Below are positions 1 to 64,000 of a DNA stretch of 64,000 bases, piece after piece (within the stretch, counting starts at the first letter, position 1; the number at the start of each line of letters is the position of its first letter). The stretch is from a phage. The stretch is taken from the sequence record PZ540767.1, one strand, 5' to 3'. Made by a program: the position numbers and the translations under genes. The notes beneath the pieces are model-generated. The model searched no databases. It saw nothing but the letters and a program-made list of their open reading frames with translations, and was not told the origin of the DNA.

Positions 1-185
1 CTATCACCTTCCAGACTTCTGGTAACCGTGTGAAGTTCGAGATCAACAGCCGCAAACCAGGTGAGAACATCGACCGTACTGACCCGTATGGCGAGACTGG
101 CTTCATCTCTATGCGCTGGTTCTATGGCTTCATGGCTCAACGTCCAGAACGCATTGGTCTGATCATGACCACTGCTAAGATGTAA
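1..185 (+). CDS. 3' end of a late structural gene entering from upstream (possibly major capsid protein, by position only)
   Basis: Frame 3 open from window edge to TAA 183-185 (...RWFYGFMAQRPERIGLIMTTAKM*); followed by terminator. Confidence 0.5.
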   Translation, partial: ITFQTSGNRVKFEINSRKPGENIDRTDPYGETGFISMRWFYGFMAQRPERIGLIMTTAKM

Positions 186-222
186 TACTGGTTTATTAAA
201 TCAGTTTGCATTAAGCTTAAAG

Positions 223-248
223 CCGGGGAATTCTCCCCGGTTTTTTAT
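223..248 (+). terminator. Intrinsic terminator
   Basis: ccgggga-attc-tccccgg hairpin (223-240) followed by TTTTTT. Confidence 0.6.
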
Positions 249-268
249 TAATTAAAGGTAGGTAAGAA

Positions 269-811
269 ATGTCACAGTACACTGAACAAGATCGTGAATT
301 ATTGGAAGCTCAAGCTAACCAACTGGGTGTAGATTTCCACCCTAATATCAGCTCTGAAAAACTGGCTGCACGTATTGCAGAAGTTATGGAAGGGCAAGAA
401 CCCCAAGAAAAAGAACGCCCTGTTAAAGGGGAAACCAAAGAACAACGTCGTCAGCGTAAGCATAAAGAAGCTATGGCTCTGGTTCGTTGTCTCATCGTCT
501 GTAATGACCCAAATAAACGTGAGTGGCCTGGTGAATGGTTAGGTGTATCCAATGGTGCTGGCGTCCAAGTTCGTAAATTGGTTCCGTATAACCAACCTGA
601 TAAACCATTCCACTTACCACGTATCATGGTAAACATGCTTCGTGAAAAACAGGTTCAGATCTTTGCTTCTAAACCTGGTAAATATGGCACTACTATTCGA
701 GTGCCTAAATCTATTCCAGCCTATACCATTACTGAGCTGCCTCCACTGACCCAAGCAGAGCTGGATGAATTGGCGCTTAGTCAGCTGCAACGTGGTGCTC
801 TGGACGACTAA
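269..811 (+). CDS. Hypothetical late protein (180 aa)
   Basis: ORF with ATG and upstream aggtaaga RBS; in late + strand operon. Confidence 0.6.
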   Translation: MSQYTEQDRELLEAQANQLGVDFHPNISSEKLAARIAEVMEGQEPQEKERPVKGETKEQRRQRKHKEAMALVRCLIVCNDPNKREWPGEWLGVSNGAGVQVRKLVPYNQPDKPFHLPRIMVNMLREKQVQIFASKPGKYGTTIRVPKSIPAYTITELPPLTQAELDELALSQLQRGALDD

Positions 812-820
812 GGATAAACC

Positions 821-2050
821 ATGGCCGATATCACTATTGATCAAGTAGTAGCTAAAGATCTTCACCTTGAGGATCTGACTACTATTGACCTTCAGGGATC
901 TGGCGTGTGGGATAAGATGCTGCGTAATATGCGTGTTCAACTCAACGATCAGTTTGAGAAGAATCGCATCACTGGCCCTACTTATGGGCAAGTATACGCA
1001 GCTACTTATGAGTCTACTCTTCAAGCTGCTATCACTTTACTTCTGGCTAAAGAACGTCAGGCATTAGAGATTAAGCAGCTTGAATTGCAGAACCAACTCA
1101 CTCAAGCTCAGATTGATCAAATCCATGACCAGATGCAGAAGACGCCTTATGAGATCGAACAGATTAAGGCACAGACAGAGAATATCAAAACTGAGACTGC
1201 ACAGACGCAGTACAATATTGATCATATTCTCCCACTTCAGGCTACTGGTTTAGAACTTGAAAACCAGACTCGTGAGTATAATCTCAACACTGTACTGCCT
1301 ACTCAGGTAGCTCAGACCGAAGCTCAGACTTCACTGACTAAATCTCAGGAAGAACAGATCCGTGCTGAGATGCAGAAAGTACCATATGAGATTGAAGTAC
1401 TTCAGTCCCAGGTGGATGAGTCTAAAATCAAGGTTCTGCAAGAGCAATATAACCTCGATAACCTCATGCCTGCTCAGCTGGGTCAAATCAATGCTCAGAC
1501 TGCTGGTGTGGTTAAAGAGACTGAACTTAAGGACTATCAACTGGTTAATCTGTACCCAGCACAGCTTGCAGGTACATTGGCCCAGACTGAGAATGTCCAA
1601 CAAGATACTGCTCTCAAAGAGTATCAGGTACAGTTCCTCTACCCTGCTCAATTAGCTCAGGCTAATAAGCAGCTTGAGTTAACTGAAGCTCAGATTGCTG
1701 TACAAAATAAGCAACTTGATCTACTTCAGGAACAGGTTAACCAGGCTAAAGCTCAGACTGATTACTATGCTCAGAAGGTTGTTACTGAGAAAGCTCAGAC
1801 TGATGCTACAGTGATTGGGGATGGGTCAGTAATTAATACCCAGGTTCAGCTGATGAATGCGCAGAAGGATGGGTATAAGCGTAATGCTGAACAGCAAGCT
1901 GCTCAGATTATGTCTAATACCTGGAATGTCCGTCGTCAAACTGATGAGGATACTTCTGCAAACAGTACCAACTTACTGGATGATGCTACTGTGGGTAAAA
2001 CCATTCAGACCTTGCTGTCTGGTGTAGGCGTAAATGTTAGCCCGTCCTAA
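821..2050 (+). CDS. Repeat-rich coiled-coil virion protein (409 aa)
   Basis: Seven or more tandem ~25-aa repeats of type Y(N/Q)L(D/N)xL(Y/M)PAQLAQT...; Q/E/A-rich. Confidence 0.65.
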   Translation: MADITIDQVVAKDLHLEDLTTIDLQGSGVWDKMLRNMRVQLNDQFEKNRITGPTYGQVYAATYESTLQAAITLLLAKERQALEIKQLELQNQLTQAQIDQIHDQMQKTPYEIEQIKAQTENIKTETAQTQYNIDHILPLQATGLELENQTREYNLNTVLPTQVAQTEAQTSLTKSQEEQIRAEMQKVPYEIEVLQSQVDESKIKVLQEQYNLDNLMPAQLGQINAQTAGVVKETELKDYQLVNLYPAQLAGTLAQTENVQQDTALKEYQVQFLYPAQLAQANKQLELTEAQIAVQNKQLDLLQEQVNQAKAQTDYYAQKVVTEKAQTDATVIGDGSVINTQVQLMNAQKDGYKRNAEQQAAQIMSNTWNVRRQTDEDTSANSTNLLDDATVGKTIQTLLSGVGVNVSPS

Positions 2051-2069
2051 TCGACTGGTATACTATATA

Positions 2070-2093
2070 GGGAGCCTTGTGCTCCCTTTTTTA
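2070..2093 (+). terminator. Intrinsic terminator/attenuator
   Basis: gggagc-cttgt-gctccc hairpin followed by TTTTTT; precedes RBS gaggt and ATG 2107. Confidence 0.6.
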
Positions 2094-2106
2094 TTATGAG
2101 GTCACC

Positions 2107-4854
2107 ATGGGACTCTTTAGCGGAAAGAAGAAAACGTACCGAGACTTTAGCTACTCTCGCCTAATTGAAGATGATTACCTGCCTGATGTTATGGGTCAGG
2201 CAGTTACTACGTATGTGCTGGATAAAGATAATACCAAATCACTTACTGATCTGATGCTGGAATATGGGTGGTCAGCTAACAATGTTAAGTGGGATGCTGC
2301 ATATCGCTGGGCCAAAAAAGGTAAGTATTTTTATGGCCTCCCTACTACCACTACTGTTACTGCTACTGACTTCACTGGTTCAGAGTCCTTAGAAGATGTT
2401 CTGCAATCACTCACAGGTCGTACAGATCTTACCTATGTATATAGTAAGTTTGTGCCTGGGAATTTCAGGCATGGTATGTGGCAGCAACTGATCTCAACTC
2501 AAAATTATAATGCCACTACTAATATCCTGGGATCTCTGACTTCATCTTTGGGCACTACGTGCTGGCTTCATAATGCTACTAACTATTTAACCAGTGAAAC
2601 CAGGGAAGCTGTAGAAGACACCATGCTGGAGCATTGGGGCTTGTCACCTAAGAGTGGAGCTACCAATATTCGAAGCCAGGATTTGAATGCTGCTGATACT
2701 CCTGATGGGGTTAGTGCCACTGGTTCCAATTATGTCCGTGTGGAGTATGCGTGTAGCTTTGCTGGGGTAGAACGAATTAAGACCGTGGAAACCACTAAGG
2801 TAACCACTACAATTAAAACCCCAGATCCCAATGAGGAAGGTAGCTACACAGAAGAGACTTCATCTACTTCTTCAGATACCACTACTAACACGACTAACTG
2901 GAATGGGGTAACTCTACCTAATAACGTGATCAGTGCAGTGGATGTAGGTACAGGTACTTCAGAGGTTACTGAAAGTGATCCTGTCGATACGCAAACTACA
3001 ACTGATGAAACTACTGGGGTAATTACAGAAGTCGTTACAGAGGTCACCAGAGTTATCACAACAAACACTGTTTCGATCAATGTTATTGCTTACTTCAATA
3101 TGTCGTTTGGGATCTATGACTACAACCCTGATTCTGAAACCATTGACACTACCACTGTGTTGGATGACCGAGATTCTGGGGATTATGATCCTACTGCTCC
3201 TCTGGTTCCAAGTGGGGAAGATACCGATGATTCCCCAGATTACTTCATGGTGTGTTATGAATATACCTCAGGGGGTACTCTCCATATTGGTTACTTTACC
3301 TATCAATATGGGTCTGGGAATTATCCTGCATTGGATGGGATCACAGGTACTGAGGTTGCCGACTTCGGACAACACTTCCCTCGTATGTATTTCCGTCTGG
3401 ATGGTAAACGCCTCATTTCAGATGAGTACTCACAAACTGAAGGCTATAAGACCAGTAAAAAGTTAGGTAATAAGCTGGACTTAGGTTGGTTAGATGTAGG
3501 AGAAGAAATTTATAATAGCTTGAGTTCTTTGGGCAAAATCAGAGATGTAATGATGATTCTTATGGTTCCTGCCAATACTGAAAATGCTATTGAACAGGAA
3601 TATCTCTATAACTATTTTCATACCCTCTGTATGTTACGTCCCCAGTACACTGAAAAAAACTGGACAATCTACTCAACTGAGTCTTCACAATCTGGTTCAG
3701 CTACAGTACCCCCATCAGATCTGGATACTTTTGATATGCGTTTAGGGGCTTTCATGGAGTCCTCTGACACATTTATTGCAACATCAAACCAGATGGACTG
3801 CCTGGGGTATGCTCGTATCACAGGCTCAATAGGTAACATTGGTGCCGTGGCTTCAGGGAGGGGTACAGGTAAGCTTCCCTTTAGATATGAATACAGACAG
3901 GATAATCAGCTTAAATACCGTTATGGTGTGAAAGATGTAGATTATCATTACTACAGAGTTCAGGTATCCAGCACTCAGTATGATGAAGTCAGGGTGTATA
4001 ACCTAAGCCACCAGGTTCGTGTAGGCGGTAAACAGGTTAACCGGAGTGGTTCCAGTGATGAACTCATGGTGCCTTTGGATCATGCTTTCAGAAAGCTGTT
4101 TAGTACTCATGAAAGAGAAACATTATATGCAAGGGCTGCTCAGATTTTAATCTGCACTGAGTATACAGTTAAGACTAAGTGGTATCAGACTAGCATTTTC
4201 AAGGCAATTACCGTTGTAATAGCTGTAGCTGTTTCTTGGTGGACTGGGGGAGCTTCTTTATCCATGATTAGTGTGTTAACTGCTGTAGCAACAACGGCAG
4301 CAACAATGATAGCTTTCTCACTATTGAGTAAGTATGTGTTCAGTAAACTGGGAAGTTGGGCTTCTATTCTGGCTACTGTAGTTGCTGTGGTCGCTGCTGT
4401 TTATGGGGGATATCTTGCTTATACAGGAACTACAGGCCCATATAGTTTAACTGCCCAAAATCTTATGCAGGCATCCAATGTTGCATTTAAAACTGCTGAT
4501 GCTTCCCTAAAAGGACAGCAAATAGCTATGCAGCAAAAGTTTGGATCTCTTCAGAAAGAGTTAGAAGAAAAGCAGGAAGTACTACAGCAAGCTCAAGATG
4601 AGTTAAACCAGGGTTCTAATACTATTTCTGACTGGATATTCCTACAGGCTACAAATGGCTATGTTAACTTAGGTGAAACACCTGATCAGATGATAACCCG
4701 TACTTTGAATACAAATATTGGAACACTGGCTTTACAGCTACCTGACGTATACCTAAGTCAGGCATTGTCTTTACCTTCACCTGTAGAGATCATGCAGTTT
4801 ATGCAACAAAAACTGTATACTGTTCCAGATGACGAACTCAATCCACTTACATGA
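2107..4854 (+). CDS. Large virion protein, Thr-rich with C-terminal transmembrane helices (putative ejection/internal protein)
   Basis: Track ORF 2077-4854 begins with TTG; first ATG at 2107 follows RBS gaggt; Thr-rich low-complexity region; two or more hydrophobic helices near C-terminus followed by coiled coil. Confidence 0.6.
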   Translation: MGLFSGKKKTYRDFSYSRLIEDDYLPDVMGQAVTTYVLDKDNTKSLTDLMLEYGWSANNVKWDAAYRWAKKGKYFYGLPTTTTVTATDFTGSESLEDVLQSLTGRTDLTYVYSKFVPGNFRHGMWQQLISTQNYNATTNILGSLTSSLGTTCWLHNATNYLTSETREAVEDTMLEHWGLSPKSGATNIRSQDLNAADTPDGVSATGSNYVRVEYACSFAGVERIKTVETTKVTTTIKTPDPNEEGSYTEETSSTSSDTTTNTTNWNGVTLPNNVISAVDVGTGTSEVTESDPVDTQTTTDETTGVITEVVTEVTRVITTNTVSINVIAYFNMSFGIYDYNPDSETIDTTTVLDDRDSGDYDPTAPLVPSGEDTDDSPDYFMVCYEYTSGGTLHIGYFTYQYGSGNYPALDGITGTEVADFGQHFPRMYFRLDGKRLISDEYSQTEGYKTSKKLGNKLDLGWLDVGEEIYNSLSSLGKIRDVMMILMVPANTENAIEQEYLYNYFHTLCMLRPQYTEKNWTIYSTESSQSGSATVPPSDLDTFDMRLGAFMESSDTFIATSNQMDCLGYARITGSIGNIGAVASGRGTGKLPFRYEYRQDNQLKYRYGVKDVDYHYYRVQVSSTQYDEVRVYNLSHQVRVGGKQVNRSGSSDELMVPLDHAFRKLFSTHERETLYARAAQILICTEYTVKTKWYQTSIFKAITVVIAVAVSWWTGGASLSMISVLTAVATTAATMIAFSLLSKYVFSKLGSWASILATVVAVVAAVYGGYLAYTGTTGPYSLTAQNLMQASNVAFKTADASLKGQQIAMQQKFGSLQKELEEKQEVLQQAQDELNQGSNTISDWIFLQATNGYVNLGETPDQMITRTLNTNIGTLALQLPDVYLSQALSLPSPVEIMQFMQQKLYTVPDDELNPLT

Positions 4855-4862
4855 GGTGACTA

Positions 4863-5288
4863 ATGGCTGGATTATCGATGTATCCAAGTCTGTGGGATCA
4901 GGGGTCTATGTCCCCATCTCTAGACTCTCTGAGTTCTGGTTTTACCAACTCAGCAAATACTTTTAACAATACGGCCCTTACTGGTTCAGGTGGTTCAGGT
5001 AGTTTCCTGGATAGTATCCTGGGAGGCTCTGGTGAAATGTCTGGTTTGCAGATGGGCCAGCTTGGTCTGGGGGGTGTAACCAGTTTGCTTAATGGTTATC
5101 TTGGTTTCCAGAACCTGGGCCTTGCTAAGAAACAATACCAGTCTCAGCTTGACCAGTTTAATAAGCAGTGGGATGCCAACAAGAAGTTAACCAATGCTTC
5201 TCTGGCAGACCGTCAGGCTGCTCGTGTTGCAAGTAACCCTAATGCATATCAGTCTGTTGATGACTATATGAAAAAATATGGGATCTAA
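4863..5288 (+). CDS. Gly/Ser-rich small virion-module protein (141 aa)
   Basis: ORF, tight spacing in late operon; GSGGSGSF low-complexity stretch. Confidence 0.55.
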   Translation: MAGLSMYPSLWDQGSMSPSLDSLSSGFTNSANTFNNTALTGSGGSGSFLDSILGGSGEMSGLQMGQLGLGGVTSLLNGYLGFQNLGLAKKQYQSQLDQFNKQWDANKKLTNASLADRQAARVASNPNAYQSVDDYMKKYGI

Positions 5289-5291
5289 ACC

Positions 5292-6368
5292 ATGGCTATT
5301 AGACTGCAACAAATTGCTGCACCTAACTTTGCTGGTTCTAACCAATTACTGCTGGCAGCAAACCAGCAGATTGGTAATGCTCTCCAGGGGCTACAAGGCA
5401 CCCTGGGGCAGTATCGTGATGAAGTAGTACGCCGTAATACAGCTCAGGCTGTAGGACTGCTTACTGGGGCTACAGATGCTAATGATCTGGCCCAGCGTCA
5501 ACAGCAAGTAGCACAGTTGGTTCAGCAAGGGGATATTGACCCCACTCGTGTATCTGAAGTGGCAGCAACCATGCCAGATACTTTGTTAGGACGTCAGACT
5601 AATCAGCTAAAGCTGAACCAGATTCAGACTGCACAGCATGATGCACCATTAATGGGTGCTTATATGCAAGCTGTTATGTCTGGGGATCAGAATGCAGCTA
5701 AAGGTATTTTGTCGCAATTCCAGGGGGATGCTTCAGATGCTCTGAAGTTTGCCTCTGATTGGGATATCAAAAACCAGCAGTTGAATCTTCAACGGTCTGA
5801 ACTGGCACAGCGTCAAGCTCAGTTTGCTGCAACTCAGGCAGCAGCTAAGGCAAGAGCCGGGCAGAGTAATGCACTGCTTAAAGCCTTACCTGGTTTGCTT
5901 AACACAGGTAATGATATTCAGGGGAAGGCTGAAGCCAGGGATTTACAGGCTAATGCTCAGGATGCTCAACAACGTGTTGCTATGGATCCTATAAACAACC
6001 CTAAGCTTAATGTTGCTGGGTGGGCTGATGCTAACAGTGATGTTTGGTTTAGGGGCTGGGGAAGACAGGCAGACTCTGACAGAATTTTTAATGCTCTGAA
6101 GGATCAACCAGCTTTTAAAGCACTTAATCCTCAACAGCAGATAAATATCCTAGACGGTGCCCTTGCTAATGAAAACTCCCGCGAAGATAAGGGAAATGTT
6201 TCTACTGTAAATGCTGCTACTAAGTATCTGACTGATGCAACGAAGCGCTTAAATACCCTGAAGATTACTTCACGGCAAGCAGAGGATGCAAAAGATCAGC
6301 AATCTGTTATGCAAGAGCAAAGGGATCGTTTAAATAAGCTGCTTCTGCCCTTACTTTTCCAACAGTAA
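5292..6368 (+). CDS. Gln/Ala-rich coiled-coil protein (358 aa), virion module
   Basis: ORF; stop overlaps start of the giant ORF (ATGA-type coupling geometry). Confidence 0.6.
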   Translation: MAIRLQQIAAPNFAGSNQLLLAANQQIGNALQGLQGTLGQYRDEVVRRNTAQAVGLLTGATDANDLAQRQQQVAQLVQQGDIDPTRVSEVAATMPDTLLGRQTNQLKLNQIQTAQHDAPLMGAYMQAVMSGDQNAAKGILSQFQGDASDALKFASDWDIKNQQLNLQRSELAQRQAQFAATQAAAKARAGQSNALLKALPGLLNTGNDIQGKAEARDLQANAQDAQQRVAMDPINNPKLNVAGWADANSDVWFRGWGRQADSDRIFNALKDQPAFKALNPQQQINILDGALANENSREDKGNVSTVNAATKYLTDATKRLNTLKITSRQAEDAKDQQSVMQEQRDRLNKLLLPLLFQQ

Positions 6369-9300
6369 TGAGGTTACAATCTGGGTACTCCACAATACTA
6401 AGGAATACTCAGATGGCTGGTAACTCATCTCCTCTGGACAAGTTTCTTGTCCCACAACAGGTAACAGGTCAGGAAGCTGCTCAGGCACTTCCTGCACCTA
6501 CCCAACCAACTATCGCCCAGCGTGTGAATGATGCTTCTACTCGTATCCTGAATAACCTCACAGGACAGGGTATGTATCCTACAGAAGAAGGCGAGATTGC
6601 TCGACTCAAACGAATTAATAACGAACAGTCGGCATATGCTAAAGAAGTAGCTGCAAAAGATTCAGATTACGGTTGGTCTTCTACCAACTTCTTAGATCCT
6701 GAAACGTCTTCATTGACTGATCGTACAGCTTCTACCTTTGTTAACTATGGCAAAGCTCTTACTGATGCTGTTAATGGTCTTGCAGGCAAAACAGATAAGA
6801 CTTTCAAAACACTGGGTAATGTGCTGGATCAGGCTTCTATTCCTAACGATGCACTGGATGCTTATCGTCGTGTGCAAGCTGGTAAAGGCACCGAAGCTGA
6901 TAATGCCCTGTTAGATCGTCAGGGTGCCTGGTGGACACAGCCTATTGAAGTAAATCAATATGGTGTACCAGAGATGGGTAACCAGACTCTTCGTCAACGT
7001 CTGGATGCTATCAACGAACGTCAGAAAACCCAAAACCAGAGTAGCTATGACAATCTTGAGAAACTAGCTAACCCTGTTCAAATGCAGCAAGCTGCTGCTG
7101 ATATTGAGAAATCAATTGAAGGTAAATCAGGACTTGATAAATTTGCTGCTGGTTTAGCTGCTATTGCTCGTAACCCTGGTGCTGCTGGTCAGACTATGGT
7201 GGAGTCTGCTCCATACATGGTTGGTGGTATCCCGGGTATGCTTGCTTCCTCTGCTATGCAGGGTGGCTCAGTATTGTCTCAGTATCTGGATACCCAACGT
7301 AAAGCTTCTGATGGTCAGATCCCTACAGCTAAAGATGTAGCTATCGGTACTGGTTTGGGTGTTGTTGATGGTGCTCTGAACTTTGCAGAAAGTATCATTA
7401 ACCGTACTGCTATGCTTCCAGGATCTAAAGTATTACCTGCCGGAGTTGCTGATCGTCTGGTGAACGCAGCACAGCGCATCGCACCACGCAGCTCTACGGC
7501 TGCTGCTGCTCTTGCGCGTGTGACTGCTCCTACCCTTGACCTTGCTAAGAATGCCTTAACTGAAGGTCTGGTATCTGGTGCTCAAAACCAGATTGAGGAG
7601 AACTATGCGAAGGGTAAAAATGAATGGGATACCAAAGGTAATGATGTTGCTTTCTTCCAGGGGATTGCTGCTGCTACTGGTTTTGGTGCTCCTCGTGCTG
7701 CACTTAGTACTGCTGGTGAAGTAGCTAATACTGCTGCTCAGGCTATGCAGAAACGTACTGAAGCACAAGATCCTGTAGGCCAAGCTGCTCGTAATACCAC
7801 CCCAGAAGACTTAATGAATCCACAGTCAGAAGGATATAACCCAGCTGCTGCAATTCGTCGTGCTGGTATGGAGTGGACTCGTAACACTGATGCTACTACT
7901 GATGAACAAAAGGCTGAGATTCAATCTCAGGCTCAGTCAGCTATGGATGCTGCACAGAATGATCACCAGAATAACCTGGATATGATTAACCAGAGGGCTA
8001 CTGCTGAACGTACTCTTGCTGACGCTGGTAAGTTTATTCCTGCTATTCAGGAGAGACTGGATCAACTTAGTAATGATCCTAATGCAGATCCTGATGCTGT
8101 TAATCAGTTACAAACCATTCTGGCTCAACAGACTGAAGCTCGTGATGCTGCACAGCAACAACTGGATGCTATGCCTTCTCAGGAGGAACTGGCACAGTCT
8201 GCTACCCGTTCTGCTGAAGTACTGGATCAGGCTAAGTCTGAGTTTGGTAAGTTCTCGTCAGCTACTGGTATGAATACCAATACAGCTAAACCAGAGAACC
8301 CAACAGCTTCTGACATTATCAGCCACCCAATGTCTTATACCAATGAAGACCTGCAAGAGTTTGTGCGTAATGCTCCTGCTAATGCTACCCCTGCTGAATT
8401 GGGTACGCTTCGTGCATTAGCTGATGCCAAAGTTGCAGAGAATGCTGTTAAGACTGGTTCTAAGGTTAATAGTGAGATCTTCAAATCCACTTCTAATAAC
8501 CTGTCACTGGGTGATTACCAACAGGGTATTAACACTGCTGTACAAGCTGGTGATACTAACCGTATCCAATCCCTGATGACTGGTATCAACAACTTTGAAA
8601 CTTCCCATACTGCTAAAGCAGATATTGCTCAACAGTACCTTAATGAAGCTAAACAGAATGGTAAGTCTTACCAGATCCTGAAAACTTCTAATGGCTGGGA
8701 GTTAAATACTGGCAAACGTCTGGATGCTAAAGCACAGGCTAAGAATGGTGGCTTTACTATCCACAAAGGCTCTACTGGTCTGGTTAACAATATTGTTAAT
8801 GAGGCCAAAGCTATTACAGCCACTCGTCAGTATATGGAAGGCATTGCTACCCCATCTACTAACCAGAATGTGACTGGCTCGACTGAGCAAGTAGCAAGCC
8901 CGGAGGCGCAGCCCGAGGGTGCAGCTACTGTAGCAGGAGAGACAGGAGCACAAGAACAACAAGCACAACCAACAATCAGCCCACTGACCACACGAGATAT
9001 TCGTGCAATGGATCAGGCAACGCTGGAAAAGGTTATGGCTACTACTCAGCAGGCTATGTCTTCTGACACTAATCCTGTACTGGCTCGTAACCTGGATGCA
9101 CTTGACCGTGAGTGGACTCGCCGTGCTGATGTGGCTACTAACCAGAATCGTGGTGTTGATGCTCCTCACCGTAAACTGGATGACTCCTTTAAGCCTAAAG
9201 CTCAGGAGAATGAGATCCAGCGTTCACAGGCTGAGACTACTACTCAAACTGAGCACACCCAGGCTGACATTGACAATGAGTCTACTGGTTCAGAATCTCA

Positions 9301-12300
9301 ACAAACTGCCCCAGTTAACGTAGATGATGTTGTTACCAACACTGATACTTTGACTGAGACTCAACAAGATAATGTAGCTCATGGTGCTCTGAGTATCTTT
9401 GGTAAAGTTGGTGAGTCCCTGAAAGCTCTGCGTGAGAAAGCTTTGGCTGAACCTAAAGGCTTACAGAACCTTGTGCTTACTGGTTTCAACCAGCGAGTTC
9501 GTCCAGGTTTTGGTAGCCCACTGGTAGCAGTGAAAGACTTTATCAATACTCTGAAAACTGCTGTGGATACTGGTAGCTTCACTGAAGTTAACCGTTTCCT
9601 GAAACAGCATATCAGTGAGTCGAAAGCTGAAGGTGCTAAACAGAAAGCTCTGCTGAAACAGTTTGTGGAATTCCATGATCACATCACAGCTAACCTGGAT
9701 AACATCATCCGTACTAAAGCCCCTGAGTATCGTTATCAGGACTTTGCTCAGTTTATCTTGGATGAGAATGGTAACTTTGACTCCAATACTAAAACTGGTA
9801 TTGCAGCAGGTATCTTCTCCTGGCTTGGTGAGAATGGGGATAAGATGTTCCTGAACCAGAGTGAAGTAGCTAAAACTCTGCGTATCAAAGAAGATCAGTT
9901 AACTCCACAAGCCATGTCTCGTATGGCTGATATTGGCTATCGCCAAGACTTGATCATGTCCCAACTTGGTCAACGTATTTATCAGGCTATGGGCTTTGCT
10001 AAACGTGCTGACGTTGATCCTAACCGTGCCAGCAAATTGCAGAATGCTCTGGGTGCTTATGCTCTCCATGCCATGTATTCCAATGGCTATATGGAACAGT
10101 CTTTAATGACTGCTAAAGAGTACTTCGATCTGCAAACCATGGGTCTGGATGAACAATCAGCTAAAGAAGCTGCACAAGCTTTCCAGAATGACTTTGGTGT
10201 TTCCCCTAACGATGCCAAGCACAAGATTGTGTTTAGCCGTCCTGCACGTAACTTTGATGCAGAAGGTAAACCAGTAGCTATTGAAGCTATCTCTGACATT
10301 AAGAATGGAATGAAAGATACCCGTTCTCTCATGTCTAAGCTGTTCGGTTATGATCCTGCTGTACGTGAGGTTCTGACCACTAAGCCTGCTGGTTTCAAAC
10401 AGAAAGTCTTCGGTAAAATGAATCGTGAAGTTCCTTCTGTTTTGGCTGCTCGTATCAGCAAAGCAATGCAATATGACTACACCATTGATCAGGGTGTAGT
10501 GAATGCTATGCGTACTATGTCCACTGTAGATAATGCTGCTCTGCAACATATCTTTGGTGTACGTACTGATGCTGATGTGCCCAATGAAATGGAGATCTTC
10601 AAGAAAGGACGTGAAGCCAAGAATGCTGATATCCAACGTTCTATGGAAATGGGTTTAGACTTTGCTAACCGTAGGGGTACTAACCCATTCTGGATGCCTA
10701 TGGAAGTCTGGACTAACCAACGTATTGGTGATCTGGCTTCAGAGTTCAACCCACAGGGTTCCAAAGTACACCGTGCTATGGGTGGCTTGAGTGCTCACCA
10801 GGTAGAGATTTCTGTAGCCCGTAATGCTCCTGTGCTGGACGCAGATGGTAAGCCTACTCAGTATGGCCTGTTCCTTGTATCCCTGGCTCAGGGTATGGAA
10901 GAAGCTCCTGTAATTGGTGCTGATGGTAAGAAACTGAAGTCTGTTGATAAGCAGACCTATGCTACCTTCTTACCTGCTTTCCAGAATTACCTGCGTAAAC
11001 CAGAGAACATTAAGGCTGTACGTGCTATGCAGAAAGTGATCGCTGGTTCAGCTACTACTGCTGATACCAACGTCATTAAGAATGCTGTGGCTGAGTATGG
11101 TATGAATGGTCAGTCTTTTGCTGCCCTGCATAACCTGGCTCAGTATGCTACTGCTCTGGAATCTGGTAAGTCTTCTGTTAAGCTGCTGGCTCAAATGGAA
11201 TCGGACGGTGTTACTAACGGCCCTATCCTGACTAACATCCTGAATGGCTCTGCTGACTTCGATCTACTGAAGCGTGGTGGTATTTATCGTGAAGGTGACA
11301 ATATTACCAACATGCCTACTTATCGTGAGTTGGGTGGTCAGGATTACTACGAGCTGCTGGGTGATGCTATGCGTCAGCATTGGGCTGATTACAAAACCAA
11401 TGCACCTGCTAGTCAGCAAGGTCAGATTCAGGCTCTGGAATATTTCTCTACTGGTTATGGTGCTCGTTCTAAGGCCAAGACTCTGGCTACCCCATTCAAC
11501 TACTCTGCTGGTATTCCAGCACTGAAAGCTGCTATGGGCCGAGCTACTGTAGAGGATGTTTACTCTAAGATTGGTTCCCTGATCCCACTGGCTAAAAGCA
11601 ATAACAAAGCAGACTTTGCCAAGGCTTATGCTGAGGTGAGTAAAAACCTTTCTGTACTCCTGGGTCAGAAAGTAAATCTGCCACGTACTGCTGATGGTCT
11701 GGTTAAGTTCAGCCTTAACCCGGCTCAAACTAAACGCATCATTGATGTGGATTCTCAGACTCGCGGTGTTGCTACAGAGACTGCTGTTAATGAGGTTGCT
11801 GCTGACTTCATTGCATCTCGTGATGCTAATACCAGTCTGGTTAACACAACCTTTACCCTGGCTAACCTTCGCTACAATGCTGCTAAAGCTGCACTGCTGA
11901 AGAAGCGTATTGCTGAGGGTAAAATCCCTGTGGATGCTAAAGGTGCTCCATTGGAAGGACTCACTCAGGCAGATCTGGATAAGCTATCCCGCATGATTCC
12001 TAACATGCCTTCTGCAACTGGTGTTCTGTCTGAGAATACCAAAGCTTCTGGTTACCCAATGGCTAAGGTGGAGAAAGCTTTTACTGCTAAGTCTCCTGCC
12101 ACCAGCATTGATATCTACTTCAAAGAAGCTGCTAACCCTAAACCAGCAATGGATGCTAATGGGATGCTGCTGAGTCAAGGTCTGGTAGGTGGATACAAAT
12201 CTACCCAGTCTACTGTGACTGAGACTAAGCTGACTAACCCTGGTGTTGCTATGGGTGCTAACGTTACTCAGGGTACTGATGCTGCAATCAGCTCTGATGT

Positions 12301-15300
12301 AATCAGCAAGATCGAAAGCCAGAACGTGCATGATGCTAACATCCTGTCTCCTGACAATGTGCTGAAAGGTGCTCGTATCCAGAACAAAGCTATGTTTGAT
12401 GCTGTGGTTTCTTATCATCCTCAACATCTGGCTGCTTCTGCACTGCTGACTGAAGTTCGTAGTCTGGCTGGTGCTAACCTGTCTACCAACGACAAGGTTG
12501 CAGCGAAGAAAGCTCTGGAAGCCATGAAGACTAAGATCCTGGGTAAAGACTTCAAGGGCAACATGAAAGCTGCTCTGAACACTATCCTTAACCAGGCATA
12601 TGATCGTGACATTAAGAAACTGGAGACTCTCTCTGAAGTCTATGCTGTTAACCAGTATGGTACTGAGGGGGGTGAATACCTGATCACTGATACTGATCGT
12701 AAGAAAATTGGTGATGAGATTGCACGTCTGAAACGTAGTCGTGCTGCTGGCTTACAACGTATCTCTGCTATGTTCTCTAAGGGTAATGCCCCAAAGGCTG
12801 AGGCCAACCAGTATCCTGATAAGATGAGACAATACCTGTATGAGGCTTCGGCCTCTACAGGCTCTGTGTCAGCTTCTGAGGTGATGGCTCGTACCAAAGG
12901 TAAGTTTGCTAACCCAGTATATAACGAACTCCACAATCTCATTTCTGGTTTGATTCCAGCTGATGCTGTGGTGAACGTACTGGATGGGCAGACTATGCCT
13001 AAGAATGTTAAGGGGCAGTCACTGCCCCAGAACCGTGATGCCATTGCATGGTCTTATCAAGATAAAAACACTGCACAGGTTAACCTGTCACTCAGCAAAG
13101 AGGCTTCACCTGAAGTCTTGCTGCATGAACTGACTCACATTGCTCTGGGACGTGCAATTGCTACTGCTGATTCAAATCCAAAAGTAAAAGCTGTACTGGC
13201 CCGTACAGAGAAGCTAATGGGTAGAGTGACCAAGCTGGTTTCAGCTGATCCTCAATTGACTCAGAAGTTTGCCCCTGCTTTGGCTAACGTGGATGAATTT
13301 ATCTCCTGGGGTATGACTAACCCAGAATTCCAACGTTACCTTGATACCATCACTGGTGTGCCTGAAATCTCAGGTCGTAACCGTGGATGGTTGGGTACTG
13401 CCTTTAAACAGTTTGTGGATCAAATGTCAGGCATCTTTGCTGCTGTAACTGGTCGAGCTATTAATGCTCGGGTTACTACTGCTCTGGAAGCTCTGACCTT
13501 CGATACTGCACATCTGGTTCAGGCTATTAATCCTACTGCTATTGAGAGTCCTGTATCTTCTATCAGCCACCCTATGAGCAACACTAACAGTGCTGCTGAT
13601 CAGGTAGCTAAGTTTAGCCATGTGGATATCTTTGATAACCTGGCTTCAACAGGTGGCAAGACTAACTCAGCACAGTTCACAGGTAACCTCCGTAATGTAA
13701 TATCCACTGTGGCGGATCAGCTTTACGGTGCTTTAGGCTCCAGAGTCACCCAGAATGCCAATGAGAATTATACTCCTGGTCAAGTCTGGAATGAGGCTGT
13801 AGCCACTGGGAAAGCCCCTGTCAGCACCGAAGCACTGAGCAATGGGTTTGTACTGACTAATCAGGAAGCCTTTGCTGTGGAGGCCATTGAGGCTGCTGTA
13901 TCTGAATCTCTGGCTTCTGGTTTCACTTCACCAGTTAACCGGGAGATTCGTCGTACTTGGCAAGCTGCTAAACAATCCCTGAAACCAGAAGACTTCCATA
14001 ATGGAAACTGGAATCAGGCAACTCAAGCAGAAAAACGAGCTGCTCAACAGAAATGGAATTATCTGTTTGATGTAACGAATGACTCTGGTGAGTCCCAGCA
14101 TCTGTCTCGTTTCGTTGCTATGGCTATTGGGCATGAAGACACCAGTAACTTACTTGGCTTCCAGATGGAAGATGGTAAGGACTCTGGTAATACTGCCTTT
14201 GAACAGGCTACTGCTTACTTTAACCAGGCTGTTAATACAGTCTCTGGCATGTTGACCAATACCCATCAAGGACAAGCTGCAAATGCTCGTGCTCAAGCAC
14301 TAGCTGAAAAGCTGATCCAGATTGAACTTAAGAACCGTGATACCACCATGAATATTCTTACTGGTGGGATCGACAAAGTAGAGAATGCCTTAGATACGGC
14401 TGCTGCTAAGTCTAAACAGTTCCTGGGTAAAATCGTTAAAGCTACTGGTATTGATCAGTCCTCCAACAATGCTCTGAATGCTATGGGCAAAGTTGCAGGA
14501 TTGGCTGCTCGTGATCAGCTGGGTAGCCTGAAAGAAACTATTAAAGAGTTCCGGGACTTTAATGCCCCTAGTACTCCAGAAGGTTCTCTGGCTTCCATTC
14601 TGACTGAAGCAACGAATGCTGATGATGTTCGTGCTCTGCATGAATCTCTGTTACGTTCTACTAAACGTATTGAACAGGATCGTGCAACCTTAGCTGCTGT
14701 TACTGCTAAGAACTTAAATGAGATGTTTGATAACAATGGTCAAGACCTGACTAAAGAAGATCGTACAGCAATGACTTACTCACTGCTTCGTACTGATCTT
14801 CAGTCTGTGTTGCACATTGAAGGTATGAACCTGAATAACTTACATAAACTGGTTTCTAATACTGGTTATCGTAAGCAGCAGATCAATAACCTTGAGAAAA
14901 CCATTAGCCAGTATGCTAACGGTAATGATAAGATCATTCGTGCCAAGGCTCTGGGATTCTGGATGGCTACTGGCAGAAATACCCTGGGACGTGATTTAGT
15001 TCTGAATGCAAAAGCTATTGCTACCGGAGCTGCTACTCACTATTCCACAGTAGGTATCGAACCGACTCTTGATGAAGTGAACGCCATTGATGCTCTGGCT
15101 TCAATGTACGCTCTAAGCTACACCAAGACCGAAAACCGTGTTCGCACTGCTGCTGTAATGGAACGTGAGCTTGCACGAGGTAAAGACAATGGCATTAAAA
15201 TGCTGATGGCTACTTATGCGAACCTGATTGAGGATTCTGCTAATACGCTGTTTGCTGGTAACCAGTTGTCTCGCATTAAAGGCTATTTGCCTGAAGATAC

Positions 15301-17050
15301 CAATCCTCATCATGACTTACGTGCGGTTGAGTCGGGGAGTGCAGATGAAGCAGCACTGGTGAACATGGGATACCAAAAAGTATCCCCACTGTCCCAGGAC
15401 TCTTTGTCAAAACACTCTGGACGTGTACTGTATGTGACCAAAGAGAATGGGTATCAACGAACCGTCTCTGGTACTTTCAGTTTAACTGGAAGCCAGCGTA
15501 AAGGTTCTTCCCTAAGTGGGGATCGTGCTGTTGCTGATCGTGTTCGAGCTGACGAGTTAGAACAGTTAAGGCAAGCGTCCTATGCAGACGTGCGAGGGCG
15601 TGAAGCACTGTCCCACACTGCCTTTGATCCTACTCAGATCCAGGATAACCATGTAGTGCCTGTATTAAGCACTGATGGTCATATCATGGACTTCCGTTAC
15701 ATGGCTACCCACAATACTCGTGACACGTTCCTTGATCGTAATAATGACTTTGCTGACCTTGTTGGTCGTCTGGCTGGTCAGAATATCGATAAGGGTGATG
15801 CCCCAAGCCAGAATGCTAAGATCCTGGAAGCTCTGCATGAAGACTCTAAGGCTAATATCCTGAAGAATCCTAATGCTTACTTTGAGATTGGGCCTAATGC
15901 ACCTACTGAGCGAGGACGTGAGATCTGGGCAATGATGCCTTATGAAGCACGTACTAAAGCTACTTCTCTGTGGGGTGCTGATCGTATGTATATTCGAAAC
16001 GATCTGGTTAACCTTACTTTTGGCTTCCGTAAGTATTCACTGGCTAACATTTTTGATGTTGATCCAGAACAGCGTAATATTGCTCAGGGTGTTGCTGCTG
16101 GTTTACTTGAAGCTGCTTTTGGTGATAAGGCTAAAGCTTATGTAATTAAGGGTGAGCGTGGCATTCAGGAATTTATGCAGTCCTATAAGGACGTGATCGT
16201 TATTCGTAACCTGAAAACCCAGTTCAGTAATATTATGTCTAATACTGCTCTACTGGCTGCTTATGGCGTTAACCCGGTACGTATGGTTAAAGATATCCGT
16301 ACTGCTCTGGTTGCTGGGATTGACTACCGTAAACAGTACTCGCTGCTACTCAAGTATCAGCAACAGCAACGTGCTGGTATTGGTAACTTTGCTCAGATGG
16401 AGTCCCTGATCAATGAGACGCAGGATCGCTTGAATGCTAACCCTCTGGCTAAGTTTATTCAGGCAGGTATGATGCCTACCATCGTAGAAGACGTTCAGCC
16501 TGATGCTGATGGTTACACTTATGGTTCTAAGATCCGTAAGAAATTTAATGAGGTATCTGCCCATCTGCCAGCTTCTGCTGTAACAGCTGCTCGCTGGGCT
16601 GTGATTGATAAAGGTACTGCACCTCATAAATTCTTAAGTGATGCTGCTCAGTTCAGTGACTTTGCTGCTAAGTATGCTCTGTATAAGCACCTGACAGAAC
16701 ATGCCCGAGATCGCCTGAGTCATACTGAGGCTTTACAACGTGCATCTGATGCTTTTGTTAACTATGACATTCCAGCTACAGCTACTCGCCAATATCTGGA
16801 TGATATGGGGATTACCATGTTTACGAAGTATCGTGTTCGTATCCAACGTGCAATGTTCTACTTGATGGATAAACGTCCAGCATCTGTTATGGCACATATG
16901 GCAATTACAGGGCAGTTTACTCATGCACCTGATGCTATGGAGCCACTGTTTGCACGTAACTTAGGTAACCCATTCACACCTTCAGTATTGCAGGGTGGGA
17001 GTTTGTTGAATGTCCCAATGCCTTGGAACTTATTCAGAATGGCATACTAA
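6368..17050 (+). CDS. Giant virion-associated RNA polymerase (vRNAP-like, 3560 aa)
   Basis: Single uninterrupted 10.7-kb ORF; size class matches N4 vRNAP (~3500 aa); sits at the end of the structural operon; followed by a strong terminator. Confidence 0.8.
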   Translation: MRLQSGYSTILRNTQMAGNSSPLDKFLVPQQVTGQEAAQALPAPTQPTIAQRVNDASTRILNNLTGQGMYPTEEGEIARLKRINNEQSAYAKEVAAKDSDYGWSSTNFLDPETSSLTDRTASTFVNYGKALTDAVNGLAGKTDKTFKTLGNVLDQASIPNDALDAYRRVQAGKGTEADNALLDRQGAWWTQPIEVNQYGVPEMGNQTLRQRLDAINERQKTQNQSSYDNLEKLANPVQMQQAAADIEKSIEGKSGLDKFAAGLAAIARNPGAAGQTMVESAPYMVGGIPGMLASSAMQGGSVLSQYLDTQRKASDGQIPTAKDVAIGTGLGVVDGALNFAESIINRTAMLPGSKVLPAGVADRLVNAAQRIAPRSSTAAAALARVTAPTLDLAKNALTEGLVSGAQNQIEENYAKGKNEWDTKGNDVAFFQGIAAATGFGAPRAALSTAGEVANTAAQAMQKRTEAQDPVGQAARNTTPEDLMNPQSEGYNPAAAIRRAGMEWTRNTDATTDEQKAEIQSQAQSAMDAAQNDHQNNLDMINQRATAERTLADAGKFIPAIQERLDQLSNDPNADPDAVNQLQTILAQQTEARDAAQQQLDAMPSQEELAQSATRSAEVLDQAKSEFGKFSSATGMNTNTAKPENPTASDIISHPMSYTNEDLQEFVRNAPANATPAELGTLRALADAKVAENAVKTGSKVNSEIFKSTSNNLSLGDYQQGINTAVQAGDTNRIQSLMTGINNFETSHTAKADIAQQYLNEAKQNGKSYQILKTSNGWELNTGKRLDAKAQAKNGGFTIHKGSTGLVNNIVNEAKAITATRQYMEGIATPSTNQNVTGSTEQVASPEAQPEGAATVAGETGAQEQQAQPTISPLTTRDIRAMDQATLEKVMATTQQAMSSDTNPVLARNLDALDREWTRRADVATNQNRGVDAPHRKLDDSFKPKAQENEIQRSQAETTTQTEHTQADIDNESTGSESQQTAPVNVDDVVTNTDTLTETQQDNVAHGALSIFGKVGESLKALREKALAEPKGLQNLVLTGFNQRVRPGFGSPLVAVKDFINTLKTAVDTGSFTEVNRFLKQHISESKAEGAKQKALLKQFVEFHDHITANLDNIIRTKAPEYRYQDFAQFILDENGNFDSNTKTGIAAGIFSWLGENGDKMFLNQSEVAKTLRIKEDQLTPQAMSRMADIGYRQDLIMSQLGQRIYQAMGFAKRADVDPNRASKLQNALGAYALHAMYSNGYMEQSLMTAKEYFDLQTMGLDEQSAKEAAQAFQNDFGVSPNDAKHKIVFSRPARNFDAEGKPVAIEAISDIKNGMKDTRSLMSKLFGYDPAVREVLTTKPAGFKQKVFGKMNREVPSVLAARISKAMQYDYTIDQGVVNAMRTMSTVDNAALQHIFGVRTDADVPNEMEIFKKGREAKNADIQRSMEMGLDFANRRGTNPFWMPMEVWTNQRIGDLASEFNPQGSKVHRAMGGLSAHQVEISVARNAPVLDADGKPTQYGLFLVSLAQGMEEAPVIGADGKKLKSVDKQTYATFLPAFQNYLRKPENIKAVRAMQKVIAGSATTADTNVIKNAVAEYGMNGQSFAALHNLAQYATALESGKSSVKLLAQMESDGVTNGPILTNILNGSADFDLLKRGGIYREGDNITNMPTYRELGGQDYYELLGDAMRQHWADYKTNAPASQQGQIQALEYFSTGYGARSKAKTLATPFNYSAGIPALKAAMGRATVEDVYSKIGSLIPLAKSNNKADFAKAYAEVSKNLSVLLGQKVNLPRTADGLVKFSLNPAQTKRIIDVDSQTRGVATETAVNEVAADFIASRDANTSLVNTTFTLANLRYNAAKAALLKKRIAEGKIPVDAKGAPLEGLTQADLDKLSRMIPNMPSATGVLSENTKASGYPMAKVEKAFTAKSPATSIDIYFKEAANPKPAMDANGMLLSQGLVGGYKSTQSTVTETKLTNPGVAMGANVTQGTDAAISSDVISKIESQNVHDANILSPDNVLKGARIQNKAMFDAVVSYHPQHLAASALLTEVRSLAGANLSTNDKVAAKKALEAMKTKILGKDFKGNMKAALNTILNQAYDRDIKKLETLSEVYAVNQYGTEGGEYLITDTDRKKIGDEIARLKRSRAAGLQRISAMFSKGNAPKAEANQYPDKMRQYLYEASASTGSVSASEVMARTKGKFANPVYNELHNLISGLIPADAVVNVLDGQTMPKNVKGQSLPQNRDAIAWSYQDKNTAQVNLSLSKEASPEVLLHELTHIALGRAIATADSNPKVKAVLARTEKLMGRVTKLVSADPQLTQKFAPALANVDEFISWGMTNPEFQRYLDTITGVPEISGRNRGWLGTAFKQFVDQMSGIFAAVTGRAINARVTTALEALTFDTAHLVQAINPTAIESPVSSISHPMSNTNSAADQVAKFSHVDIFDNLASTGGKTNSAQFTGNLRNVISTVADQLYGALGSRVTQNANENYTPGQVWNEAVATGKAPVSTEALSNGFVLTNQEAFAVEAIEAAVSESLASGFTSPVNREIRRTWQAAKQSLKPEDFHNGNWNQATQAEKRAAQQKWNYLFDVTNDSGESQHLSRFVAMAIGHEDTSNLLGFQMEDGKDSGNTAFEQATAYFNQAVNTVSGMLTNTHQGQAANARAQALAEKLIQIELKNRDTTMNILTGGIDKVENALDTAAAKSKQFLGKIVKATGIDQSSNNALNAMGKVAGLAARDQLGSLKETIKEFRDFNAPSTPEGSLASILTEATNADDVRALHESLLRSTKRIEQDRATLAAVTAKNLNEMFDNNGQDLTKEDRTAMTYSLLRTDLQSVLHIEGMNLNNLHKLVSNTGYRKQQINNLEKTISQYANGNDKIIRAKALGFWMATGRNTLGRDLVLNAKAIATGAATHYSTVGIEPTLDEVNAIDALASMYALSYTKTENRVRTAAVMERELARGKDNGIKMLMATYANLIEDSANTLFAGNQLSRIKGYLPEDTNPHHDLRAVESGSADEAALVNMGYQKVSPLSQDSLSKHSGRVLYVTKENGYQRTVSGTFSLTGSQRKGSSLSGDRAVADRVRADELEQLRQASYADVRGREALSHTAFDPTQIQDNHVVPVLSTDGHIMDFRYMATHNTRDTFLDRNNDFADLVGRLAGQNIDKGDAPSQNAKILEALHEDSKANILKNPNAYFEIGPNAPTERGREIWAMMPYEARTKATSLWGADRMYIRNDLVNLTFGFRKYSLANIFDVDPEQRNIAQGVAAGLLEAAFGDKAKAYVIKGERGIQEFMQSYKDVIVIRNLKTQFSNIMSNTALLAAYGVNPVRMVKDIRTALVAGIDYRKQYSLLLKYQQQQRAGIGNFAQMESLINETQDRLNANPLAKFIQAGMMPTIVEDVQPDADGYTYGSKIRKKFNEVSAHLPASAVTAARWAVIDKGTAPHKFLSDAAQFSDFAAKYALYKHLTEHARDRLSHTEALQRASDAFVNYDIPATATRQYLDDMGITMFTKYRVRIQRAMFYLMDKRPASVMAHMAITGQFTHAPDAMEPLFARNLGNPFTPSVLQGGSLLNVPMPWNLFRMAY

Positions 17051-17054
17051 TAAA

Positions 17055-17082
17055 AAGCCCCTCAATGAGGGGCTTCTTTTTG
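17055..17082. terminator. Bidirectional intrinsic terminator at convergence of + and - operons
   Basis: aagcccctc-aat-gaggggctt 9-bp stem, T-tract on + side (ctttttgg) and A/T-rich on - side. Confidence 0.6.
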
Positions 17083-17086
17083 GCTC

Positions 17087-17260
17087 TTATGAGTCACGCT
17101 TTTCCTGGATGACTGCTCCAATGAGGCAAGCAATAAAAATTACAGCCACAAAGAACCAGAAGAAGCTAAGTAACCAGAAAGCTACCTTCATTAAAGCCAG
17201 TACAGCAATGGCTGCAATCACACAGAACAGGCCAATAAAGCCATTAATAACGTGTCTCAT
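17087..17260 (-). CDS. Small hydrophobic membrane protein (57 aa), not in ORF track
   Basis: Hand-translated: MRHVINGFIGLFCVIAAIAVLALMKVAFWLLSFFWFFVAVIFIACLIGAVIQEKRDS*; ATG 17260 with aggtga RBS; two predicted TM segments. Confidence 0.4.
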   Translation of the reverse strand: MRHVINGFIGLFCVIAAIAVLALMKVAFWLLSFFWFFVAVIFIACLIGAVIQEKRDS

Positions 17261-17270
17261 AGATCACCTG

Positions 17271-17975
17271 TTAGTCGAAGTTAGCAAATGGGTCGTCTTC
17301 AGTATCTGCTGGTTTAGCAAAGCCAGCCTCACTGGTTTCAACTACTTTGGTTACCGGAGTATCTGCCTGAGCAAACAGCTCGTCACCTTCAGATGAAGCC
17401 AGCCCAGCGTCTGCGAATGGATCGACTTCTTCTGCTACAGCAGCATCTTTGGCTTCTGGCAGCAGTTCATTTTCAGCACGCAGGTTTGCACCTTCGTCAA
17501 TGTCGAATGGGGCAGCATTGTCTGCATCACTGGTTTCAGCAAAGAGATCTTCTTCACTTTCAGTTTGAGTTTCTGCTTCAGCTTTTACTTCAGCCTGTGC
17601 TGCGGCTTCTTCGGCAGCTTTATCAGCTTCGATTTCAGCTTTAGTACGACGTTTACGACGCTTAGGCTTATCGTCACCAGGTTCGTTACTGGTTTCCTCA
17701 GCTGAATCTTCTTCAGCCTCTTCCTCTTCCACTACTGGAGGCTCTGCGAAGAGTTGTTTAGCAACTTCAGACACAGAACCAGAACTAAGAGGGCCAGTTA
17801 AATCAGCAACAGATTTCAGGCGGAAGTTATCTTCGCCTACAGCTACAGCTGCCACGATCTGACCATCCAGAATACCTACTGTAACATCAGCCCCTTTAGC
17901 TGTAGGTACGAGACTGGAAAACGCATGTTTGGTCACCAGTTCGATCAGATCTTCAGTAGAAAGCAAAATACGCAT
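17271..17975 (-). CDS. Highly acidic protein with repeated D-P-F motifs (234 aa)
   Basis: ATG with aagga RBS; Glu/Asp-rich, KPKRRKRR basic patch; internal 'EEVDPFADAG' and C-terminal 'EDDPFANFD'. Confidence 0.6.
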   Translation of the reverse strand: MRILLSTEDLIELVTKHAFSSLVPTAKGADVTVGILDGQIVAAVAVGEDNFRLKSVADLTGPLSSGSVSEVAKQLFAEPPVVEEEEAEEDSAEETSNEPGDDKPKRRKRRTKAEIEADKAAEEAAAQAEVKAEAETQTESEEDLFAETSDADNAAPFDIDEGANLRAENELLPEAKDAAVAEEVDPFADAGLASSEGDELFAQADTPVTKVVETSEAGFAKPADTEDDPFANFD

Positions 17976-17977
17976 AG

Positions 17978-18541
17978 TTAATCCTTAGTAGCTAACATGG
18001 TTAGCATTTTGAAAGTTTCAGTTTTAATTCCAGCATGTACGGCTGCTACAGCGTCTGCCATGTGCTCTGCTTTACTGGCAATGATCTGGCCATTAAGTTT
18101 GGGCCAGTTAGCATCAGGATATAAACCAGATGCCCAATCAATACCTTGCTGCTTTGTTGCAGAGGATTTACCAGTGATTTCCATTCTGGTTTCAGTAGCA
18201 TTTACACAGATCACAGGTTTAGCACCATGACTGTTTCGTATGGCTGCTATTAACCCAATACAGGCACCTGCACCCAGTGAAGCTCTGGCATTCTGACTGC
18301 CATGAGGAACTTCAATACAGATGGCATCTATGTAAGGCATATAGCTCATTACCTTCTCAAACAGGTATTCAGCTCTGGCTAAGTCCTGAGAAGATTTCCG
18401 TACTTGCTTGGAATTATCTTTGGGTGGTTGGATAACATCCAGCTTGGCAACACTAAGAGATCTGGCTTCAGTGTCATATAACATTGCAGCCAGTCCCCAG
18501 TTACTAAAGCTTGGATCCATCCCCAGCAGTTTGAGTTTCAT
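17978..18541 (-). CDS. RuvC-like Holliday junction resolvase
   Basis: N-terminal 'LGMDPSFSNWG' resembles RuvC-family G(I/L)DPG motif; ~187 aa. Confidence 0.5.
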   Translation of the reverse strand: MKLKLLGMDPSFSNWGLAAMLYDTEARSLSVAKLDVIQPPKDNSKQVRKSSQDLARAEYLFEKVMSYMPYIDAICIEVPHGSQNARASLGAGACIGLIAAIRNSHGAKPVICVNATETRMEITGKSSATKQQGIDWASGLYPDANWPKLNGQIIASKAEHMADAVAAVHAGIKTETFKMLTMLATKD

Positions 18542-18827
18542 TAGGATCCTCTTCCATGGTGAAGGGCAGTTTTAAGAACTGGTTCAGAGCATACTCTACA
18601 CCCAGTTTAAATAAAGCACGTTCACGAGGATCAGTAATCAACTCAGGTTGATCAGCACCATCGAATTGGACGTTAAGATCGATATCGTCCGGGGCTTGAA
18701 TTACAGCCAACAGGTGATGGCCAATGTTACGATGCCAATCTGCTACCAGGAAACCTAACTGAAGGTGGTTCTCTACTGGCAGAATGTTTTCAGGTTGATC
18801 CTGTACTACGGTTGAATCTTGGGTCAT
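18504..18827 (-). CDS. Hypothetical protein (107 aa)
   Basis: ORF with ATG preceded by gaggt RBS; overlaps resolvase start by 38 nt. Confidence 0.45.
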   Translation of the reverse strand: MTQDSTVVQDQPENILPVENHLQLGFLVADWHRNIGHHLLAVIQAPDDIDLNVQFDGADQPELITDPRERALFKLGVEYALNQFLKLPFTMEEDPNETQTAGDGSKL

Positions 18828-18869
18828 GGTAACCTCAGAATAAGCCCCCTGGTTTAGGGGGCTAAGTTA

Positions 18870-19610
18870 TTACATGGTAAATGGATCATCACCAGTGGTG
18901 GCATTGTCAGATCCTGGGTTGAAACCAGCACCTGCAAAGTTACCACCCGGAGCACCAGCGTTACCCTGACCAGTCACTTCTTTGAAGCGATCCCATACCT
19001 GGCCTTTGTTAGCTTCGAGCCACTTATCTTTGAAAGTAGCGACTTCCTGCTTACCACGAATTTCCTGTTCAGTCTTATCGTCTTTACTACGGAAGACTTT
19101 TGCAATGGCATTGATCTCACGAGCTTCATTGATCGGCTCATACTGACCATCATCGTTGCGTTTCTGCTTGTTCTCTTTAATACGCTGGATAGCGAAGGTG
19201 ATCGGTTTACCACACAGATCCACCAGCATAGGAACATCAGTCGGAACTTCGGCTTTCTTCTCGAAGTTATACAGGTTGATGGTTTTGGTTTCTGGTTCCA
19301 GTTTAACCAGAGGCTTACCGCAGGCCAGCAGGCAGATCGAGTTTGCTTTCAGGAAGTTCTTGGTGTACTCGCCTTTATCGTTGACGACTTTACCCTGACC
19401 GTTCATGAACCAGATCTGCTCTTTGTAGATGCCGTGATCATCTTCGAATTCGATGTTCATGGCTTGAGCTTTGGACTTTTCCGACTTGGTGATGTAAGCC
19501 AGTTTGATGATGCCCGGATAGACGTCAGTGTCACGAATGCGCATACCAGTGCCCAGGGTATCTTTCTCTACTGCTTTTTCTGCATCATAGTTAAAATCAA
19601 AATAAGACAT
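18870..19610 (-). CDS. ssb: Single-stranded DNA-binding protein (phage SSB-like)
   Basis: 246 aa with Gly-rich linker (GNAGAPGGNFAGAGFNPG) and acidic tail 'GDDPFTM', reminiscent of SSB C-terminal tails; position in replication/recombination module. Confidence 0.5.
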   Translation of the reverse strand: MSYFDFNYDAEKAVEKDTLGTGMRIRDTDVYPGIIKLAYITKSEKSKAQAMNIEFEDDHGIYKEQIWFMNGQGKVVNDKGEYTKNFLKANSICLLACGKPLVKLEPETKTINLYNFEKKAEVPTDVPMLVDLCGKPITFAIQRIKENKQKRNDDGQYEPINEAREINAIAKVFRSKDDKTEQEIRGKQEVATFKDKWLEANKGQVWDRFKEVTGQGNAGAPGGNFAGAGFNPGSDNATTGDDPFTM

Positions 19611-19611
19611 G

Positions 19612-20142
19612 TTAGTTACCTTTTGTTTCTAGGCCATGGTTCTCATGGAAGCCTAATTCAATTAATTTCTCAGCCCGGCAGATAGCTGCTTCATTGGCTG
19701 TTTTGAAGGTACGTTGCCATACCTTCTTACGGTTCATCGTGATTTCTGCTACATAGCGATCACGACGTTTGCAGTACCAAATACCTTGGTGTCCAGTAAT
19801 GGTATTGCTGATTGCACCCCTGTTTCGCATATTCTGAAGCATCGTAGTGTCCTTCAGATTTACTGCCCTGTTGTCATCACGAATATGGTTATCGTGGTCT
19901 ACGTGCCCTTTAGGCCACTGCCTGTTGTGCATGTAGTAACAGATGATATGCTCTCCATAGGTAGTGCCGAAGATTGTTATATGGCGGTAGCCGCTAGCCT
20001 TGTGGAGACTCCCAGCGCGACTACCGATAACAATTCTCTTATTACAAGACTTGCTAATCCAAGTAAGATGTCCAGTAAGAGCATCATATTTTAGTACCTT
20101 TTCAAGCATTTCAAGGGTGAGATCTTTTTTGGGAATTTTCAT
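19612..20142 (-). CDS. HNH homing endonuclease with AP2-like DNA-binding domain
   Basis: 'HVDHDNHIRDDNRAVNL' HNH motif; C-terminal 'GIWYCKRRDRYVAEITMNRKKVWQRTFKTANEAAICRAEKL' AP2-like; free-standing between ssb and ATPase. Confidence 0.7.
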   Translation of the reverse strand: MKIPKKDLTLEMLEKVLKYDALTGHLTWISKSCNKRIVIGSRAGSLHKASGYRHITIFGTTYGEHIICYYMHNRQWPKGHVDHDNHIRDDNRAVNLKDTTMLQNMRNRGAISNTITGHQGIWYCKRRDRYVAEITMNRKKVWQRTFKTANEAAICRAEKLIELGFHENHGLETKGN

Positions 20143-20870
20143 GCGTAATACTCATGCAAACGGTCTAAGACCAACTGCATGTCATTATCGATGAAGGTTT
20201 CCTTGATATCAAATAAGTCCTCTGGGCCACGTAAACGCTCGTTAATGGTGTTCTTAGTAACCTGGGTCTGGTAAACATGCTTGTACCCGAGCATCTCCTC
20301 GCGCTCGTTAATGTGAAGTAACCCGTTCTGGTATTCTTCCAGATCCGTAAGCTTCACTTTCTTACAGGCAATAACCAGACTGAAGTATGACTCAATGCCC
20401 TGGTTCTTCAGTGCCCCTTTAACAGGTACACAGGTTTCACGAACCATGTCATCGTTAACTTCATCCTTCGTGTGAGCTAAGAAGATCACGTTCTTGGTAG
20501 ACGTGGCTACCAGCACCTGCATCAGGTGTTTGAACTGCTGGGCAAATTGGCCCCATGCAGCTTGGGTATTCGAGCTAGTAAGTACGAGCTGGCTCTCTAC
20601 CATGTCCATGTAGTACGTCAGTGAATCAACTACAATGGTGTGAATATTCGGCTGGGTTTCAGCCCACTGAAACGCTTTAGGGAGGATATCCCAACGTGCA
20701 ATGGTACGTTCCAGGAAACCTGATTTGAACGGCAGCTTTTTACCTGATTCACAGTTAAGGTACAGCACACCTTCCGGGTTCTTCAGGTTCTTCAGTGACC
20801 GTGATTTACCACTTGCTGATTTACCTACAAGCAGTACAAGGTTGTCATTAACGCTGATTTGATCGGACAT
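20139..20870 (-). CDS. RecA-fold P-loop ATPase (Sak4/AAA_24-like recombination ATPase)
   Basis: Walker A 'GKSASGKS', Walker B-like 'IVVDSL'; start set to internal ATG 20870 (MSDQ...). Confidence 0.5.
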   Translation of the reverse strand: MSDQISVNDNLVLLVGKSASGKSRSLKNLKNPEGVLYLNCESGKKLPFKSGFLERTIARWDILPKAFQWAETQPNIHTIVVDSLTYYMDMVESQLVLTSSNTQAAWGQFAQQFKHLMQVLVATSTKNVIFLAHTKDEVNDDMVRETCVPVKGALKNQGIESYFSLVIACKKVKLTDLEEYQNGLLHINEREEMLGYKHVYQTQVTKNTINERLRGPEDLFDIKETFIDNDMQLVLDRLHEYYA

Positions 20871-20939
20871 AATTACCTCTTTTGAAATGCCCCCGAAGGG
20901 GCAAACCCACAAAGGGAACGGAAGTTCCCCAACACACAA

Positions 20940-23099
20940 TTACTTAACTTTCTTGGCAATGGTGAGCATGATGCTGCCATCAATTTCACTCTCGTCCAGC
21001 TTACCGGGAAGCTTGTTGTTCAGTTCCTTCACCTGGCTTCTGATACGATCCAGAGAGAACCCTGCATCTACCAGTACCATGGCATAGTTGAACAGCTGCT
21101 TATTACGGTTACCATCACCAGTGTTGTTAAGTACCCAACGTTCCAGATTATCCAGTTGATGCTGATCAGTAAGCATTTGCTTACGATCCTCGTTCTTACT
21201 GGTTTTAGGAATGAAGGGGAGCACATCGAATAGCTGACCATCCGTATACTCATAATGCCCTTTATGTGTTAACCATTTCTTAGAACGGTGTGAACACTGG
21301 TCATCAGCTTTAAATGGCAAGCCTTCAAGGACGTTGTTATAAAACTCCTTGTAGTCTTTGGCATCCAGCTTCAGCTCATAGTTAATAGGCAAAATGATAC
21401 GGAAACGGTTAGTCTCTTCGGTATGTCGTTTAGTGGTGTAATACAAAGCCCTGTAGTCTTTCAGCAGTAACTTAGCTGTAGACAACTGACAGGTTCCATC
21501 CACATCAATAACCAGAAGGTTAAAGCCAGGAATGGCATTCTCTTCATTACGATAACCGTTCATCACTTTATGGGTCAGCCAGTGAAGATCAGGCTGATTT
21601 ACCAGTCTGTGCAGTTGATCGAATGGTACGTCTTTAGGTACGAAACCAGTGGTTAAATCCTTGCTGTATGACAAGATCATCTCATCAAGGTTAGTTGGTT
21701 TCAGAGATTCACCACTCAGGAATAAGATGCCATCAGTGTAGCTTCGCTTCACAATGATGTTGTTTTTATAACCATAAGCAATAGCCAGGTTAATCATCTC
21801 ATCCTTCTGGTTTTTACCACCACGGAAATAAGGCAGATCCTCATCCATGTCAGCCAAAGTAACGTCTGTGCCTACATCAGCTAAATACTTAGCCAACTTG
21901 GCATAGTTACGTTCAGGCGTAAGCAGCTTGGCAAAAGCTTCACCACATTCTTCAGTAAGCTTAATGGCGTTCTCCAGATGATCCTGAGAAAGCACAGGTG
22001 AACCATCTACGAAAGCATAAGCAGCAGCCAACTTCATGCACTTAAAGTAACGGTTCTCAAGTTCACCCTTTTGGATAGTTTGATACTCGTTTAAGTGTTT
22101 GGATTTGGCTTCGCAGTCCAGACGGTACTGCAAGATGTTACGTAGTACTTCGCGTGGGATAGTGATAGCTTTACGAAGGTTAGAGATATCTGCCAGCTTC
22201 TCCAGCTTCTTACCTAGATCGGTAATGAAGGTATCAGCATTGGCATCAAACATCTGCTTCATAATGTCATCAGCTGTAATCCCTTCTGGTTTCTTAGCTT
22301 TCAGCAGGAAACCAAAGTGACAACGACGTGCATAGCCCATCTCCAGCATGTCATACAGACGACGTTCAGTTACATCCCCATCAAACAGCTTGGTTGGAGT
22401 ACCAAACAACAACATGTTAGTTGGAGTACTACCTACCAGCTTCTCATGGCGAACGTTTTCAGCAGACGATTTGATCAGCTTATCTTTTACTAAACCGAGG
22501 TCATAGAGTTCCAGGAAAGTATCCAGTACCTCAGTCTGACCTACCAGGTTTGCACCGATTTCATCAATCTGCAAGTTAACAGCACCTGCATTACCCATAA
22601 GCAGTTTATGACGCATCTGCTTAACTGCTGGGGTAGTACCAGAGTCAAAGCTAAACAGAAGACTGCCTAAGCTTTCAAACTCTTTACGCACCTTCTCCAG
22701 CTCATCTTCTGGGTCAACCAGATTAGACGCTGTGGATTTACGTTGAGCACGTTTCTGAGCAAGCTCAAACATGTTCTGTTCAGCTACTGTAGGGAAAGTT
22801 ACTTCCAGGAATCGTTCACGGAATCCTGCAAGCAATTCACGTTCGATCAGGCTGGTGGAATAGCCTTTACCAGTACCTGACGGAGACAGGTTCAGAGCGT
22901 AGATATTGATAGGCAGATCGTTACGATCATATCCTTTAATGACTGCTCGCATAGACGAGGCCATTACACCCCAGTAGTAAGCCAGAACTACCCTGAAAAA
23001 GAGTCGTTCTTCGTTAAGGGTTTTAGCATTGAGAAAATCAACGATCTTCTCACTGGTGGGATGATATTTCATCTCACTCACTGGTTTGATGGAGATCAT
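20940..23099 (-). CDS. Large replication protein, putative primase (719 aa)
   Basis: 'LLVIDVDGTC' DxD-type motif and glycine-rich 'SPSGTGKGYS'; position in replication module. Confidence 0.4.
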   Translation of the reverse strand: MISIKPVSEMKYHPTSEKIVDFLNAKTLNEERLFFRVVLAYYWGVMASSMRAVIKGYDRNDLPINIYALNLSPSGTGKGYSTSLIERELLAGFRERFLEVTFPTVAEQNMFELAQKRAQRKSTASNLVDPEDELEKVRKEFESLGSLLFSFDSGTTPAVKQMRHKLLMGNAGAVNLQIDEIGANLVGQTEVLDTFLELYDLGLVKDKLIKSSAENVRHEKLVGSTPTNMLLFGTPTKLFDGDVTERRLYDMLEMGYARRCHFGFLLKAKKPEGITADDIMKQMFDANADTFITDLGKKLEKLADISNLRKAITIPREVLRNILQYRLDCEAKSKHLNEYQTIQKGELENRYFKCMKLAAAYAFVDGSPVLSQDHLENAIKLTEECGEAFAKLLTPERNYAKLAKYLADVGTDVTLADMDEDLPYFRGGKNQKDEMINLAIAYGYKNNIIVKRSYTDGILFLSGESLKPTNLDEMILSYSKDLTTGFVPKDVPFDQLHRLVNQPDLHWLTHKVMNGYRNEENAIPGFNLLVIDVDGTCQLSTAKLLLKDYRALYYTTKRHTEETNRFRIILPINYELKLDAKDYKEFYNNVLEGLPFKADDQCSHRSKKWLTHKGHYEYTDGQLFDVLPFIPKTSKNEDRKQMLTDQHQLDNLERWVLNNTGDGNRNKQLFNYAMVLVDAGFSLDRIRSQVKELNNKLPGKLDESEIDGSIMLTIAKKVK

Positions 23100-23107
23100 A
23101 CTTGTCC

Positions 23108-24082
23108 TTATACTTCGAGATGACCAGAACGAATTAGCTCATCTTTTTGTTTACAGATTGGAAAGGCTGGGCAGTATGCACAAGCTTTAACTTGACCAGG
23201 GTTATGTACGATCATACCCACGTTGCCATCGTCAGCTAGACGCTTATAAGCTTCAGCCTCAGTGTCAAAGTTTTTGGTTGATCGGGTCATGTTTGCCGGG
23301 TTCTTGTAGTACTTCCAGACCGGAGCATCACGCCATAACTCTTCATCGGTACATTCAGGAATGTCTTCGTCTTTGGCCTGTTTATATTTCTCATACAGGG
23401 CAATACGACCTTCAACATACTTCTGAGTTTCTTCCAGAGAGAGCAACTGATAACGCTTGGTTTCAGTCTTTCGCTGTGGGTAGTTAGGGTTAGCTCTGGC
23501 TTGAGCACGTTGCCAGTCAGTAAAGATAAACTGGATAGACATTACATCTTTAGTAATGATATCCGGGTTAAGCCAGCGATAGATACTACCTTGCAGGGCA
23601 TAGTCCAGATCCTTACTACCCTTCATATAGCTGAAGGTTGAGGTGGACTTAAAGTCCTCTAAGGCACCATTACCTACAAAGTCAAACTTACCAGTAACAC
23701 GGTAACCCATGACTTCTTTCTCAGATCGGATTTCCATATACACTGGGATATCCCCAGCCTTCAATTCCCATGGTTTAGGGTTCACCTTAACCTTGGCAAT
23801 CAGATCAGGTGAGTAACCTAGCTTCTCCATAGCTTTAGGGAAGTTTTCCGGTGACCAAGCCAGCTCAATACCCGAGTGAATAGCTGTACCCATACGAGAC
23901 GCTACCAGGTCTTCCAGGTCAGCTGTTTGCAGCTCTGGAGGAACACGGGGAGTCAGTATCAACTGACGAATAGGCTTCAGCAGTTTGGTTGCTGAGAAGG
24001 TTCCAGGGATATAATCGTAATGATCAGTAGCCAGGAACACTGCCATAGATAATGGGATCTTAGTGTTGTTTGTGTAAATCAT
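23108..24082 (-). CDS. PD-(D/E)xK nuclease with C-terminal Cys cluster (Cas4/RecB-like exonuclease)
   Basis: C-terminal 'CAYCPAFPIC' cluster; track start is GTG 24091, first ATG at 24082. Confidence 0.45.
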   Translation of the reverse strand: MIYTNNTKIPLSMAVFLATDHYDYIPGTFSATKLLKPIRQLILTPRVPPELQTADLEDLVASRMGTAIHSGIELAWSPENFPKAMEKLGYSPDLIAKVKVNPKPWELKAGDIPVYMEIRSEKEVMGYRVTGKFDFVGNGALEDFKSTSTFSYMKGSKDLDYALQGSIYRWLNPDIITKDVMSIQFIFTDWQRAQARANPNYPQRKTETKRYQLLSLEETQKYVEGRIALYEKYKQAKDEDIPECTDEELWRDAPVWKYYKNPANMTRSTKNFDTEAEAYKRLADDGNVGMIVHNPGQVKACAYCPAFPICKQKDELIRSGHLEV

Positions 24083-24193
24083 AACAACCACCCAGTAAGG
24101 TTTGTGATCAGTTTAGCTACACCAAAGTACATGAAGAAACCTGCTGTAGCTCCCCAGGCTGCAAATGCTGCAAACACAAAGGTAGACATTAAC

Positions 24194-24661
24194 TTACTTA
24201 GCATTGGCTGATTCCTCGCCCCATAAGGCTGCATATGCTGCCAGATCTTCAAAGTTATCCAGCTTAAATTCACCCTGGTTTGCACGGACAATTTTCAGTA
24301 GGACTTGAATGAGCCACCCATCAGCCGGGGTAAGATCCTTACCACGAATCTTATTGAACAGCTCAATGACCAGTGGAATGGAACGTTCACCTTCTGCATT
24401 ATCATAGGTAACTGCACGATCCTCTAAATGCCCAGCAGCAGCCAGTAGTACCTTGTGGGCACTGACTGTTGTATCTACTGGTTTAGGTTTAAGATCTTCA
24501 AGCTGTGCCTTTAGGTCAGTTATAGCTTGCTCATACTTTTTAACCTGGTTTCCCCAGTAAACTTTTTTATGCTCTGCACAAGACATACCTAAGTAGTTCT
24601 TAGCCTCATGCAGACACTTTTCTGCATAAGCAAGAGAGCGTTTTAATGATCTTTTACTCAT
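24194..24661 (-). CDS. Hypothetical protein (155 aa)
   Basis: Internal ATG 24661 preceded by aaggaaa RBS and a GC hairpin. Confidence 0.5.
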   Translation of the reverse strand: MSKRSLKRSLAYAEKCLHEAKNYLGMSCAEHKKVYWGNQVKKYEQAITDLKAQLEDLKPKPVDTTVSAHKVLLAAAGHLEDRAVTYDNAEGERSIPLVIELFNKIRGKDLTPADGWLIQVLLKIVRANQGEFKLDNFEDLAAYAALWGEESANAK

Positions 24662-24718
24662 TTGGATTTCCTTTGCAAAGAATTCACAGAGTGCCCGGAA
24701 GGGCACCCCACAAAACAC

Positions 24719-26449
24719 TTAAGCCTGACAGCTTAAGCATTCATCCTTAACAACCACACCACTTCGTGAGTAGACGTAGTAAACAGACAGGATTTCTTCA
24801 TCCAGTACACAACGAGTCATCAACTCTGAGATCAGATCTTCTGATCCATCTTCAGGTACGAAGAAGTTCAGGGACTGACCTTGGCAGATATGTTTCTGAC
24901 GTAAGCTGGCACGACGTAACAGGACTCGCTGATCCATTTCAAAGGCAGTCTTAAATACCTGCTTCTCGTGGTCATCAAGCCAGTCAACGTGTTGTACTGA
25001 GCCTACATGGTTAATGATATCGTTGATGGTTTCTGCTGAGTACACTCCACGTTCCTGCATGAGTTTGTAAATCTCAGGCACGATACGACTGAGCTGCCCA
25101 GCAGCAGAGCTGGCTTCAAATACCATTCCAGGATCCGGGAACCAGGATTCAGATACACCACCCATTAACAGGGCTGTGCTCTTGGTAGGTGCAATGGCTG
25201 TACGGTGAGTATTACGTACACCATGACCTTCACACCATTCTGGTTCACCCATGACTTCTGCCATCCACTGAGAAGCTTTGAGGCTTTCATCATGGATATG
25301 CTTGAAGATCTCTTGGTCGATAAATTGAGCTTCCAGTGACTCGTAGGGAATACGCTTCGATTGGAAATAGGTACTGAGTCCCATTACACCTAAGCCAATT
25401 GCTCGGCCTTTGATGGTAAAGTCTCGTACTTTTTCTAAGCCCTCAATACCATCACTAACTTCGATGAACTCTGAGCACAAGCAGTCCAGGAAAATAGTGG
25501 AATAGAATACTGCTTTGCTGGTTTTAATCTTATCCCAGTGAACCAGGTTCAATGAGGACAGAATACAGCTATAGGTCAGATCCTTGGATGAATGCAGCAT
25601 GATTTCGGTACACAGATTGCTTGCCTTAAGCATCAGGTCACGGTCTTTGTACATTGCAGGACGATGGCGGTTAGCCTTGTCTATGAAGTACAGATAACCC
25701 TTACCTGTCAGCATTTTGACATGCACAGCATCTTCGAATCGCTGGTTTGCTTCTGCATCACCAGCTTTCAGTTTCTCAACGAAACTATCTTTAATGATCC
25801 AGCCATAGTTCTTACCATTAGGATCGGTCTTCAGTGAGTTAAGGCACTCATAGAAATCCCCATGCTCGATATCGAGATAGGCACCAACAGAACCACGTCT
25901 GTTACCTCCCTGGCTTACCTTGCTGGTACAAGTGAAGAAGTCATCAATAACTTCCTTAGCACCATTAGCAATGCCACCAGTGCTGATCTTGGCACCACGA
26001 GGTCGGATATCCGAGAAGTCTGCTGAAGTACCAAATCCATATTTGGACAGGATTGCAGTCTCTCGTAAGGCTGAGTAGAAGCCATCAATGCTATCTGCCA
26101 CTACCTGCCCAGAGCAGGACACAGGCATACCACGATCGGTTCCTGTATTAGCCAGTGCTGGTGTAGCGGGTGACAAGATGCCATTCCACATAAGATCGAA
26201 GAATGCTTTTTCAAGTTCACCACGATAAAGCTGTGGTACATGACGTGCCAGAGTGTGTGCAATCTTCTGGTGACGTGCTCTTAATGAGCCTTCACTCTCG
26301 ACGATGTACTTACTCTTGAACATTTGCCATGCTTGAGTTGTATACCAATCAGGGAGTAATCCCTGTGCTTGTAACTTCTTACGCTCGGCACTAAGTGCTT
26401 CGAACTCAGTAGCGACTGAAGTTTCTACTCCTGTAGGTTTAAACGACAT
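24719..26449 (-). CDS. nrdA: Ribonucleotide reductase large subunit-like
   Basis: 'SNLCTEIML' active-site Cys motif; C-terminal CxxC (CLSCQA); adjacent to NrdB-like gene. Confidence 0.55.
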   Translation of the reverse strand: MSFKPTGVETSVATEFEALSAERKKLQAQGLLPDWYTTQAWQMFKSKYIVESEGSLRARHQKIAHTLARHVPQLYRGELEKAFFDLMWNGILSPATPALANTGTDRGMPVSCSGQVVADSIDGFYSALRETAILSKYGFGTSADFSDIRPRGAKISTGGIANGAKEVIDDFFTCTSKVSQGGNRRGSVGAYLDIEHGDFYECLNSLKTDPNGKNYGWIIKDSFVEKLKAGDAEANQRFEDAVHVKMLTGKGYLYFIDKANRHRPAMYKDRDLMLKASNLCTEIMLHSSKDLTYSCILSSLNLVHWDKIKTSKAVFYSTIFLDCLCSEFIEVSDGIEGLEKVRDFTIKGRAIGLGVMGLSTYFQSKRIPYESLEAQFIDQEIFKHIHDESLKASQWMAEVMGEPEWCEGHGVRNTHRTAIAPTKSTALLMGGVSESWFPDPGMVFEASSAAGQLSRIVPEIYKLMQERGVYSAETINDIINHVGSVQHVDWLDDHEKQVFKTAFEMDQRVLLRRASLRQKHICQGQSLNFFVPEDGSEDLISELMTRCVLDEEILSVYYVYSRSGVVVKDECLSCQA

Positions 26450-26451
26450 GC

Positions 26452-27516
26452 TTACTCTCCTGGTTTCAATAAAGCTGACAGATCACGGGCACCAGATAGC
26501 TCAGTAGCTAAGTTCTGGTTAAAGCCTAATTTATGCTTGGCCCAGTTACGGGTGTACTGCAACTGAGTACCAGCAAAGAAATCTGCAAACTTATAGGAAG
26601 ACAAGGAGGTATAGAACCAACTGGAGATAACGCCTGATTCCTGCTCGAACATGTTCGGCATACCCAGACGATTCAGCACCACGTTCACACGATCACGAAT
26701 GAAGTGCTGCATTTCTTCTTTGGTTACTACACGGATGGTTTCAGGAGCCTTGGCAAAGATACGTTCGATCATAGCGAACTCATGATCATGAACATCTTTA
26801 GCCATCTTCCAGATAGCATCAGCTAATGCTTCCTGTTTGGCTTCATCCATATTGCCAGCTTCAATACGTTCCTTTTTACAGGTGTTATGAAGCCAGGCAG
26901 AGAACATGCTGTGATAGTTTTCATCTTTGGCTGAACCGTCGATACCTGCCACAAAATGGGGGATCAACTTAAAGCCAGGACGGCTGAATGATTTGAAGAA
27001 TGCAAATGCTGAGAACAGCATCACACCTTCGAGGAATGCTAACGCTGCTGTAGCTTCCAGAGCATCACCAGAAGACGCTTGTTCGTCGATCCATGCAATA
27101 TGCTTGGACAGGTCTTCGTCACGCTTCCAGGTGGTGTAGAACTCATCTGTAGCCAGATCCAATGACTGATTAATCAGATCATAGAATGGGGCATGAGAGT
27201 TAAGCTCAACCATAGCGAATACAGCACAGGCACGTTGAACGTGAGGACGAGGGAACAGACGCTGGATACGTCCACCCCACATCTCTTCACCACCGATCAT
27301 TAACTCATACTGAGTCAGGACGGTCTGGAGAGTGAGGATACCTTCACGTTCACCTTCAGTTAGTTTGTTGTGGAAGTCACCAACGTCTTCCTCTACACCC
27401 AGTTCTTCAGCAGGCCAGAAGATAGCCATCTGGCTAGTGGCTGCTTCGATAGCTTGGGGGTAGTCGATGACGTAAGACTCTGTTGGAGTCTCAATACGTG
27501 AGAGAGGTTTAGTCAT
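26452..27516 (-). CDS. nrdB: Ribonucleotide reductase small subunit-like
   Basis: 'IFWPAEELGVEED' matches NrdB FWxPEE motif; E..H iron-ligand pairs. Confidence 0.6.
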   Translation of the reverse strand: MTKPLSRIETPTESYVIDYPQAIEAATSQMAIFWPAEELGVEEDVGDFHNKLTEGEREGILTLQTVLTQYELMIGGEEMWGGRIQRLFPRPHVQRACAVFAMVELNSHAPFYDLINQSLDLATDEFYTTWKRDEDLSKHIAWIDEQASSGDALEATAALAFLEGVMLFSAFAFFKSFSRPGFKLIPHFVAGIDGSAKDENYHSMFSAWLHNTCKKERIEAGNMDEAKQEALADAIWKMAKDVHDHEFAMIERIFAKAPETIRVVTKEEMQHFIRDRVNVVLNRLGMPNMFEQESGVISSWFYTSLSSYKFADFFAGTQLQYTRNWAKHKLGFNQNLATELSGARDLSALLKPGE

Positions 27517-27602
27517 AATTTACCCAAAGAATATTGAGTTGGTTGAAAAGGGTAGTGAGCATAACTCACTTCCCCGGATTCTGTAATCTGGTTATTTAAC
27601 CA

Positions 27603-28361
27603 TTATGACTTGGTGAGTGCTGCCCAGCTAACCGGGAACAGAGGTTCCACAATAGCTGCTACAGCATGGGCCAGATCCTGAATTTCCTGCTGTGCATGAG
27701 AATCAGAACGCTTGTTGAAGAAATTAGCAAAGGCCAGCAAGTTACCTGTCCAAATCCAGTTAACCATAGCACCTTGAGGCAGTACGAAACGTGCTTGCTC
27801 AGGGGCAACACCATCTTCAATCATCTTCTCATAAAGAGCTACTGCCTCTTGAGTATGGTAGATGTATTGGCGTTTCCAGTAGTCGTTTGCTTCATGGATA
27901 CCAGCACTACCTTGCTTGATTGAGCCTTCTGGTTTCTGGCGGAATTCAGGGATGAAGATCTCAGGAGTACTGCTGATATAACGACGAGACTCTTCATTCT
28001 CAACCAGTCCCTGCTTATGTTTGAAGCACTGGGTACGGATAGGAATTGGAGCCTTCATACGCAACGTGATTGCAGTATGGGCAAATGGTGTCCAGTGAAC
28101 AGCCTGATGACGGATACGATCATAAAGCCATTCTGCTTCTTCTTTGCCAGAAGTAGAGTAGTTATCTGATCCCTCTTGGATCATGTTGATAATTACAGCT
28201 TTATCTTTACTGGTTACACCATTAGCCAGGAAACGGATAAGACTGGCATCCTGTTCAGGGGTAGTGACCTTTTTCAGTGGGCCAAATGAAATACGAGCTA
28301 CATCTACTACACGTTGATCATCACCCATGTGATCAATGTACTCTGCTACTTGTTGGATCAT
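27603..28361 (-). CDS. thyX: Flavin-dependent thymidylate synthase (ThyX-like)
   Basis: 'EESRRY' and 'RSDSHAQQEIQ' resemble ThyX signature segments. Confidence 0.5.
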   Translation of the reverse strand: MIQQVAEYIDHMGDDQRVVDVARISFGPLKKVTTPEQDASLIRFLANGVTSKDKAVIINMIQEGSDNYSTSGKEEAEWLYDRIRHQAVHWTPFAHTAITLRMKAPIPIRTQCFKHKQGLVENEESRRYISSTPEIFIPEFRQKPEGSIKQGSAGIHEANDYWKRQYIYHTQEAVALYEKMIEDGVAPEQARFVLPQGAMVNWIWTGNLLAFANFFNKRSDSHAQQEIQDLAHAVAAIVEPLFPVSWAALTKS

Positions 28362-28443
28362 TATACTTACCTCAGTAAAGGGCTATGCTGCCCATTGTTT
28401 AAAAAACAGTTATCATGTCTGTATTCATATACAGGAGACTCCC

Positions 28444-29163
28444 ATGAATATTCGAACCACTAAGGTAGATGTGTACCTGGTTAATCCAGATGGATCGCCA
28501 GCTACTAATTTACGTTTTTACGTTAAACCATTGCGAGCAAGCTTCTGGTCAACCTACCCAGGGGTTGCTATAGATGTGGAGCTTTGTGAAACTACGGACA
28601 GTACAGGGCATTGTATTTTAGATCTCGTTGCTCTGCCTTATCCATATGAGCTTACCTATGATGACTCTGATGATTCAATCCCTGGTAGCTTCTTGTTCTA
28701 TGTCCCGGATGTAGACTTCACAGTTAATTTCCAGGATCTGATCGTTACCCGAGCTGATTCTCAGGATAAGTATGTAGATAATGCTCTTAACCAGATTATT
28801 GATGGTGTGGTTAAATCTAAGCATTATAGCGAAGTGGCTCAAGCAGCTTCTGAAGCTGCGAAGCAAGCGGAAGAAGCCATTGAGACACAAGCTCAAGTAC
28901 TCGCACCACAGATTACACAAACTGAACAGATGTTAACAGAAGCTCAAGAGGCTTTGACTGAAGTTCAGCAAGCCAAATCAGACTTTGAAAGTACCAATGC
29001 TTCCATTGTTACTGCTGCGGGTATTATTCAAAACAGTGCTATTACTGGAAAGTTACCTATTGGGGAATACACCCTCTGGGTTGATGCTGATGGATTACTT
29101 CGTATTATCCATGGCAACCCAACAGGGGACAAAGATGGGGTTGTTGTGGGATCTCAATCATAA
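28444..29163 (+). CDS. Tail-fibre-associated protein with coiled coil (240 aa)
   Basis: Internal ATG 28444 after aggag RBS; divergent from thyX; precedes tail fibre gene. Confidence 0.55.
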   Translation: MNIRTTKVDVYLVNPDGSPATNLRFYVKPLRASFWSTYPGVAIDVELCETTDSTGHCILDLVALPYPYELTYDDSDDSIPGSFLFYVPDVDFTVNFQDLIVTRADSQDKYVDNALNQIIDGVVKSKHYSEVAQAASEAAKQAEEAIETQAQVLAPQITQTEQMLTEAQEALTEVQQAKSDFESTNASIVTAAGIIQNSAITGKLPIGEYTLWVDADGLLRIIHGNPTGDKDGVVVGSQS

Positions 29164-29241
29164 CGGGTAATTTCGATAGCCTTATAGTAAGATCTTCCAT
29201 TAAGATTAGGGTAGTGACTTATTTTTGATGGGAGATCTTCT

Positions 29242-31479
29242 ATGTCTTGTAATTGCACCAACAATTGCAATTGTGGTGATCCATGTTCAGATACCCAGAT
29301 TCGTCGCATTGTTGATGATGCTGTAGCAGACCGCGTAGAGGACTTGGAAGGTATTGCTTCTGACGCCCAAGGTTCTGCTACTGCTTCTGCAAACTCTGCA
29401 AACCAATCTGCACAATCTGCTACACAATCACAGCAATTTGCAACCACTGCTGGTAACAATGCCACTTCTGCTGCCCAGTCAGCACAGCAAGCTGCTGTAT
29501 CTGCTACTGCTGCGGCTGAATCCGCGTCAGCAGCTGTTCAGGTTACTACTGGTTTAAAACAAGTAGCTGATGAGCTGACTGCTACTGCTTCTGGTTTATC
29601 TTCTAAGGTTGATCAGGCAAACCAGAATGCTGAATTAGCTGAGACTGCTCGTGATGAGGCTGTTGCTGCTGCTTCCAGTGCTCAAAATAGTGCTGCTACT
29701 TCCACAGCATCTGCCAGTGCTGCTAATGTGGCTGCTTCGGCTGCTGCTTCGTCGTCAGGCACTGCACAAACTGCTGCGGGTCAAGCAGGTGAGTACGCTG
29801 TACAAGCTGCTGAGTTAGTTTCTAATCTTGATACTAAGATTGATACTGCTGTATCTACTGCACTGGATAATGCAACCGAAGATGTAATTAATGCTGCTAC
29901 TGAACAGGCTACTTCAGCTGCAAACTCTGCATCTGCTGCTGCCAGTTCTTTAGAAACTATGTCCAGCACTCTCGCAGCTGCAACTACTAGTGCGGTTGCT
30001 CAAGCTACTGAAGATGCTGAAGCTGCACGAGATGCTGCTGAGTTAGCTCGTGATCAGGCTAATGCAATAGCAACCTCTGTGGGACTGGTGCCTGATGAGG
30101 CTACTGGTTTAGCAAATACCACTGAAGGGCAGTATTTTACTGTAGGTCAGGGTACAGAATCTGATGCTGCAACTATCACCTACCGTAATGTTGGCGGGGT
30201 TGCTGTGCCAGTATTTACTTCTGTGGGTACGGCTGCTTTTACCAAACTGTCTACTAAGTTCTTAAACCTGGTAACCCAGGTAGACTATGGAAATGCTGTT
30301 GCTGGTTTTATCGATGATGCAAACATGTCTCCTCTGTTTATTAATCCAGAAGGGTATGTGATCATTAACAACCTCAATTTCCTTGAGCAAGTGCAAGCTC
30401 TGCTTAATAAAATTGATGCTTTCTATAACTTCTTTAATAGCTATCCATCTGATGAGTATGTCCAGAAGGGTGGCTTTATTGATGATGAAGGCAAACTTCC
30501 CCTGTACTTTGACCAGTATGGGGATGTTTGGTTGGGTGATGGCCCGGTTAACCTCAGCAAATTTGTGCAGGATTACTCAGCACTGGTTACTAAGGTTAAT
30601 GATGCAGTTTATGAGATCAATGGAACAGGTAATATTGTCTGTCATGGTGACTCATTAACTGCTGGTGCAGGTTCTGCTACAGGTCGTGGGTATGTTGAAC
30701 GTTTACGTACTCGTCTTGCCCCACAGGGTATTACTGTAACTAAACGTGCTGTAGGTGGGCAGGGTGCCCAGGCTATCGCTACTCGACAAGGTGGTTATGT
30801 TAACCTGTTAACGCTGGAGAATAACATTCTTCCTGCTGCTGTTCAGCCAGTTAACATTGTATCCAGTTCCCAAAATCCAATCACCAGCCAAGGTGGTGGG
30901 CCTATCTCAGGTATGCTTAATGGTATTCGTGGTACTGTAGCTGCTACTTTCAATGGCACTACCCGCCTTACTTATACCTTTACCCGAGCAGAGGCTGGAA
31001 CTGCTGATGTCTATATTGATCCTGAATCTCCGTTTATCAAAACTGAAGACGGTCATGAATACGATATTGACATTATCTGGCTTGGTCGTAATAACACCTC
31101 AAGCCCTGACTTGGCTCAAATTTGTTTAGATGCTCTGGATGCTTGTGTTAAGCATCTTAAAGCTAAAAATAAACGTTTTGTGGTAATGTCCATCCTCAAT
31201 GGTGCGTACTCCACTGAGTACAAGGGAGGCGAGGTTTACCAGCGTATTATTAATGCAAACAATGCCATTAAGTACAAATACCCTGAGAACTATTTGGAAG
31301 TTCGTGGGCCATTGGTGCGTTCTTATAACCCATCTGTTCCTCAAGATGTGGTTGATTTTAACAATGATATTGTTCCTTCAAGTCTCCGTAATGATGCTAT
31401 CCACTTAAATGACAGTGGGTATGATATCCTTGAAGAACTGGTTTACAACTTTTTGAAAAGTAAAGGATGGGTAGCCTAA
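29242..31479 (+). CDS. Tail fibre/spike with C-terminal SGNH (GDSL) hydrolase domain
   Basis: Cys-rich N-terminus 'CNCTNNCNCGDPC'; long Ala/Ser-rich coiled coil; 'CHGDSLTAGAG' GDSL motif in C-terminal third. Confidence 0.6.
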   Translation: MSCNCTNNCNCGDPCSDTQIRRIVDDAVADRVEDLEGIASDAQGSATASANSANQSAQSATQSQQFATTAGNNATSAAQSAQQAAVSATAAAESASAAVQVTTGLKQVADELTATASGLSSKVDQANQNAELAETARDEAVAAASSAQNSAATSTASASAANVAASAAASSSGTAQTAAGQAGEYAVQAAELVSNLDTKIDTAVSTALDNATEDVINAATEQATSAANSASAAASSLETMSSTLAAATTSAVAQATEDAEAARDAAELARDQANAIATSVGLVPDEATGLANTTEGQYFTVGQGTESDAATITYRNVGGVAVPVFTSVGTAAFTKLSTKFLNLVTQVDYGNAVAGFIDDANMSPLFINPEGYVIINNLNFLEQVQALLNKIDAFYNFFNSYPSDEYVQKGGFIDDEGKLPLYFDQYGDVWLGDGPVNLSKFVQDYSALVTKVNDAVYEINGTGNIVCHGDSLTAGAGSATGRGYVERLRTRLAPQGITVTKRAVGGQGAQAIATRQGGYVNLLTLENNILPAAVQPVNIVSSSQNPITSQGGGPISGMLNGIRGTVAATFNGTTRLTYTFTRAEAGTADVYIDPESPFIKTEDGHEYDIDIIWLGRNNTSSPDLAQICLDALDACVKHLKAKNKRFVVMSILNGAYSTEYKGGEVYQRIINANNAIKYKYPENYLEVRGPLVRSYNPSVPQDVVDFNNDIVPSSLRNDAIHLNDSGYDILEELVYNFLKSKGWVA

Positions 31480-32255
31480 TGGGTAACTTCATTAAAATGG
31501 GCACTACGCTGAGTAATGCCAACCTGACTAAATTAACTGCTGATGCGACCATCGATAACAGCACTGTAATGCTGATTGACTTTGGGCGTAAAACTTCAGT
31601 GCCTAACCAAACAGATCTGGTTAACGGTGATACTGTTGGCAACCTGGTTGAAGGTCAAGCAGGGGGTTCTGTAATTACCGGAACCAAATTCCTCTTCTCT
31701 GCTGCTGGTAAGTACATTACTAAGCAAGAAGGCGATATCTCAACCCGAATCCAGTTGCCTGATGTTTGTAAGGTTAAATCTACTGATCGTAGCTTCCAAT
31801 TTAGCCTGTGGTTTACCCACATTGATAAAACGGATACTCAGGGTAGCCAAGCATTGGGTGGTTATGCATCTAACTCCAGTAACCAGATGCCTTTTGCATT
31901 TTACTGGTATGATGGTCAATACAACTTGGGTTGTGCTGGTTCACGTACTGCATTTGCTACTCCAGCGGCGGGAACAGTACACCAGTTGTCTGTTGCTTGT
32001 GACCTAGATCTGGGTATTCGTAAGTTCTATCACAACAATGAACTGATCCGTACTGAGACTAATATTGGTCTTAGTGAAATGACTCAGCCTGCTGCTGGAT
32101 CTCTGCCTTGGTTGTTCTACCTGGGTGGTGGTTTTAACAGCCGTGGTAACGTTAAGATGCACCGAGCATGGCTTGATATTAACGGTGGTGGTGCTAAGTT
32201 CGATGCAAAAGTAGCTGCGGACTACAACACCAACTACAGCCGATTTGCGGCTTAA
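31479..32255 (+). CDS. Beta-rich protein, possible receptor-binding/lectin-like partner of the tail fibre
   Basis: ATG overlaps upstream stop (TAATG); aagga RBS; Gly/Ser/Thr/Asn-rich. Confidence 0.5.
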   Translation: MGNFIKMGTTLSNANLTKLTADATIDNSTVMLIDFGRKTSVPNQTDLVNGDTVGNLVEGQAGGSVITGTKFLFSAAGKYITKQEGDISTRIQLPDVCKVKSTDRSFQFSLWFTHIDKTDTQGSQALGGYASNSSNQMPFAFYWYDGQYNLGCAGSRTAFATPAAGTVHQLSVACDLDLGIRKFYHNNELIRTETNIGLSEMTQPAAGSLPWLFYLGGGFNSRGNVKMHRAWLDINGGGAKFDAKVAADYNTNYSRFAA

Positions 32256-32272
32256 GTTAGTAACTTAGAACT

Positions 32273-32298
32273 AAGCCCCTTTATTAGGGGCTTTTTTA
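32273..32298 (+). terminator. Intrinsic terminator (partial), before lysis cassette
   Basis: aagcccct-ttatt-aggggctt hairpin followed by TTTT. Confidence 0.55.
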
Positions 32299-32313
32299 TA
32301 TATGAGGTTTATT

Positions 32314-32802
32314 ATGAAAATGTCGAATGAAGGACGCAAAGTAACTAAGTATTTTGAGTCCCTTAAATTACGTGCTTACCCTGATCCTGCTACTGGGGGT
32401 AAACCATGGACTATTGGGTATGGTCATACTGGCCCAGATGTTTATCCTGGTTTGGCAATTTCGCAAACCAGAGCTGAACAGTTGCTTGATGCTGACCTTG
32501 CTAAGGCTGAAGCAGAAGTAAACAAGTATGGGCATAACCTTACCCAAGGTCAGTTCGATTGCCTTGTGGACATGGTATTTAATATGGGATCTGGTTTTAT
32601 CCGGCCTGACAACATCAAGGGTGATTTTGATGACTTTGTTGCATCGGGTAATACTGCTGAGATGCGTAAACGTATTCCTCAATTCCGTATGGCCAACGGT
32701 AAAGTTATGAGAGGTTTAGTACGTCGTCGTGCTGCTAACCTTGCTACATGGGACGGTAAGTCTGGTGATGAAGCAATTAAAATAGGGGTAAATGCTGCAT
32801 GA
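32314..32802 (+). CDS. Endolysin, T4-lysozyme-like (GH24)
   Basis: 'ESLKLRAYPDPATGGKPWTIGYGH' matches the T4 lysozyme E-D-T catalytic region ([21 protein letters not shown]). Confidence 0.8.
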   Translation: MKMSNEGRKVTKYFESLKLRAYPDPATGGKPWTIGYGHTGPDVYPGLAISQTRAEQLLDADLAKAEAEVNKYGHNLTQGQFDCLVDMVFNMGSGFIRPDNIKGDFDDFVASGNTAEMRKRIPQFRMANGKVMRGLVRRRAANLATWDGKSGDEAIKIGVNAA

Positions 32803-33020
32803 AACTTGTAGAAAACTGGAAGTCAGCATGGAAGTGGTATTCTGTGCATATTATGGTAGTGATCGTTGCACTTCCTGAAATCTGGAGTTACTTTCCACAG
32901 GAGTTTAAGGATTCATTACCTCCACATGCTCTTGCTGGATTAACAACTTTCCTGGGTATCTCAGCGATTGTTGCTCGTCTGGTTTCTCAGGAGAAACGTA
33001 ATGATCAAGGATCTAATTAA
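32799..33020 (+). CDS. Putative holin (73 aa)
   Basis: ATG overlaps endolysin stop (ATGA); one or two hydrophobic helices; position between endolysin and spanins. Confidence 0.45.
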   Translation: MKLVENWKSAWKWYSVHIMVVIVALPEIWSYFPQEFKDSLPPHALAGLTTFLGISAIVARLVSQEKRNDQGSN

Positions 33021-33510
33021 ACAGTATGCTGTTTTGTTAGGTTCTGTTCTGGCCCTGGCTTTACTTGCCGGGGCTTGTTACTTAACCTATGTTGTAACAG
33101 ATAACCACTGGTCTGCTAAGTATTCTGGATTAGAACAGAAGTATAGTGATGCTTCTGCCAAAGCTACTCAGGAGGCCAGAGTCAAAGAATGGGAGTACCA
33201 AAACAATGTTGATGCAATCGCACAGCAAGGGGCTAAAGACCTCGCACAAGCTCGCTCTGACGCTGATATTGCCAATGCTTCTGTTAGCAGGTTGCAGCAA
33301 CGGATCAACCGTTTACTTGCCAACACCAGCTCCGAAGATTCCGGCACTACCCAAAGAGGCAAGACAGCCAGAGAAGCCCTCGATCTGCTTGCCAACGTGC
33401 TCGAAAAATCTCTCGAACGAAACAGACAGTTGGCTGACTACGCCGACAAAGCCAGTAGTGCTGGATTCACCTGTGAAAAAGCCTACGACGCCATCCAATC
33501 AGGCAAGTAA
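33001..33510 (+). CDS. i-spanin (Rz-like)
   Basis: Internal ATG 33001 after aggag RBS; N-terminal TM helix then coiled-coil periplasmic domain. Confidence 0.6.
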   Translation: MIKDLIKQYAVLLGSVLALALLAGACYLTYVVTDNHWSAKYSGLEQKYSDASAKATQEARVKEWEYQNNVDAIAQQGAKDLAQARSDADIANASVSRLQQRINRLLANTSSEDSGTTQRGKTAREALDLLANVLEKSLERNRQLADYADKASSAGFTCEKAYDAIQSGK

Positions 33511-33535
33511 TACTAAGTTGGTTTATTTCGTATAA
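33206..33535 (+). CDS. o-spanin (Rz1-like lipoprotein) overlapping i-spanin in +1 frame
   Basis: Signal peptide with lipobox 'LLAGC', Pro-rich mature region; embedded in or overlapping the Rz gene. Confidence 0.55.
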   Translation: MLMQSHSKGLKTSHKLALTLILPMLLLAGCSNGSTVYLPTPAPKIPALPKEARQPEKPSICLPTCSKNLSNETDSWLTTPTKPVVLDSPVKKPTTPSNQASNTKLVYFV

Positions 33536-33586
33536 ACCAGTAGAATGATGTACATTAACTAGACTTTTCATGAAGAGGAAACACCT

Positions 33587-34030
33587 ATGTCTAAAGTCCC
33601 CTCTATCGGTGCTGGTGTTATCACTACCGATGATGTGCTGGCACAAGGCTATGATTTTATCCCCCTGAAAATGGGTGGTATGGCTAAAGTGCCTGCTGAT
33701 GTAGCCGCTGCTCAATCTAAAGACGTCACTGGTGCTGCTTATACTAAACCAGCAGCTCTGAGTCTGACTACTGATCTGACTGCTACTAAATCTGTTGCTG
33801 AAGGTGCTGCCCTGGAACTGAAAGTAGTTCCTGCTGGCGGTGTTGCACCTTACAGCGTTACCTGGTTTAAAGGTGGCTCTGCTATCCAGACTCTGGGTAG
33901 TTCTACCCTTAACCTGGGTGCAGCTACTCTGGATATGGCTGGCTCTTACCATGCTGAAGTCTACGACGCAGCTGGTAAAGAGATTCAGTCTACTACCTGC
34001 GTAGTGACTGTCACTGAAGCTGGTGGTTAA
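33587..34030 (+). CDS. Ig-like (Big-type) domain protein, candidate capsid decoration protein
   Basis: gaggaaa RBS; 'YSVTWFKGGSAIQ...AGSYHAEVYDAAG' Ig-like signature; own terminator downstream. Confidence 0.55.
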   Translation: MSKVPSIGAGVITTDDVLAQGYDFIPLKMGGMAKVPADVAAAQSKDVTGAAYTKPAALSLTTDLTATKSVAEGAALELKVVPAGGVAPYSVTWFKGGSAIQTLGSSTLNLGAATLDMAGSYHAEVYDAAGKEIQSTTCVVTVTEAGG

Positions 34031-34048
34031 TAGCTACCAGCATGAATA

Positions 34049-34073
34049 AGCCCCCATTTGGGGGCTTTTTTAT
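34049..34073 (+). terminator. Intrinsic terminator
   Basis: agccccc-attt-gggggct hairpin followed by TTTTTT. Confidence 0.65.
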
Positions 34074-34254
34074 TACCCTGTTAAACCTAAAAGGTTATCA
34101 GGATCCTTTACCGCCGTATCTTTGATAAAGGCAAAGGGAACGATGATCTTCCCGAAATGGAAGGCATTAGCACTTTCTACAATTTTATTTGCTTTGAAAG
34201 TGAGTGCACCATTATTTCTGAAAAAGATAGTTATCTCAGCTGGAATTTTGTCTG

Positions 34255-34485
34255 TCATAGAGAGGCAATCCTGTGAGTTGCAGCCCTGATACGACTAATA
34301 CGCTTAGTGTGTATTGTCTCATTTCTGTCGTAGCCTCGGGCATTTCTACGAATGGTTTCACACTCTGCCCTATAGGCAGGAGTCTGAGTTTGTTTTTGTA
34401 GGATCTTAGAACATTTAGAGTGAACTCGTTTATTTCGTAAGATCCCACAGATTGGACATACGTTAAATGTTGGACTGAAAATCAT
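34255..34485 (-). CDS. Small basic Cys-containing protein (possible zinc ribbon), coupled to dam
   Basis: ATG overlaps dam stop (ATGA); 'CPICG...HSKC' motif. Confidence 0.35.
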   Translation of the reverse strand: MIFSPTFNVCPICGILRNKRVHSKCSKILQKQTQTPAYRAECETIRRNARGYDRNETIHTKRISRIRAATHRIASL

Positions 34486-35288
34486 GGTTTTAGTACAGCA
34501 ATGATATCTTTGGCTACTTCTCGTGATTCAGCTTTAGCTGAGATGCTACGAGTTGCAGTTAATGGGTGAATGTCAAAACCAGCTTTGGTATAGAGATCAA
34601 CTAAACGTGGAGCACTACTATTTGTAATGACCACTCTTACACCTCTGGCTTTAAGCTCAAGAGCTTTACCTACCAGACGTTTCTGATCTCCCCACTTAAA
34701 GCTGGTGCCACTATAGCTTGTGAACCCCTGATGTTTAGGCATAGGCTCATAAGGTGGATCACAAAATACAACATTACCTTCCTCAGCAGTGTTCATAAAT
34801 AACATGAAGTCTGTATTTGCTACTGTTGGTTTCAAACCAGAATTGATGAAATCTCTGAGTTCCTGTTCAGGGAAGTAAGGTTGTTCTTTCTGGCCCCAAG
34901 GAACATTGAATTCCTTTTTCTTGTTGTAACGACACAGGCCATTAAAGCCAGTACGATTGAGCACCAGGAAGAACACGGCTTTAGACAGGGAATTGAACTT
35001 ACCACTGTTAAAGTTAGCCCTGAGCTGATTGTAGCGAGCTTCTGAGTTACACCACTCATGCAGTTTCTTTGCCTGGTTCAATACATAATCACCATTATGG
35101 ATGAGGGCTAAGTAGAGCTGGCATAGATCAGGATTTACATCATTGATAGCCACCTTATCGAAACCAGCATTCATAAATACTGATCCTGCACCCACAAAAG
35201 GTTCAATGAGACGATTACCAACTAAGAATGGTTGGATTTGAGGAAGCTGGCGATACTTGCCACCTGCCCACTTAAGCCAAGGTTTCAT
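34482..35288 (-). CDS. dam: DNA N6-adenine methyltransferase (Dam-like)
   Basis: 'KWAGGKY' N-terminus, 'EPFVGAGSVF' AdoMet motif, 'FCDPPY' catalytic motif. Confidence 0.8.
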   Translation of the reverse strand: MKPWLKWAGGKYRQLPQIQPFLVGNRLIEPFVGAGSVFMNAGFDKVAINDVNPDLCQLYLALIHNGDYVLNQAKKLHEWCNSEARYNQLRANFNSGKFNSLSKAVFFLVLNRTGFNGLCRYNKKKEFNVPWGQKEQPYFPEQELRDFINSGLKPTVANTDFMLFMNTAEEGNVVFCDPPYEPMPKHQGFTSYSGTSFKWGDQKRLVGKALELKARGVRVVITNSSAPRLVDLYTKAGFDIHPLTATRSISAKAESREVAKDIIAVLKP

Positions 35289-35397
35289 TTGAGCACCAAT
35301 GCTAACAGGTTCATAACGAGTTCATTGGCTTGATAGGCCAAGAACCAGAAGGCACCCAGCAGTATTGCCAGTATGCACCACACTTTTCCGCGAAAGC

Positions 35398-35736
35398 TCA
35401 TAAAATTCCTATCCTCTTTTTGAGTAAAATTTCAGCAGTTAAAGGGACTGATACTTGAACTTTGATGGGTAATACAACATCATCATAGATATCCCAGGCA
35501 TCCCCTTCAGTAAGTGCTATCGTCCCTTCCCCTAACTCATTTAATACAATGACTTGATCATGAGGGCAGTACCAGCTATCACTACGTTCTCGGAACATAA
35601 TTACTGTTTTTTCTACTTCAATGAATTGGTCATTGAATATTGTAAAAGTGTCGTCTACCTCTACTCCTACTTCCCTGTTATTTAGCAGGATGATAATACC
35701 TGTAATAGTAGTTAGATCCATTGCAGTAATCTGCAT
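35398..35736 (-). CDS. Hypothetical protein (112 aa)
   Basis: Track start is TTG; first ATG 35736 follows ggaggg RBS. Confidence 0.45.
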   Translation of the reverse strand: MQITAMDLTTITGIIILLNNREVGVEVDDTFTIFNDQFIEVEKTVIMFRERSDSWYCPHDQVIVLNELGEGTIALTEGDAWDIYDDVVLPIKVQVSVPLTAEILLKKRIGIL

Positions 35737-35748
35737 GATCCCCTCCAA

Positions 35749-35773
35749 TGAAAAAGCCCTCCGAAGAGGGCTT
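35749..35773 (-). terminator. C(UUCG)G tetraloop terminator/attenuator
   Basis: On - strand: 8-bp stem with UUCG loop then UUUU, immediately followed by RBS of next gene. Confidence 0.5.
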
Positions 35774-35777
35774 GAGG

Positions 35778-36101
35778 TTACTTAGGTGAACCTGTGTAGG
35801 ACGTCTTGCCTTCAAACAGCCTTTCTACATACTGGAAGATCTTAATCCCCAGATAGGCAGATGCTGAAGTGAATATGGGTTGCGTAATCCCAGTAGGCAA
35901 CTGACTTGCCACTACAGGGTAGGCATCCCATGCCAAATAGCCTGCGAGTAGAGCTGCTGACATTTCTGTAGCTGCTGCAACGAAGGTTACCTGACCATAG
36001 CGTAGGATTCGTCTCCCAACGGAGATTGCACCACTGACAGTACTAATCAGGAGAGCACCCAGTAGCTGAACATAAAAGTTCTGTTGCTGATCTGGGGTCA
36101 T
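35778..36101 (-). CDS. Membrane protein (107 aa)
   Basis: ATG 36101 after ggag RBS; two or three hydrophobic helices. Confidence 0.45.
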   Translation of the reverse strand: MTPDQQQNFYVQLLGALLISTVSGAISVGRRILRYGQVTFVAAATEMSAALLAGYLAWDAYPVVASQLPTGITQPIFTSASAYLGIKIFQYVERLFEGKTSYTGSPK

Positions 36102-36146
36102 GACACTACTCCAATTCACTTACATGAAATGGATTGTAACGTTAAT

Positions 36147-36521
36147 TTACTTTGAATGCTCAGAATTATCTGACCATAAACTAGCAAATTTAGCGTTGAT
36201 CGCTTTCATGAACCCTTTCTGGTTATGGTTACGAAGACGTAGACGACTAAAGTTAATCTCATGAAGACCTTTAGTAATCCCTTTAAGGTTCTCAACAAAG
36301 ATAGCCTTGTCAGGTTCTTCTTGTACCAATGTGACTTTCTGGTTTAGAAAGTACAACTGACCATTAAGCAACGTCCAGAAACCAGTGCATTGATACACAC
36401 TCTCAGCCACTGGAGCACCCATAATTATCTGGCTTGCCAGTGATGTGATGCTCTCAGGGCATTCAAGGTATAACCCTACCTCTGGTTTAAGGTACTTGAG
36501 TTCAATGTTAAGTTTTACCAT
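36147..36521 (-). CDS. Hypothetical protein (124 aa)
   Basis: ORF with ATG; overlaps upstream gene end by 7 nt. Confidence 0.5.
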   Translation of the reverse strand: MVKLNIELKYLKPEVGLYLECPESITSLASQIIMGAPVAESVYQCTGFWTLLNGQLYFLNQKVTLVQEEPDKAIFVENLKGITKGLHEINFSRLRLRNHNQKGFMKAINAKFASLWSDNSEHSK

Positions 36522-37015
36522 GGATCCTCTACGCTAAACTTGGGCACCAAGATAGCGCTGACGTTAGGCAGGTATTTTCTGACTTTATTAATGACAGATT
36601 TGTCATCATCGATCAGGAAAATTTCTACTTTATCCATCGTAGTCATGGCACCCATGCAAAACATTGGGATCAGTGACAGCAATGCTTCCAGTTTGAAGTT
36701 AGCTGCACTTCCACCCAGATTTTCACTGCGGTTATGGAGTAAGTCGAAGATAAGATTACCTTCTTCTTTGAAACGATCGTTTGTTTCTTTATCCAGAACT
36801 TTGCTACGGTTAGACAGACTAATCAGAACTGAATCCTGATTAATCAGCGATTTAACCATTTCAATACCTTTATGGTTCAAAGGCTCTAAGATCCAGGCTT
36901 TATGCCAATCAAGCCACTCGTGCTGGTTTGATGGGTCTTTGGGGATGTACTGCTTTCGAAACTCACTGTTACCGTTTAGAACTCCGTCCAGGTCACAGAA
37001 GATCAGTCTACGCAT
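36515..37015 (-). CDS. HAD-superfamily phosphatase-like protein
   Basis: N-terminal 'FCDLDGVLNG' (HAD motif I DxDG). Confidence 0.5.
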   Translation of the reverse strand: MRRLIFCDLDGVLNGNSEFRKQYIPKDPSNQHEWLDWHKAWILEPLNHKGIEMVKSLINQDSVLISLSNRSKVLDKETNDRFKEEGNLIFDLLHNRSENLGGSAANFKLEALLSLIPMFCMGAMTTMDKVEIFLIDDDKSVINKVRKYLPNVSAILVPKFSVEDPW

Positions 37016-39632
37016 GTGATGCCTCTTTTTGTTTTAGCTTATCCAGTGCTTTAGCCACAAAGGGCTTTATATCATCTTCTGCGAGGTTGTTAGGCAGAGT
37101 GATAGCATTGGCCCAGTTGGGATAATACAAGTCCAGTTCAGCTGGCAGAGGGATTCGTGGATCAGCAATTTCAGGTAAACCTTTCCATGCCATACACTCG
37201 ATCAAGTTGTCATTAACAAACTTGATTACCCTTACGTTGTTACGCATCAGCACATAGATAGCATCATGAATCAGAGCCACAGGCAGAATGTCATAACGAA
37301 ACTCTGAAGCCCACACACGCTCCATGAACTCATTAGCAGCACGGTTGGTTAACAGACCATAAGACTGACCTGAGATAGCATTGCCTAATGTACGTCCCTC
37401 AGCTTCAGCTTCACGTAGCGTCTTGGTGGTATCCAGGATCGAACGTGCAAGGAGCGGGGTACGAATACGCAGCCCAAAGGCAGCAGTGGCATAGCCGTCA
37501 TTACAGGCTTGTCTGATGCGTTCTTTAACCCATTCACCCGATACAGCATAGAGTGCATGGAAACTGGCTTCAGTTTCTTTGGCTTCCTCTTCAGAGAAAC
37601 CACAGTTCTTAACCAGGGTAATCCAGGTGCCTTGATACTGAAGTGCAAAGCTTGGTGCTTTAGACTTATTACGTAGCGGGTAGTATGGGTGATCCTTTTC
37701 AGCTATCTGGTTTACAGAAGCTGGATCATTAATGTCGATATCCGGCATTAACTTGGCACCCCAATAGCCCACAGCACGTAACGAGTGACCGTCGAAGCCA
37801 TCCGTGAACACTTTGACCTTGTTAGGATCTTGTGTTAACAGTGCATTGATACGATCTTCCAGAGCATTAAAGTCTGCTCCACCGAATACCCAACCATCGG
37901 GTGCAGCAAAGCATTTCTTGATGAGTTTACCGAAGGTACTCCCAGAAGGTAGCTGCTGTAGGTTTGGATCCGATGAGCTTAATCGCCCTGATACTGTACC
38001 ACCCAGGTTGAAGTTACCATGAAGGTAAGATCTTCCATTACCTTTGTTGAAGGCATTTTTAAAGGTGGGTATAAAACTGGTGAGGATCTTCTCACCGTCT
38101 CCAAACTCACGAAGAGTTTTGAGTACTATCTTTCCACTTTCAGTAGCATGGTTTTCCAGCTTCTTAAGTGTTGCACCAGCCGTAGATGGCTGCTTGGTTT
38201 TGGTTCTGTCCAGCACAGGAAGTTTCATCACTTCATAAAGTAAAGTGATCAGATGGTTGCCACTATTAGGGTTAAACTTAAGGTGACTGAAAGCACTGAG
38301 AGGGTACTGTTTAGTCTTCAGAGTGGCATTCTTAGCTTCCATTGCTCTGGTTTGAATAAGCAATTCTGCTTTCTGAACCAGGGGGTGTGCATACAAAGTT
38401 TTAAGACTTCGATCATGCAATTCCTGTAATTGCTTCTCTGCCTTATCCACCATAGCGGGGATCATAGGCATACCAGTAAGTTCAATCTGGGTGATTGTCT
38501 TCTGGCTTGGCATCATCAGGTATTTATACAGCTCAAGCTGCATATCACGAACCATAACAGGGTAATACTTGTTATAGACGTACCAGGTAGACATGGTATC
38601 GATGATGTTATAGCGGAGCAGTTCAGGCAGGGGGATCACCAGGATATTGGTAATATCAGACATAGCCCAGTTACCTGCAAATTCATGAGCAAGCTGTTTC
38701 AAGCTCAGTTCATTTTTTGCAGTATTGTTCAGTGCGAGATAAGCAATGATGCGAGTATCATCACAATCTCGATAGAGACAATCCAGGCCACGCAGTAAAC
38801 CTTCATTATCCAGGGGATCTTTCATCCAGAGGTTATAGATCAGGACTTTGGTATCAAAGTTAGCCCTGTGGAATTTCAGGTTACCCTTATATTCCTCAAA
38901 GAACTTACGCAGCTTAATACGAAAGCCTTCGTTAAACCAACGGTAGTTTTCCCCTTCACTTACTGCAAGGTCACAGGTAAATGCTATACCGCCTGTATTA
39001 TCAGGGCTGAAAGCAATAGTACCAATGCCAGCAGTAAAGATATCAAGACTGAAAGTTTCGATATCACAGGTCAGCTTAGGGTAAGACATTAACTTGGCAA
39101 ATGCCTCGTCAATTTCCTTTTCAGTCTGGGGATACAAAGCCCATTTCAGGATATCAGCACCCAAAGCTTTATAGCTGTTGGTTACCTTACCTGCTAAGGC
39201 TTGCACAGACATTTCCAGTTTATCTGCCTGGTTTGGGTTATAGAGTAGAGCCTGATAGTTAATACCTACCAGTATTTCAATATCCTCGTACCCCGGTATT
39301 GAACAGGGAGTGCCATAACCGATCATTGCATCGATCTTGGCATTCTTAACCAGACACTTAAAGTAAGTGGAGTCAGCACAGTAAATGTACTTAACACCCA
39401 TCTTCTTAAGCTGAGGGAGAATTTTAGCCAGATAATCCTTACAGAACTTGGCTGGAGCTTTACCATTGGATTCATACTCTAGCGAAAACGCCAGAATGTT
39501 CTCTTTGGCATAGCCAGCTTCGACTAAAGGATTAACGTAGTGACGCTCAATCTGATCCTGATAGAAAGCAGACTCTTTGATGAGTATTGCTGTCTCGAAT
39601 TCAGGTTTATGAGCGAACATGATATGACGCAT
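37008..39632 (-). CDS. DNA polymerase, family A
   Basis: 874 aa; exonuclease-like 'CDIETFSLD', polymerase region with 'LIHDAIYV'; N4 gp39-like position. Confidence 0.8.
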   Translation of the reverse strand: MRHIMFAHKPEFETAILIKESAFYQDQIERHYVNPLVEAGYAKENILAFSLEYESNGKAPAKFCKDYLAKILPQLKKMGVKYIYCADSTYFKCLVKNAKIDAMIGYGTPCSIPGYEDIEILVGINYQALLYNPNQADKLEMSVQALAGKVTNSYKALGADILKWALYPQTEKEIDEAFAKLMSYPKLTCDIETFSLDIFTAGIGTIAFSPDNTGGIAFTCDLAVSEGENYRWFNEGFRIKLRKFFEEYKGNLKFHRANFDTKVLIYNLWMKDPLDNEGLLRGLDCLYRDCDDTRIIAYLALNNTAKNELSLKQLAHEFAGNWAMSDITNILVIPLPELLRYNIIDTMSTWYVYNKYYPVMVRDMQLELYKYLMMPSQKTITQIELTGMPMIPAMVDKAEKQLQELHDRSLKTLYAHPLVQKAELLIQTRAMEAKNATLKTKQYPLSAFSHLKFNPNSGNHLITLLYEVMKLPVLDRTKTKQPSTAGATLKKLENHATESGKIVLKTLREFGDGEKILTSFIPTFKNAFNKGNGRSYLHGNFNLGGTVSGRLSSSDPNLQQLPSGSTFGKLIKKCFAAPDGWVFGGADFNALEDRINALLTQDPNKVKVFTDGFDGHSLRAVGYWGAKLMPDIDINDPASVNQIAEKDHPYYPLRNKSKAPSFALQYQGTWITLVKNCGFSEEEAKETEASFHALYAVSGEWVKERIRQACNDGYATAAFGLRIRTPLLARSILDTTKTLREAEAEGRTLGNAISGQSYGLLTNRAANEFMERVWASEFRYDILPVALIHDAIYVLMRNNVRVIKFVNDNLIECMAWKGLPEIADPRIPLPAELDLYYPNWANAITLPNNLAEDDIKPFVAKALDKLKQKEASHA

Positions 39633-39649
39633 AGCCTACCTCTCTAGTG

Positions 39650-39679
39650 GCATACGAAAGAAAAGGGGCCGAAGCCCCT
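39650..39679 (-). terminator. C(UUCG)G tetraloop terminator/attenuator upstream of DNA polymerase
   Basis: On - strand: aggggc-uucg-gcccct followed by UUUUCUUUC, then RBS and ATG 39632. Confidence 0.5.
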
Positions 39680-39684
39680 CGGTA

Positions 39685-41562
39685 CTACTTAAGCCAGGTT
39701 TTCAGTTCATCACTGACTTTCGGATCAAGTCCGAATGCTTTTGGCCCTTTCTTACGAGAGGACATGAAGAACTGGAGTTCCCCTGCTGCATCTTTGGTGT
39801 CAGCACGGTTACCTTTGGCTTTAGTCTCTTTGAAGACACGATACAGCTCTTGTGCCTGCTCTTTGACTGTCATAGCCTTACCTTCTGGTTTAGCTGGAGA
39901 TTCAGCTTTTGTTTCAGGAGTAGTGACTTTGATATCACTGGCTTCACGAATGGACAGGATCAGCTCTGCATCTTCATCAGAGATGCCCAGTTTAGCCCAG
40001 CCTTTCTTAGCTTTCTGTTTGGCAGAGATTAATTCCTCTGCAAACTTCTGGGCAGTAGCCAGATCTTCAGCCAGATAAGCAGCTTCAAATTGCTCCCAAA
40101 GGAGGTCAATTTTAGTCTTCTTGATTTCAGGGGCAATAACTGGGGCAGGTTCTTTCAGATCAGCAGCCAACACTGGCGATACTTTTTCAGTAGGTGCTGC
40201 TTCTGACAGATCAGATTGTTCCAGTGTTTCCTTAACCAGATCTACTTTTACTTCTTCAGCTTTTGCTGTTTCAGTATTTTCGACCTTGGTATAGGTTACA
40301 TTGCTGCCATTGTGACCACCCACTTCAACCAGTTCAGTAATGCCCACATGAGCACCACGCAGAACTTTGTTCAGCAGCTCTTTACCCTCTGGGATAGAAG
40401 AAATAGAGCCACCACTGTTAACGTGGTTACGCAGCGATTCAGGCAGTACAGCAAGGATGTGGTAACCACATACACGCATTTTAGTGCGGCTGTATTCTGG
40501 TACAGCAAAGACGTCTTCAGGACGTACTTTAGCCATCACAGTGACGTTACCAGGGAAGCTGCTGAGATAGCCCAGGGAAGCTACATGGAGGCCATTAGAG
40601 CAGTCCTGACGGCGGTTAGGATCTACCAGACCTGGTTTCATGAAGACATAGGAACCCACATTCTGTTTGATGTTCCCGGAATGAACATCCACGAAAGTTC
40701 CATGCTTCTCTTTGAGACGTTTGTAGATAACGATACAGCCGTCATCTGCAATAGGAAGATCACCATGTTCGATGAACTTCATCAGGTCTTCAGCAGAGTG
40801 ACCACGATCTTTCAGAACAGGTTCCAGACGGTTCAGGAAGTTTACGAAGCCACGGAAATCCTTCAGCTTACTTGCTGCTTTCATCTGAGATGATAGCTTG
40901 TGAGCATGAGGAATCACACTACCTGTCTTGGTGTTGACTGCCACAATGGTATCAGGATCTTCATCCGTGATAGGTTTGTGGAAATCAGGATCATCAACAG
41001 TACTACCTTTGCCTGCAAGCTCGCGCATACGGGCTGTAGCCAGATCGATTTTCTGATCATTGGTGAGTTCTGCTGGTTTGGTTACCTCATTTGCAGGGGC
41101 TTCAACTACTTCTTTCAATGCTTCTAGGGCTTCTTCTGCTTCTACTGCCGCAGATGGAGCTTCCAAAGCATAAGTGAGGTCATCAGCTTCCTCTACATCC
41201 AGAATGGTCTGGCCTGGCTTGATACCCAGTTCCAGTGGCGAGATGTGAGCAACACTCTCATCCACCTTTTCAGGGGATTCAGTGTCGATGAACTTTTTGA
41301 CGAAACTTTTGGCAACACGGAAGAACTTGATAAGTCCCCCAGTGCCTTCTTCAGTTTCTTTGAACTCATTGCGTACCTTGATAGGTTCTGCAATGTCTAC
41401 AACCGCAGAGCCATCCACAGGGATGTACTTTTTGGCTGTTTCGACGATGTTCGGCAAACGAGGATCACCCTGTGCAATGGTCACAGTACTGCCATCCTCT
41501 AAATAGAGGACAGCATTCTGAGCATCGACAGAGATTCCTACGATGGTCACTAGTTTTTTCAT
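39685..41562 (-). CDS. rIIB: rIIB-like protein (by position downstream of rIIA-like gene), 625 aa
   Basis: Start overlaps rIIA-like stop; acidic/Lys-rich C-terminal half; no catalytic motif recognised. Confidence 0.4.
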   Translation of the reverse strand: MKKLVTIVGISVDAQNAVLYLEDGSTVTIAQGDPRLPNIVETAKKYIPVDGSAVVDIAEPIKVRNEFKETEEGTGGLIKFFRVAKSFVKKFIDTESPEKVDESVAHISPLELGIKPGQTILDVEEADDLTYALEAPSAAVEAEEALEALKEVVEAPANEVTKPAELTNDQKIDLATARMRELAGKGSTVDDPDFHKPITDEDPDTIVAVNTKTGSVIPHAHKLSSQMKAASKLKDFRGFVNFLNRLEPVLKDRGHSAEDLMKFIEHGDLPIADDGCIVIYKRLKEKHGTFVDVHSGNIKQNVGSYVFMKPGLVDPNRRQDCSNGLHVASLGYLSSFPGNVTVMAKVRPEDVFAVPEYSRTKMRVCGYHILAVLPESLRNHVNSGGSISSIPEGKELLNKVLRGAHVGITELVEVGGHNGSNVTYTKVENTETAKAEEVKVDLVKETLEQSDLSEAAPTEKVSPVLAADLKEPAPVIAPEIKKTKIDLLWEQFEAAYLAEDLATAQKFAEELISAKQKAKKGWAKLGISDEDAELILSIREASDIKVTTPETKAESPAKPEGKAMTVKEQAQELYRVFKETKAKGNRADTKDAAGELQFFMSSRKKGPKAFGLDPKVSDELKTWLK

Positions 41563-44036
41563 GGTTTAGTTCCGTTTTTGAGTGCACTTAAAACGATGGT
41601 TTTCAGAGCAGAAGCTCGCTCTGGGTATTGAATGAGCCACTGAAGGACACTTCCGTCACCATGCCCAAGGGCACGTAACATAGGGTCTTTACGCAGCACT
41701 TTCAATTTCTTGATAAAGGGTAACTCTTCCAGCCTACCCCGCATGATGGTTTGGATAGGATCCCAGTTTTCATCTGCGTTGAGTTTCTCATACTCTTCTG
41801 GAGTATAAGCATAGACAGCCACCACAGACGGAGTAAGAGTGAGAATACGCTCAAAGTAAGGATCATACCGTAGTTTCTCTAAACCAGGCAGTTTAATGCC
41901 GAGTTTAGTACACAGCTTGATATCCTGAGATGAGATACGATGCTGAGTAGCCAAGGCTTTCTGGCGTTCTTTGGTAACATACTTTGCAAATGCTTTACTC
42001 AATACCACTTGTTTAACACGCGGTATAAAATAGGCATCTACATCGATAGCACCACGGTTCTCAGCCATACGGCGTTCGATACCATTACGAACAACTACCC
42101 CATCAAACAAGTCCTCTGGTGTAGCATCCTTCAGATGAATAAAGCTTCCCAGCATACCCCCATGGATATCATCAATAGAGATGAAATACTTAGGGTTTTG
42201 GTTCACCTGGGTTGGCTCTTTACAGGCAGTAATTTCACCTTTAAGTTTCCAGTTACCGTTTTTCAGATAAGCAGAGACAGTACCCAGATTATTGCCTGGT
42301 TTTTCAGCTTTAATCTTGGCTTTTTTCTCACGCTTTTCCTTTGCTTCAAGGATTTCTTGATAGGCAGGATCCCATTCTACACCTGGGGTTAGATCCACTA
42401 CAGTAAACCCAAGCTTTTCCAGTTTTGCTGTGACAGCAGCAATCTCAGGAGCTTTAGCTCGTGGATCCACTTTCAGTGCCCATGCAGCATTGGAAGTTCC
42501 CTGAACATAACCCTTATATGCTGACTTACTCGCAGCAATACCTTTCAAACGGGAAGTAAGAAACACTACCTGGTTTTCAAGGTAAGTTACGATTTGAGTT
42601 CCTGAGAATGGAATACGACGCATAAAGCCATCGCTATAGACATTACGGCCCCACCAGGTATTTTCCTGGGTACTAAAGCGTAAACTCTTAACCGAGATAA
42701 AATCAGCCCCAGCAATACCTCGCATAATACGTTTGATAGTATGTTTGCGAAGGAATGCATAGATAGCTTCACGGGTTCTGTGAGTGCCATATGTGGTAGC
42801 TTTACGTAAATCCCACAGAGCCTGGTTAGCATATAGCCATTCTGGATTAGTAAACTGGTATAACTTTTTGAAGCCAACATGTTCGGCTTCTTTGAGTTCT
42901 TTCCAGTACTTCATACGAATAGAGGATCCCAGGTTACTACCAAGATAGCGTTTAACTACGTTAGGTTGGATTTCCTCCAGAATGTTGGCAGTACTGCCAA
43001 TAGCAGGTTGTCCCTTATAAAACTTACCTTCACGCATACGCTTGCAAGTAGCAGCAATAGAAGAAGGAATCTGAGCAATGATATCCTTTTCCATGGTTGC
43101 AACTAATTGCACACAGAGATCGGTAAGACCATCTTCAGTCAGTTTCTGACTGGAGAGGGCTTCACGAGCTGGGGTTAATGCCAGAGTATCAGGGGCTGCT
43201 TGAACCAGCAGACGTTGAATACCAACGATCTCCATAAACTCTGAGAGCATTCCAGTGGCTTTGCTGGTGGCTTCTGTAAACAGCATTGGGTAGATGACAG
43301 CACCATAACGCACAAAGATTCTGTGGTTACCCATGTACTTGTTGTACCAGACTTCATCATCTGTATTCCATGAACCAGGCTCCTGGGACATACCCAGTTT
43401 AGCCATAGGCTCAAATTCGCCACCCATCCAACTGAGTTCTGCATTCATTTCACCATGCATAACCAGATACTTCAGGTAGGTATGAGCTGTCTGGGCCTGA
43501 TCCAGGGTTAAACGAAAGCTGACAGTTAAACCAGAGCGGGTAGTAGGGACGCTAACCATAGGTGTAATACCTGGTTTGCCCCGGTTCTCTACTACTGAAC
43601 GAGCCATGTTATAGACTGTCTTCGTTCCGTTGTGCTCAGAAGTCACACGGAAGGCATCCACAAGTGCCCATGGAGCTTTACTACCCAAACCAAAGCCACC
43701 GGTAGTCTTACTGTCGTTACGCTTGGTGGAAGCACCATAGGTGCCATAGATTTGGGCGATCTTCTCCGGGGGAATACCCAGACCGTTATCCTGAATGATC
43801 AGTTCACCATCAGTGGTGATGGAGATCTTCAGGGGTTGATCGGTAGTACCAGCTTCGATATTAGCATCCCATGCATTACACAGTGGCTCACGAATAGCTG
43901 CCAGCAGCTGGTTTGAATACAGGTTAGATGACAGCATCATCAGAAATGCAGCATCCTCTACCATAGATACAGCGAGAGTTTCCCCAGCACCCAGAGAGGC
44001 AGAGGTCGATTTGTTTTGCATATCCGCAACTTGCAT
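41559..44036 (-). CDS. rIIA: rIIA-like protein with N-terminal GHKL (Bergerat-fold) ATPase domain
   Basis: 'EPLCNAWDA' (N-box), 'DNGLGIP' (G1), 'GGFGLGSK' (G2) in the first 130 aa; 825 aa. Confidence 0.6.
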   Translation of the reverse strand: MQVADMQNKSTSASLGAGETLAVSMVEDAAFLMMLSSNLYSNQLLAAIREPLCNAWDANIEAGTTDQPLKISITTDGELIIQDNGLGIPPEKIAQIYGTYGASTKRNDSKTTGGFGLGSKAPWALVDAFRVTSEHNGTKTVYNMARSVVENRGKPGITPMVSVPTTRSGLTVSFRLTLDQAQTAHTYLKYLVMHGEMNAELSWMGGEFEPMAKLGMSQEPGSWNTDDEVWYNKYMGNHRIFVRYGAVIYPMLFTEATSKATGMLSEFMEIVGIQRLLVQAAPDTLALTPAREALSSQKLTEDGLTDLCVQLVATMEKDIIAQIPSSIAATCKRMREGKFYKGQPAIGSTANILEEIQPNVVKRYLGSNLGSSIRMKYWKELKEAEHVGFKKLYQFTNPEWLYANQALWDLRKATTYGTHRTREAIYAFLRKHTIKRIMRGIAGADFISVKSLRFSTQENTWWGRNVYSDGFMRRIPFSGTQIVTYLENQVVFLTSRLKGIAASKSAYKGYVQGTSNAAWALKVDPRAKAPEIAAVTAKLEKLGFTVVDLTPGVEWDPAYQEILEAKEKREKKAKIKAEKPGNNLGTVSAYLKNGNWKLKGEITACKEPTQVNQNPKYFISIDDIHGGMLGSFIHLKDATPEDLFDGVVVRNGIERRMAENRGAIDVDAYFIPRVKQVVLSKAFAKYVTKERQKALATQHRISSQDIKLCTKLGIKLPGLEKLRYDPYFERILTLTPSVVAVYAYTPEEYEKLNADENWDPIQTIMRGRLEELPFIKKLKVLRKDPMLRALGHGDGSVLQWLIQYPERASALKTIVLSALKNGTKP

Positions 44037-44242
44037 TTGAATATCCTCAAGTAAGATTTACTAAGACTTTTAATAAGAAAAAGCCAGAATAAATCTGGCT
44101 TATTTGTTAGGCAGCTTGATTTAAGGCTTCAATACCTTGTGGTGTGAGGTGCCAGCCATACATCTGATTAAACTTGATAAGGCCAGCTTTAGCTAAAGCA
44201 GTCCCTGTACGGTTTTTATTAGAACGAGGGGCAGTACCAGAC

Positions 44243-44611
44243 TTAGCCATCTTGAGGAAGACGACTTGTTGCTTCGAGAGCGGCATTTCTTTTCCTTTCA
44301 AAACGTAGGTTTTTGAGTCCTCCCGGATAGCTATCAGCTATACGTCTGGCAAGACGATGGGAGATATTAAAGTGAGCTTCGGCCTGTTCCAGCGTGTGAT
44401 CAAAGAGATAATCCAGGATTTTAATTCTGGTTTCATCTCTGATCTCTTTACGCAATTCAGAAAGTCCAAGCACCCTGATTGCAGAGTCTATTGAGTTAAT
44501 AGATCTCCCCAAACAGACAGCAAGTCTTTTAATGGGCATACCTCGTAGGTAGTTATCAATCAGGAAGCTTTTTTCTTCTTTAGTCCATGGCCTCCTAATT
44601 GATGAGGCCAT
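44243..44611 (-). CDS. Putative HTH DNA-binding protein (122 aa)
   Basis: 'IKRLAVCLGRSINSIDSAIRVLGL' helix-turn-helix-like. Confidence 0.4.
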   Translation of the reverse strand: MASSIRRPWTKEEKSFLIDNYLRGMPIKRLAVCLGRSINSIDSAIRVLGLSELRKEIRDETRIKILDYLFDHTLEQAEAHFNISHRLARRIADSYPGGLKNLRFERKRNAALEATSRLPQDG

Positions 44612-44976
44612 TAGTCAGGCTCTTTAGGCAACTTGCTTGCCATAGCTTGCAGGGTGAATACAGCCATATCAGATGCCTGATCATCGCTGATTTCAGCTAA
44701 ATCAAAGTCCCAGGATTCATCCCACTCTTCAGCGATTCGTTGAACTTCACCTAGACCGGCATTCACCATGTCTTTGGTAGGCTCTATCCAGAGCTTTTCC
44801 AACTGTTCAATACGATCCAGCAAGACTGTGATCATTGCTGGTGAAGTGAGTTCACGCCATTGACTGATAGCTGTAACACGCTCATCCAGTTTCATGGTTT
44901 GAGTACTCAATGCCTGTTCAGCTACTGGAAGCAGCTTACGAAGGTCATGCATAACATCTTTGACTACTGGTTTCAT
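44611..44976 (-). CDS. Hypothetical acidic protein (121 aa)
   Basis: ORF with ATG; start/stop overlaps with neighbours. Confidence 0.45.
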   Translation of the reverse strand: MKPVVKDVMHDLRKLLPVAEQALSTQTMKLDERVTAISQWRELTSPAMITVLLDRIEQLEKLWIEPTKDMVNAGLGEVQRIAEEWDESWDFDLAEISDDQASDMAVFTLQAMASKLPKEPD

Positions 44977-45494
44977 ATGATTGATCCTTTGTTAACCCCA
45001 ATGCTTTCCATCGTTTTACGACGTTTAAACATTGAGATTGCTTTTGCATGTTCTTTACGGAATTCTACGATTTGCTCTGAAGATACCGAAGTGGGTTCAT
45101 CATGAGCTTTTAATCCTATTGACCTGATAGTTTCATGCATAGCTTCAGGCAGAAGGACAAAAAAGTCAGATAGACTGCCACTATTAGCTACGAGATCCCT
45201 CAGAAGGTATTCGTAGTAATTACCCTCAAGTTCTTCCATTTGACGTAACTGGTCATACCGTTCGTCAAAGGCTTCACATAATGAAGGGTGTAGTTGAACT
45301 ACAGGGGCATCCTCTATTACGTAAGTTGGGTGATGCTCCCCATTTCTGGTGAAATACTTAGAACCTGTTAAAGCTGTGTGTTTAGGCACTATCTCTTCGA
45401 ACACCCAAACTTTAAAGTCTGTTTTGGCTTTATCAAACATAGCCTGTTTGAAACACCGACAAAAAAGATCCATTTCAGTGGTCTTAATTATCAT
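44973..45494 (-). CDS. Hypothetical protein (173 aa)
   Basis: Track start is TTG; first ATG 45494 after ggggga RBS; stop overlaps next gene. Confidence 0.45.
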   Translation of the reverse strand: MIIKTTEMDLFCRCFKQAMFDKAKTDFKVWVFEEIVPKHTALTGSKYFTRNGEHHPTYVIEDAPVVQLHPSLCEAFDERYDQLRQMEELEGNYYEYLLRDLVANSGSLSDFFVLLPEAMHETIRSIGLKAHDEPTSVSSEQIVEFRKEHAKAISMFKRRKTMESIGVNKGSII

Positions 45495-46888
45495 GGTATA
45501 TCCCCCGTAAGTACTACCTGCAAACGAGCACGAGAAATAGCTACGTAGAGCAGGCGACGAAGCTGATCGATATCCCGGCAACGATTGAGGTCACCCAAGT
45601 CCACATAGACACGACGGAAGGTGGAACCTTGTGCTTTATGGATAGTGCATCCGAACACTGGACGTAGATCGATCCAGGTACTTTTAACCTTATCCAAGGC
45701 ATTTTTGATTGCGGTGAACTCTTCTGGGTTTTCTGCGAAAACCATTCCCTGAAGCTTCTTGGAGTAACGTCTTAACAGCTTATCTTTGGCCTTTTTATCA
45801 TTAGGCATAAAATAAGCTTGAACTTTCTCACCTGATTTAAAATCCTTTGAACCTTTACGGTTACGGTCGGTATAAACCCAGTGCCCTTCTTCCCCCAACT
45901 GTTTACCTCGTTCTAAACCAGTAAGGTAAACGAGACGGTCTGTGCCAATAGCAGGTAGGACATTCTTAATGCCCCCTACATAGCTGTTACAGATCGCATA
46001 GTCACCTTCTCTGAGCGTCTGAGAGCCAGTAACCTGAGAATAAATCTTATGGTTTACTTCGTTCACACGCTTGTTGGTAAAGGCCAGGAATTTGCTGGTG
46101 GAGTATTCCCATTCATCACGGGACATATCCCTGATCATCCCTGCTTCGAACTTACTACGTTCTACCCAGATGATGTTCTTACCGTCCACATTACATGGAG
46201 GAGTAGGGCCACCTTCAAGCACCCATTGACGAAGACGCTTAGATAACGCCTGTACAGGGTTATCGTCAGACTGTCTCATGATCTGGGTTAACTCGACCAT
46301 GGGGAAGCGTCCTTCTTCGAATACAGGCAAGTCACCTTCAGCAGTCTTACATTGGGCTTTGTCACCCATGAAGATTACTTTGGTGCCTTTACCCAGCTTC
46401 ATATAGATATGCTCTAACAAGGTCATATCGATGTAGCTGGCTTCATCAACAAAGACGAAGGTATTCCACAGCAATTCATCTGGTTTATGGGATACGAGAA
46501 CATCCTTATAAGTCTTAGGATCTTCTTCCATACCCAACCGAAGCAAGCTATGGATCGTCTTTGCAGTACAACCCATAGCATGTTCGAAGGCTTCAGCAGC
46601 CTTATTGGTGGTAGCTGTGAATTCGACGCGGGGATTACGCTGTACTTTAATCCCCAGTGCTTCCATCGTCTTTTGTACTTTTTCCAGATGTTCAAGCACA
46701 TACTTAATGACGGTGGTTTTCCCTGTACCAGCAGCACCAGATAAGACCATTACCTGATTACTGTTGAATATCATGGGATCTTCATCCCCCTTAAAGCGGG
46801 GGACATAGATATCATGAGGTTGATGTTTGTTAAGCAGAAAGTCCGTGATGAACTCACAGGCTTTCTGTTGACCTTGGGATAGCTGCAT
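45491..46888 (-). CDS. SF1 DNA helicase (Dda/RecD-like)
   Basis: Walker A 'GAAGTGKTT', 'VFVDEASY' Walker B, C-terminal 'TIHKAQGSTF' motif. Confidence 0.8.
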   Translation of the reverse strand: MQLSQGQQKACEFITDFLLNKHQPHDIYVPRFKGDEDPMIFNSNQVMVLSGAAGTGKTTVIKYVLEHLEKVQKTMEALGIKVQRNPRVEFTATTNKAAEAFEHAMGCTAKTIHSLLRLGMEEDPKTYKDVLVSHKPDELLWNTFVFVDEASYIDMTLLEHIYMKLGKGTKVIFMGDKAQCKTAEGDLPVFEEGRFPMVELTQIMRQSDDNPVQALSKRLRQWVLEGGPTPPCNVDGKNIIWVERSKFEAGMIRDMSRDEWEYSTSKFLAFTNKRVNEVNHKIYSQVTGSQTLREGDYAICNSYVGGIKNVLPAIGTDRLVYLTGLERGKQLGEEGHWVYTDRNRKGSKDFKSGEKVQAYFMPNDKKAKDKLLRRYSKKLQGMVFAENPEEFTAIKNALDKVKSTWIDLRPVFGCTIHKAQGSTFRRVYVDLGDLNRCRDIDQLRRLLYVAISRARLQVVLTGDIP

Positions 46889-46912
46889 AAATGCTCCTGG
46901 TTAAGGGGGCTT

Positions 46913-48094
46913 CTATACAAGCCCTTCCATTGTAAAGTGAACCACTTTGCCAAATTTTGGTACAAAGTTGGGGTTATCATAAACGAACCAGATTACAGGA
47001 CGTTTAGGATCTACCAGATTGTGCTGGCTGAGGTAACCATCAGTCAGGATAAACATCCCCAGTGATGCTTTATCACGGGCGAAGTCTTCGATGGTACTGT
47101 CGATGCAAGTACCGCCACCACCACTGAATTTAACATTGAGCAGATCACGTACTGTACATATACGAGAGATATCCTTGATATCAGTATCAAACTGATACAG
47201 CTTTATCTCGTCTGGTTTAAACAGTTTCAGTACCTGATAAACACCACCTAAGAAGATGGTGAACTCTTTCTTGCCAATGGAACCAGATACGTCAATAGCC
47301 CATGAAATACGTCCCAGGGACTTACCACGGCGTTCTGGAGCAGTGATATCGTGTACCAGCATACGACGACGAAGACGTGACCATGTACGGCCAGGCTTAC
47401 GTGTGACCTTCTCACAGAAGATCTTCAGATAGTGCTGCCAAGGAATTGGAGGATTCAGGAGATCCTCAATACGGCGAGCCATATCCTTAGTACCACGCCC
47501 AAACTGTTTACCAGTCTGGTTTGCCTCAGCCATTTCAGCTGCCATGTTAGCACCCAGTAAGATGCTATCAATTTGCTGCTTCTGGCTATCCTGTTCTTCT
47601 TGGGTCAGGGACTGTTTATTGAAATCAGGCATAGGGTTTTTACCCTTGTGAGTGCCTGGTTTCTTAGCCTCTTCCTGTTGAAGAATCCGGTATACCTGCA
47701 TGGTGGTCATACCATCAAAGCGGGAGTCTACCAATACCTTAATAGTTGTAGGCATTGGCATTCCAGACTTTTTCAATTCCAGGTTGATTACATAGTCACC
47801 AGCCTGGTTCCACAGATCTTCATCCAGATCGGCAGGGAAAGTAGTGCAGTGTTCATGCACAATATGCCCAACTTCATGAGCCACCACAAAAGGGTGTTCA
47901 GCAGGTTTGAGCATCTCCATGAATTTCTGGTTGTAATACACGGTTAAAGAATCCGTGTAAGCAGAATCACAAGGGTGCCCAGCGGGCACTTCCTTATGTT
48001 TTAATCTGAGGATCATTGAAGCCCAGAACACATACTTCTCATCCAAAGCCAGGGTAGTAAAGGCTTTGTCGAGGATCTTCTCAAGTGGTGACAT
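46913..48094 (-). CDS. vWA-domain protein with N-terminal HExxH metallopeptidase-like domain
   Basis: 'HEVGHIVHEH' zinc-binding-like motif; 'IDVSGSIG' MIDAS motif. Confidence 0.6.
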   Translation of the reverse strand: MSPLEKILDKAFTTLALDEKYVFWASMILRLKHKEVPAGHPCDSAYTDSLTVYYNQKFMEMLKPAEHPFVVAHEVGHIVHEHCTTFPADLDEDLWNQAGDYVINLELKKSGMPMPTTIKVLVDSRFDGMTTMQVYRILQQEEAKKPGTHKGKNPMPDFNKQSLTQEEQDSQKQQIDSILLGANMAAEMAEANQTGKQFGRGTKDMARRIEDLLNPPIPWQHYLKIFCEKVTRKPGRTWSRLRRRMLVHDITAPERRGKSLGRISWAIDVSGSIGKKEFTIFLGGVYQVLKLFKPDEIKLYQFDTDIKDISRICTVRDLLNVKFSGGGGTCIDSTIEDFARDKASLGMFILTDGYLSQHNLVDPKRPVIWFVYDNPNFVPKFGKVVHFTMEGLV

Positions 48095-48103
48095 TGTAAT
48101 TCC

Positions 48104-49156
48104 TTAGAAAAGTTCGTCAGCGTGGCGAGTACACCAGTTGCTTACCTCAGCATTACTGCCGAGTTTAGGGTTACGTGCAATGATGCTGCGCATTGAGATT
48201 ACCTGGTAGGACGCTGGCATACGCTCAATGAAGGTCATTGCTTTAGCAATGTTATCTTCAGCTACACCACGAGCCAGTACACCAGTCAGCGCATACATCC
48301 AGGATGGTTCATTAGTAGGGATACGAGCACCTTCAGGATCTTTGAGGATCTGTTCCATAGTTACTACTTTAGAGAAGTAGGTAACGAAGGTACGGAAGCT
48401 ACGTCCAGTGGCTACACCTACAGTGCCGTCGATCATCGGTTCCCAGCCTTCAATAGATTCCAGCGGGGTGATGAGCTTGGACAGCATAGACCAGGTACGA
48501 GCACACGCATGGGTATACTCGTTGGCATCCGGGTTGAATTTGTTGAATGCATCTGGCTCGTAGTTGAGGAATGCCACAATACGAGGATCCAGAGTTGCAG
48601 TGAACAGTTTCAGCCAGTACTTCAGGTTTTCTTTGATGGTCAGGTTGACCACACGAGAACCCAGAGCAGTACCCAGAGAGGATGCAATTGCACCATCATC
48701 TTCACGGTTACCAGCAGCCATGATCCACATACGTTTGTGTACGTGTTTCTGGCCTACTTTCTTGTCCAGAATGAACTTGTAGCTTGCAGCTTTGGTGTCG
48801 TCAGCAGCAGAGGTCAGTTCGTCCAGCAGTACCAGGAAACCAGCGTACTGCTTGCCAGTTTTAGGGTTAACCGGGATAGGATCACCTTCCAGCGGGATTT
48901 CATCCAGAGGGATGTATTTACCCTTGGTTTTGTCATCGTTGAAGCCCAGTACGCCATTCATGTCTACTGGTTCCATACCAGCCAAACGCAGGTCGATCAG
49001 CAGCAGGTTGTAAGTATCAGCTACTTCCTGCGCAATAGAGGATTTACCGAAGCCAGGAGCACCATACAGCATTGGTACAAGACCCTGCTTCATGATGTGG
49101 GCTACGGTAGTAGCAGCTTTGGAAATGTCGAGCGGAGTTGTCAGAGTCGTTGCCAT
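48104..49156 (-). CDS. MoxR-like AAA+ ATPase
   Basis: Walker A 'GAPGFGKSS', Walker B 'LVLLDELT'; adjacent to vWA gene. Confidence 0.6.
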   Translation of the reverse strand: MATTLTTPLDISKAATTVAHIMKQGLVPMLYGAPGFGKSSIAQEVADTYNLLLIDLRLAGMEPVDMNGVLGFNDDKTKGKYIPLDEIPLEGDPIPVNPKTGKQYAGFLVLLDELTSAADDTKAASYKFILDKKVGQKHVHKRMWIMAAGNREDDGAIASSLGTALGSRVVNLTIKENLKYWLKLFTATLDPRIVAFLNYEPDAFNKFNPDANEYTHACARTWSMLSKLITPLESIEGWEPMIDGTVGVATGRSFRTFVTYFSKVVTMEQILKDPEGARIPTNEPSWMYALTGVLARGVAEDNIAKAMTFIERMPASYQVISMRSIIARNPKLGSNAEVSNWCTRHADELF

Positions 49157-49157
49157 G

Positions 49158-49397
49158 TTAGATAGTCTCTACTTTAGATGCGGTGAATTTAATACGGTCG
49201 CCTAAGCTACCGTCTTTATTGATCATATAACCAATACCCTTACCACCTTGGGCAAGGATCTTGTTTGATACAGCAGACATTACTTCAGCAGTAATGACTT
49301 GAGGATCCATGATAGGCACACCATCAAGGATCACTTGAACAGTAATTTCTGGGGTAGTGTCGGTAGTGACACCGATTGCTAATGCAACATCGAACAT
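49158..49397 (-). CDS. Hypothetical protein (79 aa)
   Basis: ORF with ATG, tightly packed upstream of MoxR-like gene. Confidence 0.45.
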   Translation of the reverse strand: MFDVALAIGVTTDTTPEITVQVILDGVPIMDPQVITAEVMSAVSNKILAQGGKGIGYMINKDGSLGDRIKFTASKVETI

Positions 49398-49406
49398 GTG
49401 AATTCC

Positions 49407-50090
49407 TTAGCAGGAGCAGGAGAAGAAGTTAGGTTTCTCAACATTAGTGAGATCACGATTAAGCAATACAGACATTGCTTCCCAAAATTCAGCAGAAGGT
49501 CGTTCACCTTCCATAGAGGAACCACCCACCAGGTAGTTATATCCGTTAGGATCCTCAATGGCTTCTAACCCCTGATCAAAAAGTTGTTCAGCAGTTATGT
49601 CACCCTCATAGTCTGAGAGTTCTTCAGCATAGTTTTCCATGAACTCCCATGCTTTACCTAACTCAGTACCGATAGCTACATGGGTTTTACGTTCAGCATC
49701 ATTGAGATCATCCCATGCTTTGGATACTGCTACTTCATGGCTGGTTTCACGAGAATCAGGAAAATCAGGATGTTCCCAGACGTGGCGAAGGGAAGTGATC
49801 ATACGTGGGGCCATGACGAACCAAAACGCTTCCCCTGGTAATGGGCCTTTAGGAAGGAATGGGTCAACAATACCGTGATACGGTACAATTTTACCATCCC
49901 ATTCAATACCAGTGGCATATGCATGACCGTCAATAATGCCAATACGCTGACCTGGGTATAGGCCAGCACTTGCTGCTATTACTGGCTCAACACCCAAGTG
50001 AATAGCATCACGTTTTTCATCGTGTTGATGGATCATGCCCAGAGTTTCCAGAGCATCAGTATGGGGAGTACGTTTGTCATTATGGGACAT
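49407..50090 (-). CDS. Hypothetical protein (227 aa)
   Basis: ORF with ATG; no recognised motif. Confidence 0.5.
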   Translation of the reverse strand: MSHNDKRTPHTDALETLGMIHQHDEKRDAIHLGVEPVIAASAGLYPGQRIGIIDGHAYATGIEWDGKIVPYHGIVDPFLPKGPLPGEAFWFVMAPRMITSLRHVWEHPDFPDSRETSHEVAVSKAWDDLNDAERKTHVAIGTELGKAWEFMENYAEELSDYEGDITAEQLFDQGLEAIEDPNGYNYLVGGSSMEGERPSAEFWEAMSVLLNRDLTNVEKPNFFSCSC

Positions 50091-50114
50091 GATTAATTCC
50101 TTAATAGGTTGAAG

Positions 50115-50300
50115 TTACTTAATAGGTTTAAACGCATTAGCAGGTAATTTTTTAGCTCCTGCTACAGCATTCTGAATTGCTTTGATTCTCCCAAATAGGG
50201 TGTCAGGTTCACCTGGATAGGATCGGGCAAATTCAAAGCCAGAATGTTCAAGTTGCCCCTCTTTGGTAACAACCATGTATCCGAATTTAGTTACGATCAT
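50115..50300 (-). CDS. Small protein (61 aa)
   Basis: ATG preceded by strong ggagga RBS. Confidence 0.45.
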   Translation of the reverse strand: MIVTKFGYMVVTKEGQLEHSGFEFARSYPGEPDTLFGRIKAIQNAVAGAKKLPANAFKPIK

Positions 50301-50384
50301 TAATCCTCCAGATTTTCTGAATAATTAGGGAATAGTGTGAATAACTTTCACAAACCTGGCTTACATGAAACCAGGTTTAGGAAG

Positions 50385-51221
50385 TTACTTAACAGGGACG
50401 AAAGGTACAGAAGCACCTGGCACCATAGTGGTAGGCATTACACCGTTCCACTTAGCAATGGCATCCAGTTGAATTACGTTCGGGTTAGCAGCGAGTGCTT
50501 CACCACGCAATTTGATAGCATCAGCTTCACCTTGGGCACGGATACGTGCAGAGTCGGATTCACCACGAGCTTTCGCACGTTCTTTCTCCGCTTCAGCTTC
50601 AGATTGTTTGATCTCTTGTTCACGCTGCAATGTAACCTGGTTTGCAGTTACTTTGGCGTTAATGGAAGCAATGACGGTTGGTGGGTATTCAGGCTTGCCC
50701 ACATAGGACAGACTGATCACCTCAATACCAACTGGGGTCATTTCAGCCTGGATCATACTGAGTGCTTGGGTCAAGAGATCAGATTTACCACCATCAATGA
50801 ACTTGTCAGTAGTCATACGTGAGGCCAGACGGTTCAGGCTGTCAGCAATCTTCTGTTGCAGATCGCTGTCGGTGATTTCATCCACACCTTTACGATAGGT
50901 CTGGAAGACTGTCGCTACTTTAGTCGGGTTGACTTTATAAGCCACACCGATGTGATAGCCGATGGTTGTACCGTCAGACATTTGGAACGTAAAGATCCCG
51001 TCGTAGGTTTTCATCTGCTTGAAGGTCGGGAACGTGTACAGGTCTTCGTTCCAGCCGATCCAGTAACGGCCTACACCTTTCACTTGCTGTTCAACACCCT
51101 TCTCGTCACCGAGACGGTTAACGATAATACCCACGTTACCTGGTTCGACACGCTCATAGCAGCCTGTCAGCGAGGTCATTGCAACGACTGCCAGAATGCA
51201 GCCCATGATAAATTTACGCAT
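50385..51221 (-). CDS. SPFH/band-7 (stomatin/prohibitin-like) lipoprotein
   Basis: Start at internal ATG 51221: signal peptide with 'LTGC' lipobox; SPFH-like core and Ala/Glu-rich coiled coil (QREQEIKQSEAEAEKERAKA...). Confidence 0.6.
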   Translation of the reverse strand: MRKFIMGCILAVVAMTSLTGCYERVEPGNVGIIVNRLGDEKGVEQQVKGVGRYWIGWNEDLYTFPTFKQMKTYDGIFTFQMSDGTTIGYHIGVAYKVNPTKVATVFQTYRKGVDEITDSDLQQKIADSLNRLASRMTTDKFIDGGKSDLLTQALSMIQAEMTPVGIEVISLSYVGKPEYPPTVIASINAKVTANQVTLQREQEIKQSEAEAEKERAKARGESDSARIRAQGEADAIKLRGEALAANPNVIQLDAIAKWNGVMPTTMVPGASVPFVPVK

Positions 51222-51417
51222 GTTTGATCTTCTTTTTGATTTGACGATAAACGAAAGTGACCACCAGAGCAGGCCACACCAGAGCACCAGCAATGCCGAT
51301 GAACACGAGGATGGTATCTTTAGCTGATACCAATGAAGGCAATATGCCTCCATACAGGACACCTGACAGGAGTAAGATCACTACTCCATACAGGTAGAGT
51401 TTCAGATATTTATTCAT
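51214..51417 (-). CDS. Small two-TM membrane protein, partner of SPFH protein
   Basis: 67 aa, two hydrophobic helices, KKKIKHA tail; stop overlaps SPFH start. Confidence 0.45.
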   Translation of the reverse strand: MNKYLKLYLYGVVILLLSGVLYGGILPSLVSAKDTILVFIGIAGALVWPALVVTFVYRQIKKKIKHA

Positions 51418-51736
51418 CTGTTTTGCGATTCCTTAAACCAGGGATTGTGTAGGCTTTGGAGATATACTCCCCAATATAGAAATACTCATGAATTTCACTT
51501 TCAATCATTCGTACTTCAGAGCCTGCATCAGTCAGTACGGTGTAACAGGGTTCTGGCTTAAAGTCGGCAATGCTCATTGTGGATCCGATTTTGGTAATGA
51601 AAGCATTACCTAACCGACGTCCATCTTTTGTGCATAGCTGACGATGTAATTCCAGAGTCCCGGACGGATCGTAACGTTCAGCCCAGTCAGGCAGGACTTC
51701 ACGTTTAAACTGTTCGTCATACTCTTCGTCTGTCAT
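51410..51736 (-). CDS. Hypothetical protein (108 aa)
   Basis: ORF with ATG; stop overlaps next start. Confidence 0.45.
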   Translation of the reverse strand: MTDEEYDEQFKREVLPDWAERYDPSGTLELHRQLCTKDGRRLGNAFITKIGSTMSIADFKPEPCYTVLTDAGSEVRMIESEIHEYFYIGEYISKAYTIPGLRNRKTDE

Positions 51737-52098
51737 GAAGCCTCCTTTAAAGCTTTGTCACGACGCTTACAGTTTTCTTTCTGGCTTACCATTTCCAGAT
51801 GTGCAGGGTTACAGCACAAGCGATTACGACACTTATGGTCTATCTGCTTCTTGGATGGGATATAGCCATAGAAGTGGGTATATACAACGAGGTGAGTAGC
51901 TACAGTCTGGCTATTGAGACTCATACGCCCATAGCCTCCACCACGTCCAGTCCCTGAATCAGGGCCAGTCCATATGAAGCAAGGGCTAGGTAAGCCTTCA
52001 AGTTTAAAGCCCAGATCTCTGATATCTACTCGTTCGAATACACGCTGGAGTATTTCTTCCCTACGATTGGGAAGTTCCTCCAGTATCTTGTCGAGCAT
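51733..52098 (-). CDS. HNH endonuclease
   Basis: 'QIDHKCRNRLCCNPAHLEMVSQKEN' HNH/zinc motif. Confidence 0.65.
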   Translation of the reverse strand: MLDKILEELPNRREEILQRVFERVDIRDLGFKLEGLPSPCFIWTGPDSGTGRGGGYGRMSLNSQTVATHLVVYTHFYGYIPSKKQIDHKCRNRLCCNPAHLEMVSQKENCKRRDKALKEAS

Positions 52099-52232
52099 TG
52101 AGCATCTCTTTGATCAGGGTATTGTGGTAGCACATGACAGCAGCATGTACATCGTTAGGGGAACAACCATACAGACTGGCTTTAGCACGATTCATTGCAT
52201 CGTCCAGACTGTCGGCTGTAGGGTAGAGGCTA

Positions 52233-52775
52233 TTAACTACTGGCTTCATCTTTTCCATAATAGCGTTTTTGCAGTTCGTTCATCCCTACCTGAAGCAAAT
52301 ACATCAGATCTTCATCTTCCAGGTGTTGGACGTAGGTTAATGGGTTAATGGAATCGACTACTTCTTTAGCCTTTTCCAGTGATTTTTTAGCAGCCAGAAT
52401 GGCAGCAGTATCCTGAGCTACTTTCAGATACTCCGTAGGAGTCAGCTTAGGCTTTGCTGGTTTAACTTCTGGGTTACCCCAGGCATTTTCACCAGAAGCC
52501 ATAAGAGCATGGATACGTTCTTCCAGCTTGCCATAGTCCATAGGAGGCACTTGAGGGTACTGCCAGGCACGAGAAGCCAGAATTGCAGGGTTATGGGACA
52601 ACTGACGTTTAGTAGGTGACAGATGCAGGGCAGCATCAAATTCACCATTCTGGTTTGCAGCACGGAGAATGCCCCGTACAGTTTCCAGTTTAACCCCAGA
52701 TACTGTAGAGATCTGGTGGATACAGTAGCCTTCACGAGCCATAGCCAGAAGTGCAGCAGATTTGATAGCTGTCAT
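52233..52775 (-). CDS. Hypothetical protein (180 aa), possible N-terminal HTH
   Basis: ORF with ATG; N-terminal 'CIHQISTVSGVKLETVRGILRAA' HTH-like. Confidence 0.45.
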   Translation of the reverse strand: MTAIKSAALLAMAREGYCIHQISTVSGVKLETVRGILRAANQNGEFDAALHLSPTKRQLSHNPAILASRAWQYPQVPPMDYGKLEERIHALMASGENAWGNPEVKPAKPKLTPTEYLKVAQDTAAILAAKKSLEKAKEVVDSINPLTYVQHLEDEDLMYLLQVGMNELQKRYYGKDEASS

Positions 52776-52962
52776 TTGGATTCCTTATTTTCTAACTTTT
52801 TCAATAAGCACTCAGCATCATTAATGTCGAGTACTGCGTTTTTTACTTTATTAGACAAGTGAGCTAATTCCCTATTGGGAGGGTTAAACTCACATGCCTT
52901 TTGAAGAAGTTCATCTTTGTAAGTAGTGAGTAGCTTCTTCATCAGAGTAATTTCTGACTTTT

Positions 52963-53625
52963 TCAAAAAGTCCCCCACACTTTAGGGTTGATCAAATACT
53001 GTTCCCAGACCTTATCGAAATAGCAATTGTCTGGGGCATTTTTGAACATAGGAGCAATGTCGCTGTCTTTTAAGCCAGCAAGACCACACCCCACACGAGT
53101 GACCATGAAGTTCAGTTCACCATGTTCCCGTGCATAAGCCAGGAAGGTATCCACATACTCATGGATCACTTGACCACGTAGGGTGCGTAAGCCAGGAGAC
53201 TTAGTGGGCAGAGCGTAGCTATTGCCATAGTGACCATGACCTTTACCCAGTACAGCACCATAGAGCTGTAGGGCTGTTTTAGCAGCACCAGCACCGTGGA
53301 TACCTGCTTCATTGGACCCGAATACGAATACCATTGGTTTGCCTTCAAGGCAGCGTTGAATAGTCACTTCGACTGTCTCCATTGGAAGAGTTTCACGGTG
53401 AGGTTTACTTCGGTACACCTCAATACCATCTTCCCAGTGCATACCCCATTTACCTTGTCGCCATAGAGTTAATGCCTGTGAAGCATTCCGTTTAGCTAAT
53501 AACAGGCGAGGTGATCCTCTGAACCCTGGTTCATGCTTGGTATAAGAATTACTCTGGCTTATGGATCGGCATTCAGGAAGGTAGGCATGGGTTTCAGGAT
53601 CACGATTGATCCACCATGTCTTCAT
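52963..53625 (-). CDS. Hypothetical protein with Gly-rich motif (220 aa)
   Basis: 'VFVFGSNEAGIHGAGAAKTALQLYGAVLGKGHG' looks like a conserved nucleotide-binding-type loop; family not recognised. Confidence 0.5.
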   Translation of the reverse strand: MKTWWINRDPETHAYLPECRSISQSNSYTKHEPGFRGSPRLLLAKRNASQALTLWRQGKWGMHWEDGIEVYRSKPHRETLPMETVEVTIQRCLEGKPMVFVFGSNEAGIHGAGAAKTALQLYGAVLGKGHGHYGNSYALPTKSPGLRTLRGQVIHEYVDTFLAYAREHGELNFMVTRVGCGLAGLKDSDIAPMFKNAPDNCYFDKVWEQYLINPKVWGTF

Positions 53626-53908
53626 TACTGGATTCCTTATTATTTAGGGAATGTAAATAACCCTATCGTGTATGACATTGCACTTTGAAGCCCTACAACA
53701 TAGGGTACTTCCCAGTGTAAGAAGGTGAACACCAGGTAACTAATGAAGATTGAAGCACCATTAATTAGTACAGAGATCATCACTAGTTTCCTTATTCAGG
53801 TTGTATTGATTGATGAACTCACGACGAAGTTCTTGCAGACGAGCTACCTCAGCCTCTGCTTTGTCGATAGCTTCGTCGAAGTCTTTCATCGTTTCATTGA
53901 TTTTGTCT

Positions 53909-54157
53909 TTATCCATTGTACATACAGCTCCAGACAAGGGCACAGATGAACGCTGAGATTCCCCAGAACCCGTGCCACATTTGTTGACGGTGAAGTTTTG
54001 CCTCATAACCACAGAGACGTAAGTGAGCTTTGACTGTCTGGGTAGCTTCGTACTCATACTCAGCTTTCTCCAGTTCAGCTTTTGAGATCCTTACCAGGTG
54101 TGTCCACCAGATAAAGTTGATGCAGCAAATGGCTAAAGCAATTAATACGTAGATCAT
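53909..54157 (-). CDS. Small membrane protein (82 aa)
   Basis: ATG; N- and C-terminal hydrophobic helices with central coiled coil. Confidence 0.4.
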   Translation of the reverse strand: MIYVLIALAICCINFIWWTHLVRISKAELEKAEYEYEATQTVKAHLRLCGYEAKLHRQQMWHGFWGISAFICALVWSCMYNG

Positions 54158-54412
54158 AGGAGCCTCTTTAGGATATAGGTTAAGACTGTCTTAAACCCCG
54201 TTAGCCTATAGGTTACTTTAGTCAAAATGGGGATTTTTGGTAAATTTAGAATATAGGTTGAAAGCGTACTAGTAGTACTAAGAAGTACTACCAGAACACT
54301 CTGAACTACTAAAAATGAGGGGAGACTAGCTCCCCTGCCAAAGGCATAGATAAGAATTAAGTGATGGTAATGAGTCGAGCGACTCACAGAAGTGACCGGA
54401 GGTCACAAAGGC

Positions 54413-54697
54413 TTAAGCCCACTTCAGCATATACTTGTGGAAGTTGTCAGCAGTAATGCCACACAAGATGATATGTGCTGTACCTACTCCTCCTTTCTGC
54501 TTACCGAGAAACTCAATACCTTTTGAGACATCAGTTATGGCTTGAACACCACTGGCATCGACTGTGCCTTTGGTTGGGTAATACATGAGTTTACCAGCCC
54601 AAAATACTGATTTAACTGCTACATGCCCTTGAGTAGGCACTTCTGCTGTAAAACCAGGGAATTTATTGATGAAATCTGCTGCTTCAGATGCGTTCAT
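54413..54697 (-). CDS. Hypothetical protein (94 aa)
   Basis: ATG after agagga RBS. Confidence 0.45.
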   Translation of the reverse strand: MNASEAADFINKFPGFTAEVPTQGHVAVKSVFWAGKLMYYPTKGTVDASGVQAITDVSKGIEFLGKQKGGVGTAHIILCGITADNFHKYMLKWA

Positions 54698-54748
54698 AAG
54701 ATCCTCTTTACCGTTGATGGAAACACTCGCAAAGATGCCCGGAGGGCA

Positions 54749-55156
54749 TCAACGCTTAGTATTATCGCTATATATTTTATTGAAGAAGTTAAAAGCATCA
54801 GCGATATCAGATGTACTTTTAGGTTCCTGAATAGACCGATCATAGATAAATTGTTTAGGGTTGTTTATTTCCTGTCTTCTGAGCACTTCCTCTAGCATCT
54901 TACGTTGAAAATCTTTCATAGAGTTGTACACAGGTTGCTCCTCATTGCCTGGTTTCCAGTAGATCCAGCCTAATGGGGCAGACTCTAAGTCCATTTCAAT
55001 TCCTGGGATGGAATTTTTATGAATGACTTCAAATTGCCCTTCTACTGCTGCTATGACAGTAACTGGTTTCAGCTCCAGTTCTTGTATGCCTATGGCATTA
55101 GCTGTTTTGATTCTCTTAACAGTGCCCCTTGGCACCATGTATTTTATTGTGTCCAT
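54749..55156 (-). CDS. Paralogue 3 of 'KxIKTxxAIG' family (135 aa)
   Basis: N-terminal 'GTVKRIKTANAIGIQELELKP'; first ATG 55156. Confidence 0.5.
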   Translation of the reverse strand: MDTIKYMVPRGTVKRIKTANAIGIQELELKPVTVIAAVEGQFEVIHKNSIPGIEMDLESAPLGWIYWKPGNEEQPVYNSMKDFQRKMLEEVLRRQEINNPKQFIYDRSIQEPKSTSDIADAFNFFNKIYSDNTKR

Positions 55157-55392
55157 ATTGCAGTCCACTTTTTAAAGATAGTTGGCACATCAGATACTAG
55201 TTCAACCCTTGTCATGGTTTGCCAGACTTGGATCCCTTTGGGTAAATCAGCTTTGAAATAGAGTCCCATTTTACAGTTAGAAGGTACTTCAATTTCTGTT
55301 CTGGTTAACCCTATAGCTTTGCTGGTTTTGATCAGTTTAAACAGGGATTCCGGGAATAAAGCTTGGGTATCACCTACCCCTGTTATGGCCAT
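55144..55392 (-). CDS. Paralogue 2 of 'KLIKTxxAIGL' family (82 aa)
   Basis: 'LFKLIKTSKAIGLTRTEIEVP'. Confidence 0.5.
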   Translation of the reverse strand: MAITGVGDTQALFPESLFKLIKTSKAIGLTRTEIEVPSNCKMGLYFKADLPKGIQVWQTMTRVELVSDVPTIFKKWTAIWTQ

Positions 55393-55604
55393 TTAGCCTC
55401 CCATATGATCATGTTAGTTTTCATGCTCCTGTGAGCACTACAATGGGTTCCTGGGGGTACACCTTGAGGTACTGTAGGATTCGTTGGATCATCATAGGGA
55501 ATTTCCAATCGTGCTTCTTTAAGCCCAATAGCTGCTCTGGTTTTGATTAACTTAACCAGCTCTAGTGGTACATACCGCGCATTGGGGGTGTTGAAATTAG
55601 CCAT
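55383..55604 (-). CDS. Paralogue 1 of 'KLIKTxxAIGL' family (73 aa)
   Basis: 'LVKLIKTRAAIGLKEARLEIP'; ATG 55604 after gagga RBS. Confidence 0.5.
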   Translation of the reverse strand: MANFNTPNARYVPLELVKLIKTRAAIGLKEARLEIPYDDPTNPTVPQGVPPGTHCSAHRSMKTNMIIWEAKWP

Positions 55605-55610
55605 AGTATT

Positions 55611-55642
55611 CCTCAAAAAATAAACCTACCCCGAAGGGTAGG
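55611..55642 (-). terminator. C(UUCG)G tetraloop intrinsic terminator after RNAP II genes
   Basis: On - strand: 7-bp stem cctaccc/gggtagg with UUCG loop followed by UUUAUUUUUU. Confidence 0.6.
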
Positions 55643-55649
55643 TGTTTGG

Positions 55650-56924
55650 TTAGCTTAATGCATAGTTGGAACCACGGATTTTATCTCCGAGGTTGTTAGA
55701 CAGTTTGGTATATACCCCATCAGTGCTTCCATACAGCTGGTTCATCAGGGATTGCAGAATGGTGCTATCAGCGAATTCTGCCAGCATCTCTTTGTACCAG
55801 TACCGTACTTCATTACAGTTGTTTGGATGGGAACCAAAGGCATCGTGAACAGTAGCCACAGGGAATGGTTTGTAGGTCAGCATGAAGTTAACTTTACGCA
55901 TTACATCACGAGCTAAGTCGATAGGTAACTGCATGTAGTTGCTCCAGTTGATATCGTTGAGAATAACCATAGAAGACTGCTTATTCTCATTCCACAGACG
56001 GATACGACGTACCATATCACCAGTAGCTTCTTCAGCCTGCATACCCATGCTATTAGCCAGCAGACGTGCTTCCAGCATCTTCTGCACCTCTGCTACCAGT
56101 TCTGGATCGTAGTTGCACAGACGCTCCAGCTCACGCAGCAGATAGGCATCACAGCAGTGAATGGTATTGGCTACGTTAGCTCGGCCTTTCTCTGTACCCC
56201 GGTTCTCTTTGTATTCCATGGTGAAAGTAGCGTGATCAAGCTCATCTACTTCAATTCTGGTTTCCAGAGTTTCCATGACTTTCATCTTAGCGATGAAGCC
56301 ATCAGGCAGCTCCAGAACGTGTTCCAGAGCATACGGACGCCAGGAACCCAGGAGTTCATCCATGAGGTTGAACGCACCAGGAGCGATGATGTGGGCTGCT
56401 TCGTAGAAGTAGTCCAGCATCTCGCCCTCACCGAATACCTTCTTAGGCACAGCCTTAGAACCGTAACCAGAGGTCATTACAGCTTGTTTGATATGGCTAC
56501 GAGGTACTTGGATACTATCCAGACCTTTACGCTTCAGAACGCCATTCATGGCGTCTGTAGTGTTGCTGTAGGCATCCATACGCTTCTCTGGGTCAATACA
56601 ACCAGTGTTGTATGCACCTCTCTCACAGCCTGTGAGGGCACTCATAATCTGAATTCCAGAGCAGCAACCATCCCAGTAGGTGATGTTGCCTACAGCTTCC
56701 CCACGCTGTACACGACGTAAAGTCATAACAGCTTTGTGGTACAGCTCAGGGGTTTCAGCATCTTGAACCTTAGATTCCAGATCCTTGATGTTGTCGTATA
56801 CCCACTGAATACGTTCTTCGAACAGTTTCTTGTCCAGACCGTAATAGTTGGCTACGTCGATGCACATGTATTCCCAACCAGACATATATTTGAAGTTTGG
56901 GCCATAAGCGGTGTTGATTACCAT
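55650..56924 (-). CDS. Phage RNA polymerase II, large (catalytic) subunit; T7-like single-subunit RNAP C-terminal half
   Basis: 'DGCCSGIQIMSALTG' (T7 RNAP motif A-like DGSCSGIQ) and 'VHDAFGSHP' (motif C-like HDSFG). Confidence 0.85.
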   Translation of the reverse strand: MVINTAYGPNFKYMSGWEYMCIDVANYYGLDKKLFEERIQWVYDNIKDLESKVQDAETPELYHKAVMTLRRVQRGEAVGNITYWDGCCSGIQIMSALTGCERGAYNTGCIDPEKRMDAYSNTTDAMNGVLKRKGLDSIQVPRSHIKQAVMTSGYGSKAVPKKVFGEGEMLDYFYEAAHIIAPGAFNLMDELLGSWRPYALEHVLELPDGFIAKMKVMETLETRIEVDELDHATFTMEYKENRGTEKGRANVANTIHCCDAYLLRELERLCNYDPELVAEVQKMLEARLLANSMGMQAEEATGDMVRRIRLWNENKQSSMVILNDINWSNYMQLPIDLARDVMRKVNFMLTYKPFPVATVHDAFGSHPNNCNEVRYWYKEMLAEFADSTILQSLMNQLYGSTDGVYTKLSNNLGDKIRGSNYALS

Positions 56925-56941
56925 TAGTTAAGTCTCTCTAT

Positions 56942-57949
56942 TTAAAGTTTAAATTCATCAGGCACACCAGTTACTTGCTCTTTATTGGCAAAGTTTAAAC
57001 TGGCTTTCTTGAAGGGAGTGCCTTGAAGGTTGATGTGATAACCCTGGGTATACAGACGTCCACGTTTGTCAGGTTTATTGCCAAAGTAGAACTTATTACC
57101 CTGGTTTACCATCAGGCTATAGAAGTAGTACGACTGACGTTTGTAACGCATCCAGTTGTCTTTCTGTTTACGTACCAGATCAGCCTTCTCCCACGGTGTG
57201 AGAGGTTTCTTACGGTGTTTCTGGAGCTTCTCTTCATCGATCTCATTGAGATCAAATGTAGGTTCTTCTTCGTAGTTACAGAGGAATTCTACGTCCAGAG
57301 AGTAAGGCACAGCATTACGGCTGTTGATTACATCCAGACAGATATCCTCATTATGGTGATTGAATGATCCCCCTAGAATAAGGCTATCAGATGAATAAGT
57401 AAGGTAAGGAGTATCCATGTTATGGGTAAGCTTCTTGGGTGGGCAAACCAGTGGTGGTAGATAACACGAACGCTCAATGAATTGAGCCAACTGGTCAGGC
57501 AACCCAATATTGCTAACGATATACAGAGATGCTTTAGGATGAGGCTTGTTAATGTCATATACATCAGTATCCGTAAGGACAGCAACGATTTCAGCCATAG
57601 TCTGAATGCTGTCACGTTTATCATCGAAACCCAGTCTGGAAGCCAGCTGGCCTACTACGTTGACCATTGGAGTAGGTTCAGGGAAATACATAATTCCCAC
57701 GAACACTTCTTTCACAATAGCTTCCAGATCAAGGGATTTGAGGTGGTTAAGGCGTACAGCTTTAGAGTCGTAATACTCACCCTCAAGCCACTGGTTTAAC
57801 AGAGATACACCCTGTTCTACCTTGTCTAACAGGTTGCAATCAGGGTCTTCAAACAGCTCTTTACGGATATAACCATCAATATGTTTCCTGTTGAACTGAC
57901 GTTCATTGATGGCCTGAAGTTCCTCAACTGGTAACCATTTATGCTGCAT
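56942..57949 (-). CDS. Phage RNA polymerase II, small subunit (N-terminal half of split T7-like RNAP)
   Basis: Immediately upstream of catalytic subunit in same orientation; 335 aa; N4 gp15/gp16-like split arrangement. Confidence 0.65.
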   Translation of the reverse strand: MQHKWLPVEELQAINERQFNRKHIDGYIRKELFEDPDCNLLDKVEQGVSLLNQWLEGEYYDSKAVRLNHLKSLDLEAIVKEVFVGIMYFPEPTPMVNVVGQLASRLGFDDKRDSIQTMAEIVAVLTDTDVYDINKPHPKASLYIVSNIGLPDQLAQFIERSCYLPPLVCPPKKLTHNMDTPYLTYSSDSLILGGSFNHHNEDICLDVINSRNAVPYSLDVEFLCNYEEEPTFDLNEIDEEKLQKHRKKPLTPWEKADLVRKQKDNWMRYKRQSYYFYSLMVNQGNKFYFGNKPDKRGRLYTQGYHINLQGTPFKKASLNFANKEQVTGVPDEFKL

Positions 57950-58251
57950 TAGTTAGTTCCTCGTATTACTCGTAATTGCCATTCACAGCCAGGTTCATTG
58001 ATCCTGTTAGCTATTATTCTTGGTTTAGAACTGGCTATTCCTTCAGGGAAGTAACCAGTATTAATCATGTACTCACTGTTGGTTTTATATTTACCCAACA
58101 CCCCTGGAAGCCTGAGTAAAGGTTCCTCAATGCCCAGCATATATTGGGTACGTAGCTGTTTAATCCATGACTCTTCAAGGACGATATAAACATGTCCATC
58201 AAAGCCAGCAGTAATGCTCTTGCCTACAAGGGCTTCCCATGAATCATTCAA
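57949..58251 (-). CDS. Hypothetical early protein (100 aa), TTG start
   Basis: No in-frame ATG near 5' end; gggag RBS 8 nt upstream of TTG. Confidence 0.4.
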   Translation of the reverse strand: MNDSWEALVGKSITAGFDGHVYIVLEESWIKQLRTQYMLGIEEPLLRLPGVLGKYKTNSEYMINTGYFPEGIASSKPRIIANRINEPGCEWQLRVIRGTN

Positions 58252-58594
58252 GATAGAACTCCCATACGTCTTTGTTGATGTACTTGGCAGATACCCAGAT
58301 ACTCTGGTTTATTAGCACATTGGGCATTGGGTATTTAGGTAGCTGCTCACCATTACAGGTGATCATCTTGTTCAGTCTAAATTCCTTTAATCCCAGTGCT
58401 TTACGCATGAGTATCTGCTTAACCAGAGTCTTAGTGATAAGTACACAGAGACTGCTATTACTGCCTTTGCTGGCAATATGGGTAGAGGTATCAGTATCCT
58501 GAAACTCTTTAATACTCCAACGATATCTGGAGCCTCGTCTACGTGATTTAGCTTCATTACCCCAACGATCATTCCAGTTCTTTTCTTTAGCCAT
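58244..58594 (-). CDS. Hypothetical early basic protein (116 aa)
   Basis: ATG after gagga RBS. Confidence 0.45.
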   Translation of the reverse strand: MAKEKNWNDRWGNEAKSRRRGSRYRWSIKEFQDTDTSTHIASKGSNSSLCVLITKTLVKQILMRKALGLKEFRLNKMITCNGEQLPKYPMPNVLINQSIWVSAKYINKDVWEFYLE

Positions 58595-58640
58595 GGTATA
58601 TCCTCAATTAAATAGCCCAGCACTAGGCTGGGCATATGAA

Positions 58641-58931
58641 TTACAGTTCGAAGTTTTCGAGTGCCTTGGCATCACCGAAGGTGACTGACAGACGCTCTCC
58701 CAGAGCCTCTACGCCGTGCTCACGAATGAAGGCCAGTACTGCACCTTCAACCGGGTGATCTTCACGCAGAGCGATGCCACGGCCACCCTGACCCAGGCGA
58801 CGAACCTGACCGTCACGGCCTTTGACGCCGATGTTCAGATAGCCACCAATGTTACGCTCAACAGGAGCAGCAGCATTGTTAGCAGAGGAATTGGAAGTGT
58901 TGTTTGCAGCAGTGTTTTTCTGATAAGCCAT
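58641..58931 (-). CDS. Early protein (96 aa), first gene after a hairpin promoter; possible RNAP II cofactor by position only
   Basis: ATG 58931 (MAYQKN...) after gaggt RBS; Asn/Ala-rich N-terminus, Gly/Arg-rich core. Confidence 0.45.
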   Translation of the reverse strand: MAYQKNTAANNTSNSSANNAAAPVERNIGGYLNIGVKGRDGQVRRLGQGGRGIALREDHPVEGAVLAFIREHGVEALGERLSVTFGDAKALENFEL

Positions 58932-58992
58932 GATAAATACCTCGATAGTTAATATGAAATGAAGAACGAACAGGCAGGATTGCCTTTGCATT

Positions 58993-59011
58993 CATTGCCC
59001 TGTGGGCAATG
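58993..59011 (-). promoter_or_regulatory. Hairpin promoter candidate (N4 vRNAP-type), instance 1
   Basis: + strand gcaTTCATTgccc-TGT-gggcaatg: 8-bp stem, 3-nt loop; ~60 nt upstream of ATG 58931. Confidence 0.5.
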
Positions 59012-59014
59012 TTT

Positions 59015-59275
59015 TTACAGAAGAAAGATGGACGAGATAACATCTTCATAGGCAGCATGTTCTGCCGGATCAGAGATAATGAGAGCCTGATATTCATGAA
59101 GAGTATCAATACAGTCTTCAGTGAGGATTTCAGCTACTACATTGAGTGCTTCAGCCTCACCCACATTTGCACACAAATGGCTTACAGCACGGGTGAATAG
59201 CTTCAAAGCTAACTCATCCATACCACCTTCATAAGCCAGTTGGCATTGTTCCAGAGTAATATTTACATCGATCAT
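59015..59275 (-). CDS. Small strongly acidic early protein (86 aa)
   Basis: ATG; 16 Asp+Glu versus 2 Lys+Arg. Confidence 0.45.
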   Translation of the reverse strand: MIDVNITLEQCQLAYEGGMDELALKLFTRAVSHLCANVGEAEALNVVAEILTEDCIDTLHEYQALIISDPAEHAAYEDVISSIFLL

Positions 59276-59565
59276 GAGAATGAGATCCGTTGTTCAAGGA
59301 TAACTGGGACTCCAATGGCTACTTTAGCCATCAGAGCTTTAATTTCACGCATATCTACTTTGATAGTGAAGTTCTTTTTATAAAAACCATCTAGCGAAGC
59401 TGGGAAGTCTACCACTGCAATACGTGGAAACTTCTCCAGTGCTACATTGAATTTGGTAATAGTGATAGTGGCATTAATGCCAATGTTGAAGTCACTATAA
59501 TAAGATATAGTACCTTCACCCAGCATCTTAGAATGCCAGTTAAATACTTGGTTAGAATTGGTCAT
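59272..59565 (-). CDS. Hypothetical early protein (97 aa)
   Basis: ATG after ggaga RBS. Confidence 0.4.
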   Translation of the reverse strand: MTNSNQVFNWHSKMLGEGTISYYSDFNIGINATITITKFNVALEKFPRIAVVDFPASLDGFYKKNFTIKVDMREIKALMAKVAIGVPVILEQRISFS

Positions 59566-59806
59566 CGTCTAGTTTCTCCAGACACAGATACTGACCTTTG
59601 CTCATAATTGCATAGTCAATACCATTAAGAGTTAGATAGTCTTCAGTCCCCAGATTTCTGCTACCATCACGCATCTTGTTCTGTAGTCTTATGTCCTCTG
59701 GTTTAATACCAATGGCTAGTTTAGTTTGAATAGTTTTAGCTTCAGCTTCATCTACCCTAACCATCAATGAGGGATGAATATCCCCAAATACAGCATAGTA
59801 GCTCAT
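59552..59806 (-). CDS. Hypothetical early protein (84 aa)
   Basis: ATG; acidic. Confidence 0.4.
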   Translation of the reverse strand: MSYYAVFGDIHPSLMVRVDEAEAKTIQTKLAIGIKPEDIRLQNKMRDGSRNLGTEDYLTLNGIDYAIMSKGQYLCLEKLDDDQF

Positions 59807-59939
59807 GTTACCCCCATACTGATATTAACCAGTCATACTCCTCCTGGGTTAATACAGGTTTATATTGCTCAATTACATTGAGTGCATTATTGAAGTTCTC
59901 ATTGCAGAAGAATGAGATGATTGCAAAGTATTTCATTGG

Positions 59940-60278
59940 TTATACCTTGGGTAAGTTTTGGATGCTTCCAGCATTACTTGACCAACGCCCACTAACTACG
60001 CCATGGAGCCTCTCTTTAGGTACATACTTCTTAAATTCCCACATACCATTTTTATTAAGGAATACATCAAATCCCATAAACATTTCATCAGCATGACCAC
60101 GATTGGTAGAAGTATGTTTTTGGTTTTTACGTTTAATACGAGAACCATCAATACAGTACCCATCAAGGGTACAGCCAATGGCTAAAGCCATCTTTACTTT
60201 CTTGAGCCATGCATCAGTAACACGGATATGAATACACTTTTGCATAGCAGGTGCATAGACATAGATTATTTTACTCAT
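59940..60278 (-). CDS. Hypothetical early protein (112 aa)
   Basis: ATG; downstream of hairpin promoter instance 2. Confidence 0.45.
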   Translation of the reverse strand: MSKIIYVYAPAMQKCIHIRVTDAWLKKVKMALAIGCTLDGYCIDGSRIKRKNQKHTSTNRGHADEMFMGFDVFLNKNGMWEFKKYVPKERLHGVVSGRWSSNAGSIQNLPKV

Positions 60279-60344
60279 AGTAATCTTCCCATAATAAATA
60301 GAGGATTAAGATAAAACCAGATATGTAAGCAAGCAATAACATAT

Positions 60345-60566
60345 TCATTTATTGTCCTGTGGACAATATACCTCCCAATCTGTCCATTTTTGAGCTAGGA
60401 AGCCTTCTACAGTATCTGTGATAGTATGGCCATCAAGAAATCTTACAAGTATTATACTATCCTGGGACAATGTTATATAAGAACCACTATCCCATACTGA
60501 TCTTTTTATCTTAGCCCCTAGTTTCAGCATTAATAATGCTTCTTTAGCAGTCATATAATGTACCAT
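60345..60566 (-). CDS. DUF2829/Tad2-like small protein, copy 1
   Basis: N-terminus 'MTAKEALLMLKLGAKIKRSVW'. Confidence 0.5.
   Translation of the reverse strand: MVHYMTAKEALLMLKLGAKIKRSVWDSGSYITLSQDSIILVRFLDGHTITDTVEGFLAQKWTDWEVYCPQDNK
60350..60368 (-). promoter_or_regulatory. Hairpin promoter candidate, instance 2
   Basis: + strand ataTTCATTtattgtcc-TGT-ggacaata; overlaps 3' end of the preceding small ORF; ~75 nt upstream of ATG 60278. Confidence 0.5.
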
Positions 60567-60742
60567 TCATGTGATTCATCGAAGAATGAACAGAATTCAG
60601 ATACTTTAATAAGCCCAGGTGGGATAGTGTTATCACAACATACATTATCCCCTTTGATATAATAAAAGAGTTCTGGTTTCATCCAGTCAGCTCTGATCTT
60701 ACATCCGATCTTCATTGCTAACAGGGCTTCCTGAGTCGTCAT
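60551..60742 (-). CDS. DUF2829/Tad2-like small protein, copy 2
   Basis: Start at internal ATG 60742: 'MTTQEALLAMKIGCKIRADW'. Confidence 0.5.
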   Translation of the reverse strand: MTTQEALLAMKIGCKIRADWMKPELFYYIKGDNVCCDNTIPPGLIKVSEFCSFFDESHEWYII

Positions 60743-60938
60743 ATAATTTCCACTCCATATCTGCATATTCTTCAGTAAACTTATTAACAGCACAGGCTAG
60801 ACTGACAAAGTTTAATGGTTTATGTACATAGCAAATACAGTTGCCTTGTAAATCATAATAGTTAGTATAATCAGTCCAGGTAGCAGGAATAACCTTGCAA
60901 CCTATTTTCATTGCAAGCAATGCTTCAGCTGTTGTCAT
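60699..60938 (-). CDS. DUF2829/Tad2-like small protein, copy 3
   Basis: 'MTTAEALLAMKIGCKVIPATW'. Confidence 0.5.
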   Translation of the reverse strand: MTTAEALLAMKIGCKVIPATWTDYTNYYDLQGNCICYVHKPLNFVSLACAVNKFTEEYADMEWKLYDDSGSPVSNEDRM

Positions 60939-61128
60939 TGAATAACTCCCAATTATCTACGTCACCATAACAAGGTATATAGTCTTCAAGTACCAAATGG
61001 GGAGTACCATCTTCATTAACTGTTATATCATCTATAGGATCATATTGTACCCAATCACCTGGTGCCCATGTTTCCCTTCGTACTTTGCATCCTAGTTTAA
61101 GAGCTAGTACTGCTTCTTTGGTTTTCAT
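60925..61128 (-). CDS. DUF2829/Tad2-like small protein, copy 4
   Basis: Start at internal ATG 61128: 'MKTKEAVLALKLGCKVRRETW'. Confidence 0.5.
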   Translation of the reverse strand: MKTKEAVLALKLGCKVRRETWAPGDWVQYDPIDDITVNEDGTPHLVLEDYIPCYGDVDNWELFNDNS

Positions 61129-61174
61129 CCCCTGTCTCCAGTAGACCGATTCACAAGAGTGTTCGGAGAACACG

Positions 61175-61204
61175 TTAATAAACTAAGCCCTCCAGTGAGG
61201 GCTT
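61175..61204 (-). terminator. Hairpin, terminator-like, upstream of the paralogue array
   Basis: aagccctc-cagt-gagggctt 8-bp stem; U/A-rich downstream on - strand. Confidence 0.4.
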
Positions 61205-61208
61205 TTGT

Positions 61209-61481
61209 TTAATATGAATATTCAATACGTTTCCAGTGCTCAAGGTTGAGTACACCACCATCTTTGATATGTTTGAGCATAGTAAGCAGTAAAACATACA
61301 GCTTATCTTTCTCACCTTTAATCTCTGATTTAACGTGATAGAACTCTTCACCCATGATGGTTATTTCAATACGATTGACATACCACTGCTGACCTAAATG
61401 ATCTTGAATCAGTCTACGAGTGATATGAGGATATGATGCTTCTTTGACAGCTTTACGATGCAGCTCTAATTCAAGATCCAT
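61209..61481 (-). CDS. Hypothetical early protein (90 aa)
   Basis: ORF with ATG. Confidence 0.45.
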   Translation of the reverse strand: MDLELELHRKAVKEASYPHITRRLIQDHLGQQWYVNRIEITIMGEEFYHVKSEIKGEKDKLYVLLLTMLKHIKDGGVLNLEHWKRIEYSY

Positions 61482-61670
61482 AGTTATAGTCCTACATTTA
61501 CCCAGCCTACACTGGGTATAAGAATTGAACGGATATTTAATGTTTTCAGAGAGCGTATGAAGTAATGGTTATCCCTCAACTTATACGTCTCATAGATATG
61601 AAAGTTCATGATATTTCTAACACGTGCAGCAAAGTGATCATACCCTTTACCTTTCTTAATCATAAATACC

Positions 61671-61922
61671 TCAATTGTAGTTTTCGTACATGTCGTAGCA
61701 CACTTTGAAGTGTTTACGAGCTTTACGTATTTGCTTACGAGTAGGCTTAGTTACAAACGTATAATAACGTTCGTAGGGCAGACCATAGTTATGATTAGTT
61801 ACCGATTGTTGACTGAATACCAGTTGCCAGAAACTTGGCACTGATTCAATGATGCCATTACCAATACTAAACTTGTATGCGGATACAAATACAACATCGG
61901 TATAGATTGTAGTAGTGCTCAT
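61671..61922 (-). CDS. Early protein, paralogue A of 'TKPTxKQ(I/V)R' pair (83 aa)
   Basis: 'YTFVTKPTRKQIRKARKH'. Confidence 0.45.
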   Translation of the reverse strand: MSTTTIYTDVVFVSAYKFSIGNGIIESVPSFWQLVFSQQSVTNHNYGLPYERYYTFVTKPTRKQIRKARKHFKVCYDMYENYN

Positions 61923-61935
61923 AATTACCTCTGGT

Positions 61936-62127
61936 TTAATGTACTGGGATTACTAAAGTATTATGACCAGCAAAGCTGACTTTATTACTATCTTTGATGA
62001 GCACACAGTTATGGTTATCACCATCTTCTGTGGCTTTCTGCCATACATTACGGTCACCATATGCCCATGTCTGAGCAAACATGAACTGAGCACCATCTTC
62101 TAATTCATGGAATTTAATTACTTGCAT
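61936..62127 (-). CDS. Hypothetical early protein (63 aa)
   Basis: ATG after agagga RBS. Confidence 0.4.
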   Translation of the reverse strand: MQVIKFHELEDGAQFMFAQTWAYGDRNVWQKATEDGDNHNCVLIKDSNKVSFAGHNTLVIPVH

Positions 62128-62192
62128 GATTTAATCCTCTAATTCAGCATATTGATTAATAGCCCTGGTTTCACAGGGCTTATTAAATAGGG

Positions 62193-62477
62193 TTAGAACC
62201 AATGTGGGTAATCAGCCATGAACTGGGCTAATTCACGCTCATGCTCACTGATAGCTGTACGCTTACAACGACGTACTTGCTTAGCTGTAGGCTTGGCTGT
62301 AAATGCATACTGGTGCATTGATGAGGACATGGGATTGTTATCCACTACCAATTCAACAGCTACACACCATTGAGCAGGTTGAACCATATCATCAGGGAAA
62401 CCGCTACGTTTAGTGATTTCGTTAACTGCACAAGGGTCAGCAGGTAAGAACATTACGGAGGTTTTAATAACACGCAT
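62193..62477 (-). CDS. Early protein, paralogue B of 'TKPTxKQ(I/V)R' pair (94 aa)
   Basis: 'YAFTAKPTAKQVRRCKRT'. Confidence 0.45.
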   Translation of the reverse strand: MRVIKTSVMFLPADPCAVNEITKRSGFPDDMVQPAQWCVAVELVVDNNPMSSSMHQYAFTAKPTAKQVRRCKRTAISEHERELAQFMADYPHWF

Positions 62478-62529
62478 AGTTAATACTCCAATAGGTTATA
62501 TACCCTGGCTTACACCAGGGCTTGAGTGA

Positions 62530-62745
62530 TTAGAATGGGCAACCAGTTTCAGCTTCGAGCTTGTCCATGAAGTAGCCTTCATTGTGCAAGCGAGCGTGCA
62601 GCTCTACATGACTTTGCATACGATAGTTATCGAGTAATGACAGGAAGTCTGCATACTCGGTATCAGTTGCCCTACGAGCATTACTCATGTCTACAGGCTT
62701 AGTGCTAAAGCAATTCTCAATCATACGAATGTCAGAAGTACGCAT
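62530..62745 (-). CDS. Hypothetical early protein (71 aa)
   Basis: ATG after ggag RBS; ~40 nt downstream of hairpin promoter instance 3. Confidence 0.45.
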   Translation of the reverse strand: MRTSDIRMIENCFSTKPVDMSNARRATDTEYADFLSLLDNYRMQSHVELHARLHNEGYFMDKLEAETGCPF

Positions 62746-62782
62746 AGGTATATCTCCAATAGATTAAGTGGACACTTCTATT

Positions 62783-62800
62783 CATTGCCTGTAGGCAATG
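62783..62800 (-). promoter_or_regulatory. Hairpin promoter candidate, instance 3
   Basis: + strand cttctaTTCATTgcc-TGTA-ggcaatg; 7-bp stem. Confidence 0.5.
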
Positions 62801-62930
62801 CATGGTCGTAGTACTGTCGCTGTCGCTTCGTACTACTCCCTGTGTAATACCAGTGTTCATTAGAATGGCTTACAGAGACTGTGACTATTAGTTATTATTT
62901 TAAAGGCAACCCGTTAGGGTTGCCTCTATT

Positions 62931-63152
62931 TCAAAACGGAATCTCATCACTGAATCCTGACAGATTCACTGGATAAAACTCATGCCAGTAATAAGACTGA
63001 TCATGAGCCTCAATGGACTCTGCACGGATTTCCTTATACATACCACTGTTACGAACTTCTTGCAGGGCAGCTTCCGCTTCCTCAAGAGTTCCAAAGGTAT
63101 CTACAAAGGTATCTGCATAGAGATCCCCAGGTACAACAGTAAGTAAGAACAT
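62931..63152 (-). CDS. Acidic early protein with SSB-tail-like C-terminus (73 aa)
   Basis: ATG after ggaga RBS; ends '...NLSGFSDEIPF'; first gene after hairpin promoter instance 4. Confidence 0.5.
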   Translation of the reverse strand: MFLLTVVPGDLYADTFVDTFGTLEEAEAALQEVRNSGMYKEIRAESIEAHDQSYYWHEFYPVNLSGFSDEIPF

Positions 63153-63203
63153 AATATGTTCTCCAAATCAATGATAGGACACCATGTCCTATCTCTTCTA
63201 TTC

Positions 63204-63220
63204 ATTCTCCTGTGGAGAAT
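63204..63220 (-). promoter_or_regulatory. Hairpin promoter candidate, instance 4
   Basis: + strand cttctaTTCATTctcc-TGT-ggagaat; 7-bp stem, 3-nt loop; ~52 nt upstream of ATG 63152. Confidence 0.5.
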
Positions 63221-63769
63221 ACCACTGATGCTTAAGTGCAAGAGAACTACGTAGTAGTTCTCCTTGCATACTTCCACTGAAGGTATAGGTACACTTTGTG
63301 TGTAAGATATAGGTTGGTTTAGGTATGAGGTAGGTGGATGATAGGATATAGGGTGAGTATAGAAACATTACCAAAGTAGTAATTTGACACTCAATTCCCA
63401 TCATTTCCTATATAAGTTAACTGGTCACGGTACTGAGTGATTAGGTTATCGGAGTACACCGTTAGGGTGTACGGAGATAACTGGTGATTCTACATAGAAT
63501 AGATCTATAGCTATGTGATGACTGAGGGTGGGTTAGTGAGGGATTGTGTTAAGGGATTGAGTGAGATAGTAACACTGTGTCAAGTGGTTTGTCTTATATC
63601 ATTTTGTTATAAGCATATTCAGAATTGATATATAGATTAATCTGGACTGGTTTATCAGTAACTTACTGTATACAGGAAGTAGTACAGAGTTAGACTGACA
63701 TACGCCAGAGAGTAAGTTTGCCACAAGTTTTGAAACGGAGTAGCGCACCTGTACTGTCATGTAGCACAG

Positions 63770-63801
63770 TGTGTATTGTGTATGATGTGTATTGTGTATG
63801 A
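63770..63801. repeat. Perfect 16-bp tandem duplication (tgtgtattgtgtatga x2)
   Basis: Read directly: 63770-63785 identical to 63786-63801, in non-coding C-poor region. Confidence 0.8.
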
Positions 63802-63840
63802 GTCGAAGACACCGCAACACCGAAGCGAAGCGAGTGTGTA

Positions 63841-63871
63841 AGGTAATTAAATAGCTCACCCGAAGGTGAGC
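63841..63871 (-). terminator. C(UUCG)G tetraloop terminator after the partial gene at window end
   Basis: On - strand: gctcacc-uucg-ggtgagc followed by UAUUUAAUU. Confidence 0.5.
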
Positions 63872-63878
63872 ATATTTA

Positions 63879-64000
63879 TTACTTATCATCATCATCCAGT
63901 GATACACCAAGTGCAGCCAGCTGATTCTCCAGCTGCTTCTTGGTGCTGATGTATTCAGCTTTATCCTTCAGCTCTACCATCTCACTGAAGCGCTTGGCTT
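63879..64000 (-). CDS. 3' end of a minus-strand gene entering from beyond the window
   Basis: Hand-translated open frame ...AKRFSEMVELKDKAEYISTKKQLENQLAALGVSLDDDDK*, stop at 63879-63881. Confidence 0.45.
   Translation of the reverse strand, partial: AKRFSEMVELKDKAEYISTKKQLENQLAALGVSLDDDDK

What the first reader, a model, noticed from the sequence alone, without database searches (positions are those of the whole stretch)
50385..51417. SPFH/band-7 lipoprotein with a small two-TM partner
50385-51221 encodes a lipoprotein (lipobox LTGC) with an SPFH-like core and an Ala/Glu-rich coiled coil; its start overlaps the stop of a 67-aa two-helix membrane protein (51214-51417). SPFH proteins scaffold membrane microdomains and regulate membrane proteases. 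A phage copy with a dedicated membrane partner could act in superinfection exclusion, lysis timing or protection of the infected cell envelope.
Basis: partly seen in the sequence, partly recalled or inferred. Interest (0 to 1): 0.5.

Follow-up and report, generated by a model that had tools for sequence, protein, structure and literature searches.

The report
Phage SPFH lipoprotein with two-helix partner
This is the Klebsiella-phage copy of phage N4 genes gp19 and gp20, a small two-helix membrane protein followed by a lipid-anchored prohibitin-like scaffold protein; the pair travels as one unit through many unrelated phages, and nobody has yet shown what it does.

Summary
On the minus strand, 51417-51214 encodes a 67-aa helical hairpin membrane protein. 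Its stop overlaps by 8 nt the start of a 278-aa SPFH/Band-7 protein (51221-50385) that has a canonical lipobox (LTG|C21). The window is an N4-like (Schitoviridae, Efbeekayvirus-like) Klebsiella phage, and the two genes are orthologues of N4 gp19 (41% identity) and gp20 (64%).

The pair is a conserved two-gene early/middle cassette that moves between phages. I found it in N4-like, lambdoid, P2-like, P1-like, T7-like, rV5-like and LUZ24-like phages and in a Lak megaphage. The two genes co-diverge (Mantel r 0.62, p 2e-4). Against the close relative P184 they are swapped in or out together, exactly at their outer borders.

The SPFH protein is prohibitin-type. Its model matches cage-forming prohibitin, HflK/C, erlin and stomatin chains over its full length. 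The partner belongs to a Pfam-less family of 764 representative clusters with an invariant turn motif, G-x3-P-x-L-I-S-A.

The most likely mechanism is inferred, not shown: a periplasm-facing SPFH dome on the inner membrane that encloses the hairpin partner, probably to control a conserved inner-membrane function, with FtsH as the prime candidate. The function is untested. This is a new member of a known, annotated but uncharacterised kind. Interest is moderate.

The parts
51214..51417 (-). Partner gene: a 67-aa inner-membrane helical hairpin, predicted N-in/C-in, with a basic C-tail (RQIKKKIKHA) and the conserved periplasmic-turn motif G23-x3-P27-S-L-V-S31-A-K-D-T. It is the orthologue of N4 gp19.
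   Evidence: ORF and hydropathy; phrog_1130 E 2e-18; 41% identity to N4 gp19; AF2 hairpin with pLDDT 85.6; family of 764 representatives with invariant P and S; no Pfam, NCBIfam or PADLOC family.
50385..51221 (-). SPFH/Band-7 (prohibitin-type) lipoprotein of 278 aa. It has a signal peptide with lipobox LTG|C21, an SPFH core at about 22-178, a long wall helix at 181-245, a short helix at 247-256, and a conserved C-terminal tail KWNGxLP...PF(V/I)xVK. It is the orthologue of N4 gp20.
   Evidence: Band_7 E 1.1e-29; phrog_200 E 1e-98; 64% identity to N4 gp20; AF2 model; Foldseek full-length matches to prohibitin, HflK/C, erlin, stomatin and QmcA; the family profile hits prohibitins first in the PDB.
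51214..51221 (-). 8-nt overlap ATGCGTAA between the partner's stop and the SPFH start. This suggests translational coupling.
   Evidence: Read directly from the sequence. An overlap or near-abutment (-20 to +25 nt) recurs in most homologous loci.
50394..51404 (-). Cassette as defined by comparison with phage P184. Exactly these two genes are replaced there by 334 bp that encode two unrelated small membrane ORFs, while the flanks stay 89-95% identical.
   Evidence: blastn of the window against L002; P184 annotation and translations.

Best explanation
This is a two-gene, early/middle-expressed membrane module, the N4 gp19/gp20 pair. Shown: gene 2 is a prohibitin-type SPFH protein with a lipobox, gene 1 is a two-helix hairpin, and the two are inherited and exchanged as one unit across many phage lineages. 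Inferred: the SPFH protein is exported, lipid-modified at Cys21 and held on the periplasmic face of the inner membrane. There it oligomerises through its long helix and conserved C-terminal tail into a dome or cage, like those of HflK/C and prohibitin. The dome fences off a patch of inner membrane that holds oligomers of the hairpin partner, whose invariant P-x-L-I-S-A turn sits at the periplasmic interface where the SPFH1 domain docks. The module is found in phages of very different morphology, entry route and host phylum, so its target is probably a universal inner-membrane function rather than a phage-specific receptor. The other outward-facing, N-terminally anchored SPFH cages considered here (HflK/C, prohibitin) gate an FtsH-type AAA+ protease. 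My first choice is therefore that the module sequesters or modulates host FtsH or membrane quality control, protecting phage or host membrane proteins and keeping the envelope intact until lysis. This last step is the least certain.
For: Identity and architecture. The orientation follows from the lipobox or N-terminal anchor in all homologues. Inner-membrane retention is suggested by Asp at +2 (C|DR) in the 68-70%-identical prophage clade that keeps the same partner. Partner linkage has several supports. The partner HMM hits directly upstream on the same strand in 107 of 114 SPFH loci, which collapse to 17 of 24 clusters at 90% identity. In the reverse test, three divergent partner proteins each have a Band_7 gene immediately downstream, in T7-like and ~138-kb phage backbones. 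The two genes co-diverge, Mantel r 0.62, p 2e-4. The pair is swapped jointly against P184. No third gene is conserved with them. Early context: the pair lies about 4-5 kb downstream of the RNAPII genes here and in N4, in the PL-side early operon of lambdoid prophages, and in the early operon of a P2-like prophage. Class inference: the closest solved relatives are prohibitins, then QmcA, HflC and HflK.
Against: There is no experiment on any member, and no multimer model could be run, so oligomerisation and the partner contact are inferred. In the N4-like clade the +2 residue is Tyr, not Asp. By the enterobacterial +2 rule this could mean outer-membrane sorting, away from the partner. The hairpin exposes only about 4 residues to the periplasm, a small surface for a specific contact. 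There is no sequence sign of FtsH binding. The protein scores far below the HflC/HflK equivalog cut-offs. In Staphylococcus Kayvirus and SEP9 the SPFH gene sits beside lysis genes and has a different, single-TM upstream partner, which fits a lysis-related role equally well. Close relatives (P184, FBKp27) do without the pair, so it is accessory.
Confidence: 0.4

Rival explanations
1. Superinfection exclusion or envelope sealing. The early-made periplasmic dome and its hairpin partner block genome entry of later-arriving phages across the inner membrane, by analogy with the small T4 Imm and Sp membrane proteins or with phage lipoproteins that mask receptors.
For: The genes sit in an early/middle position. 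The site is a swap hotspot for small membrane proteins in close relatives, which is typical of exclusion or host-takeover loci. In N4 the gene just upstream is annotated 'superinfection exclusion, similar to P22 gp17'. PHROG files the partner under 'moron, auxiliary metabolic gene and host takeover'.
Against: Exclusion proteins are usually specific to one entry route. This module is shared by podo-, myo- and siphoviruses of Proteobacteria and Bacteroidota. In temperate phages it lies in lytic early operons, not next to the immunity genes expressed by a prophage. The window's upstream ORF is not a homologue of N4 gp18. PADLOC gives no hit.
Confidence: 0.17
2. Lysis-timing device. The 2-TM partner is a holin- or pinholin-like protein (small, N-in/C-in, basic C-tail), and the SPFH cage corrals or restrains it or the phage's real holin, delaying membrane permeabilisation and lengthening the productive period.
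For: The partner's size and topology resemble class II holins. One UniRef record names a partner homologue 'Holin'. In Kayvirus and SEP9 the SPFH gene and its small membrane neighbour lie next to endolysin or transglycosylase genes.
Against: In Gram-negative phages the pair is not in the lysis cassette and lies among early genes. The partner's conserved signature sits in the turn and does not look like a pore-lining face. The 'Holin' label is an unverified database name. The Staphylococcus partners belong to a different family.
Confidence: 0.13
3. General membrane stabiliser or counter-defence. The dome stiffens or repairs the inner membrane and so blunts envelope stress or membrane-depolarising abortive-infection effectors, with no single protein target.
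For: The module has a broad host and phage range. SPFH proteins are generally linked to membrane organisation and stress tolerance (established knowledge of the family; PMC13086221 and PMC12005517 were listed). The module is accessory and patchy in distribution, as counter-defence genes often are.
Against: A non-specific stabiliser would not need a partner with invariant Pro and Ser. There is no association with known defence or anti-defence genes in the neighbourhoods examined, and PADLOC gives no hit.
Confidence: 0.15
4. Outer-membrane lipoprotein acting alone. In the N4-like clade, Tyr at +2 lets Lol carry the protein to the outer membrane, where it works independently of the hairpin, for example by masking a receptor or reinforcing the outer membrane. 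The adjacency of the two genes would then reflect co-regulation only.
For: +2 is Tyr with +3 Glu, Asp or Gln in the window, N4 and S6. By the enterobacterial +2 rule (established knowledge), only Asp is the native retention signal.
Against: The 68-70%-identical prophage and P1-like copies have Asp at +2 and keep the same partner. Some lineages replace the lipobox with a plain N-terminal TM anchor, which can only be in the inner membrane. Co-divergence and joint swapping argue for physical cooperation.
Confidence: 0.1

Closest known systems
Phage N4 gp19 (membrane protein) and gp20 (lipoprotein); PHROG families phrog_1130 and phrog_200
   Same: These are direct orthologues, at 41% and 64% identity. 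Gene order, the 8-nt overlap, gene lengths (68 and 278 aa), the lipobox and the position downstream of the RNAPII genes are all the same.
   Different: Nothing essential differs. The host is Klebsiella. The flanking genes differ: N4 gp18 has no homologue here. Neither N4 protein has a published function that I could find.
Prohibitin (PHB1/PHB2) cages of mitochondria
   Same: These are the best sequence and fold matches. The layout is the same: N-terminal membrane anchor, SPFH core, one long wall helix and a C-terminal cap segment. The topology is also the same, facing away from the cytoplasm or matrix.
   Different: Identity is only about 16-19%. The anchor is a lipid rather than a TM helix. 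There is a single gene rather than two paralogues. The client is unknown, whereas prohibitin works with the m-AAA protease.
E. coli HflK/HflC-FtsH complex
   Same: It is a periplasm-facing SPFH cage on the inner membrane. Full-length structural similarity is seen to 7vhq and 7wi3. It has an operon-level link to a membrane client.
   Different: This protein is not an HflC or HflK equivalog: 24 and 20 bits against cut-offs of 134 and 159. It is much shorter, is a lipoprotein, and is encoded by a single gene. No link to FtsH has been shown.
SPFH-NfeD operon pairs (QmcA-YbbJ, YqiK-YqiJ, FloT-YuaF, archaeal stomatin-STOPP)
   Same: An SPFH gene is paired with an adjacent small membrane-protein gene, and in the solved QmcA-YbbJ complex (8z5g, listed) the partner sits under the cage.
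   Different: The partner here has no NfeD/OB-fold domain: Pfam gives no hit, and 67 aa leaves no room for one. Those systems face the cytoplasm; this one faces the periplasm. The partner family has its own motif.
Staphylococcus Kayvirus MbpV/MbpS
   Same: It is a phage SPFH protein (25-28% identity) with a small membrane protein encoded immediately upstream.
   Different: It has a TM anchor rather than a lipobox. Its partner is a single-TM protein with a charged coiled C-terminal part and does not belong to the hairpin family. It lies beside lysis genes.

Membership tests
SPFH / Band 7 superfamily (Pfam PF01145) | Match to the Band_7 profile above the gathering score | tested here: met
   E 1.1e-29, 104.2 bits against a cut-off of 23.6, residues 24-211 covering profile positions 2-176 of 176.
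SPFH / Band 7 superfamily (Pfam PF01145) | SPFH alpha/beta core followed by a long helix and C-terminal segment, as in cage-forming members | tested here: met
   AF2 model with mean pLDDT 73.8, helix 181-245. Foldseek alignments of 254-306 columns to prohibitin, HflK/C, erlin and stomatin, E 4e-13 to 1e-10.
SPFH / Band 7 superfamily (Pfam PF01145) | Assembly into a large ring or cage | not testable with these tools
   Only single-chain prediction was available. Assembly is inferred from the architecture and the conserved C-terminal tail (W258, G260, P263 and P273 are invariant).
Prohibitin subfamily | Closest profile and structure relationship is to prohibitins rather than to other SPFH classes | tested here: met
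   The profile of 18 phage sequences hits PHB2 (E 6e-11) and PHB1 (E 1e-8) ahead of QmcA, HflC and HflK. The top Foldseek hit is 8rrh.
HflC / HflK (NCBIfam TIGR01932 / TIGR01933 equivalogs) | Score above the curated equivalog cut-off | tested here: not met
   24.3 bits against 134.4 for HflC and 20.4 bits against 159.4 for HflK.
Bacterial lipoprotein | N-terminal signal peptide ending in a lipobox [LVI][ASTVI][GAS]C | tested here: met
   MRK + hydrophobic core + LTG|C21 fits the PROSITE-type rule. The Cys is conserved in 17 of 18 diverse homologues. SignalP and LipoP were not available.
Bacterial lipoprotein | Actual acylation, and the membrane in which the mature protein sits | not testable with these tools
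   +2 is Tyr here and Asp in the prophage clade. Localisation needs fractionation.
NfeD partner family (Pfam PF01957) | C-terminal NfeD OB-fold domain next to the TM segments | tested here: not met
   The 67-aa protein has no Pfam hit. The AF2 model is a bare helical hairpin.
N4 gp19-type hairpin family (phrog_1130) | 60-90 aa, two TM helices, turn motif G-x3-P-x-L-[IV]-S-A-x-x-T-x-x-V-x-x-G, encoded directly upstream of an SPFH gene | tested here: met
   phrog_1130 E 2e-18. P27, S31 and G41 are present. In the family consensus P is at 100%, S at 99% and G at 98% over 142 representatives. Synteny is shown.
Known anti-phage defence systems (PADLOC-DB) | Match to any defence-protein model | tested here: not met
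   Neither protein gives a hit at E <= 0.01.
Class II holins / pinholins | Two TM helices, N-in/C-in, lethal hole formation, located in a lysis cassette | tested here: inconclusive
   Topology and size fit, but the gene is not in a lysis cassette. Hole formation cannot be tested here.

The most novel reading that the evidence does not exclude
The gp19/gp20-type pair is a self-contained, phage-built membrane compartment. A lipid-anchored prohibitin-like cage assembles on the periplasmic face of the inner membrane around a dedicated minimal hairpin client, which belongs to a new Pfam-less family with an invariant turn motif. Phages of many lineages exchange this cassette in order to capture or silence a universal host inner-membrane machine such as FtsH during infection. 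This would be the first viral SPFH cage with a defined client and target.
Probability: 0.25. Interest if true: 0.65.

Novelty: new member of a known kind. Interest (0 to 1): 0.38.

Why it matters
SPFH cages (HflK/C, prohibitin, stomatin, flotillin, erlin) have only recently been seen at high resolution, and what they do to the membrane patch they enclose is still debated. Phages carry a stripped-down version: one 278-aa lipoprotein and one 67-aa hairpin. It occurs in 689 of 50,697 phage records (about 1.4%) and in many enterobacterial prophages. Such a minimal, genetically dispensable two-gene system in tractable phages (N4, lambdoid and P2-like prophages) would be a convenient model for how an SPFH cage recognises a client. 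It would also reveal a widespread but unstudied step of host takeover at the inner membrane. For this window alone the result is modest: a correctly spotted, already annotated, functionally uncharacterised accessory cassette.

Tried and rejected
(1) 'Serine protease', the label on the S6, phiP27, Stx2-phage and RCS47 homologues, is rejected. Only a Band_7 domain is present and no protease domain.

(2) HflC or HflK orthologue is rejected: the scores are far below the equivalog cut-offs.

(3) NfeD-type partner is rejected: there is no OB-fold and no Pfam hit.

(4) I considered that TM1 of the partner is a cleavable signal peptide, because P-x-L-V-S-A looks like a signal-peptidase c-region. I rejected this because the -1 position is M, P, Q or E in several lineages, Bruynoghevirus copies have Pro at +1, the hydrophobic stretch is about 20 residues long, and AF2 gives a confident hairpin.

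(5) A defence system is rejected: no PADLOC hits.

(6) I looked for a conserved third gene downstream and found none across lineages.

(7) The window's upstream 108-aa ORF is not a homologue of N4 gp18, which is annotated 'superinfection exclusion'.

(8) Searches that led nowhere. Eight literature searches found no functional data on phage SPFH proteins, N4 gp19/gp20, or CRISPRi-ART or HIDEN-SEQ fitness data for them (papers checked). The search was also meant to confirm my recollection that aromatic residues at +2 can retain lipoproteins in the inner membrane. It returned nothing relevant, so that point stays unverified. Megablast of two prophage variants against complete E. coli genomes gave only a lower bound (37 of 5,426 genomes at about 79% identity) or nothing, so I give no prevalence figure.

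(9) The word-indexed protein search for the partner found only close relatives. The profile search was needed to see the family.
Full report
**What is in the sequence.**
- On the minus strand a 67-aa ORF (51417-51214) is followed by a 278-aa ORF (51221-50385).
- The stop of the first overlaps the start of the second by 8 nt, ATGCGTAA.
- The partner's own start overlaps the stop of the preceding 108-aa ORF in the same way (ATGAATAA), so three genes look translationally coupled.
- The 278-aa protein matches Pfam Band_7 with E 1.1e-29, well above the gathering score. It matches PHROG phrog_200 'lipoprotein' with E 1e-98.
- Its N-terminus MRKFIMGCILAVVAMTSLTG|C fits the lipobox rule.
- The 67-aa protein has two hydrophobic segments and a basic tail. 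It matches phrog_1130 'membrane protein' with E 2e-18. It has no Pfam, NCBIfam or PADLOC family.
- Each gene is present once in the window.

**Where the window comes from.**
- The region is 90-96% identical at the DNA level to about 76-kb Klebsiella podoviruses: Tribble_ER49, K17alpha62, cp20, P184 and FBKp27. P184 is classified in Schitoviridae, genus Efbeekayvirus.
- The window also carries a 3,560-aa ORF (6368-17050), the size of the giant virion RNA polymerase of N4-like phages. I infer this from size alone; I did not search the protein.
- Two ORFs at 55650-57949 correspond in position to the genes annotated 'RNA polymerase' in Tribble_ER49 and P184 and to N4 RNAPII gp15/gp16.
- The pair lies about 4-5 kb downstream of those genes on the same strand, as in N4.
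- In N4 the corresponding genes are gp19 (membrane protein, 68 aa) and gp20 (lipoprotein, 278 aa). Identities are 41% and 64% over the full lengths.
- From this position I infer early or middle expression. I have no transcript data.

**The two genes form one unit.**
- *Synteny.* In a hand-checked set of 35 loci, a small two-TM ORF sits directly upstream of the SPFH gene, from 20 nt of overlap to a 25-nt gap. This holds in N4, Erwinia phage S6, the Efbeekayvirus-like contigs, IMG/VR contigs at about 40% identity, Pseudomonas phage U2, Burkholderia BcepF1, the P1-like RCS47 (where the ORF is not annotated), DSS3_MAL1, Rhizobium IC12 and the Prevotella megaphage Lak-B4. In PVP-SE1 and PSA34 it lies one gene further upstream.
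- *HMM scan.* An HMM built from these partners finds a hit upstream on the same strand in 107 of 114 SPFH loci. The set is redundant. After clustering the SPFH proteins, 17 of 24 clusters at 90% identity and 6 of 12 at 50% identity have a partner hit.
- *Exceptions.* Six of the seven SPFH clusters at 90% identity that lack a partner hit are the most divergent copies, at 22-28% identity; the seventh is Erwinia phage vEam_PM_6 (genus Kolesnikvirus), at 37%. Several of them have a different small TM protein upstream (Kayvirus MbpV, SEP9, OLIVR3, Yen9-04). vEam_PM_6 has a non-TM neighbour.
- *Reverse test.* Three divergent partner proteins (30-42% identity) each have a 296-aa Band_7 gene immediately downstream. 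They sit in a T7-like backbone and in a ~138-kb phage backbone.
- *Co-divergence.* Pairwise identities of the two proteins are correlated over 16 loci (Mantel r 0.62, permutation p 2e-4).
- *Joint swap.* Against P184 the flanks align at 89-95% identity, but window 50394-51404 is replaced by 334 bp that encode two unrelated small membrane ORFs. That interval is precisely the two genes.
- *No third gene.* No downstream gene is conserved across lineages.

**Distribution.**
- tblastn with the SPFH protein hits 689 of 50,697 phage records, 676 of them over at least 80% of the protein. The genera include Staphylococcus, Pseudomonas, Erwinia, Klebsiella, Escherichia, Burkholderia, Caulobacter, Salmonella, Prevotella and Rhizobium phages.
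- More than 530 relatives are present in IMG/VR.
- Copies at 65-72% identity are common in Enterobacterales chromosomes. The contexts I examined are prophages:
  - lambdoid ones, where the pair lies between the repressor gene (Peptidase_S24) and int on the leftward early side;
  - a P2-like one, where it lies in the early operon between cox and the replication gene.
- It also occurs in P1-like plasmid prophages and Stx2 phages.
- In none of these is it next to a lysis cassette or among genes expected to be expressed by a resting prophage.

**The SPFH protein.**
- The AF2 model (39-sequence alignment, mean pLDDT 73.8) shows an SPFH core, a single helix spanning 181-245, a short helix at 247-256, and a low-confidence C-terminal tail.
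- Foldseek aligns nearly the whole chain to subunits of solved cages: prohibitin 8rrh (E 4e-13), HflK/C 7vhq and 7wi3, erlin, stomatin and QmcA-YbbJ 8z5g.
- A profile of 18 diverse phage sequences hits prohibitin-2 (E 6e-11) and prohibitin-1 (E 1e-8) before QmcA, HflC and HflK.
- The single sequence finds only the prohibitin-2 coiled coil.
- It is not an HflC or HflK equivalog.
- Across the 18 sequences the lipobox Cys is nearly invariant, and W258, G260, P263 and P273 in the C-terminal tail are invariant. This fits a tail that closes the top of a cage, as in the solved relatives. That role is inferred.
- Some lineages (DSS3_MAL1, Yen9-04, OLIVR3, Staphylococcus phages) have an uncleaved N-terminal TM anchor in place of the lipobox. 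The conserved property is therefore an N-terminal membrane anchor with the body outside the cytoplasm.

**The partner.**
- AF2 gives a confident helical hairpin, H3-30 and H35-65, with a four-residue turn, pLDDT 85.6.
- The positive charges at both ends argue for an N-in/C-in orientation. This is inferred from the positive-inside rule.
- A profile search of 1.84 billion representative proteins finds 764 relatives at E <= 1e-3. Of 143 listed representatives retrieved, 141 are 55-100 aa long.
- In 142 aligned representatives the consensus is MK.Y...(TM1)...G-f-v-l-P-x-L-I-S-A-x-s-T-x-x-V-x-x-G. Pro is at 100%, Ser at 99% and the two Gly at 91% and 98%.
- The conserved signature sits at the periplasmic end of the hairpin, which is where a lipid-anchored SPFH1 domain would touch the membrane.
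- The family is not in Pfam.

**Which membrane.**
- In the prophage and P1-like clade the residues after the lipid-modified Cys are D-R. Asp at +2 is the enterobacterial inner-membrane retention signal (established knowledge of the Lol pathway).
- In the window, N4 and S6 the residues are Y-E, Y-D or Y-Q. In Pseudomonas phages they are S-K.
- The Asp+2 copies are 68-70% identical and keep the same partner, and other lineages use a TM anchor. I therefore infer inner-membrane residence for the whole family.
- The Tyr+2 of the N4-like clade is unexplained.
- I recall a report that aromatic residues at +2 can also cause retention in a reporter lipoprotein. I could not verify it in the library.

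**Mechanism.**
- Shown: the domain identities, the anchor, the hairpin, the genetic linkage and the early-operon context.
- Inferred: export and lipidation, oligomerisation into a prohibitin- or HflK/C-like dome on the periplasmic face of the inner membrane, and enclosure of or docking on the partner.
- The module is shared by phages with unrelated virions and entry routes, infecting at least Proteobacteria and Bacteroidota. I therefore favour a target that is universal in bacterial inner membranes.
- The two best-studied outward-facing, N-terminally anchored SPFH cages, HflK/C and prohibitin, both gate an FtsH-type protease. FtsH is thus my first candidate. The benefit would be stabilising phage or host membrane proteins and keeping the envelope intact until lysis.
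- I put about 0.4 on the cage-plus-client picture with a conserved inner-membrane target, and roughly 0.25 on FtsH specifically.
- The rivals are superinfection exclusion (0.17), lysis timing (0.13), non-specific membrane stabilisation or counter-defence (0.15), and an outer-membrane lipoprotein acting alone (0.10). The evidence for and against each is given in the Rival explanations section.

**Literature.**
- I found no functional study.
- A 2026 paper on the Efbeekayvirus GIB1 notes the SPFH lipoprotein and says the reason for its presence 'remains unclear' (PMC13239085).
- A Burkholderia phage paper speculates about lysogeny control through HflC (PMC10269572).
- A Kayvirus paper names MbpV and MbpS and speculates that MbpS assists secretion of Tgl (PMC7150955).
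- T4-like phages were already reported in 2006 to carry Band 7 ORFs (PMC1524935).
- None of these describes the hairpin partner family or the cassette behaviour.

**Verdict.** The finding is real and correctly described. It is the local copy of a widespread, already annotated but uncharacterised phage gene pair (N4 gp19/gp20), so I rate it a new member of a known kind. What this analysis adds is the definition of the partner family and its turn motif, the evidence that the two genes form one mobile unit, the prohibitin-type assignment, and the topological argument. The function stays open, and interest is moderate (0.38).

Noticed in passing
window 50110-50338 (61-aa ORF at 50115-50300, minus strand): This stretch, just downstream of the SPFH gene, has no match in the close relatives Tribble_ER49 or P184. 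It is a second small indel hotspot next to the pair. The ORF has no Pfam or PHROG hit.
   Followed up: partly
window 51410-51736 (108-aa ORF, minus strand): Its stop overlaps the partner's start by 8 nt (ATGAATAA), the same geometry as the overlap between partner and SPFH gene. It is kept in P184, where the pair is swapped out. It matches phrog_9905 (unknown function) and is not a homologue of N4 gp18.
   Followed up: partly
L002 (Klebsiella phage P184) 4346-4701: At the site where the window has the pair, P184 and FBKp27 carry two other small membrane ORFs: one of 61 aa with one TM, and one of 57 aa with two hydrophobic segments. The locus seems to be a swap site for small membrane proteins.
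   Followed up: partly
L027 (Escherichia phage RCS47, NC_042128) about 2468-2704: The hairpin partner ORF upstream of the SPFH 'lipoprotein' gene is not annotated in this P1-like phage record.
   Followed up: yes
Homologues in Erwinia phage S6 (HQ728266), Stx2_499, RCS47 and Pastis: Several records call the SPFH protein a 'serine protease'. Only a Band_7 domain is detectable, so this looks like a legacy misnomer.
   Followed up: yes
OY979417.1 (Klebsiella phage vB_Kpn_K17alpha62) 69378-71026: The features listed under the match to this early-gene region are 'tail length tape measure protein' and 'portal protein'. That cannot be right for these genes, so the annotation appears to be shifted.
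   Followed up: no
L033 (Agrobacterium phage OLIVR3) 1989-3188: The CDSs named 'band 7-like protein' are annotated on the strand opposite to the tblastn match to the SPFH protein. The strand was probably mis-called in the record.
   Followed up: no
window 51733-52098 and 46913-48094 (minus strand): An HNH endonuclease gene (HNH_3, E 2e-16) lies two genes upstream of the pair. A second ORF a few kb downstream corresponds in position to the gene annotated 'HNH endonuclease' in Tribble_ER49 and P184. Lambdoid prophage copies of the pair also have an HNH_3 gene two genes upstream. Whether homing endonucleases help move the cassette was not examined.
   Followed up: no

Follow-up and report, generated by a model that had tools for sequence, protein, structure and literature searches.

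A predicted compact macrodomain of the N4 gp14 family joined to a phage-specific module in a Klebsiella N4-like phage

The gene and its neighbourhood

The DNA analysed here (hereafter the window; sequence record PZ540767.1) is a stretch of 64,000 nucleotides from a Klebsiella N4-like phage belonging to the Schitoviridae. It contains a gene for a protein of 220 amino acids (52963..53625), around which all genes are located on the minus strand. The window is about 93% identical to phages pKP-BM327-1.2, P184 and GADU21. The 3 kb surrounding the gene share 91–94% identity with these phages, FBKp27 and others, and the full 220-aa frame is kept in 13 near-identical Klebsiella phages. At the protein level, identity to the 220-aa proteins of Klebsiella Efbeekayvirus-type phages ranges from 85 to 98%, the counterpart in FBKp27 being annotated as hypothetical protein gp60. 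The features of the locus, starting upstream of the gene, are as follows:

56942-57949, minus strand: homologue of N4 RNA polymerase II subunit gp15, upstream (tblastn of N4 proteins)
55650-56924, minus strand: homologue of N4 RNA polymerase II subunit gp16, upstream (tblastn of N4 proteins)
54318..54336, minus strand: intrinsic-terminator-like hairpin with a T run (terminator scan)
54272-54291: palindrome with an 8-bp stem, unique in the window
53909-54157, minus strand: 82-aa ORF directly before the 220-aa gene
53634..53638, minus strand: Shine-Dalgarno-like AAGGA located 8 nt before the ATG (seen directly in the sequence)
52963..53625, minus strand: whole gene for the two-module protein of 220 aa (ATG-to-stop ORF, stop codon 52963-52965)
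53335..53625, minus strand: N-terminal module, residues 1–97, a small phage-specific domain (PHROG 23096 on residues 38–89)
52966..53334, minus strand: core domain, residues 98–220, predicted compact macrodomain of the N4 gp14 / A1S_2505-N type

The gp15 and gp16 homologues are followed by small ORFs, which lie between the polymerase genes and the hairpin at 54318..54336. This hairpin ends the RNA polymerase II block lying upstream. A terminator and then a promoter are annotated at the matching place in FBKp27, and the hairpin is probably the 5' limit of the transcription unit to which the 220-aa gene belongs. On the downstream side, a 68-aa ORF overlaps the 3' end of the gene by 16 nt, and further along there are a 180-aa ORF with a weak HTH match, a gp22-like HNH endonuclease gene and genes resembling gp19 and gp20. 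N4-like phages possess an anti-signalling hotspot between the primase-polymerase and the virion RNA polymerase (bioRxiv 10.64898/2026.06.04.730250); this was considered as the site of the gene and rejected, the gene adjoining the RNA polymerase II genes instead.

The window was searched by tblastn with N4 gp1–gp24, a DUF4326 domain and a SLOG domain, and no partner enzymes were found. No DUF4326, SLOG or NADAR partner was detected in the window by tblastn or by Pfam analysis of 10 neighbouring ORFs; Pfam likewise identified no ADP-ribosyltransferase among these 10 ORFs, and tblastn with four canonical macrodomains revealed no second macrodomain in the window.

Family, conserved motifs and predicted fold

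The core of the protein belongs to the N4 gp14 / NF049995 / PHROG 2072 family. It matches the NCBIfam model NF049995, "A1S_2505 family phage non-structural protein" (A1S_2505_Nterm), over residues 99–207 with an E value of 4e-43, the score being 146.1 bits against a curated cut-off of 45 and the match covering profile positions 1–109 of 109. PHROG 2072 (unknown function) covers residues 90–219 (E 7.4e-48), and residues 99–220 share 60% identity with coliphage N4 gp14 (YP_950492) across all of its 126 aa. A Pfam-A search with the 220-aa protein gave no match, even at E ≤ 1, as did a search of PADLOC, and Pfam analysis of 36 relatives at E ≤ 10 returned stray weak matches to 5-FTHF cyclo-ligase and DUF7831 and no Macro model. 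Against PDB sequences, the single protein matched only LytM with an E value of 0.44, which is noise, and a profile of 45 homologues found nothing.

By tblastn, the core was found in 448 of 50,697 phage records. These are mostly N4-like phages of Pseudomonas, Escherichia, Vibrio, Klebsiella, Rhizobium, Erwinia and Achromobacter, with the remainder including some jumbo, crAss-like and Casjensviridae phages. In protein databases the family comprises 5355 clusters at 90% identity and, at 50% identity, 5198 representatives with E ≤ 1e-3. The typical member is a stand-alone protein of ~123–135 aa that starts exactly at the equivalent of M98. A few GenBank annotators have labelled homologues as 'macro domain Poa1p family' or 'O-acetyl-ADP-ribose deacetylase 1'. 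The searchable literature yielded no experimental study of any family member. Separately, one homologue from a Rhodobacter phage is annotated 'ADP-ribosyltransferase'; the label covers just a 122-aa macro-like protein and appears to be a misannotation of this same protein.

The family is characterised by the motifs F-G-S-N-x2-G-x-H-G-A-G-A-A, G-x-S-Y-A-[IL]-P-T-K and T-R-[IV]-G-C-G-L-A-G and by a C-terminal motif, A-P-x-N-C-x-F-D-x2-W ... W-G-T-F, and every family-invariant motif was found in the 220-aa protein. Residues F102, G103, S104, N105, G108, H110, G113, A115, G131, G134, P140, T141, G179, G181 and N200 are invariant in 45 aligned homologues. The pattern GSN..G.H was counted 263 times in 266 family proteins, of which 201 contain CGLAG. 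Of 267 occurrences of the PT dipeptide, 242 are followed by a Lys, ~9% of members being without it; in the 45 aligned sequences the equivalent of K142 is present in 44, with the preceding Thr invariant.

Both the open reading frame and the Gly-rich string to which an earlier note on this DNA had drawn attention are real, the quoted string (VFVFGSNEAGIHGAGAAKTALQLYGAVLGKGHGHYGNSYALPT) being residues 99–141 of the translation, and the conservation that the note suspected there holds in the 45 aligned homologues and the 266 family proteins, far beyond chance. Its description of the protein as unassigned stands for Pfam, but not for NCBIfam NF049995, PHROG 2072 and the N4 gp14 homologue, all of which are without an assigned function. 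The family matches, NF049995 and PHROG 2072, include no well-characterised housekeeping family.

The N-terminal module is far more restricted, having been found in only 27 phage records by tblastn, namely Klebsiella relatives, in which it is fused as here, and some Enterobacter, Alcaligenes and Erwinia phages. Erwinia phage Ea9-2 encodes the module as a separate gene of 104 aa (Ea92_06) located 2.6 kb from the macro gene (Ea92_16, 129 aa), both being upstream of RNA polymerase 1. Since Ea9-2 possesses the two modules as separate genes, the Klebsiella protein represents a fusion of two modules, and the occurrence of both arrangements suggests that the N-module and the macro core may work together. 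Model confidence for the N-module is mixed (block-mean pLDDT 47–89). A strand at residues 83–88 is aligned by MAFFT to the first macrodomain strand; residues 83–97 were rejected as a homologous first macrodomain strand, the same strand being part of the stand-alone Ea92_06. The module is a small phage domain in its own right, joined to the core by fusion, and it probably targets or regulates the enzyme.

An AlphaFold2 model built with 45 homologues has a mean pLDDT of 86.6, with values of 93–98 across residues 90–220. When this model was compared with the PDB using Foldseek, the best match was human TARG1/C6orf130 (E 6e-4 to 4e-3, probability 1.0), followed by the macro domains of DarG, TTHA0132, Poa1p and PARP14, and all of the strong structural matches were macrodomains; viral proteins were searched for the fold using the BFVD library. 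The predicted elements are ordered strand, helix, strand-strand hairpin, long helix, strand, loop, helix, strand, an order that fits a macrodomain and not a Rossmann sheet, and the model shows the three alpha/beta/alpha layers and the mixed sheet of solved macrodomains, on which it superposes. The core is therefore predicted to be a compact, sequence-divergent macrodomain; because sequence methods give no link, this assignment draws on the predicted structure and on short motifs. The Foldseek comparison, which the earlier note had itself recommended, bears out its guess of a macro-type domain as far as the model goes, and its view of the loop as nucleotide- or ligand-binding is in line with the predicted match. 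Its mention of a Rossmann-type loop or a SLOG-type domain is not borne out, as the predicted element order is not Rossmann and no SLOG profile matches.

The putative ligand-binding elements within the core are as follows:

53281..53322, minus strand: motif FGSNEAGIHGAGAA, residues 102–115, end of the first core strand and Gly-rich loop 1 (invariant columns; holds the invariant S104, N105, H110 and G113)
53200..53208, minus strand: P140-T141-K142, with the proposed catalytic Lys, candidate equivalent of DarG K80 / TARG1 K84
53074..53091, minus strand: G179-C-G-L-A-G184, Gly-rich loop 2 (invariant G179 and G181; from the alignment)

For the MAFFT alignment the sequences of TARG1 and of the DarG proteins of T. 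aquaticus and M. tuberculosis were verified against the PDB, and the AdfM sequences Asesino gp217 and T4 Tk.4 were taken from GenBank records. The following elements were aligned:

N105: DarG N22; TARG1 S35
HGAGAA (loop 1): DarG MGKGVA; TARG1 MGAGIA
L-P-T-K142: DarG F-P-T-K80; TARG1 L-I-T-K84
R-V-G-C-G-L-A-G (loop 2): DarG P-L-G-A-G-N-G-G; TARG1 R-I-G-C-G-L-D

Both of the Gly-rich ligand loops of macrodomains were thus identified, loop 1 after an Asn-bearing strand and the G-x-G loop 2, which in macrodomains is the diphosphate-binding loop. In a BLASTP comparison with TARG1, the sole significant segment (pairwise E 0.003) comprised residues 154–197 and includes loop 2, with RVGCGLAGL aligned to RIGCGLDRL of TARG1; ungapped extension of this match places K142 on K84. 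The loop 2 of Thermosipho DarG reads LGCGLGGL. The Lys and the first Gly of loop 2 lie 37 residues apart in 212 family proteins and in TARG1, and 36 residues apart in DarG. On the basis of sequence alignment and spacing, the core appears to possess the catalytic Lys of the TARG1/DarG class, and K142 is taken as the probable equivalent of DarG K80 and TARG1 K84. The catalytic pair of TARG1 consists of K84 and D125. At the position of D125 there is an Ala (Ala183) that is nearly invariant across the family, and DarG is also without the Asp, its active-site residues including N22 and K80 (PMC13309987).

Other parts of a full macrodomain are missing from the family. The canonical domain begins with an N-terminal strand followed by a Gly-Asp turn, of which the Asp contacts the amino group of adenine. 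This first strand and the Gly-Asp contact are absent from the family, short members starting at the second strand, and the 220-aa protein has Q90-R91 at the position aligned with Gly-Asp by MAFFT; the second macrodomain helix (about 15 residues) is also absent. Given the absence of the first strand and Gly-Asp turn, ADP-ribose may bind differently, or the ligand may differ; the conserved F203-D204 and W207 are candidates for taking the place of the Asp. A comparison of the family with three DarG/AdfM sequences by hhalign paired 16 columns of loop 1 at a probability of 1.3%, which is not significant; the pairing is the same as that in the MAFFT alignment.

Partners of relatives and the proposed activity

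Fusions were counted among 70 longer representatives at 50% identity, with the following results:

NADAR fusion: 4 proteins
YAcAr-type SLOG fusion: 4 proteins
DUF4326 fusion: 3 proteins
WYL_2 fusion: 2 proteins
Acb2/Tad1 hairpin fusion: 1 protein
DUF488-N3a fusion: 1 protein

One protein (L058) combines a DUF4326 domain, the gp14-type domain and SLOG, and two others (L032 and L064) combine the gp14-type domain with SLOG, all three being from bacterial/archaeal species-collection contigs. At further loci, several of them on plainly N4-like phage contigs, separate DUF4326 and SLOG genes adjoin the gp14-type domain, and in N4 itself gp12 is a DUF4326 protein encoded two genes upstream of gp14. 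In the crAss-like phage cr50_1, a 4775-aa protein carries the gp14-type domain ~100 residues before an SF1 helicase, and a second helicase-named protein was present among the fold matches. A protein of cr116_1 named 'ART-PolyVal-like domain-containing protein' also contains a match. Macro, NADAR, SLOG and DUF4326 domains have been described as a viral ADP-ribose-processing network (Iyer, Burroughs, Anantharaman, Aravind 2022, PMC9503650). Of these, NADAR strips ADP-ribose from guanine in DNA and is the phage factor AdfN (PMC11543638, PMC11825919), while the macrodomains PhiKZ gp104 and T4 Tk.4 neutralise DarTG2 as AdfM (PMC13309987; bioRxiv 10.1101/2025.11.20.689424).

We consider it fairly probable that the core is an ADP-ribose-binding macrodomain hydrolase with a Lys of the TARG1/DarG type and that it serves counter-defence. 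From the fold and the conserved residues we infer that ADP-ribose is the ligand and K142 the catalytic residue, and likewise the substrate and a role in counter-defence. In such an enzyme the HGAGAA and GCGLAG loops would clamp the diphosphate of the ADP-ribose moiety and the invariant N105, with S104 and H110, would position the distal ribose. K142 of the P-T-K motif would act like DarG K80 and TARG1 K84, cleaving the bond at C1'' of the distal ribose and so releasing ADP-ribose from its attachment partner. The protein would be made from the early or middle region, near the RNA polymerase II genes, and would erase ADP-ribose marks or ADP-ribose-derived molecules of host immunity in the manner of an orphan antitoxin. 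By analogy, its target may be ADP-ribosyl-thymidine set on single-stranded phage DNA by DarT2-type toxins, a tentative choice that is favoured because DarG is the closest fold, the Lys is conserved, relatives are fused to NADAR and helicase domains and AdfM provides a precedent.

It is also conceivable, if rather unlikely, that a domain of the same fold acts on a small soluble derivative of ADP-ribose and not on modified DNA or protein, examples being ADP-ribose-1''-phosphate, O-acetyl-ADP-ribose or a TIR-made signal such as His-ADPR or gcADPR. It would then perform one step in a multi-enzyme clean-up pathway together with DUF4326, SLOG and NADAR proteins, as the DUF4326, SLOG and Tad1-hairpin associations of relatives would suggest and as argued in PMC9503650. 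However, ADP-ribosylated DNA has since been shown to be a substrate of NADAR (PMC11825919), so that the fusions speak less strongly for small molecules, and in cr50_1 the gp14-type domain shares a protein with an SF1 DNA helicase, another helicase-named protein also matching the fold. The window itself is without a detected DUF4326, SLOG or NADAR partner, and the gene is outside the anti-signalling hotspot of N4-like phages. Furthermore, the conserved Lys is the characteristic feature of the TARG1/DarG class, the substrates of which are macromolecular conjugates.

Many macrodomains bind their ligand without further activity, and the core could in principle be a non-catalytic binder of ADP-ribose or a nucleotide, acting as a sponge for a signal or as a reader that recruits the N-module to ADP-ribosylated targets. 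Sponges are widespread in N4-like phages (bioRxiv 10.64898/2026.06.04.730250), one relative carries a fused Acb2/Tad1 hairpin, the Lys is lacking in ~9% of members and D125 of TARG1 is not conserved. Nonetheless we regard this as improbable, as N105, H110 and K142 are near-invariant across thousands of diverged sequences, which is more typical of catalysis, and as DarG functions without an equivalent of D125.

The same hydrolase might instead regulate an ADP-ribosyltransferase encoded by the phage, either removing the phage's own marks or giving antitoxin-like self-protection. An 'N4-like' ADP-ribosyltransferase family is listed as common in phages (PMC9503650), the domain is found in the crAss-like 'ART-PolyVal-like domain-containing protein', and there is the Rhodobacter phage homologue annotated 'ADP-ribosyltransferase'. 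That label, though, covers only the 122-aa macro-like protein, and no transferase was found in the 10 Pfam-scanned neighbouring ORFs; inspection by eye of the 15 largest recurrent neighbour clusters of the family also revealed no DarT-like or other ADP-ribosyltransferase gene, making this explanation very improbable. A SLOG or other Rossmann-type domain binding or cleaving a nucleotide at the Gly-rich loop is essentially excluded: the G-x-G-x-x-A loop straight after a strand has a superficial likeness to SLOG/Rossmann loops and SLOG domains do occur fused to SF1 helicases (PMC9503650), but the predicted element order fits a macrodomain, with no parallel Rossmann-like sheet in the model and no match to a SLOG profile (YAcAr, DprA, LOG).

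The macrodomain hydrolase reading may be taken further, to a picture that as a whole is possible but doubtful. The N4 gp14 family would then be a distinct minimal macrodomain lineage of ~125 residues that dispenses with both the first strand and the Asp contacting adenine, has a novel mode of ligand recognition and constitutes a major counter-defence enzyme. It would combine an Asn-x4-His loop 1 with a TARG1/DarG-type catalytic Lys and its own conserved aromatic C-terminus, and could, for example, represent a second, evolutionarily independent anti-DarT2 DNA de-ADP-ribosylase in N4-like and many other phages, the Klebsiella phage enzyme being steered by its fused accessory module.

ADP-ribosylation of DNA, RNA and proteins, along with signals derived from ADP-ribose, is central among anti-phage weapons, as in DarTG, Thoeris and CmdTAC. 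Phage erasers of ADP-ribose marks (AdfN, AdfM) were discovered only recently, and the gp14 family, with more than 5000 clusters at 50% identity, is located in the early/middle region of N4-like phages, including therapeutically interesting Klebsiella phages. If it is an active ADP-ribosyl hydrolase, thousands of "hypothetical proteins" would be annotated; the proposal, if true, would also help to predict which defence systems N4-like therapeutic phages can beat and would set a lower size bound for a working macrodomain. For the Klebsiella phage window the outcome is chiefly a solid annotation and not a new kind of system, the notable points being the size of the family, its setting in N4-like and therapeutic Klebsiella phages and the unusually reduced macrodomain architecture.

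Comparison with known systems

The closest comparison is with N4 gp14 itself, both genes being near the two RNA polymerase II subunit genes of an N4-like phage. N4 gp14 differs in being without the 97-residue N-terminal module of the Klebsiella phage protein, and the N4 gene is just upstream of the RNA polymerase II genes, whereas that of the Klebsiella phage is downstream. N4 also has the DUF4326 neighbour gp12, and none was found in the Klebsiella phage window.

The lysine-dependent macrodomains of DarG (5M3E from T. aquaticus, 5M3I from M. tuberculosis) and of human TARG1/OARD1 (4J5S) share 17–20% identity with the core, the C-terminus of which is distinct from theirs and highly conserved (P-x-N-C-x-F-D-x-x-W ... 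W-G-T-F). Unlike DarG, the 220-aa protein ends with the macro core and has neither a DarT-binding domain nor a linked darT toxin; the neighbours of its gene are small phage ORFs and an HNH endonuclease gene. The AdfM proteins (PhiKZ gp104, Asesino gp217, T4 Tk.4) are stand-alone phage macrodomains of the DarG-like class with a use, demonstrated or proposed, in counter-defence, and by analogy the same chemistry is proposed for the gp14-type core. The AdfM proteins are full-size, however, and keep the N-terminal Gly-Asp that the gp14-type core is without, and no sequence homology was detected, the hhalign probability being 1.3% and tblastn of the AdfM proteins against the window not significant.

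Fusions of Macro, DUF4326, SLOG and NADAR domains have been described in PMC9503650, and the relatives of the core show exactly such architectures and neighbourhoods, whereas the 220-aa protein is without such partners and has a distinct N-terminal module of its own. A few database annotations already reflect the macrodomain nature of the gp14 type, as very probably do the Macro-DUF4326-SLOG architectures of PMC9503650. The family is already catalogued, and the N-terminal fusion is a local variant of it.

N4-like genes around the macro gene

The RNA polymerase II genes of the N4-like phages were identified in the window from their homologs in N4, where gp15 and gp16 form the two subunits of the middle-gene RNA polymerase II:

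55650-56924, minus strand, homolog of N4 gp16 (30% identity)
56942-57949, minus strand, homolog of N4 gp15 (32% identity)

The presence of both homologs confirms that the region around 55650-57949 serves an N4-like phage as its early/middle transcription module. In related N4-like phages, a gene of approximately 97 amino acids annotated as 'toxin' directly precedes the gene for the small subunit of RNA polymerase II, as in Klebsiella phage FBKp27 (gp73, L004 274-564) and Kosakonia phage Kc283 (gp14, L007 4212-4511). The window counterpart, around 58-59 kb, returned no match in Pfam.

Two further genes with N4 homologs lie near the macro gene, which encodes the predicted gp14-type macrodomain:

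50385-51362, minus strand, 325-aa ORF, homolog of N4 gp20 (64% identity)
51733-52098, minus strand, 121-aa HNH endonuclease, 53% identical to N4 gp22

N4 gp20 is annotated as 'lipoprotein'. The 325-aa ORF is probably truly shorter, starting internally; the start of its product resembles a signal peptide and its C-terminus is long, coiled and rich in Glu, Ala and Lys, being SPFH/band-7-like. The product, which is conserved in N4-like phages, is a predicted membrane-scaffold-type protein. Genes closely similar to that of the HNH endonuclease recur adjoining gp14-type genes in unrelated metagenomic contigs (e.g., L026 3431-3826).

Fusions and tandem copies among relatives

In genome assemblies, the gp14-type macrodomain was also found within single proteins, either with both DUF4326 and YAcAr SLOG domains or with SLOG only (L058 3719-4711, L032 2356-3123, and L064 3962-4711); the sources of such fusions include an Acidithiobacillus chromosome as well as a MAG of the Rhodanobacteraceae. 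These proteins are compact putative 'ADP-ribose toolkits' and would be promising material for biochemistry. In the 4775-aa gp059 of crAss-like phage cr50_1 (L009 1-14229), the macrodomain (residues ~4001-4121) is followed directly by an SF1 (AAA_30/PIF1-like) helicase (4217-4416), with no Pfam match in the first ~4200 residues. Some relatives from outside the window (P0020, P0121, and P0123) possess two tandem gp14-type domains per polypeptide.

Operon of the macro gene and its upstream palindrome

The macro gene shares its last 16 nt (52963-52978) with the beginning of the ORF that follows it, which suggests that the two are translationally coupled in a small operon. Upstream of this operon is a palindrome with a perfect 8-bp stem, ~30 nt downstream of a terminator-like hairpin:

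52772-52978, 68-aa ORF following the macro gene, with GTG start
54272-54291, palindrome, GTAGTACT-nnnn-AGTACTAC
54318-54336, minus strand, intrinsic-terminator-like hairpin

The palindrome occurs once in the window. In FBKp27 its stem is retained and is longer, while the 4-nt loop is the complement of that of the window (AAGA vs. TCTT, coding strand). This palindrome could represent an operator or a hairpin promoter of the type used by the N4 virion RNA polymerase.

What the first reader, a model, noticed from the sequence alone, without database searches (positions are those of the whole stretch)
54158..54412. Hairpin- and repeat-dense 255-bp non-coding region carrying an ATATAGGTT motif shared with the terminal non-coding region
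Between two minus-strand genes lies a 255-bp gap with three copies of (G/A)ATATAGGTT (54172-54181, 54207-54214, 54250-54259) and four short perfect hairpins (54266-54278, 54319-54335, 54372-54385, and 54392-54406 with a GGA loop). The identical 10-mer GATATAGGTT recurs at 63306-63315 among further TAGGT-like repeats. Candidate functions: middle-promoter cluster, replication origin, or structured RNA.
Basis: seen in the sequence. Interest (0 to 1): 0.5.

Follow-up and report, generated by a model that had tools for sequence, protein, structure and literature searches.

The report
Conserved phage transcription-control region
This 255-bp gap in a Klebsiella N4-like phage is a conserved non-coding control region holding a DNA-hairpin promoter for a phage RNA polymerase, a short structured leader, a terminator, a palindrome and three copies of a promoter-like box; only the boxes have an unknown function.

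Summary
The window is a Klebsiella N4-like phage (Schitoviridae, Efbeekayvirus), and 54158-54412 is non-coding.

The four "hairpins" are four different things, read on the minus (gene-sense) strand:
- 54392-54406 is a hairpin promoter. Its template loop is 5'-C GGA G-3', as in N4 P2/P3 and the mapped LUZ7 promoters PE7/PE8/PM1-4. It is one of only three such hairpins in 64 kb (0 of 1000 shuffles reach three).
- 54371-54386 is a hairpin at the 5' end of the predicted transcript.
- 54309-54336 is an intrinsic terminator.

Three ACCTATAnnCTAA boxes follow, then the ribosome-binding site of an 82-aa gene. This box occurs strongly at only six places in the window: three here and three in the left-end non-coding region.

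The gap is the most conserved stretch locally: 8.6% variable columns against 56% in the upstream gene. The same layout recurs in Pectobacterium phage CB1 and Enterobacter phage SonariX.

Best reading: an early-to-middle transcription boundary. The boxes are probably promoters for the phage's T7-like RNA polymerase II, but this is the least certain part. Origin and small-RNA readings remain open. The 77-aa ORF is not conserved.

The parts
54413..54697 (-). Upstream 94-aa gene (context only). Its TAA stop is at 54413-54415. This position is a variable cargo slot between two hairpin promoters.
   Evidence: ORF list. Across 15 genomes 56% of its columns vary. It exists as two divergent alleles, is replaced by a different gene in L018, and is deleted in L011 and L022. 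No PHROG or Pfam match.
54392..54406 (-). Hairpin promoter 'site A'. The 6-bp stem GTGACC/GGTCAC carries the loop TCC on the RNA-sense strand and 5'-GGA-3' on the template (+) strand, closed by a C:G pair.
   Evidence: one of only three such hairpins in the window; 0 of 1000 shuffles reach three. The loop and closing pair match N4 P2/P3 (PMC4496689) and the mapped LUZ7 promoters PE7, PE8 and PM1, PM2, PM4 (PM3 has the TCC loop but a T:A closing pair). The hairpin is identical in the 17 relatives examined. Folds as DNA at -5.0 kcal/mol, z = -3.9.
54385..54387 (-). Predicted transcription start. G residues lie 12 and 14 nt downstream of the loop centre, in the context TTCT-GTGAG.
   Evidence: All three window sites share G-Y-G-A-R at +12 to +16 from the loop centre. 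N4 starts at a G 11 nt from the centre. LUZ7 TCC-loop promoters start at a G 14-15 nt from the centre. This start is inferred, not mapped.
54371..54386 (-). Hairpin at the 5' end of the predicted transcript (TGAGTCG-CT-CGACTCA).
   Evidence: RNA fold. Halo_KS_7 keeps the hairpin through a G-U pair. K17alpha62 keeps it with a 1-nt loop insertion. CB1 and SonariX have a different hairpin, GACGC-TTTC/TTGC-GCGTC, at the same place.
54337..54370 (-). Unstructured, U-rich stretch of the leader. It contains ACTTAATT at 54355-54362.
   Evidence: Unpaired in the minimum-free-energy and centroid folds. ACTTA(A/G)TT is kept in CB1 and SonariX. Nearly invariant within the genus.
54309..54336 (-). Intrinsic terminator: AGGGGAG-CTAGT-CTCCCCT followed by CATTTTTAG.
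   Evidence: Terminator scan. RNA fold. CB1 and SonariX have stronger terminators with unrelated sequences at the same position.
54269..54294 (.). A 26-bp AT-rich palindrome (CTGGTAGTACT-TCTT-AGTACTACTAG).
   Evidence: DNA fold -9.0 kcal/mol, z = -5.5. Conserved in the genus, but with the loop inverted in FBKp27. SonariX has another palindrome, AACTTCTATAGAAGTT, at this position.
54244..54261 (-). Box 1: TCAACCTATATTCTAAAT.
   Evidence: The CB1 counterpart is AAACCTATATGTTAAA and the SonariX counterpart is ATACCTATATGCTAGA.
54199..54216 (-). Box 2: GTAACCTATAGGCTAACG.
   Evidence: The 14-mer AACCTATAGGCTAA is identical in CB1, and the spacing from box 1 to box 2 is 45 nt in both genera.
54166..54183 (-). 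Box 3: TTAACCTATATCCTAAAG. It runs into the Shine-Dalgarno sequence AAGAGG (54163-54168) of the 82-aa gene, whose ATG is at 54155-54157.
   Evidence: The CB1 counterpart is CTACCTATAACTTAAA.
53909..54157 (-). Downstream 82-aa gene, the first gene after the control region. From its sequence it looks like a small membrane protein; this was not tested.
   Evidence: ORF list. Annotated as a CDS in all annotated relatives. No family match.
54734..54750 (-). Hairpin promoter 'site B' (GATGCCC-TCC-GGGCATC). It overlaps the stop codon of the 139-aa gene and lies upstream of the 94-aa gene.
   Evidence: It sits in tandem with site A, 54 nt away, in K17alpha62 (L011) and in L022.
61159..61173 (-). Hairpin promoter 'site C' (GTGTTC-TCC-GAACAC). 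It follows a terminator and precedes a Tad2-like gene at 60925-61128.
   Evidence: Conserved in FBKp27. Positional counterparts are CB1 2942 and SonariX 4102.
63276..63356 (-). Second cluster of three boxes in the left-end non-coding region (TCACCCTATATCCTATCA, CCAACCTATATCTTACAC, TGTACCTATACCTTCAGT). It lies upstream of the first gene, whose ATG starts at 63152.
   Evidence: The CCTATA cores are kept in FBKp27 while the flanks diverge. Equivalent clusters occur in CB1 (707-750) and SonariX (2353-2398).

Best explanation
The gap is a compound, strictly non-coding transcription-control region. It sits where the early gene block, which includes the T7-like RNA polymerase II genes, meets the long block of middle (replication) genes.

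Read in gene sense:
1. Directly after the stop codon of the upstream gene, a DNA hairpin acts as a promoter for one of the phage's own RNA polymerases. The hairpin extrudes on the template strand with the very stable C-GGA-G triloop. Transcription starts at a G 12-14 nt downstream.
2. The transcript begins with a hairpin and a short U-rich stretch.
3. It then meets an intrinsic terminator about 50-75 nt from the start. This terminator also ends transcripts arriving from upstream. As a result, only an attenuated fraction of transcription continues.
4. Downstream lie an AT-rich palindrome and three direct copies of ACCTATAnnCTAA. Their core resembles the -7 to +2 core of T7-group promoters. These are most likely start sites for RNA polymerase II, launching the middle operon at the 82-aa gene.

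Shown here: the anatomy, its statistical significance, its conservation within the genus, and its recurrence in two other genera.

Inferred: promoter activity of the hairpin (by analogy with N4 and LUZ7), which of the two phage polymerases uses it, the efficiency of the terminator, and above all the function of the boxes.
For: Identity of the window:
- It is an Efbeekayvirus, 93% identical to pKP-BM327-1.2 and FBKp27.
- The RNA polymerase II genes lie at 55650-57949 on the minus strand.

Hairpin promoter:
- Only three hairpins in the window have a C-GGA-G loop and a stem of at least 6 bp. All are on the template strand of the early genes, and all lie at gene boundaries.
- They share the flank TYTT-GYGAR.
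- 0 of 1000 shuffles give three such hairpins.
- N4 P1-P3, read from the genome, have the same layout (PMC4496689).
- The predicted promoters of KP8 have it too (PMC6950046).
- In LUZ7, TSS mapping found TCC-loop hairpin promoters PE7, PE8 and PM1-4. PE7 lies immediately after the stop codon of the RNA polymerase II large subunit and immediately before a strong terminator.
- Across lineages the stems differ while the TCC loop is kept; the C:G closing pair is kept in all but LUZ7 PM3.
- A Drc-like cofactor gene is present.

Terminator.

Conservation:
- 8.6% of columns vary in the gap, against 56%, 34% and 13.7% in neighbouring genes.
- The genes between the elements are swapped or deleted while the elements themselves stay.

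Cross-genus recurrence: CB1 and SonariX have the same order of elements.

Boxes:
- They are strand-specific and confined to two intergenic clusters.
- Box 2 matches the T7 core CACTATAGG (-7 to +2, quoted from memory) at 7 of 9 positions.
- N4 carries a strand-specific, intergenic-enriched AACTATCT motif.
- The minimal N4 RNA polymerase II promoter spans -7 to +2 (PMC4496689).
Against: - No transcript data exist for this genus, so promoter activity is an analogy.
- The N4-specific contact base, -8G, is absent.
- The N4 vRNAP residues that read the promoter cannot be aligned at 28% identity.
- A promoter placed upstream of a terminator looks wasteful.
- The boxes occur in only two clusters and not in front of the other middle genes.
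- In 11 of the 15 other Efbeekayvirus genomes aligned over this stretch, and in Halo_KS_7 and K17alpha62, each of the three boxes carries one substitution: AACCTGTAT, AAACTATAG, AACCTATGT.
- In SonariX the middle box has decayed.
- In LUZ7, the closest phage with a mapped transcriptome, the middle promoters are hairpins rather than linear boxes.
- I could not obtain the published N4 middle-promoter consensus.
Confidence: 0.6

Rival explanations
1. Replication origin. The tandem phage-polymerase promoters (sites B and A) make a short, terminated RNA that primes DNA synthesis or opens the duplex. The AT-rich palindrome and the direct repeats act as the unwinding element and the iterons. This would resemble the primary origin of T7, which has two tandem T7 promoters plus an AT-rich stretch just downstream of the RNA polymerase gene.
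For: - The layout fits: promoter, then a short terminated transcript, an AT-rich palindrome and three direct repeats.
- Sites B and A lie in direct tandem in K17alpha62 and L022.
- The region sits about 12% from the left end, just after the T7-like polymerase genes.
- A second repeat cluster lies at the genome end.
- Hairpin-loop inversions in relatives suggest the inverted repeats extrude or cause template switching during replication.
Against: - The repeat spacing (45 and 33 nt here; 45 and 21 nt in CB1) is not in helical phase.
- No initiator gene is identified.
- GC skew is dominated by gene orientation and shows no switch here.
- The boxes all point in the direction of transcription, and the last one abuts a ribosome-binding site.
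- Nothing in the papers I could read locates an origin for N4-like phages.
Confidence: 0.12
2. A conserved small RNA of about 75 nt. The functional product would be the transcript from hairpin A to the terminator: a 5' stem-loop, a conserved single-stranded ACUUAAUU segment and a terminator with a U tail. It would act on host or phage targets.
For: - The fold is better than shuffles: -22.3 kcal/mol, z = -2.9.
- The sequence is nearly invariant within the genus while the flanking genes vary.
- CB1 and SonariX keep the same three-part architecture and the ACTTA(A/G)TT motif.
- Halo_KS_7 keeps the 5' hairpin through a G-U pair.
- Small RNAs were reported for LUZ7 (PMC9163698).
Against: - No Rfam family matches.
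- Pairing of the single-stranded segment with phage translation-start regions is no better than for shuffled leaders: 81% of shuffles do as well.
- Host targets were not tested.
- In 12 of the 17 relatives examined the terminator has a weaker T tract and is followed by a small ORF, which fits a leader or attenuator better.
Confidence: 0.12
3. The boxes are binding sites for a phage-encoded or host DNA-binding protein (a regulator of the early-to-middle switch, or a factor acting at the genome end) rather than promoters.
For: - The direct repeats are 14-18 nt long and confined to two clusters, one of them next to the terminal repeat.
- They are not found before other middle genes.
- A protein with a weak HTH_23 match is encoded nearby at 52233-52775 (the score is below Pfam's cut-off).
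Against: - The motif is asymmetric and every copy is co-oriented with transcription.
- No candidate binding protein is identified.
- The core resembles T7-group promoters.
Confidence: 0.12
4. Host sigma-70 promoter, as annotated in the FBKp27 and Halo_KS_7 records over box 1 (TACGCTTTCAACCTGTATTATAAATT).
For: 'Promoter' features are annotated in two relatives. Box 1 contains TATATT.
Against: - The consensus scan finds no sigma-70-like site on the minus strand of the gap.
- No acceptable -35 element lies at 16-18 nt.
- The FBKp27 promoter features look like software predictions of mixed quality.
- In N4-like phages, early and middle transcription does not depend on the host polymerase (PMC4496689).
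Confidence: 0.03
5. The gap encodes a protein: the 77-aa ORF at 54154-54387, which is annotated as a CDS in GADU21.
For: The ORF is present in the window and annotated in GADU21.
Against: - It starts at a GTG that coincides with the predicted transcription start, and no Shine-Dalgarno sequence precedes it.
- It stops after 38 codons in FBKp27.
- A 293-bp insertion breaks it in 12 of the 17 relatives examined.
- No PHROG match.
- CB1 and SonariX have no equivalent ORF.
Confidence: 0.01

Closest known systems
Early promoters of coliphage N4 (P1, P2, P3), used by the virion RNA polymerase
   Same: - A 5-7 bp stem with a 3-nt loop.
- Template-strand loop 5'-GGA-3' closed by C:G, identical to P2 and P3.
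- A short pyrimidine-rich spacer followed by a G start.
- Three sites per genome, all on the template strand of the early genes in the left part of the genome (PMC4496689).
   Different: - The template base at -8 is C or T, not the G that N4 vRNAP contacts.
- The G lies 12 or 14 nt from the loop centre, not 11.
- The first site is about 2-2.7 kb from the presumed left end, whereas N4 P1 is at 96 bp.
- The vRNAPs are only 28% identical.
- A second class of hairpin with ACA loops occupies the positions nearest the left end.
Hairpin promoters of Pseudomonas phage LUZ7, mapped by ONT-cappable-seq (PE7, PE8, PM1-PM4)
   Same: - A stem of at least 6 bp with a TCC loop.
- A G is available 14 nt downstream of the loop centre.
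- PE7 sits directly after the stop codon of the RNA polymerase II large subunit and directly before a strong terminator, as site A does.
- The phage has a Drc-like cofactor and a separate hairpin class (TAC/TTC loops in LUZ7, ACA here) nearer the left end.
   Different: - The LUZ7 leader before the terminator is only about 13 nt and has no 5' hairpin.
- LUZ7 has no ACCTATA boxes.
- LUZ7 has further TCC-loop promoters deep in the middle region; this window has none.
- Which LUZ7 polymerase uses which class was inferred from timing, not shown biochemically.
T7-group promoters, and the minimal promoter (-7 to +2) of N4 RNA polymerase II
   Same: - The boxes are co-oriented with the genes and lie downstream of a terminator.
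- Box 2, ACCTATAGG, matches the T7 core CACTATAGG (-7 to +2) at 7 of 9 positions.
- The phage polymerase II is a T7-family enzyme.
- N4's minimal middle promoter is also 9 nt long and AT-rich.
   Different: - There is no conserved -17 to -8 segment as in T7.
- There are only six sites, in two clusters.
- The conserved downstream part (CTAA) is unlike the GGGAGA of T7.
- N4's recurrent motif is AACTATCT, not ACCTATA.
- The T7 sequence and the reading of AACTATCT as the N4 middle promoter rest on my memory and inference, not on a paper I could read.
Primary replication origin of T7 (tandem promoters 1.1A and 1.1B plus an AT-rich region, downstream of gene 1)
   Same: - Tandem phage-polymerase promoters followed by AT-rich DNA.
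- Located just after the T7-like polymerase genes, at about 12-15% of the genome.
   Different: - Here a terminator intervenes.
- Direct repeats and a palindrome are present.
- The replication machinery is unrelated.
- There is no functional evidence. The comparison is from memory.
Promoter-early stem-loop (PeSL) cassettes of T4-type phages
   Same: Conserved regulatory elements (promoter plus stem-loop) flank small genes that are swapped, inserted or deleted between close relatives, as seen here on both sides of site A.
   Different: - The promoter type and polymerase are different.
- A role in recombination is only suggested by the pattern. The comparison is from memory.

Membership tests
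N4-type hairpin promoter (virion RNA polymerase) | A 5-7 bp stem and a 3-nt loop on the template strand | tested here: met
   The 6-bp stem GTGACC/GGTCAC with a 3-nt loop at 54392-54406. It folds as single-stranded DNA at -5.0 kcal/mol.
N4-type hairpin promoter (virion RNA polymerase) | Template loop 5'-G-purine-A-3' closed by a C:G pair (the -9C, -10G, -11G, -12A positions of N4) | tested here: met
   The template (+) strand reads C-GGA-G at all three sites. This is identical to N4 P2 and P3 as read from NC_008720. The requirement is described in PMC4496689.
N4-type hairpin promoter (virion RNA polymerase) | G at template position -8, contacted by N4 vRNAP residue R904 | tested here: not met
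   Template position -8 is C at site A, C at site B and T at site C.
N4-type hairpin promoter (virion RNA polymerase) | Purine start 11 nt downstream of the loop centre, after a 4-nt spacer | tested here: inconclusive
   All three sites have a pyrimidine spacer (TTCT, TTT, TCTT) followed by G at +12 and +14 from the loop centre. N4 has its G at +11. No start site has been mapped.
N4-type hairpin promoter (virion RNA polymerase) | Conservation of the vRNAP residues that read the promoter (K114, R119, W129, D901, R904) | tested here: inconclusive
   A pairwise alignment of the 3560-aa vRNAP with N4 gp50 gives 28% identity. These segments fall in gaps.
LUZ7-type TCC-loop hairpin promoter (PE7/PE8/PM1-4) | A stem of at least 6 bp, a TCC loop on the RNA-sense strand, and a G start 14-15 nt from the loop centre | tested here: met
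   The stems are 6, 7 and 6 bp, all loops are TCC, and a G is present at +14 in all three sites. Compared with LUZ7 Supplementary Table S2. The start site itself is not mapped.
LUZ7-type TCC-loop hairpin promoter (PE7/PE8/PM1-4) | Genomic context: directly after a stop codon, downstream of the RNA polymerase II genes, upstream of a terminator, in a phage that encodes a Drc cofactor | tested here: met
   Site A begins 6 nt after the TAA stop and is followed by the terminator. The LUZ7 PE7 context is the same. The Drc-like gene at 58641-58931 is 39% identical to CB1 gp20 (E = 7e-17) and 31% identical to LUZ7 Drc (E = 3e-4).
Phage hairpin promoters in general | Primary 5' ends demonstrated experimentally | not testable with these tools
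   I found no transcriptome for Efbeekayvirus or Cbunavirus.
Intrinsic (Rho-independent) terminator | A GC-rich stem-loop followed by a T tract on the transcribed strand | tested here: met
   A 7-bp stem with 5 G-C pairs, a 5-nt loop and the tail CATTTTTAG at 54309-54336. It is present in the RNA fold.
T7-group promoter | A conserved 23-bp sequence spanning -17 to +6 | tested here: not met
   Only the stretch of about 9 nt from -7 to +2 resembles T7. Upstream of ACCTATA the six copies share nothing.
N4 RNA polymerase II (middle) promoter | A minimal AT-rich element from -7 to +2, with a T start preferred | tested here: inconclusive
   The boxes have the right length and an AT-rich core, followed by T or G. 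The published consensus could not be obtained. N4's own recurrent motif, AACTATCT, differs from the boxes.
Iteron-type replication origin | At least three direct repeats in helical register next to an AT-rich unwinding element, plus a cognate initiator | tested here: inconclusive
   Three repeats and AT-rich DNA are present, but the spacings of 45 and 33 nt are not multiples of about 10.5. No initiator is identified.
Known RNA families (Rfam 15) | A score above the family's gathering threshold | tested here: not met
   No match at gathering thresholds in the whole window. The best sub-threshold hits in 53900-54800 are chance level, E >= 0.42.
Protein-coding gene (ORF 54154-54387) | A reading frame conserved in relatives, or a match to a protein family | tested here: not met
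   Truncated to 38 codons in FBKp27. Broken by a 293-bp insertion in 12 of the 17 relatives examined. No PHROG match.

The most novel reading that the evidence does not exclude
The ACCTATAnnCTAA boxes are the long-sought sequence-specific promoters of the T7-like RNA polymerase II in the Efbeekayvirus/Cbunavirus lineage. The whole module would then be a conserved early-to-middle switch: a hairpin promoter, a terminated leader of about 75 nt, a palindrome and the tandem boxes. In the strongest version, the leader RNA or the tandem promoters also serve as the replication origin, as in T7. That would give a concrete, testable promoter for an enzyme whose promoter recognition is still unresolved outside N4 and LUZ7.
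Probability: 0.3. Interest if true: 0.6.

Novelty: new member of a known kind. Interest (0 to 1): 0.42.

Why it matters
N4-like phages (Schitoviridae) use three RNA polymerases in turn. Outside N4 and LUZ7, their promoters are only guessed at.

This region offers three things:
- A well-supported hairpin promoter in a Klebsiella phage genus that is used in therapy-oriented work.
- Evidence that two hairpin classes coexist in several genera: TCC loops, and ACA, ATA or TAG loops.
- A short conserved box that is a concrete candidate for the unknown RNA polymerase II promoter or for a regulator site.

The conserved elements also flank slots where small genes are swapped in and out. That is useful for annotation, because automatic pipelines call spurious ORFs here. 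It is also useful for engineering these phages.

None of this overturns current views. The value lies in annotation and in making the middle-promoter question testable.

Tried and rejected
- Rfam search of the region at a permissive threshold and of the whole window at gathering thresholds: nothing.
- Sigma-70 promoter scan: no site on the gene strand of the gap. The 'promoter' annotated in FBKp27 and Halo_KS_7 has no acceptable -35 element.
- Aligning the vRNAP with N4 gp50 to check the promoter-contact residues: too divergent at 28% identity.
- Testing whether the single-stranded part of the leader pairs with phage translation-start regions (RNAduplex against 76 starts): no better than shuffled leaders.
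- Obtaining the published N4 middle-promoter consensus (Carter 2003, Willis 2002): the papers are not held.
- Literature search for an N4 origin of replication: nothing usable.
- blastn in distant mode with the gap: only the same genus. The cross-genus homology had to be found through the neighbouring polymerase gene.
- Exact search for the 14-mer AACCTATAGGCTAA in viral contigs: 33 loci, but only two (one Efbeekayvirus, one Cbunavirus) have the full architecture. The rest are chance matches.
- The search for related loci with the polymerase: only close relatives.
- PHROG and Pfam searches of the flanking small proteins: no functions.
- GC skew as an origin indicator: it follows gene orientation and is uninformative.
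- The template-strand mini-hairpin GTACT-AGT-AGTAC at 54266-54278 considered as another vRNAP promoter: rejected, because its loop and closing pair fit neither hairpin class.
Full report
**What the window is.** The 1.6 kb around the finding is 91-94% identical to thirteen Klebsiella phage records of the genus Efbeekayvirus (Schitoviridae, the N4-like phages). Genes around the finding lie on the minus strand. They include the two subunits of the T7-like 'RNA polymerase II' at 55650-56924 and 56942-57949. The 3560-aa virion RNA polymerase is at 6368-17050 on the plus strand. [quoted passage not shown]

**Checking the observation.**
- The 9-mer with one mismatch is not enriched over the whole window (17 found, 17.2 expected).
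- Its distribution, however, is extreme. ACCTATA occurs seven times on the minus sense and never on the plus sense, and five of the seven lie in two intergenic regions.
- The repeat finder shows the unit is about 20 nt long. Three copies lie 45 and 33 nt apart.
- A weight matrix built from the six intergenic copies finds nothing comparable elsewhere. The six score 15-22 bits and the next hit scores 12.8.

**Anatomy in gene sense.**
- TAA stop of a 94-aa gene at 54413-54415.
- Hairpin GTGACC-TCC-GGTCAC at 54406-54392.
- TTCT, then GTGAG.
- Hairpin TGAGTCG-CT-CGACTCA at 54386-54371.
- About 34 nt predicted to be unpaired, containing ACTTAATT.
- AGGGGAG-CTAGT-CTCCCCT followed by CATTTTTAG at 54336-54309. 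The scan calls this a terminator.
- A 26-bp palindrome, CTGGTAGTACT-TCTT-AGTACTACTAG, at 54294-54269.
- Three boxes: TCAACCTATATTCTAAAT, GTAACCTATAGGCTAACG and TTAACCTATATCCTAAAG.
- Shine-Dalgarno AAGAGG and the ATG at 54157 of an 82-aa gene.

**The GGA-loop hairpin.** On the plus strand, which is the template for these genes, the loop reads 5'-C GGA G-3'.
- A scan of the whole window for perfect hairpins with 3-nt loops finds three with this loop and a stem of at least 6 bp. Their centres are at 54399, 54742 and 61166.
- All three are on the same strand and all lie at gene boundaries.
- Their flanks are alike too. In RNA sense they read GTGACC-TCC-GGTCAC-TTCT-GTGAG, GATGCCC-TCC-GGGCATC-TTT-GCGAG and GTGTTC-TCC-GAACAC-TCTT-GTGAA.
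- Dinucleotide-preserving shuffles give a mean of 0.047 such hairpins, and none of 1000 gives three.
- FBKp27 has the same three sites and no others in 40 kb.

**Comparison with N4.** The hairpin layout is that of the N4 virion-polymerase promoters.
- Read from the N4 genome, P1, P2 and P3 are GTTGC-TTC-GCAAC-TTAT-G, GAAGC-TCC-GCTTC-TTTT-G and GCTGC-TCC-GCAGC-TTTT-G.
- The review PMC4496689 states that the C:G closing pair and the G and A of the loop are what allow the hairpin to extrude and be recognised.
- The promoters predicted for Klebsiella phage KP8 have the same form.
- One N4-specific feature, G at template position -8, is absent here.
- The two virion polymerases are only 28% identical, so the contact residues could not be compared.

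**Comparison with LUZ7, where transcription starts were mapped (PMC9163698; Supplementary Table S2 of the preprint).**
- LUZ7 has hairpin promoters with TAC or TTC loops near the left end: PE1, PE3, PE4 and PE5.
- It also has promoters with TCC loops and stems of at least 6 bp: PE7, PE8 and the middle promoters PM1-PM4. These start at a G 14-15 nt from the loop centre.
- PE7 lies directly after the stop codon of the RNA polymerase II large subunit and directly before a strong terminator. Site A has the same odd arrangement.
- The window also has a second hairpin class: ATTnnCC-ACA-GGnnAAT at 63212, about 62780, 60359 and 59002.
- The 59002 hairpin sits in front of a gene at 58641-58931. Its product is 39% identical to CB1 gp20 and 31% identical to LUZ7 Drc, the polymerase II cofactor.
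- This phage therefore resembles LUZ7 in having two hairpin classes and a Drc-like protein.
- Which polymerase reads the TCC class here cannot be decided. N4 argues for the virion enzyme. The position downstream of the polymerase II genes and the LUZ7 PM promoters argue for polymerase II.

**Conservation within the genus.** I aligned fifteen genomes (the window plus fourteen other Efbeekayvirus genomes).
- Variable columns: 8.6% in the gap, 56% in the 94-aa gene, 34% in the 139-aa gene and 13.7% in the 82-aa gene.
- The stretch from the stop codon to the terminator is essentially invariant.
- The genes between the elements are not stable. The 94-aa gene exists as two divergent alleles. It is replaced by another gene in L018. 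It is deleted in K17alpha62 and L022, which leaves sites B and A in tandem 54 nt apart.
- A 293-bp module is present just after the terminator in 12 of the 17 relatives examined and absent from the window. It carries a small ORF (MKQFMWFILSLL...) and its own terminator.
- That insertion destroys the 77-aa ORF 54154-54387, which stops after 38 codons in FBKp27. The ORF is not a gene, although GADU21 annotates it.

**Conservation beyond the genus.** blastn found nothing outside the genus. I therefore followed the polymerase II gene to the nearest other lineages.

In Pectobacterium phage CB1 (61% protein identity), the gap between gp26 and gp27 lies three small genes after polymerase II. It reads:
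- stop codon
- CTGGCC-TCC-GGCCAG
- AATGCGGATT
- hairpin GACGC-TTTC-GCGTC
- TGCATAACTTAGTTTTGC...
- a strong terminator
- AT-rich DNA
- AAACCTATATGTTAAA, GAACCTATAGGCTAAA and CTACCTATAACTTAAA
- start codon

The 14-mer AACCTATAGGCTAA and the 45-nt spacing between box 1 and box 2 are identical to the window.

Enterobacter phage SonariX (64%) has the same order of elements. It has a palindrome (AACTTCTATAGAAGTT) before box 1 and a decayed middle box.

Both phages also carry a CCTATA cluster in the left non-coding region, upstream of the first hairpin.

An Acinetobacter phage also has TCC-loop hairpins just downstream of polymerase II and hairpins with other loops upstream.

**What the boxes may be.** They are asymmetric and all point in the direction of transcription. 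They lie after a terminator and before the first gene of a roughly 20-kb run of co-oriented genes.
- Box 2, ACCTATAGG, matches the -7 to +2 core of the T7 promoter, CACTATAGG, at seven of nine positions. The T7 sequence is from memory.
- The N4 polymerase II promoter is said to span just -7 to +2 and to be AT-rich.
- N4 itself has a strand-specific motif, AACTATCT, concentrated in intergenic regions of its early region. I suspect this is its middle promoter, but I could not confirm it.

Against a promoter role:
- There are only two clusters.
- In most Efbeekayvirus genomes each of the three boxes carries one substitution: AACCTGTAT, AAACTATAG, AACCTATGT.
- LUZ7 middle promoters are hairpins.

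I rate the promoter reading of the boxes at about one in three. Binding sites for a regulator and origin iterons are the alternatives.

**Other readings.**
- The predicted transcript from hairpin A to the terminator folds better than shuffles (z = -2.9) and has the look of a small RNA. But it matches no Rfam family, and its single-stranded part shows no special complementarity to phage translation starts.
- An origin like the T7 primary origin fits the layout, but no data bear on it.
- A sigma-70 promoter, as annotated in FBKp27, is not supported.

**Verdict.**
- The hairpin promoter and the terminator are new members of well-known kinds.
- The composite layout and the boxes have not been described in anything I could read: the CB1 paper, the KP8 paper or the FBKp27 annotation.
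- The boxes are the one part that could be a new variant.

Interest is moderate. The finding is useful for annotating and engineering these phages. It gives a concrete handle on the unresolved middle-promoter question, but it does not overturn anything.

Noticed in passing
window 63205-63219, ~62772-62789, 60350-60368, 58993-59011 (minus sense): A second class of 3-nt-loop hairpins, ATTnnCC-ACA-GGnnAAT followed by (G/A)AAT(A/G), sits at gene boundaries in the leftmost 5 kb. In FBKp27 the first one has compensatory stem changes (ATTACCC-ACA-GGGTAAT). CB1 and SonariX have ATA-loop counterparts, which the CB1 authors annotate as N4-like early promoters. These probably correspond to the TAC/TTC-loop early promoters of LUZ7.
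   Followed up: partly
window 54413-54697; relatives L018, L011, L022, L002: The gene between hairpin promoters B and A is a swap slot. It exists as two very divergent alleles, is replaced by an unrelated longer gene in L018, and is deleted in K17alpha62 and L022. In Halo_KS_7 a different deletion removes it together with site B and fuses a truncated 139-aa gene directly to site A. The flanking regulatory elements stay identical throughout. The pattern recalls the promoter/stem-loop cassettes that flank mobile genes in T4-type phages.
   Followed up: partly
L001:2088-2382 (FBKp27); absent at window ~54308: A 293-bp module lies between the terminator and the palindrome in 12 of the 17 relatives examined. 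It carries a small hydrophobic ORF (MKQFMWFILSLLFLYRLVS...) with a strong ribosome-binding site and its own terminator. It is absent from the window, GADU21, cp20, L018, L022 and Halo_KS_7.
   Followed up: partly
L001:2003-2012 (FBKp27) against window 54280-54283; L028 against L015:11046-11052: Two hairpin loops are exactly inverted between close relatives. The palindrome loop is TCTT in most genomes and AAGA in FBKp27. The terminator loop is TAAGATG in CB1 and CATCTTA in a near-identical IMG/VR contig. This is the signature of template switching or cruciform-mediated inversion at inverted repeats.
   Followed up: no
window 58641-58931 (minus): A 96-aa protein is 39% identical to CB1 gp20 (E = 7e-17) and weakly similar to LUZ7 Drc, the ssDNA-binding cofactor of RNA polymerase II (31%, E = 3e-4). 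The mechanical ORF call starts 60 nt too early. The likely start is the ATG at 58931, behind a Shine-Dalgarno-like CGAGG.
   Followed up: partly
window 60925-61128 (minus): The gene driven by hairpin site C matches Pfam Tad2-like (Thoeris anti-defence 2, PF11195, 27.8 bits against a cut-off of 25). By eye, similar N-termini (…EALLAMKIGCKV…) recur in neighbouring small ORFs, suggesting paralogues. This was not tested.
   Followed up: partly
L012 (phage N4) 538, 1111, 2571, 6893, 11717: AACTATCT occurs five times on the sense strand and never on the other strand in the first 12 kb of N4. Three of the five lie in intergenic regions, before gp2, gp3 and gp8. It is a candidate for the N4 middle-promoter core, which I could not check against the literature.
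   Followed up: partly
window 55624-55643: A strong hairpin, ACCTACCC-TTCG-GGGTAGGT, lies directly after the RNA polymerase II large-subunit gene, with a T tract on the minus strand. It is probably the main early terminator. The three genes that follow it (55616-54749) have no recognisable promoter of their own.
   Followed up: no
window 62478-62529, 62746-62930; L012:134 (N4 gp1); L015:897: The translation-start context AAC(C)TATTGGAG-N9-11-ATG is shared by several early genes of this phage, by CB1 gp02 and by N4 gp1. The ACCTAT core therefore also turns up as part of ribosome-binding regions, which complicates reading every copy as a promoter.
   Followed up: no
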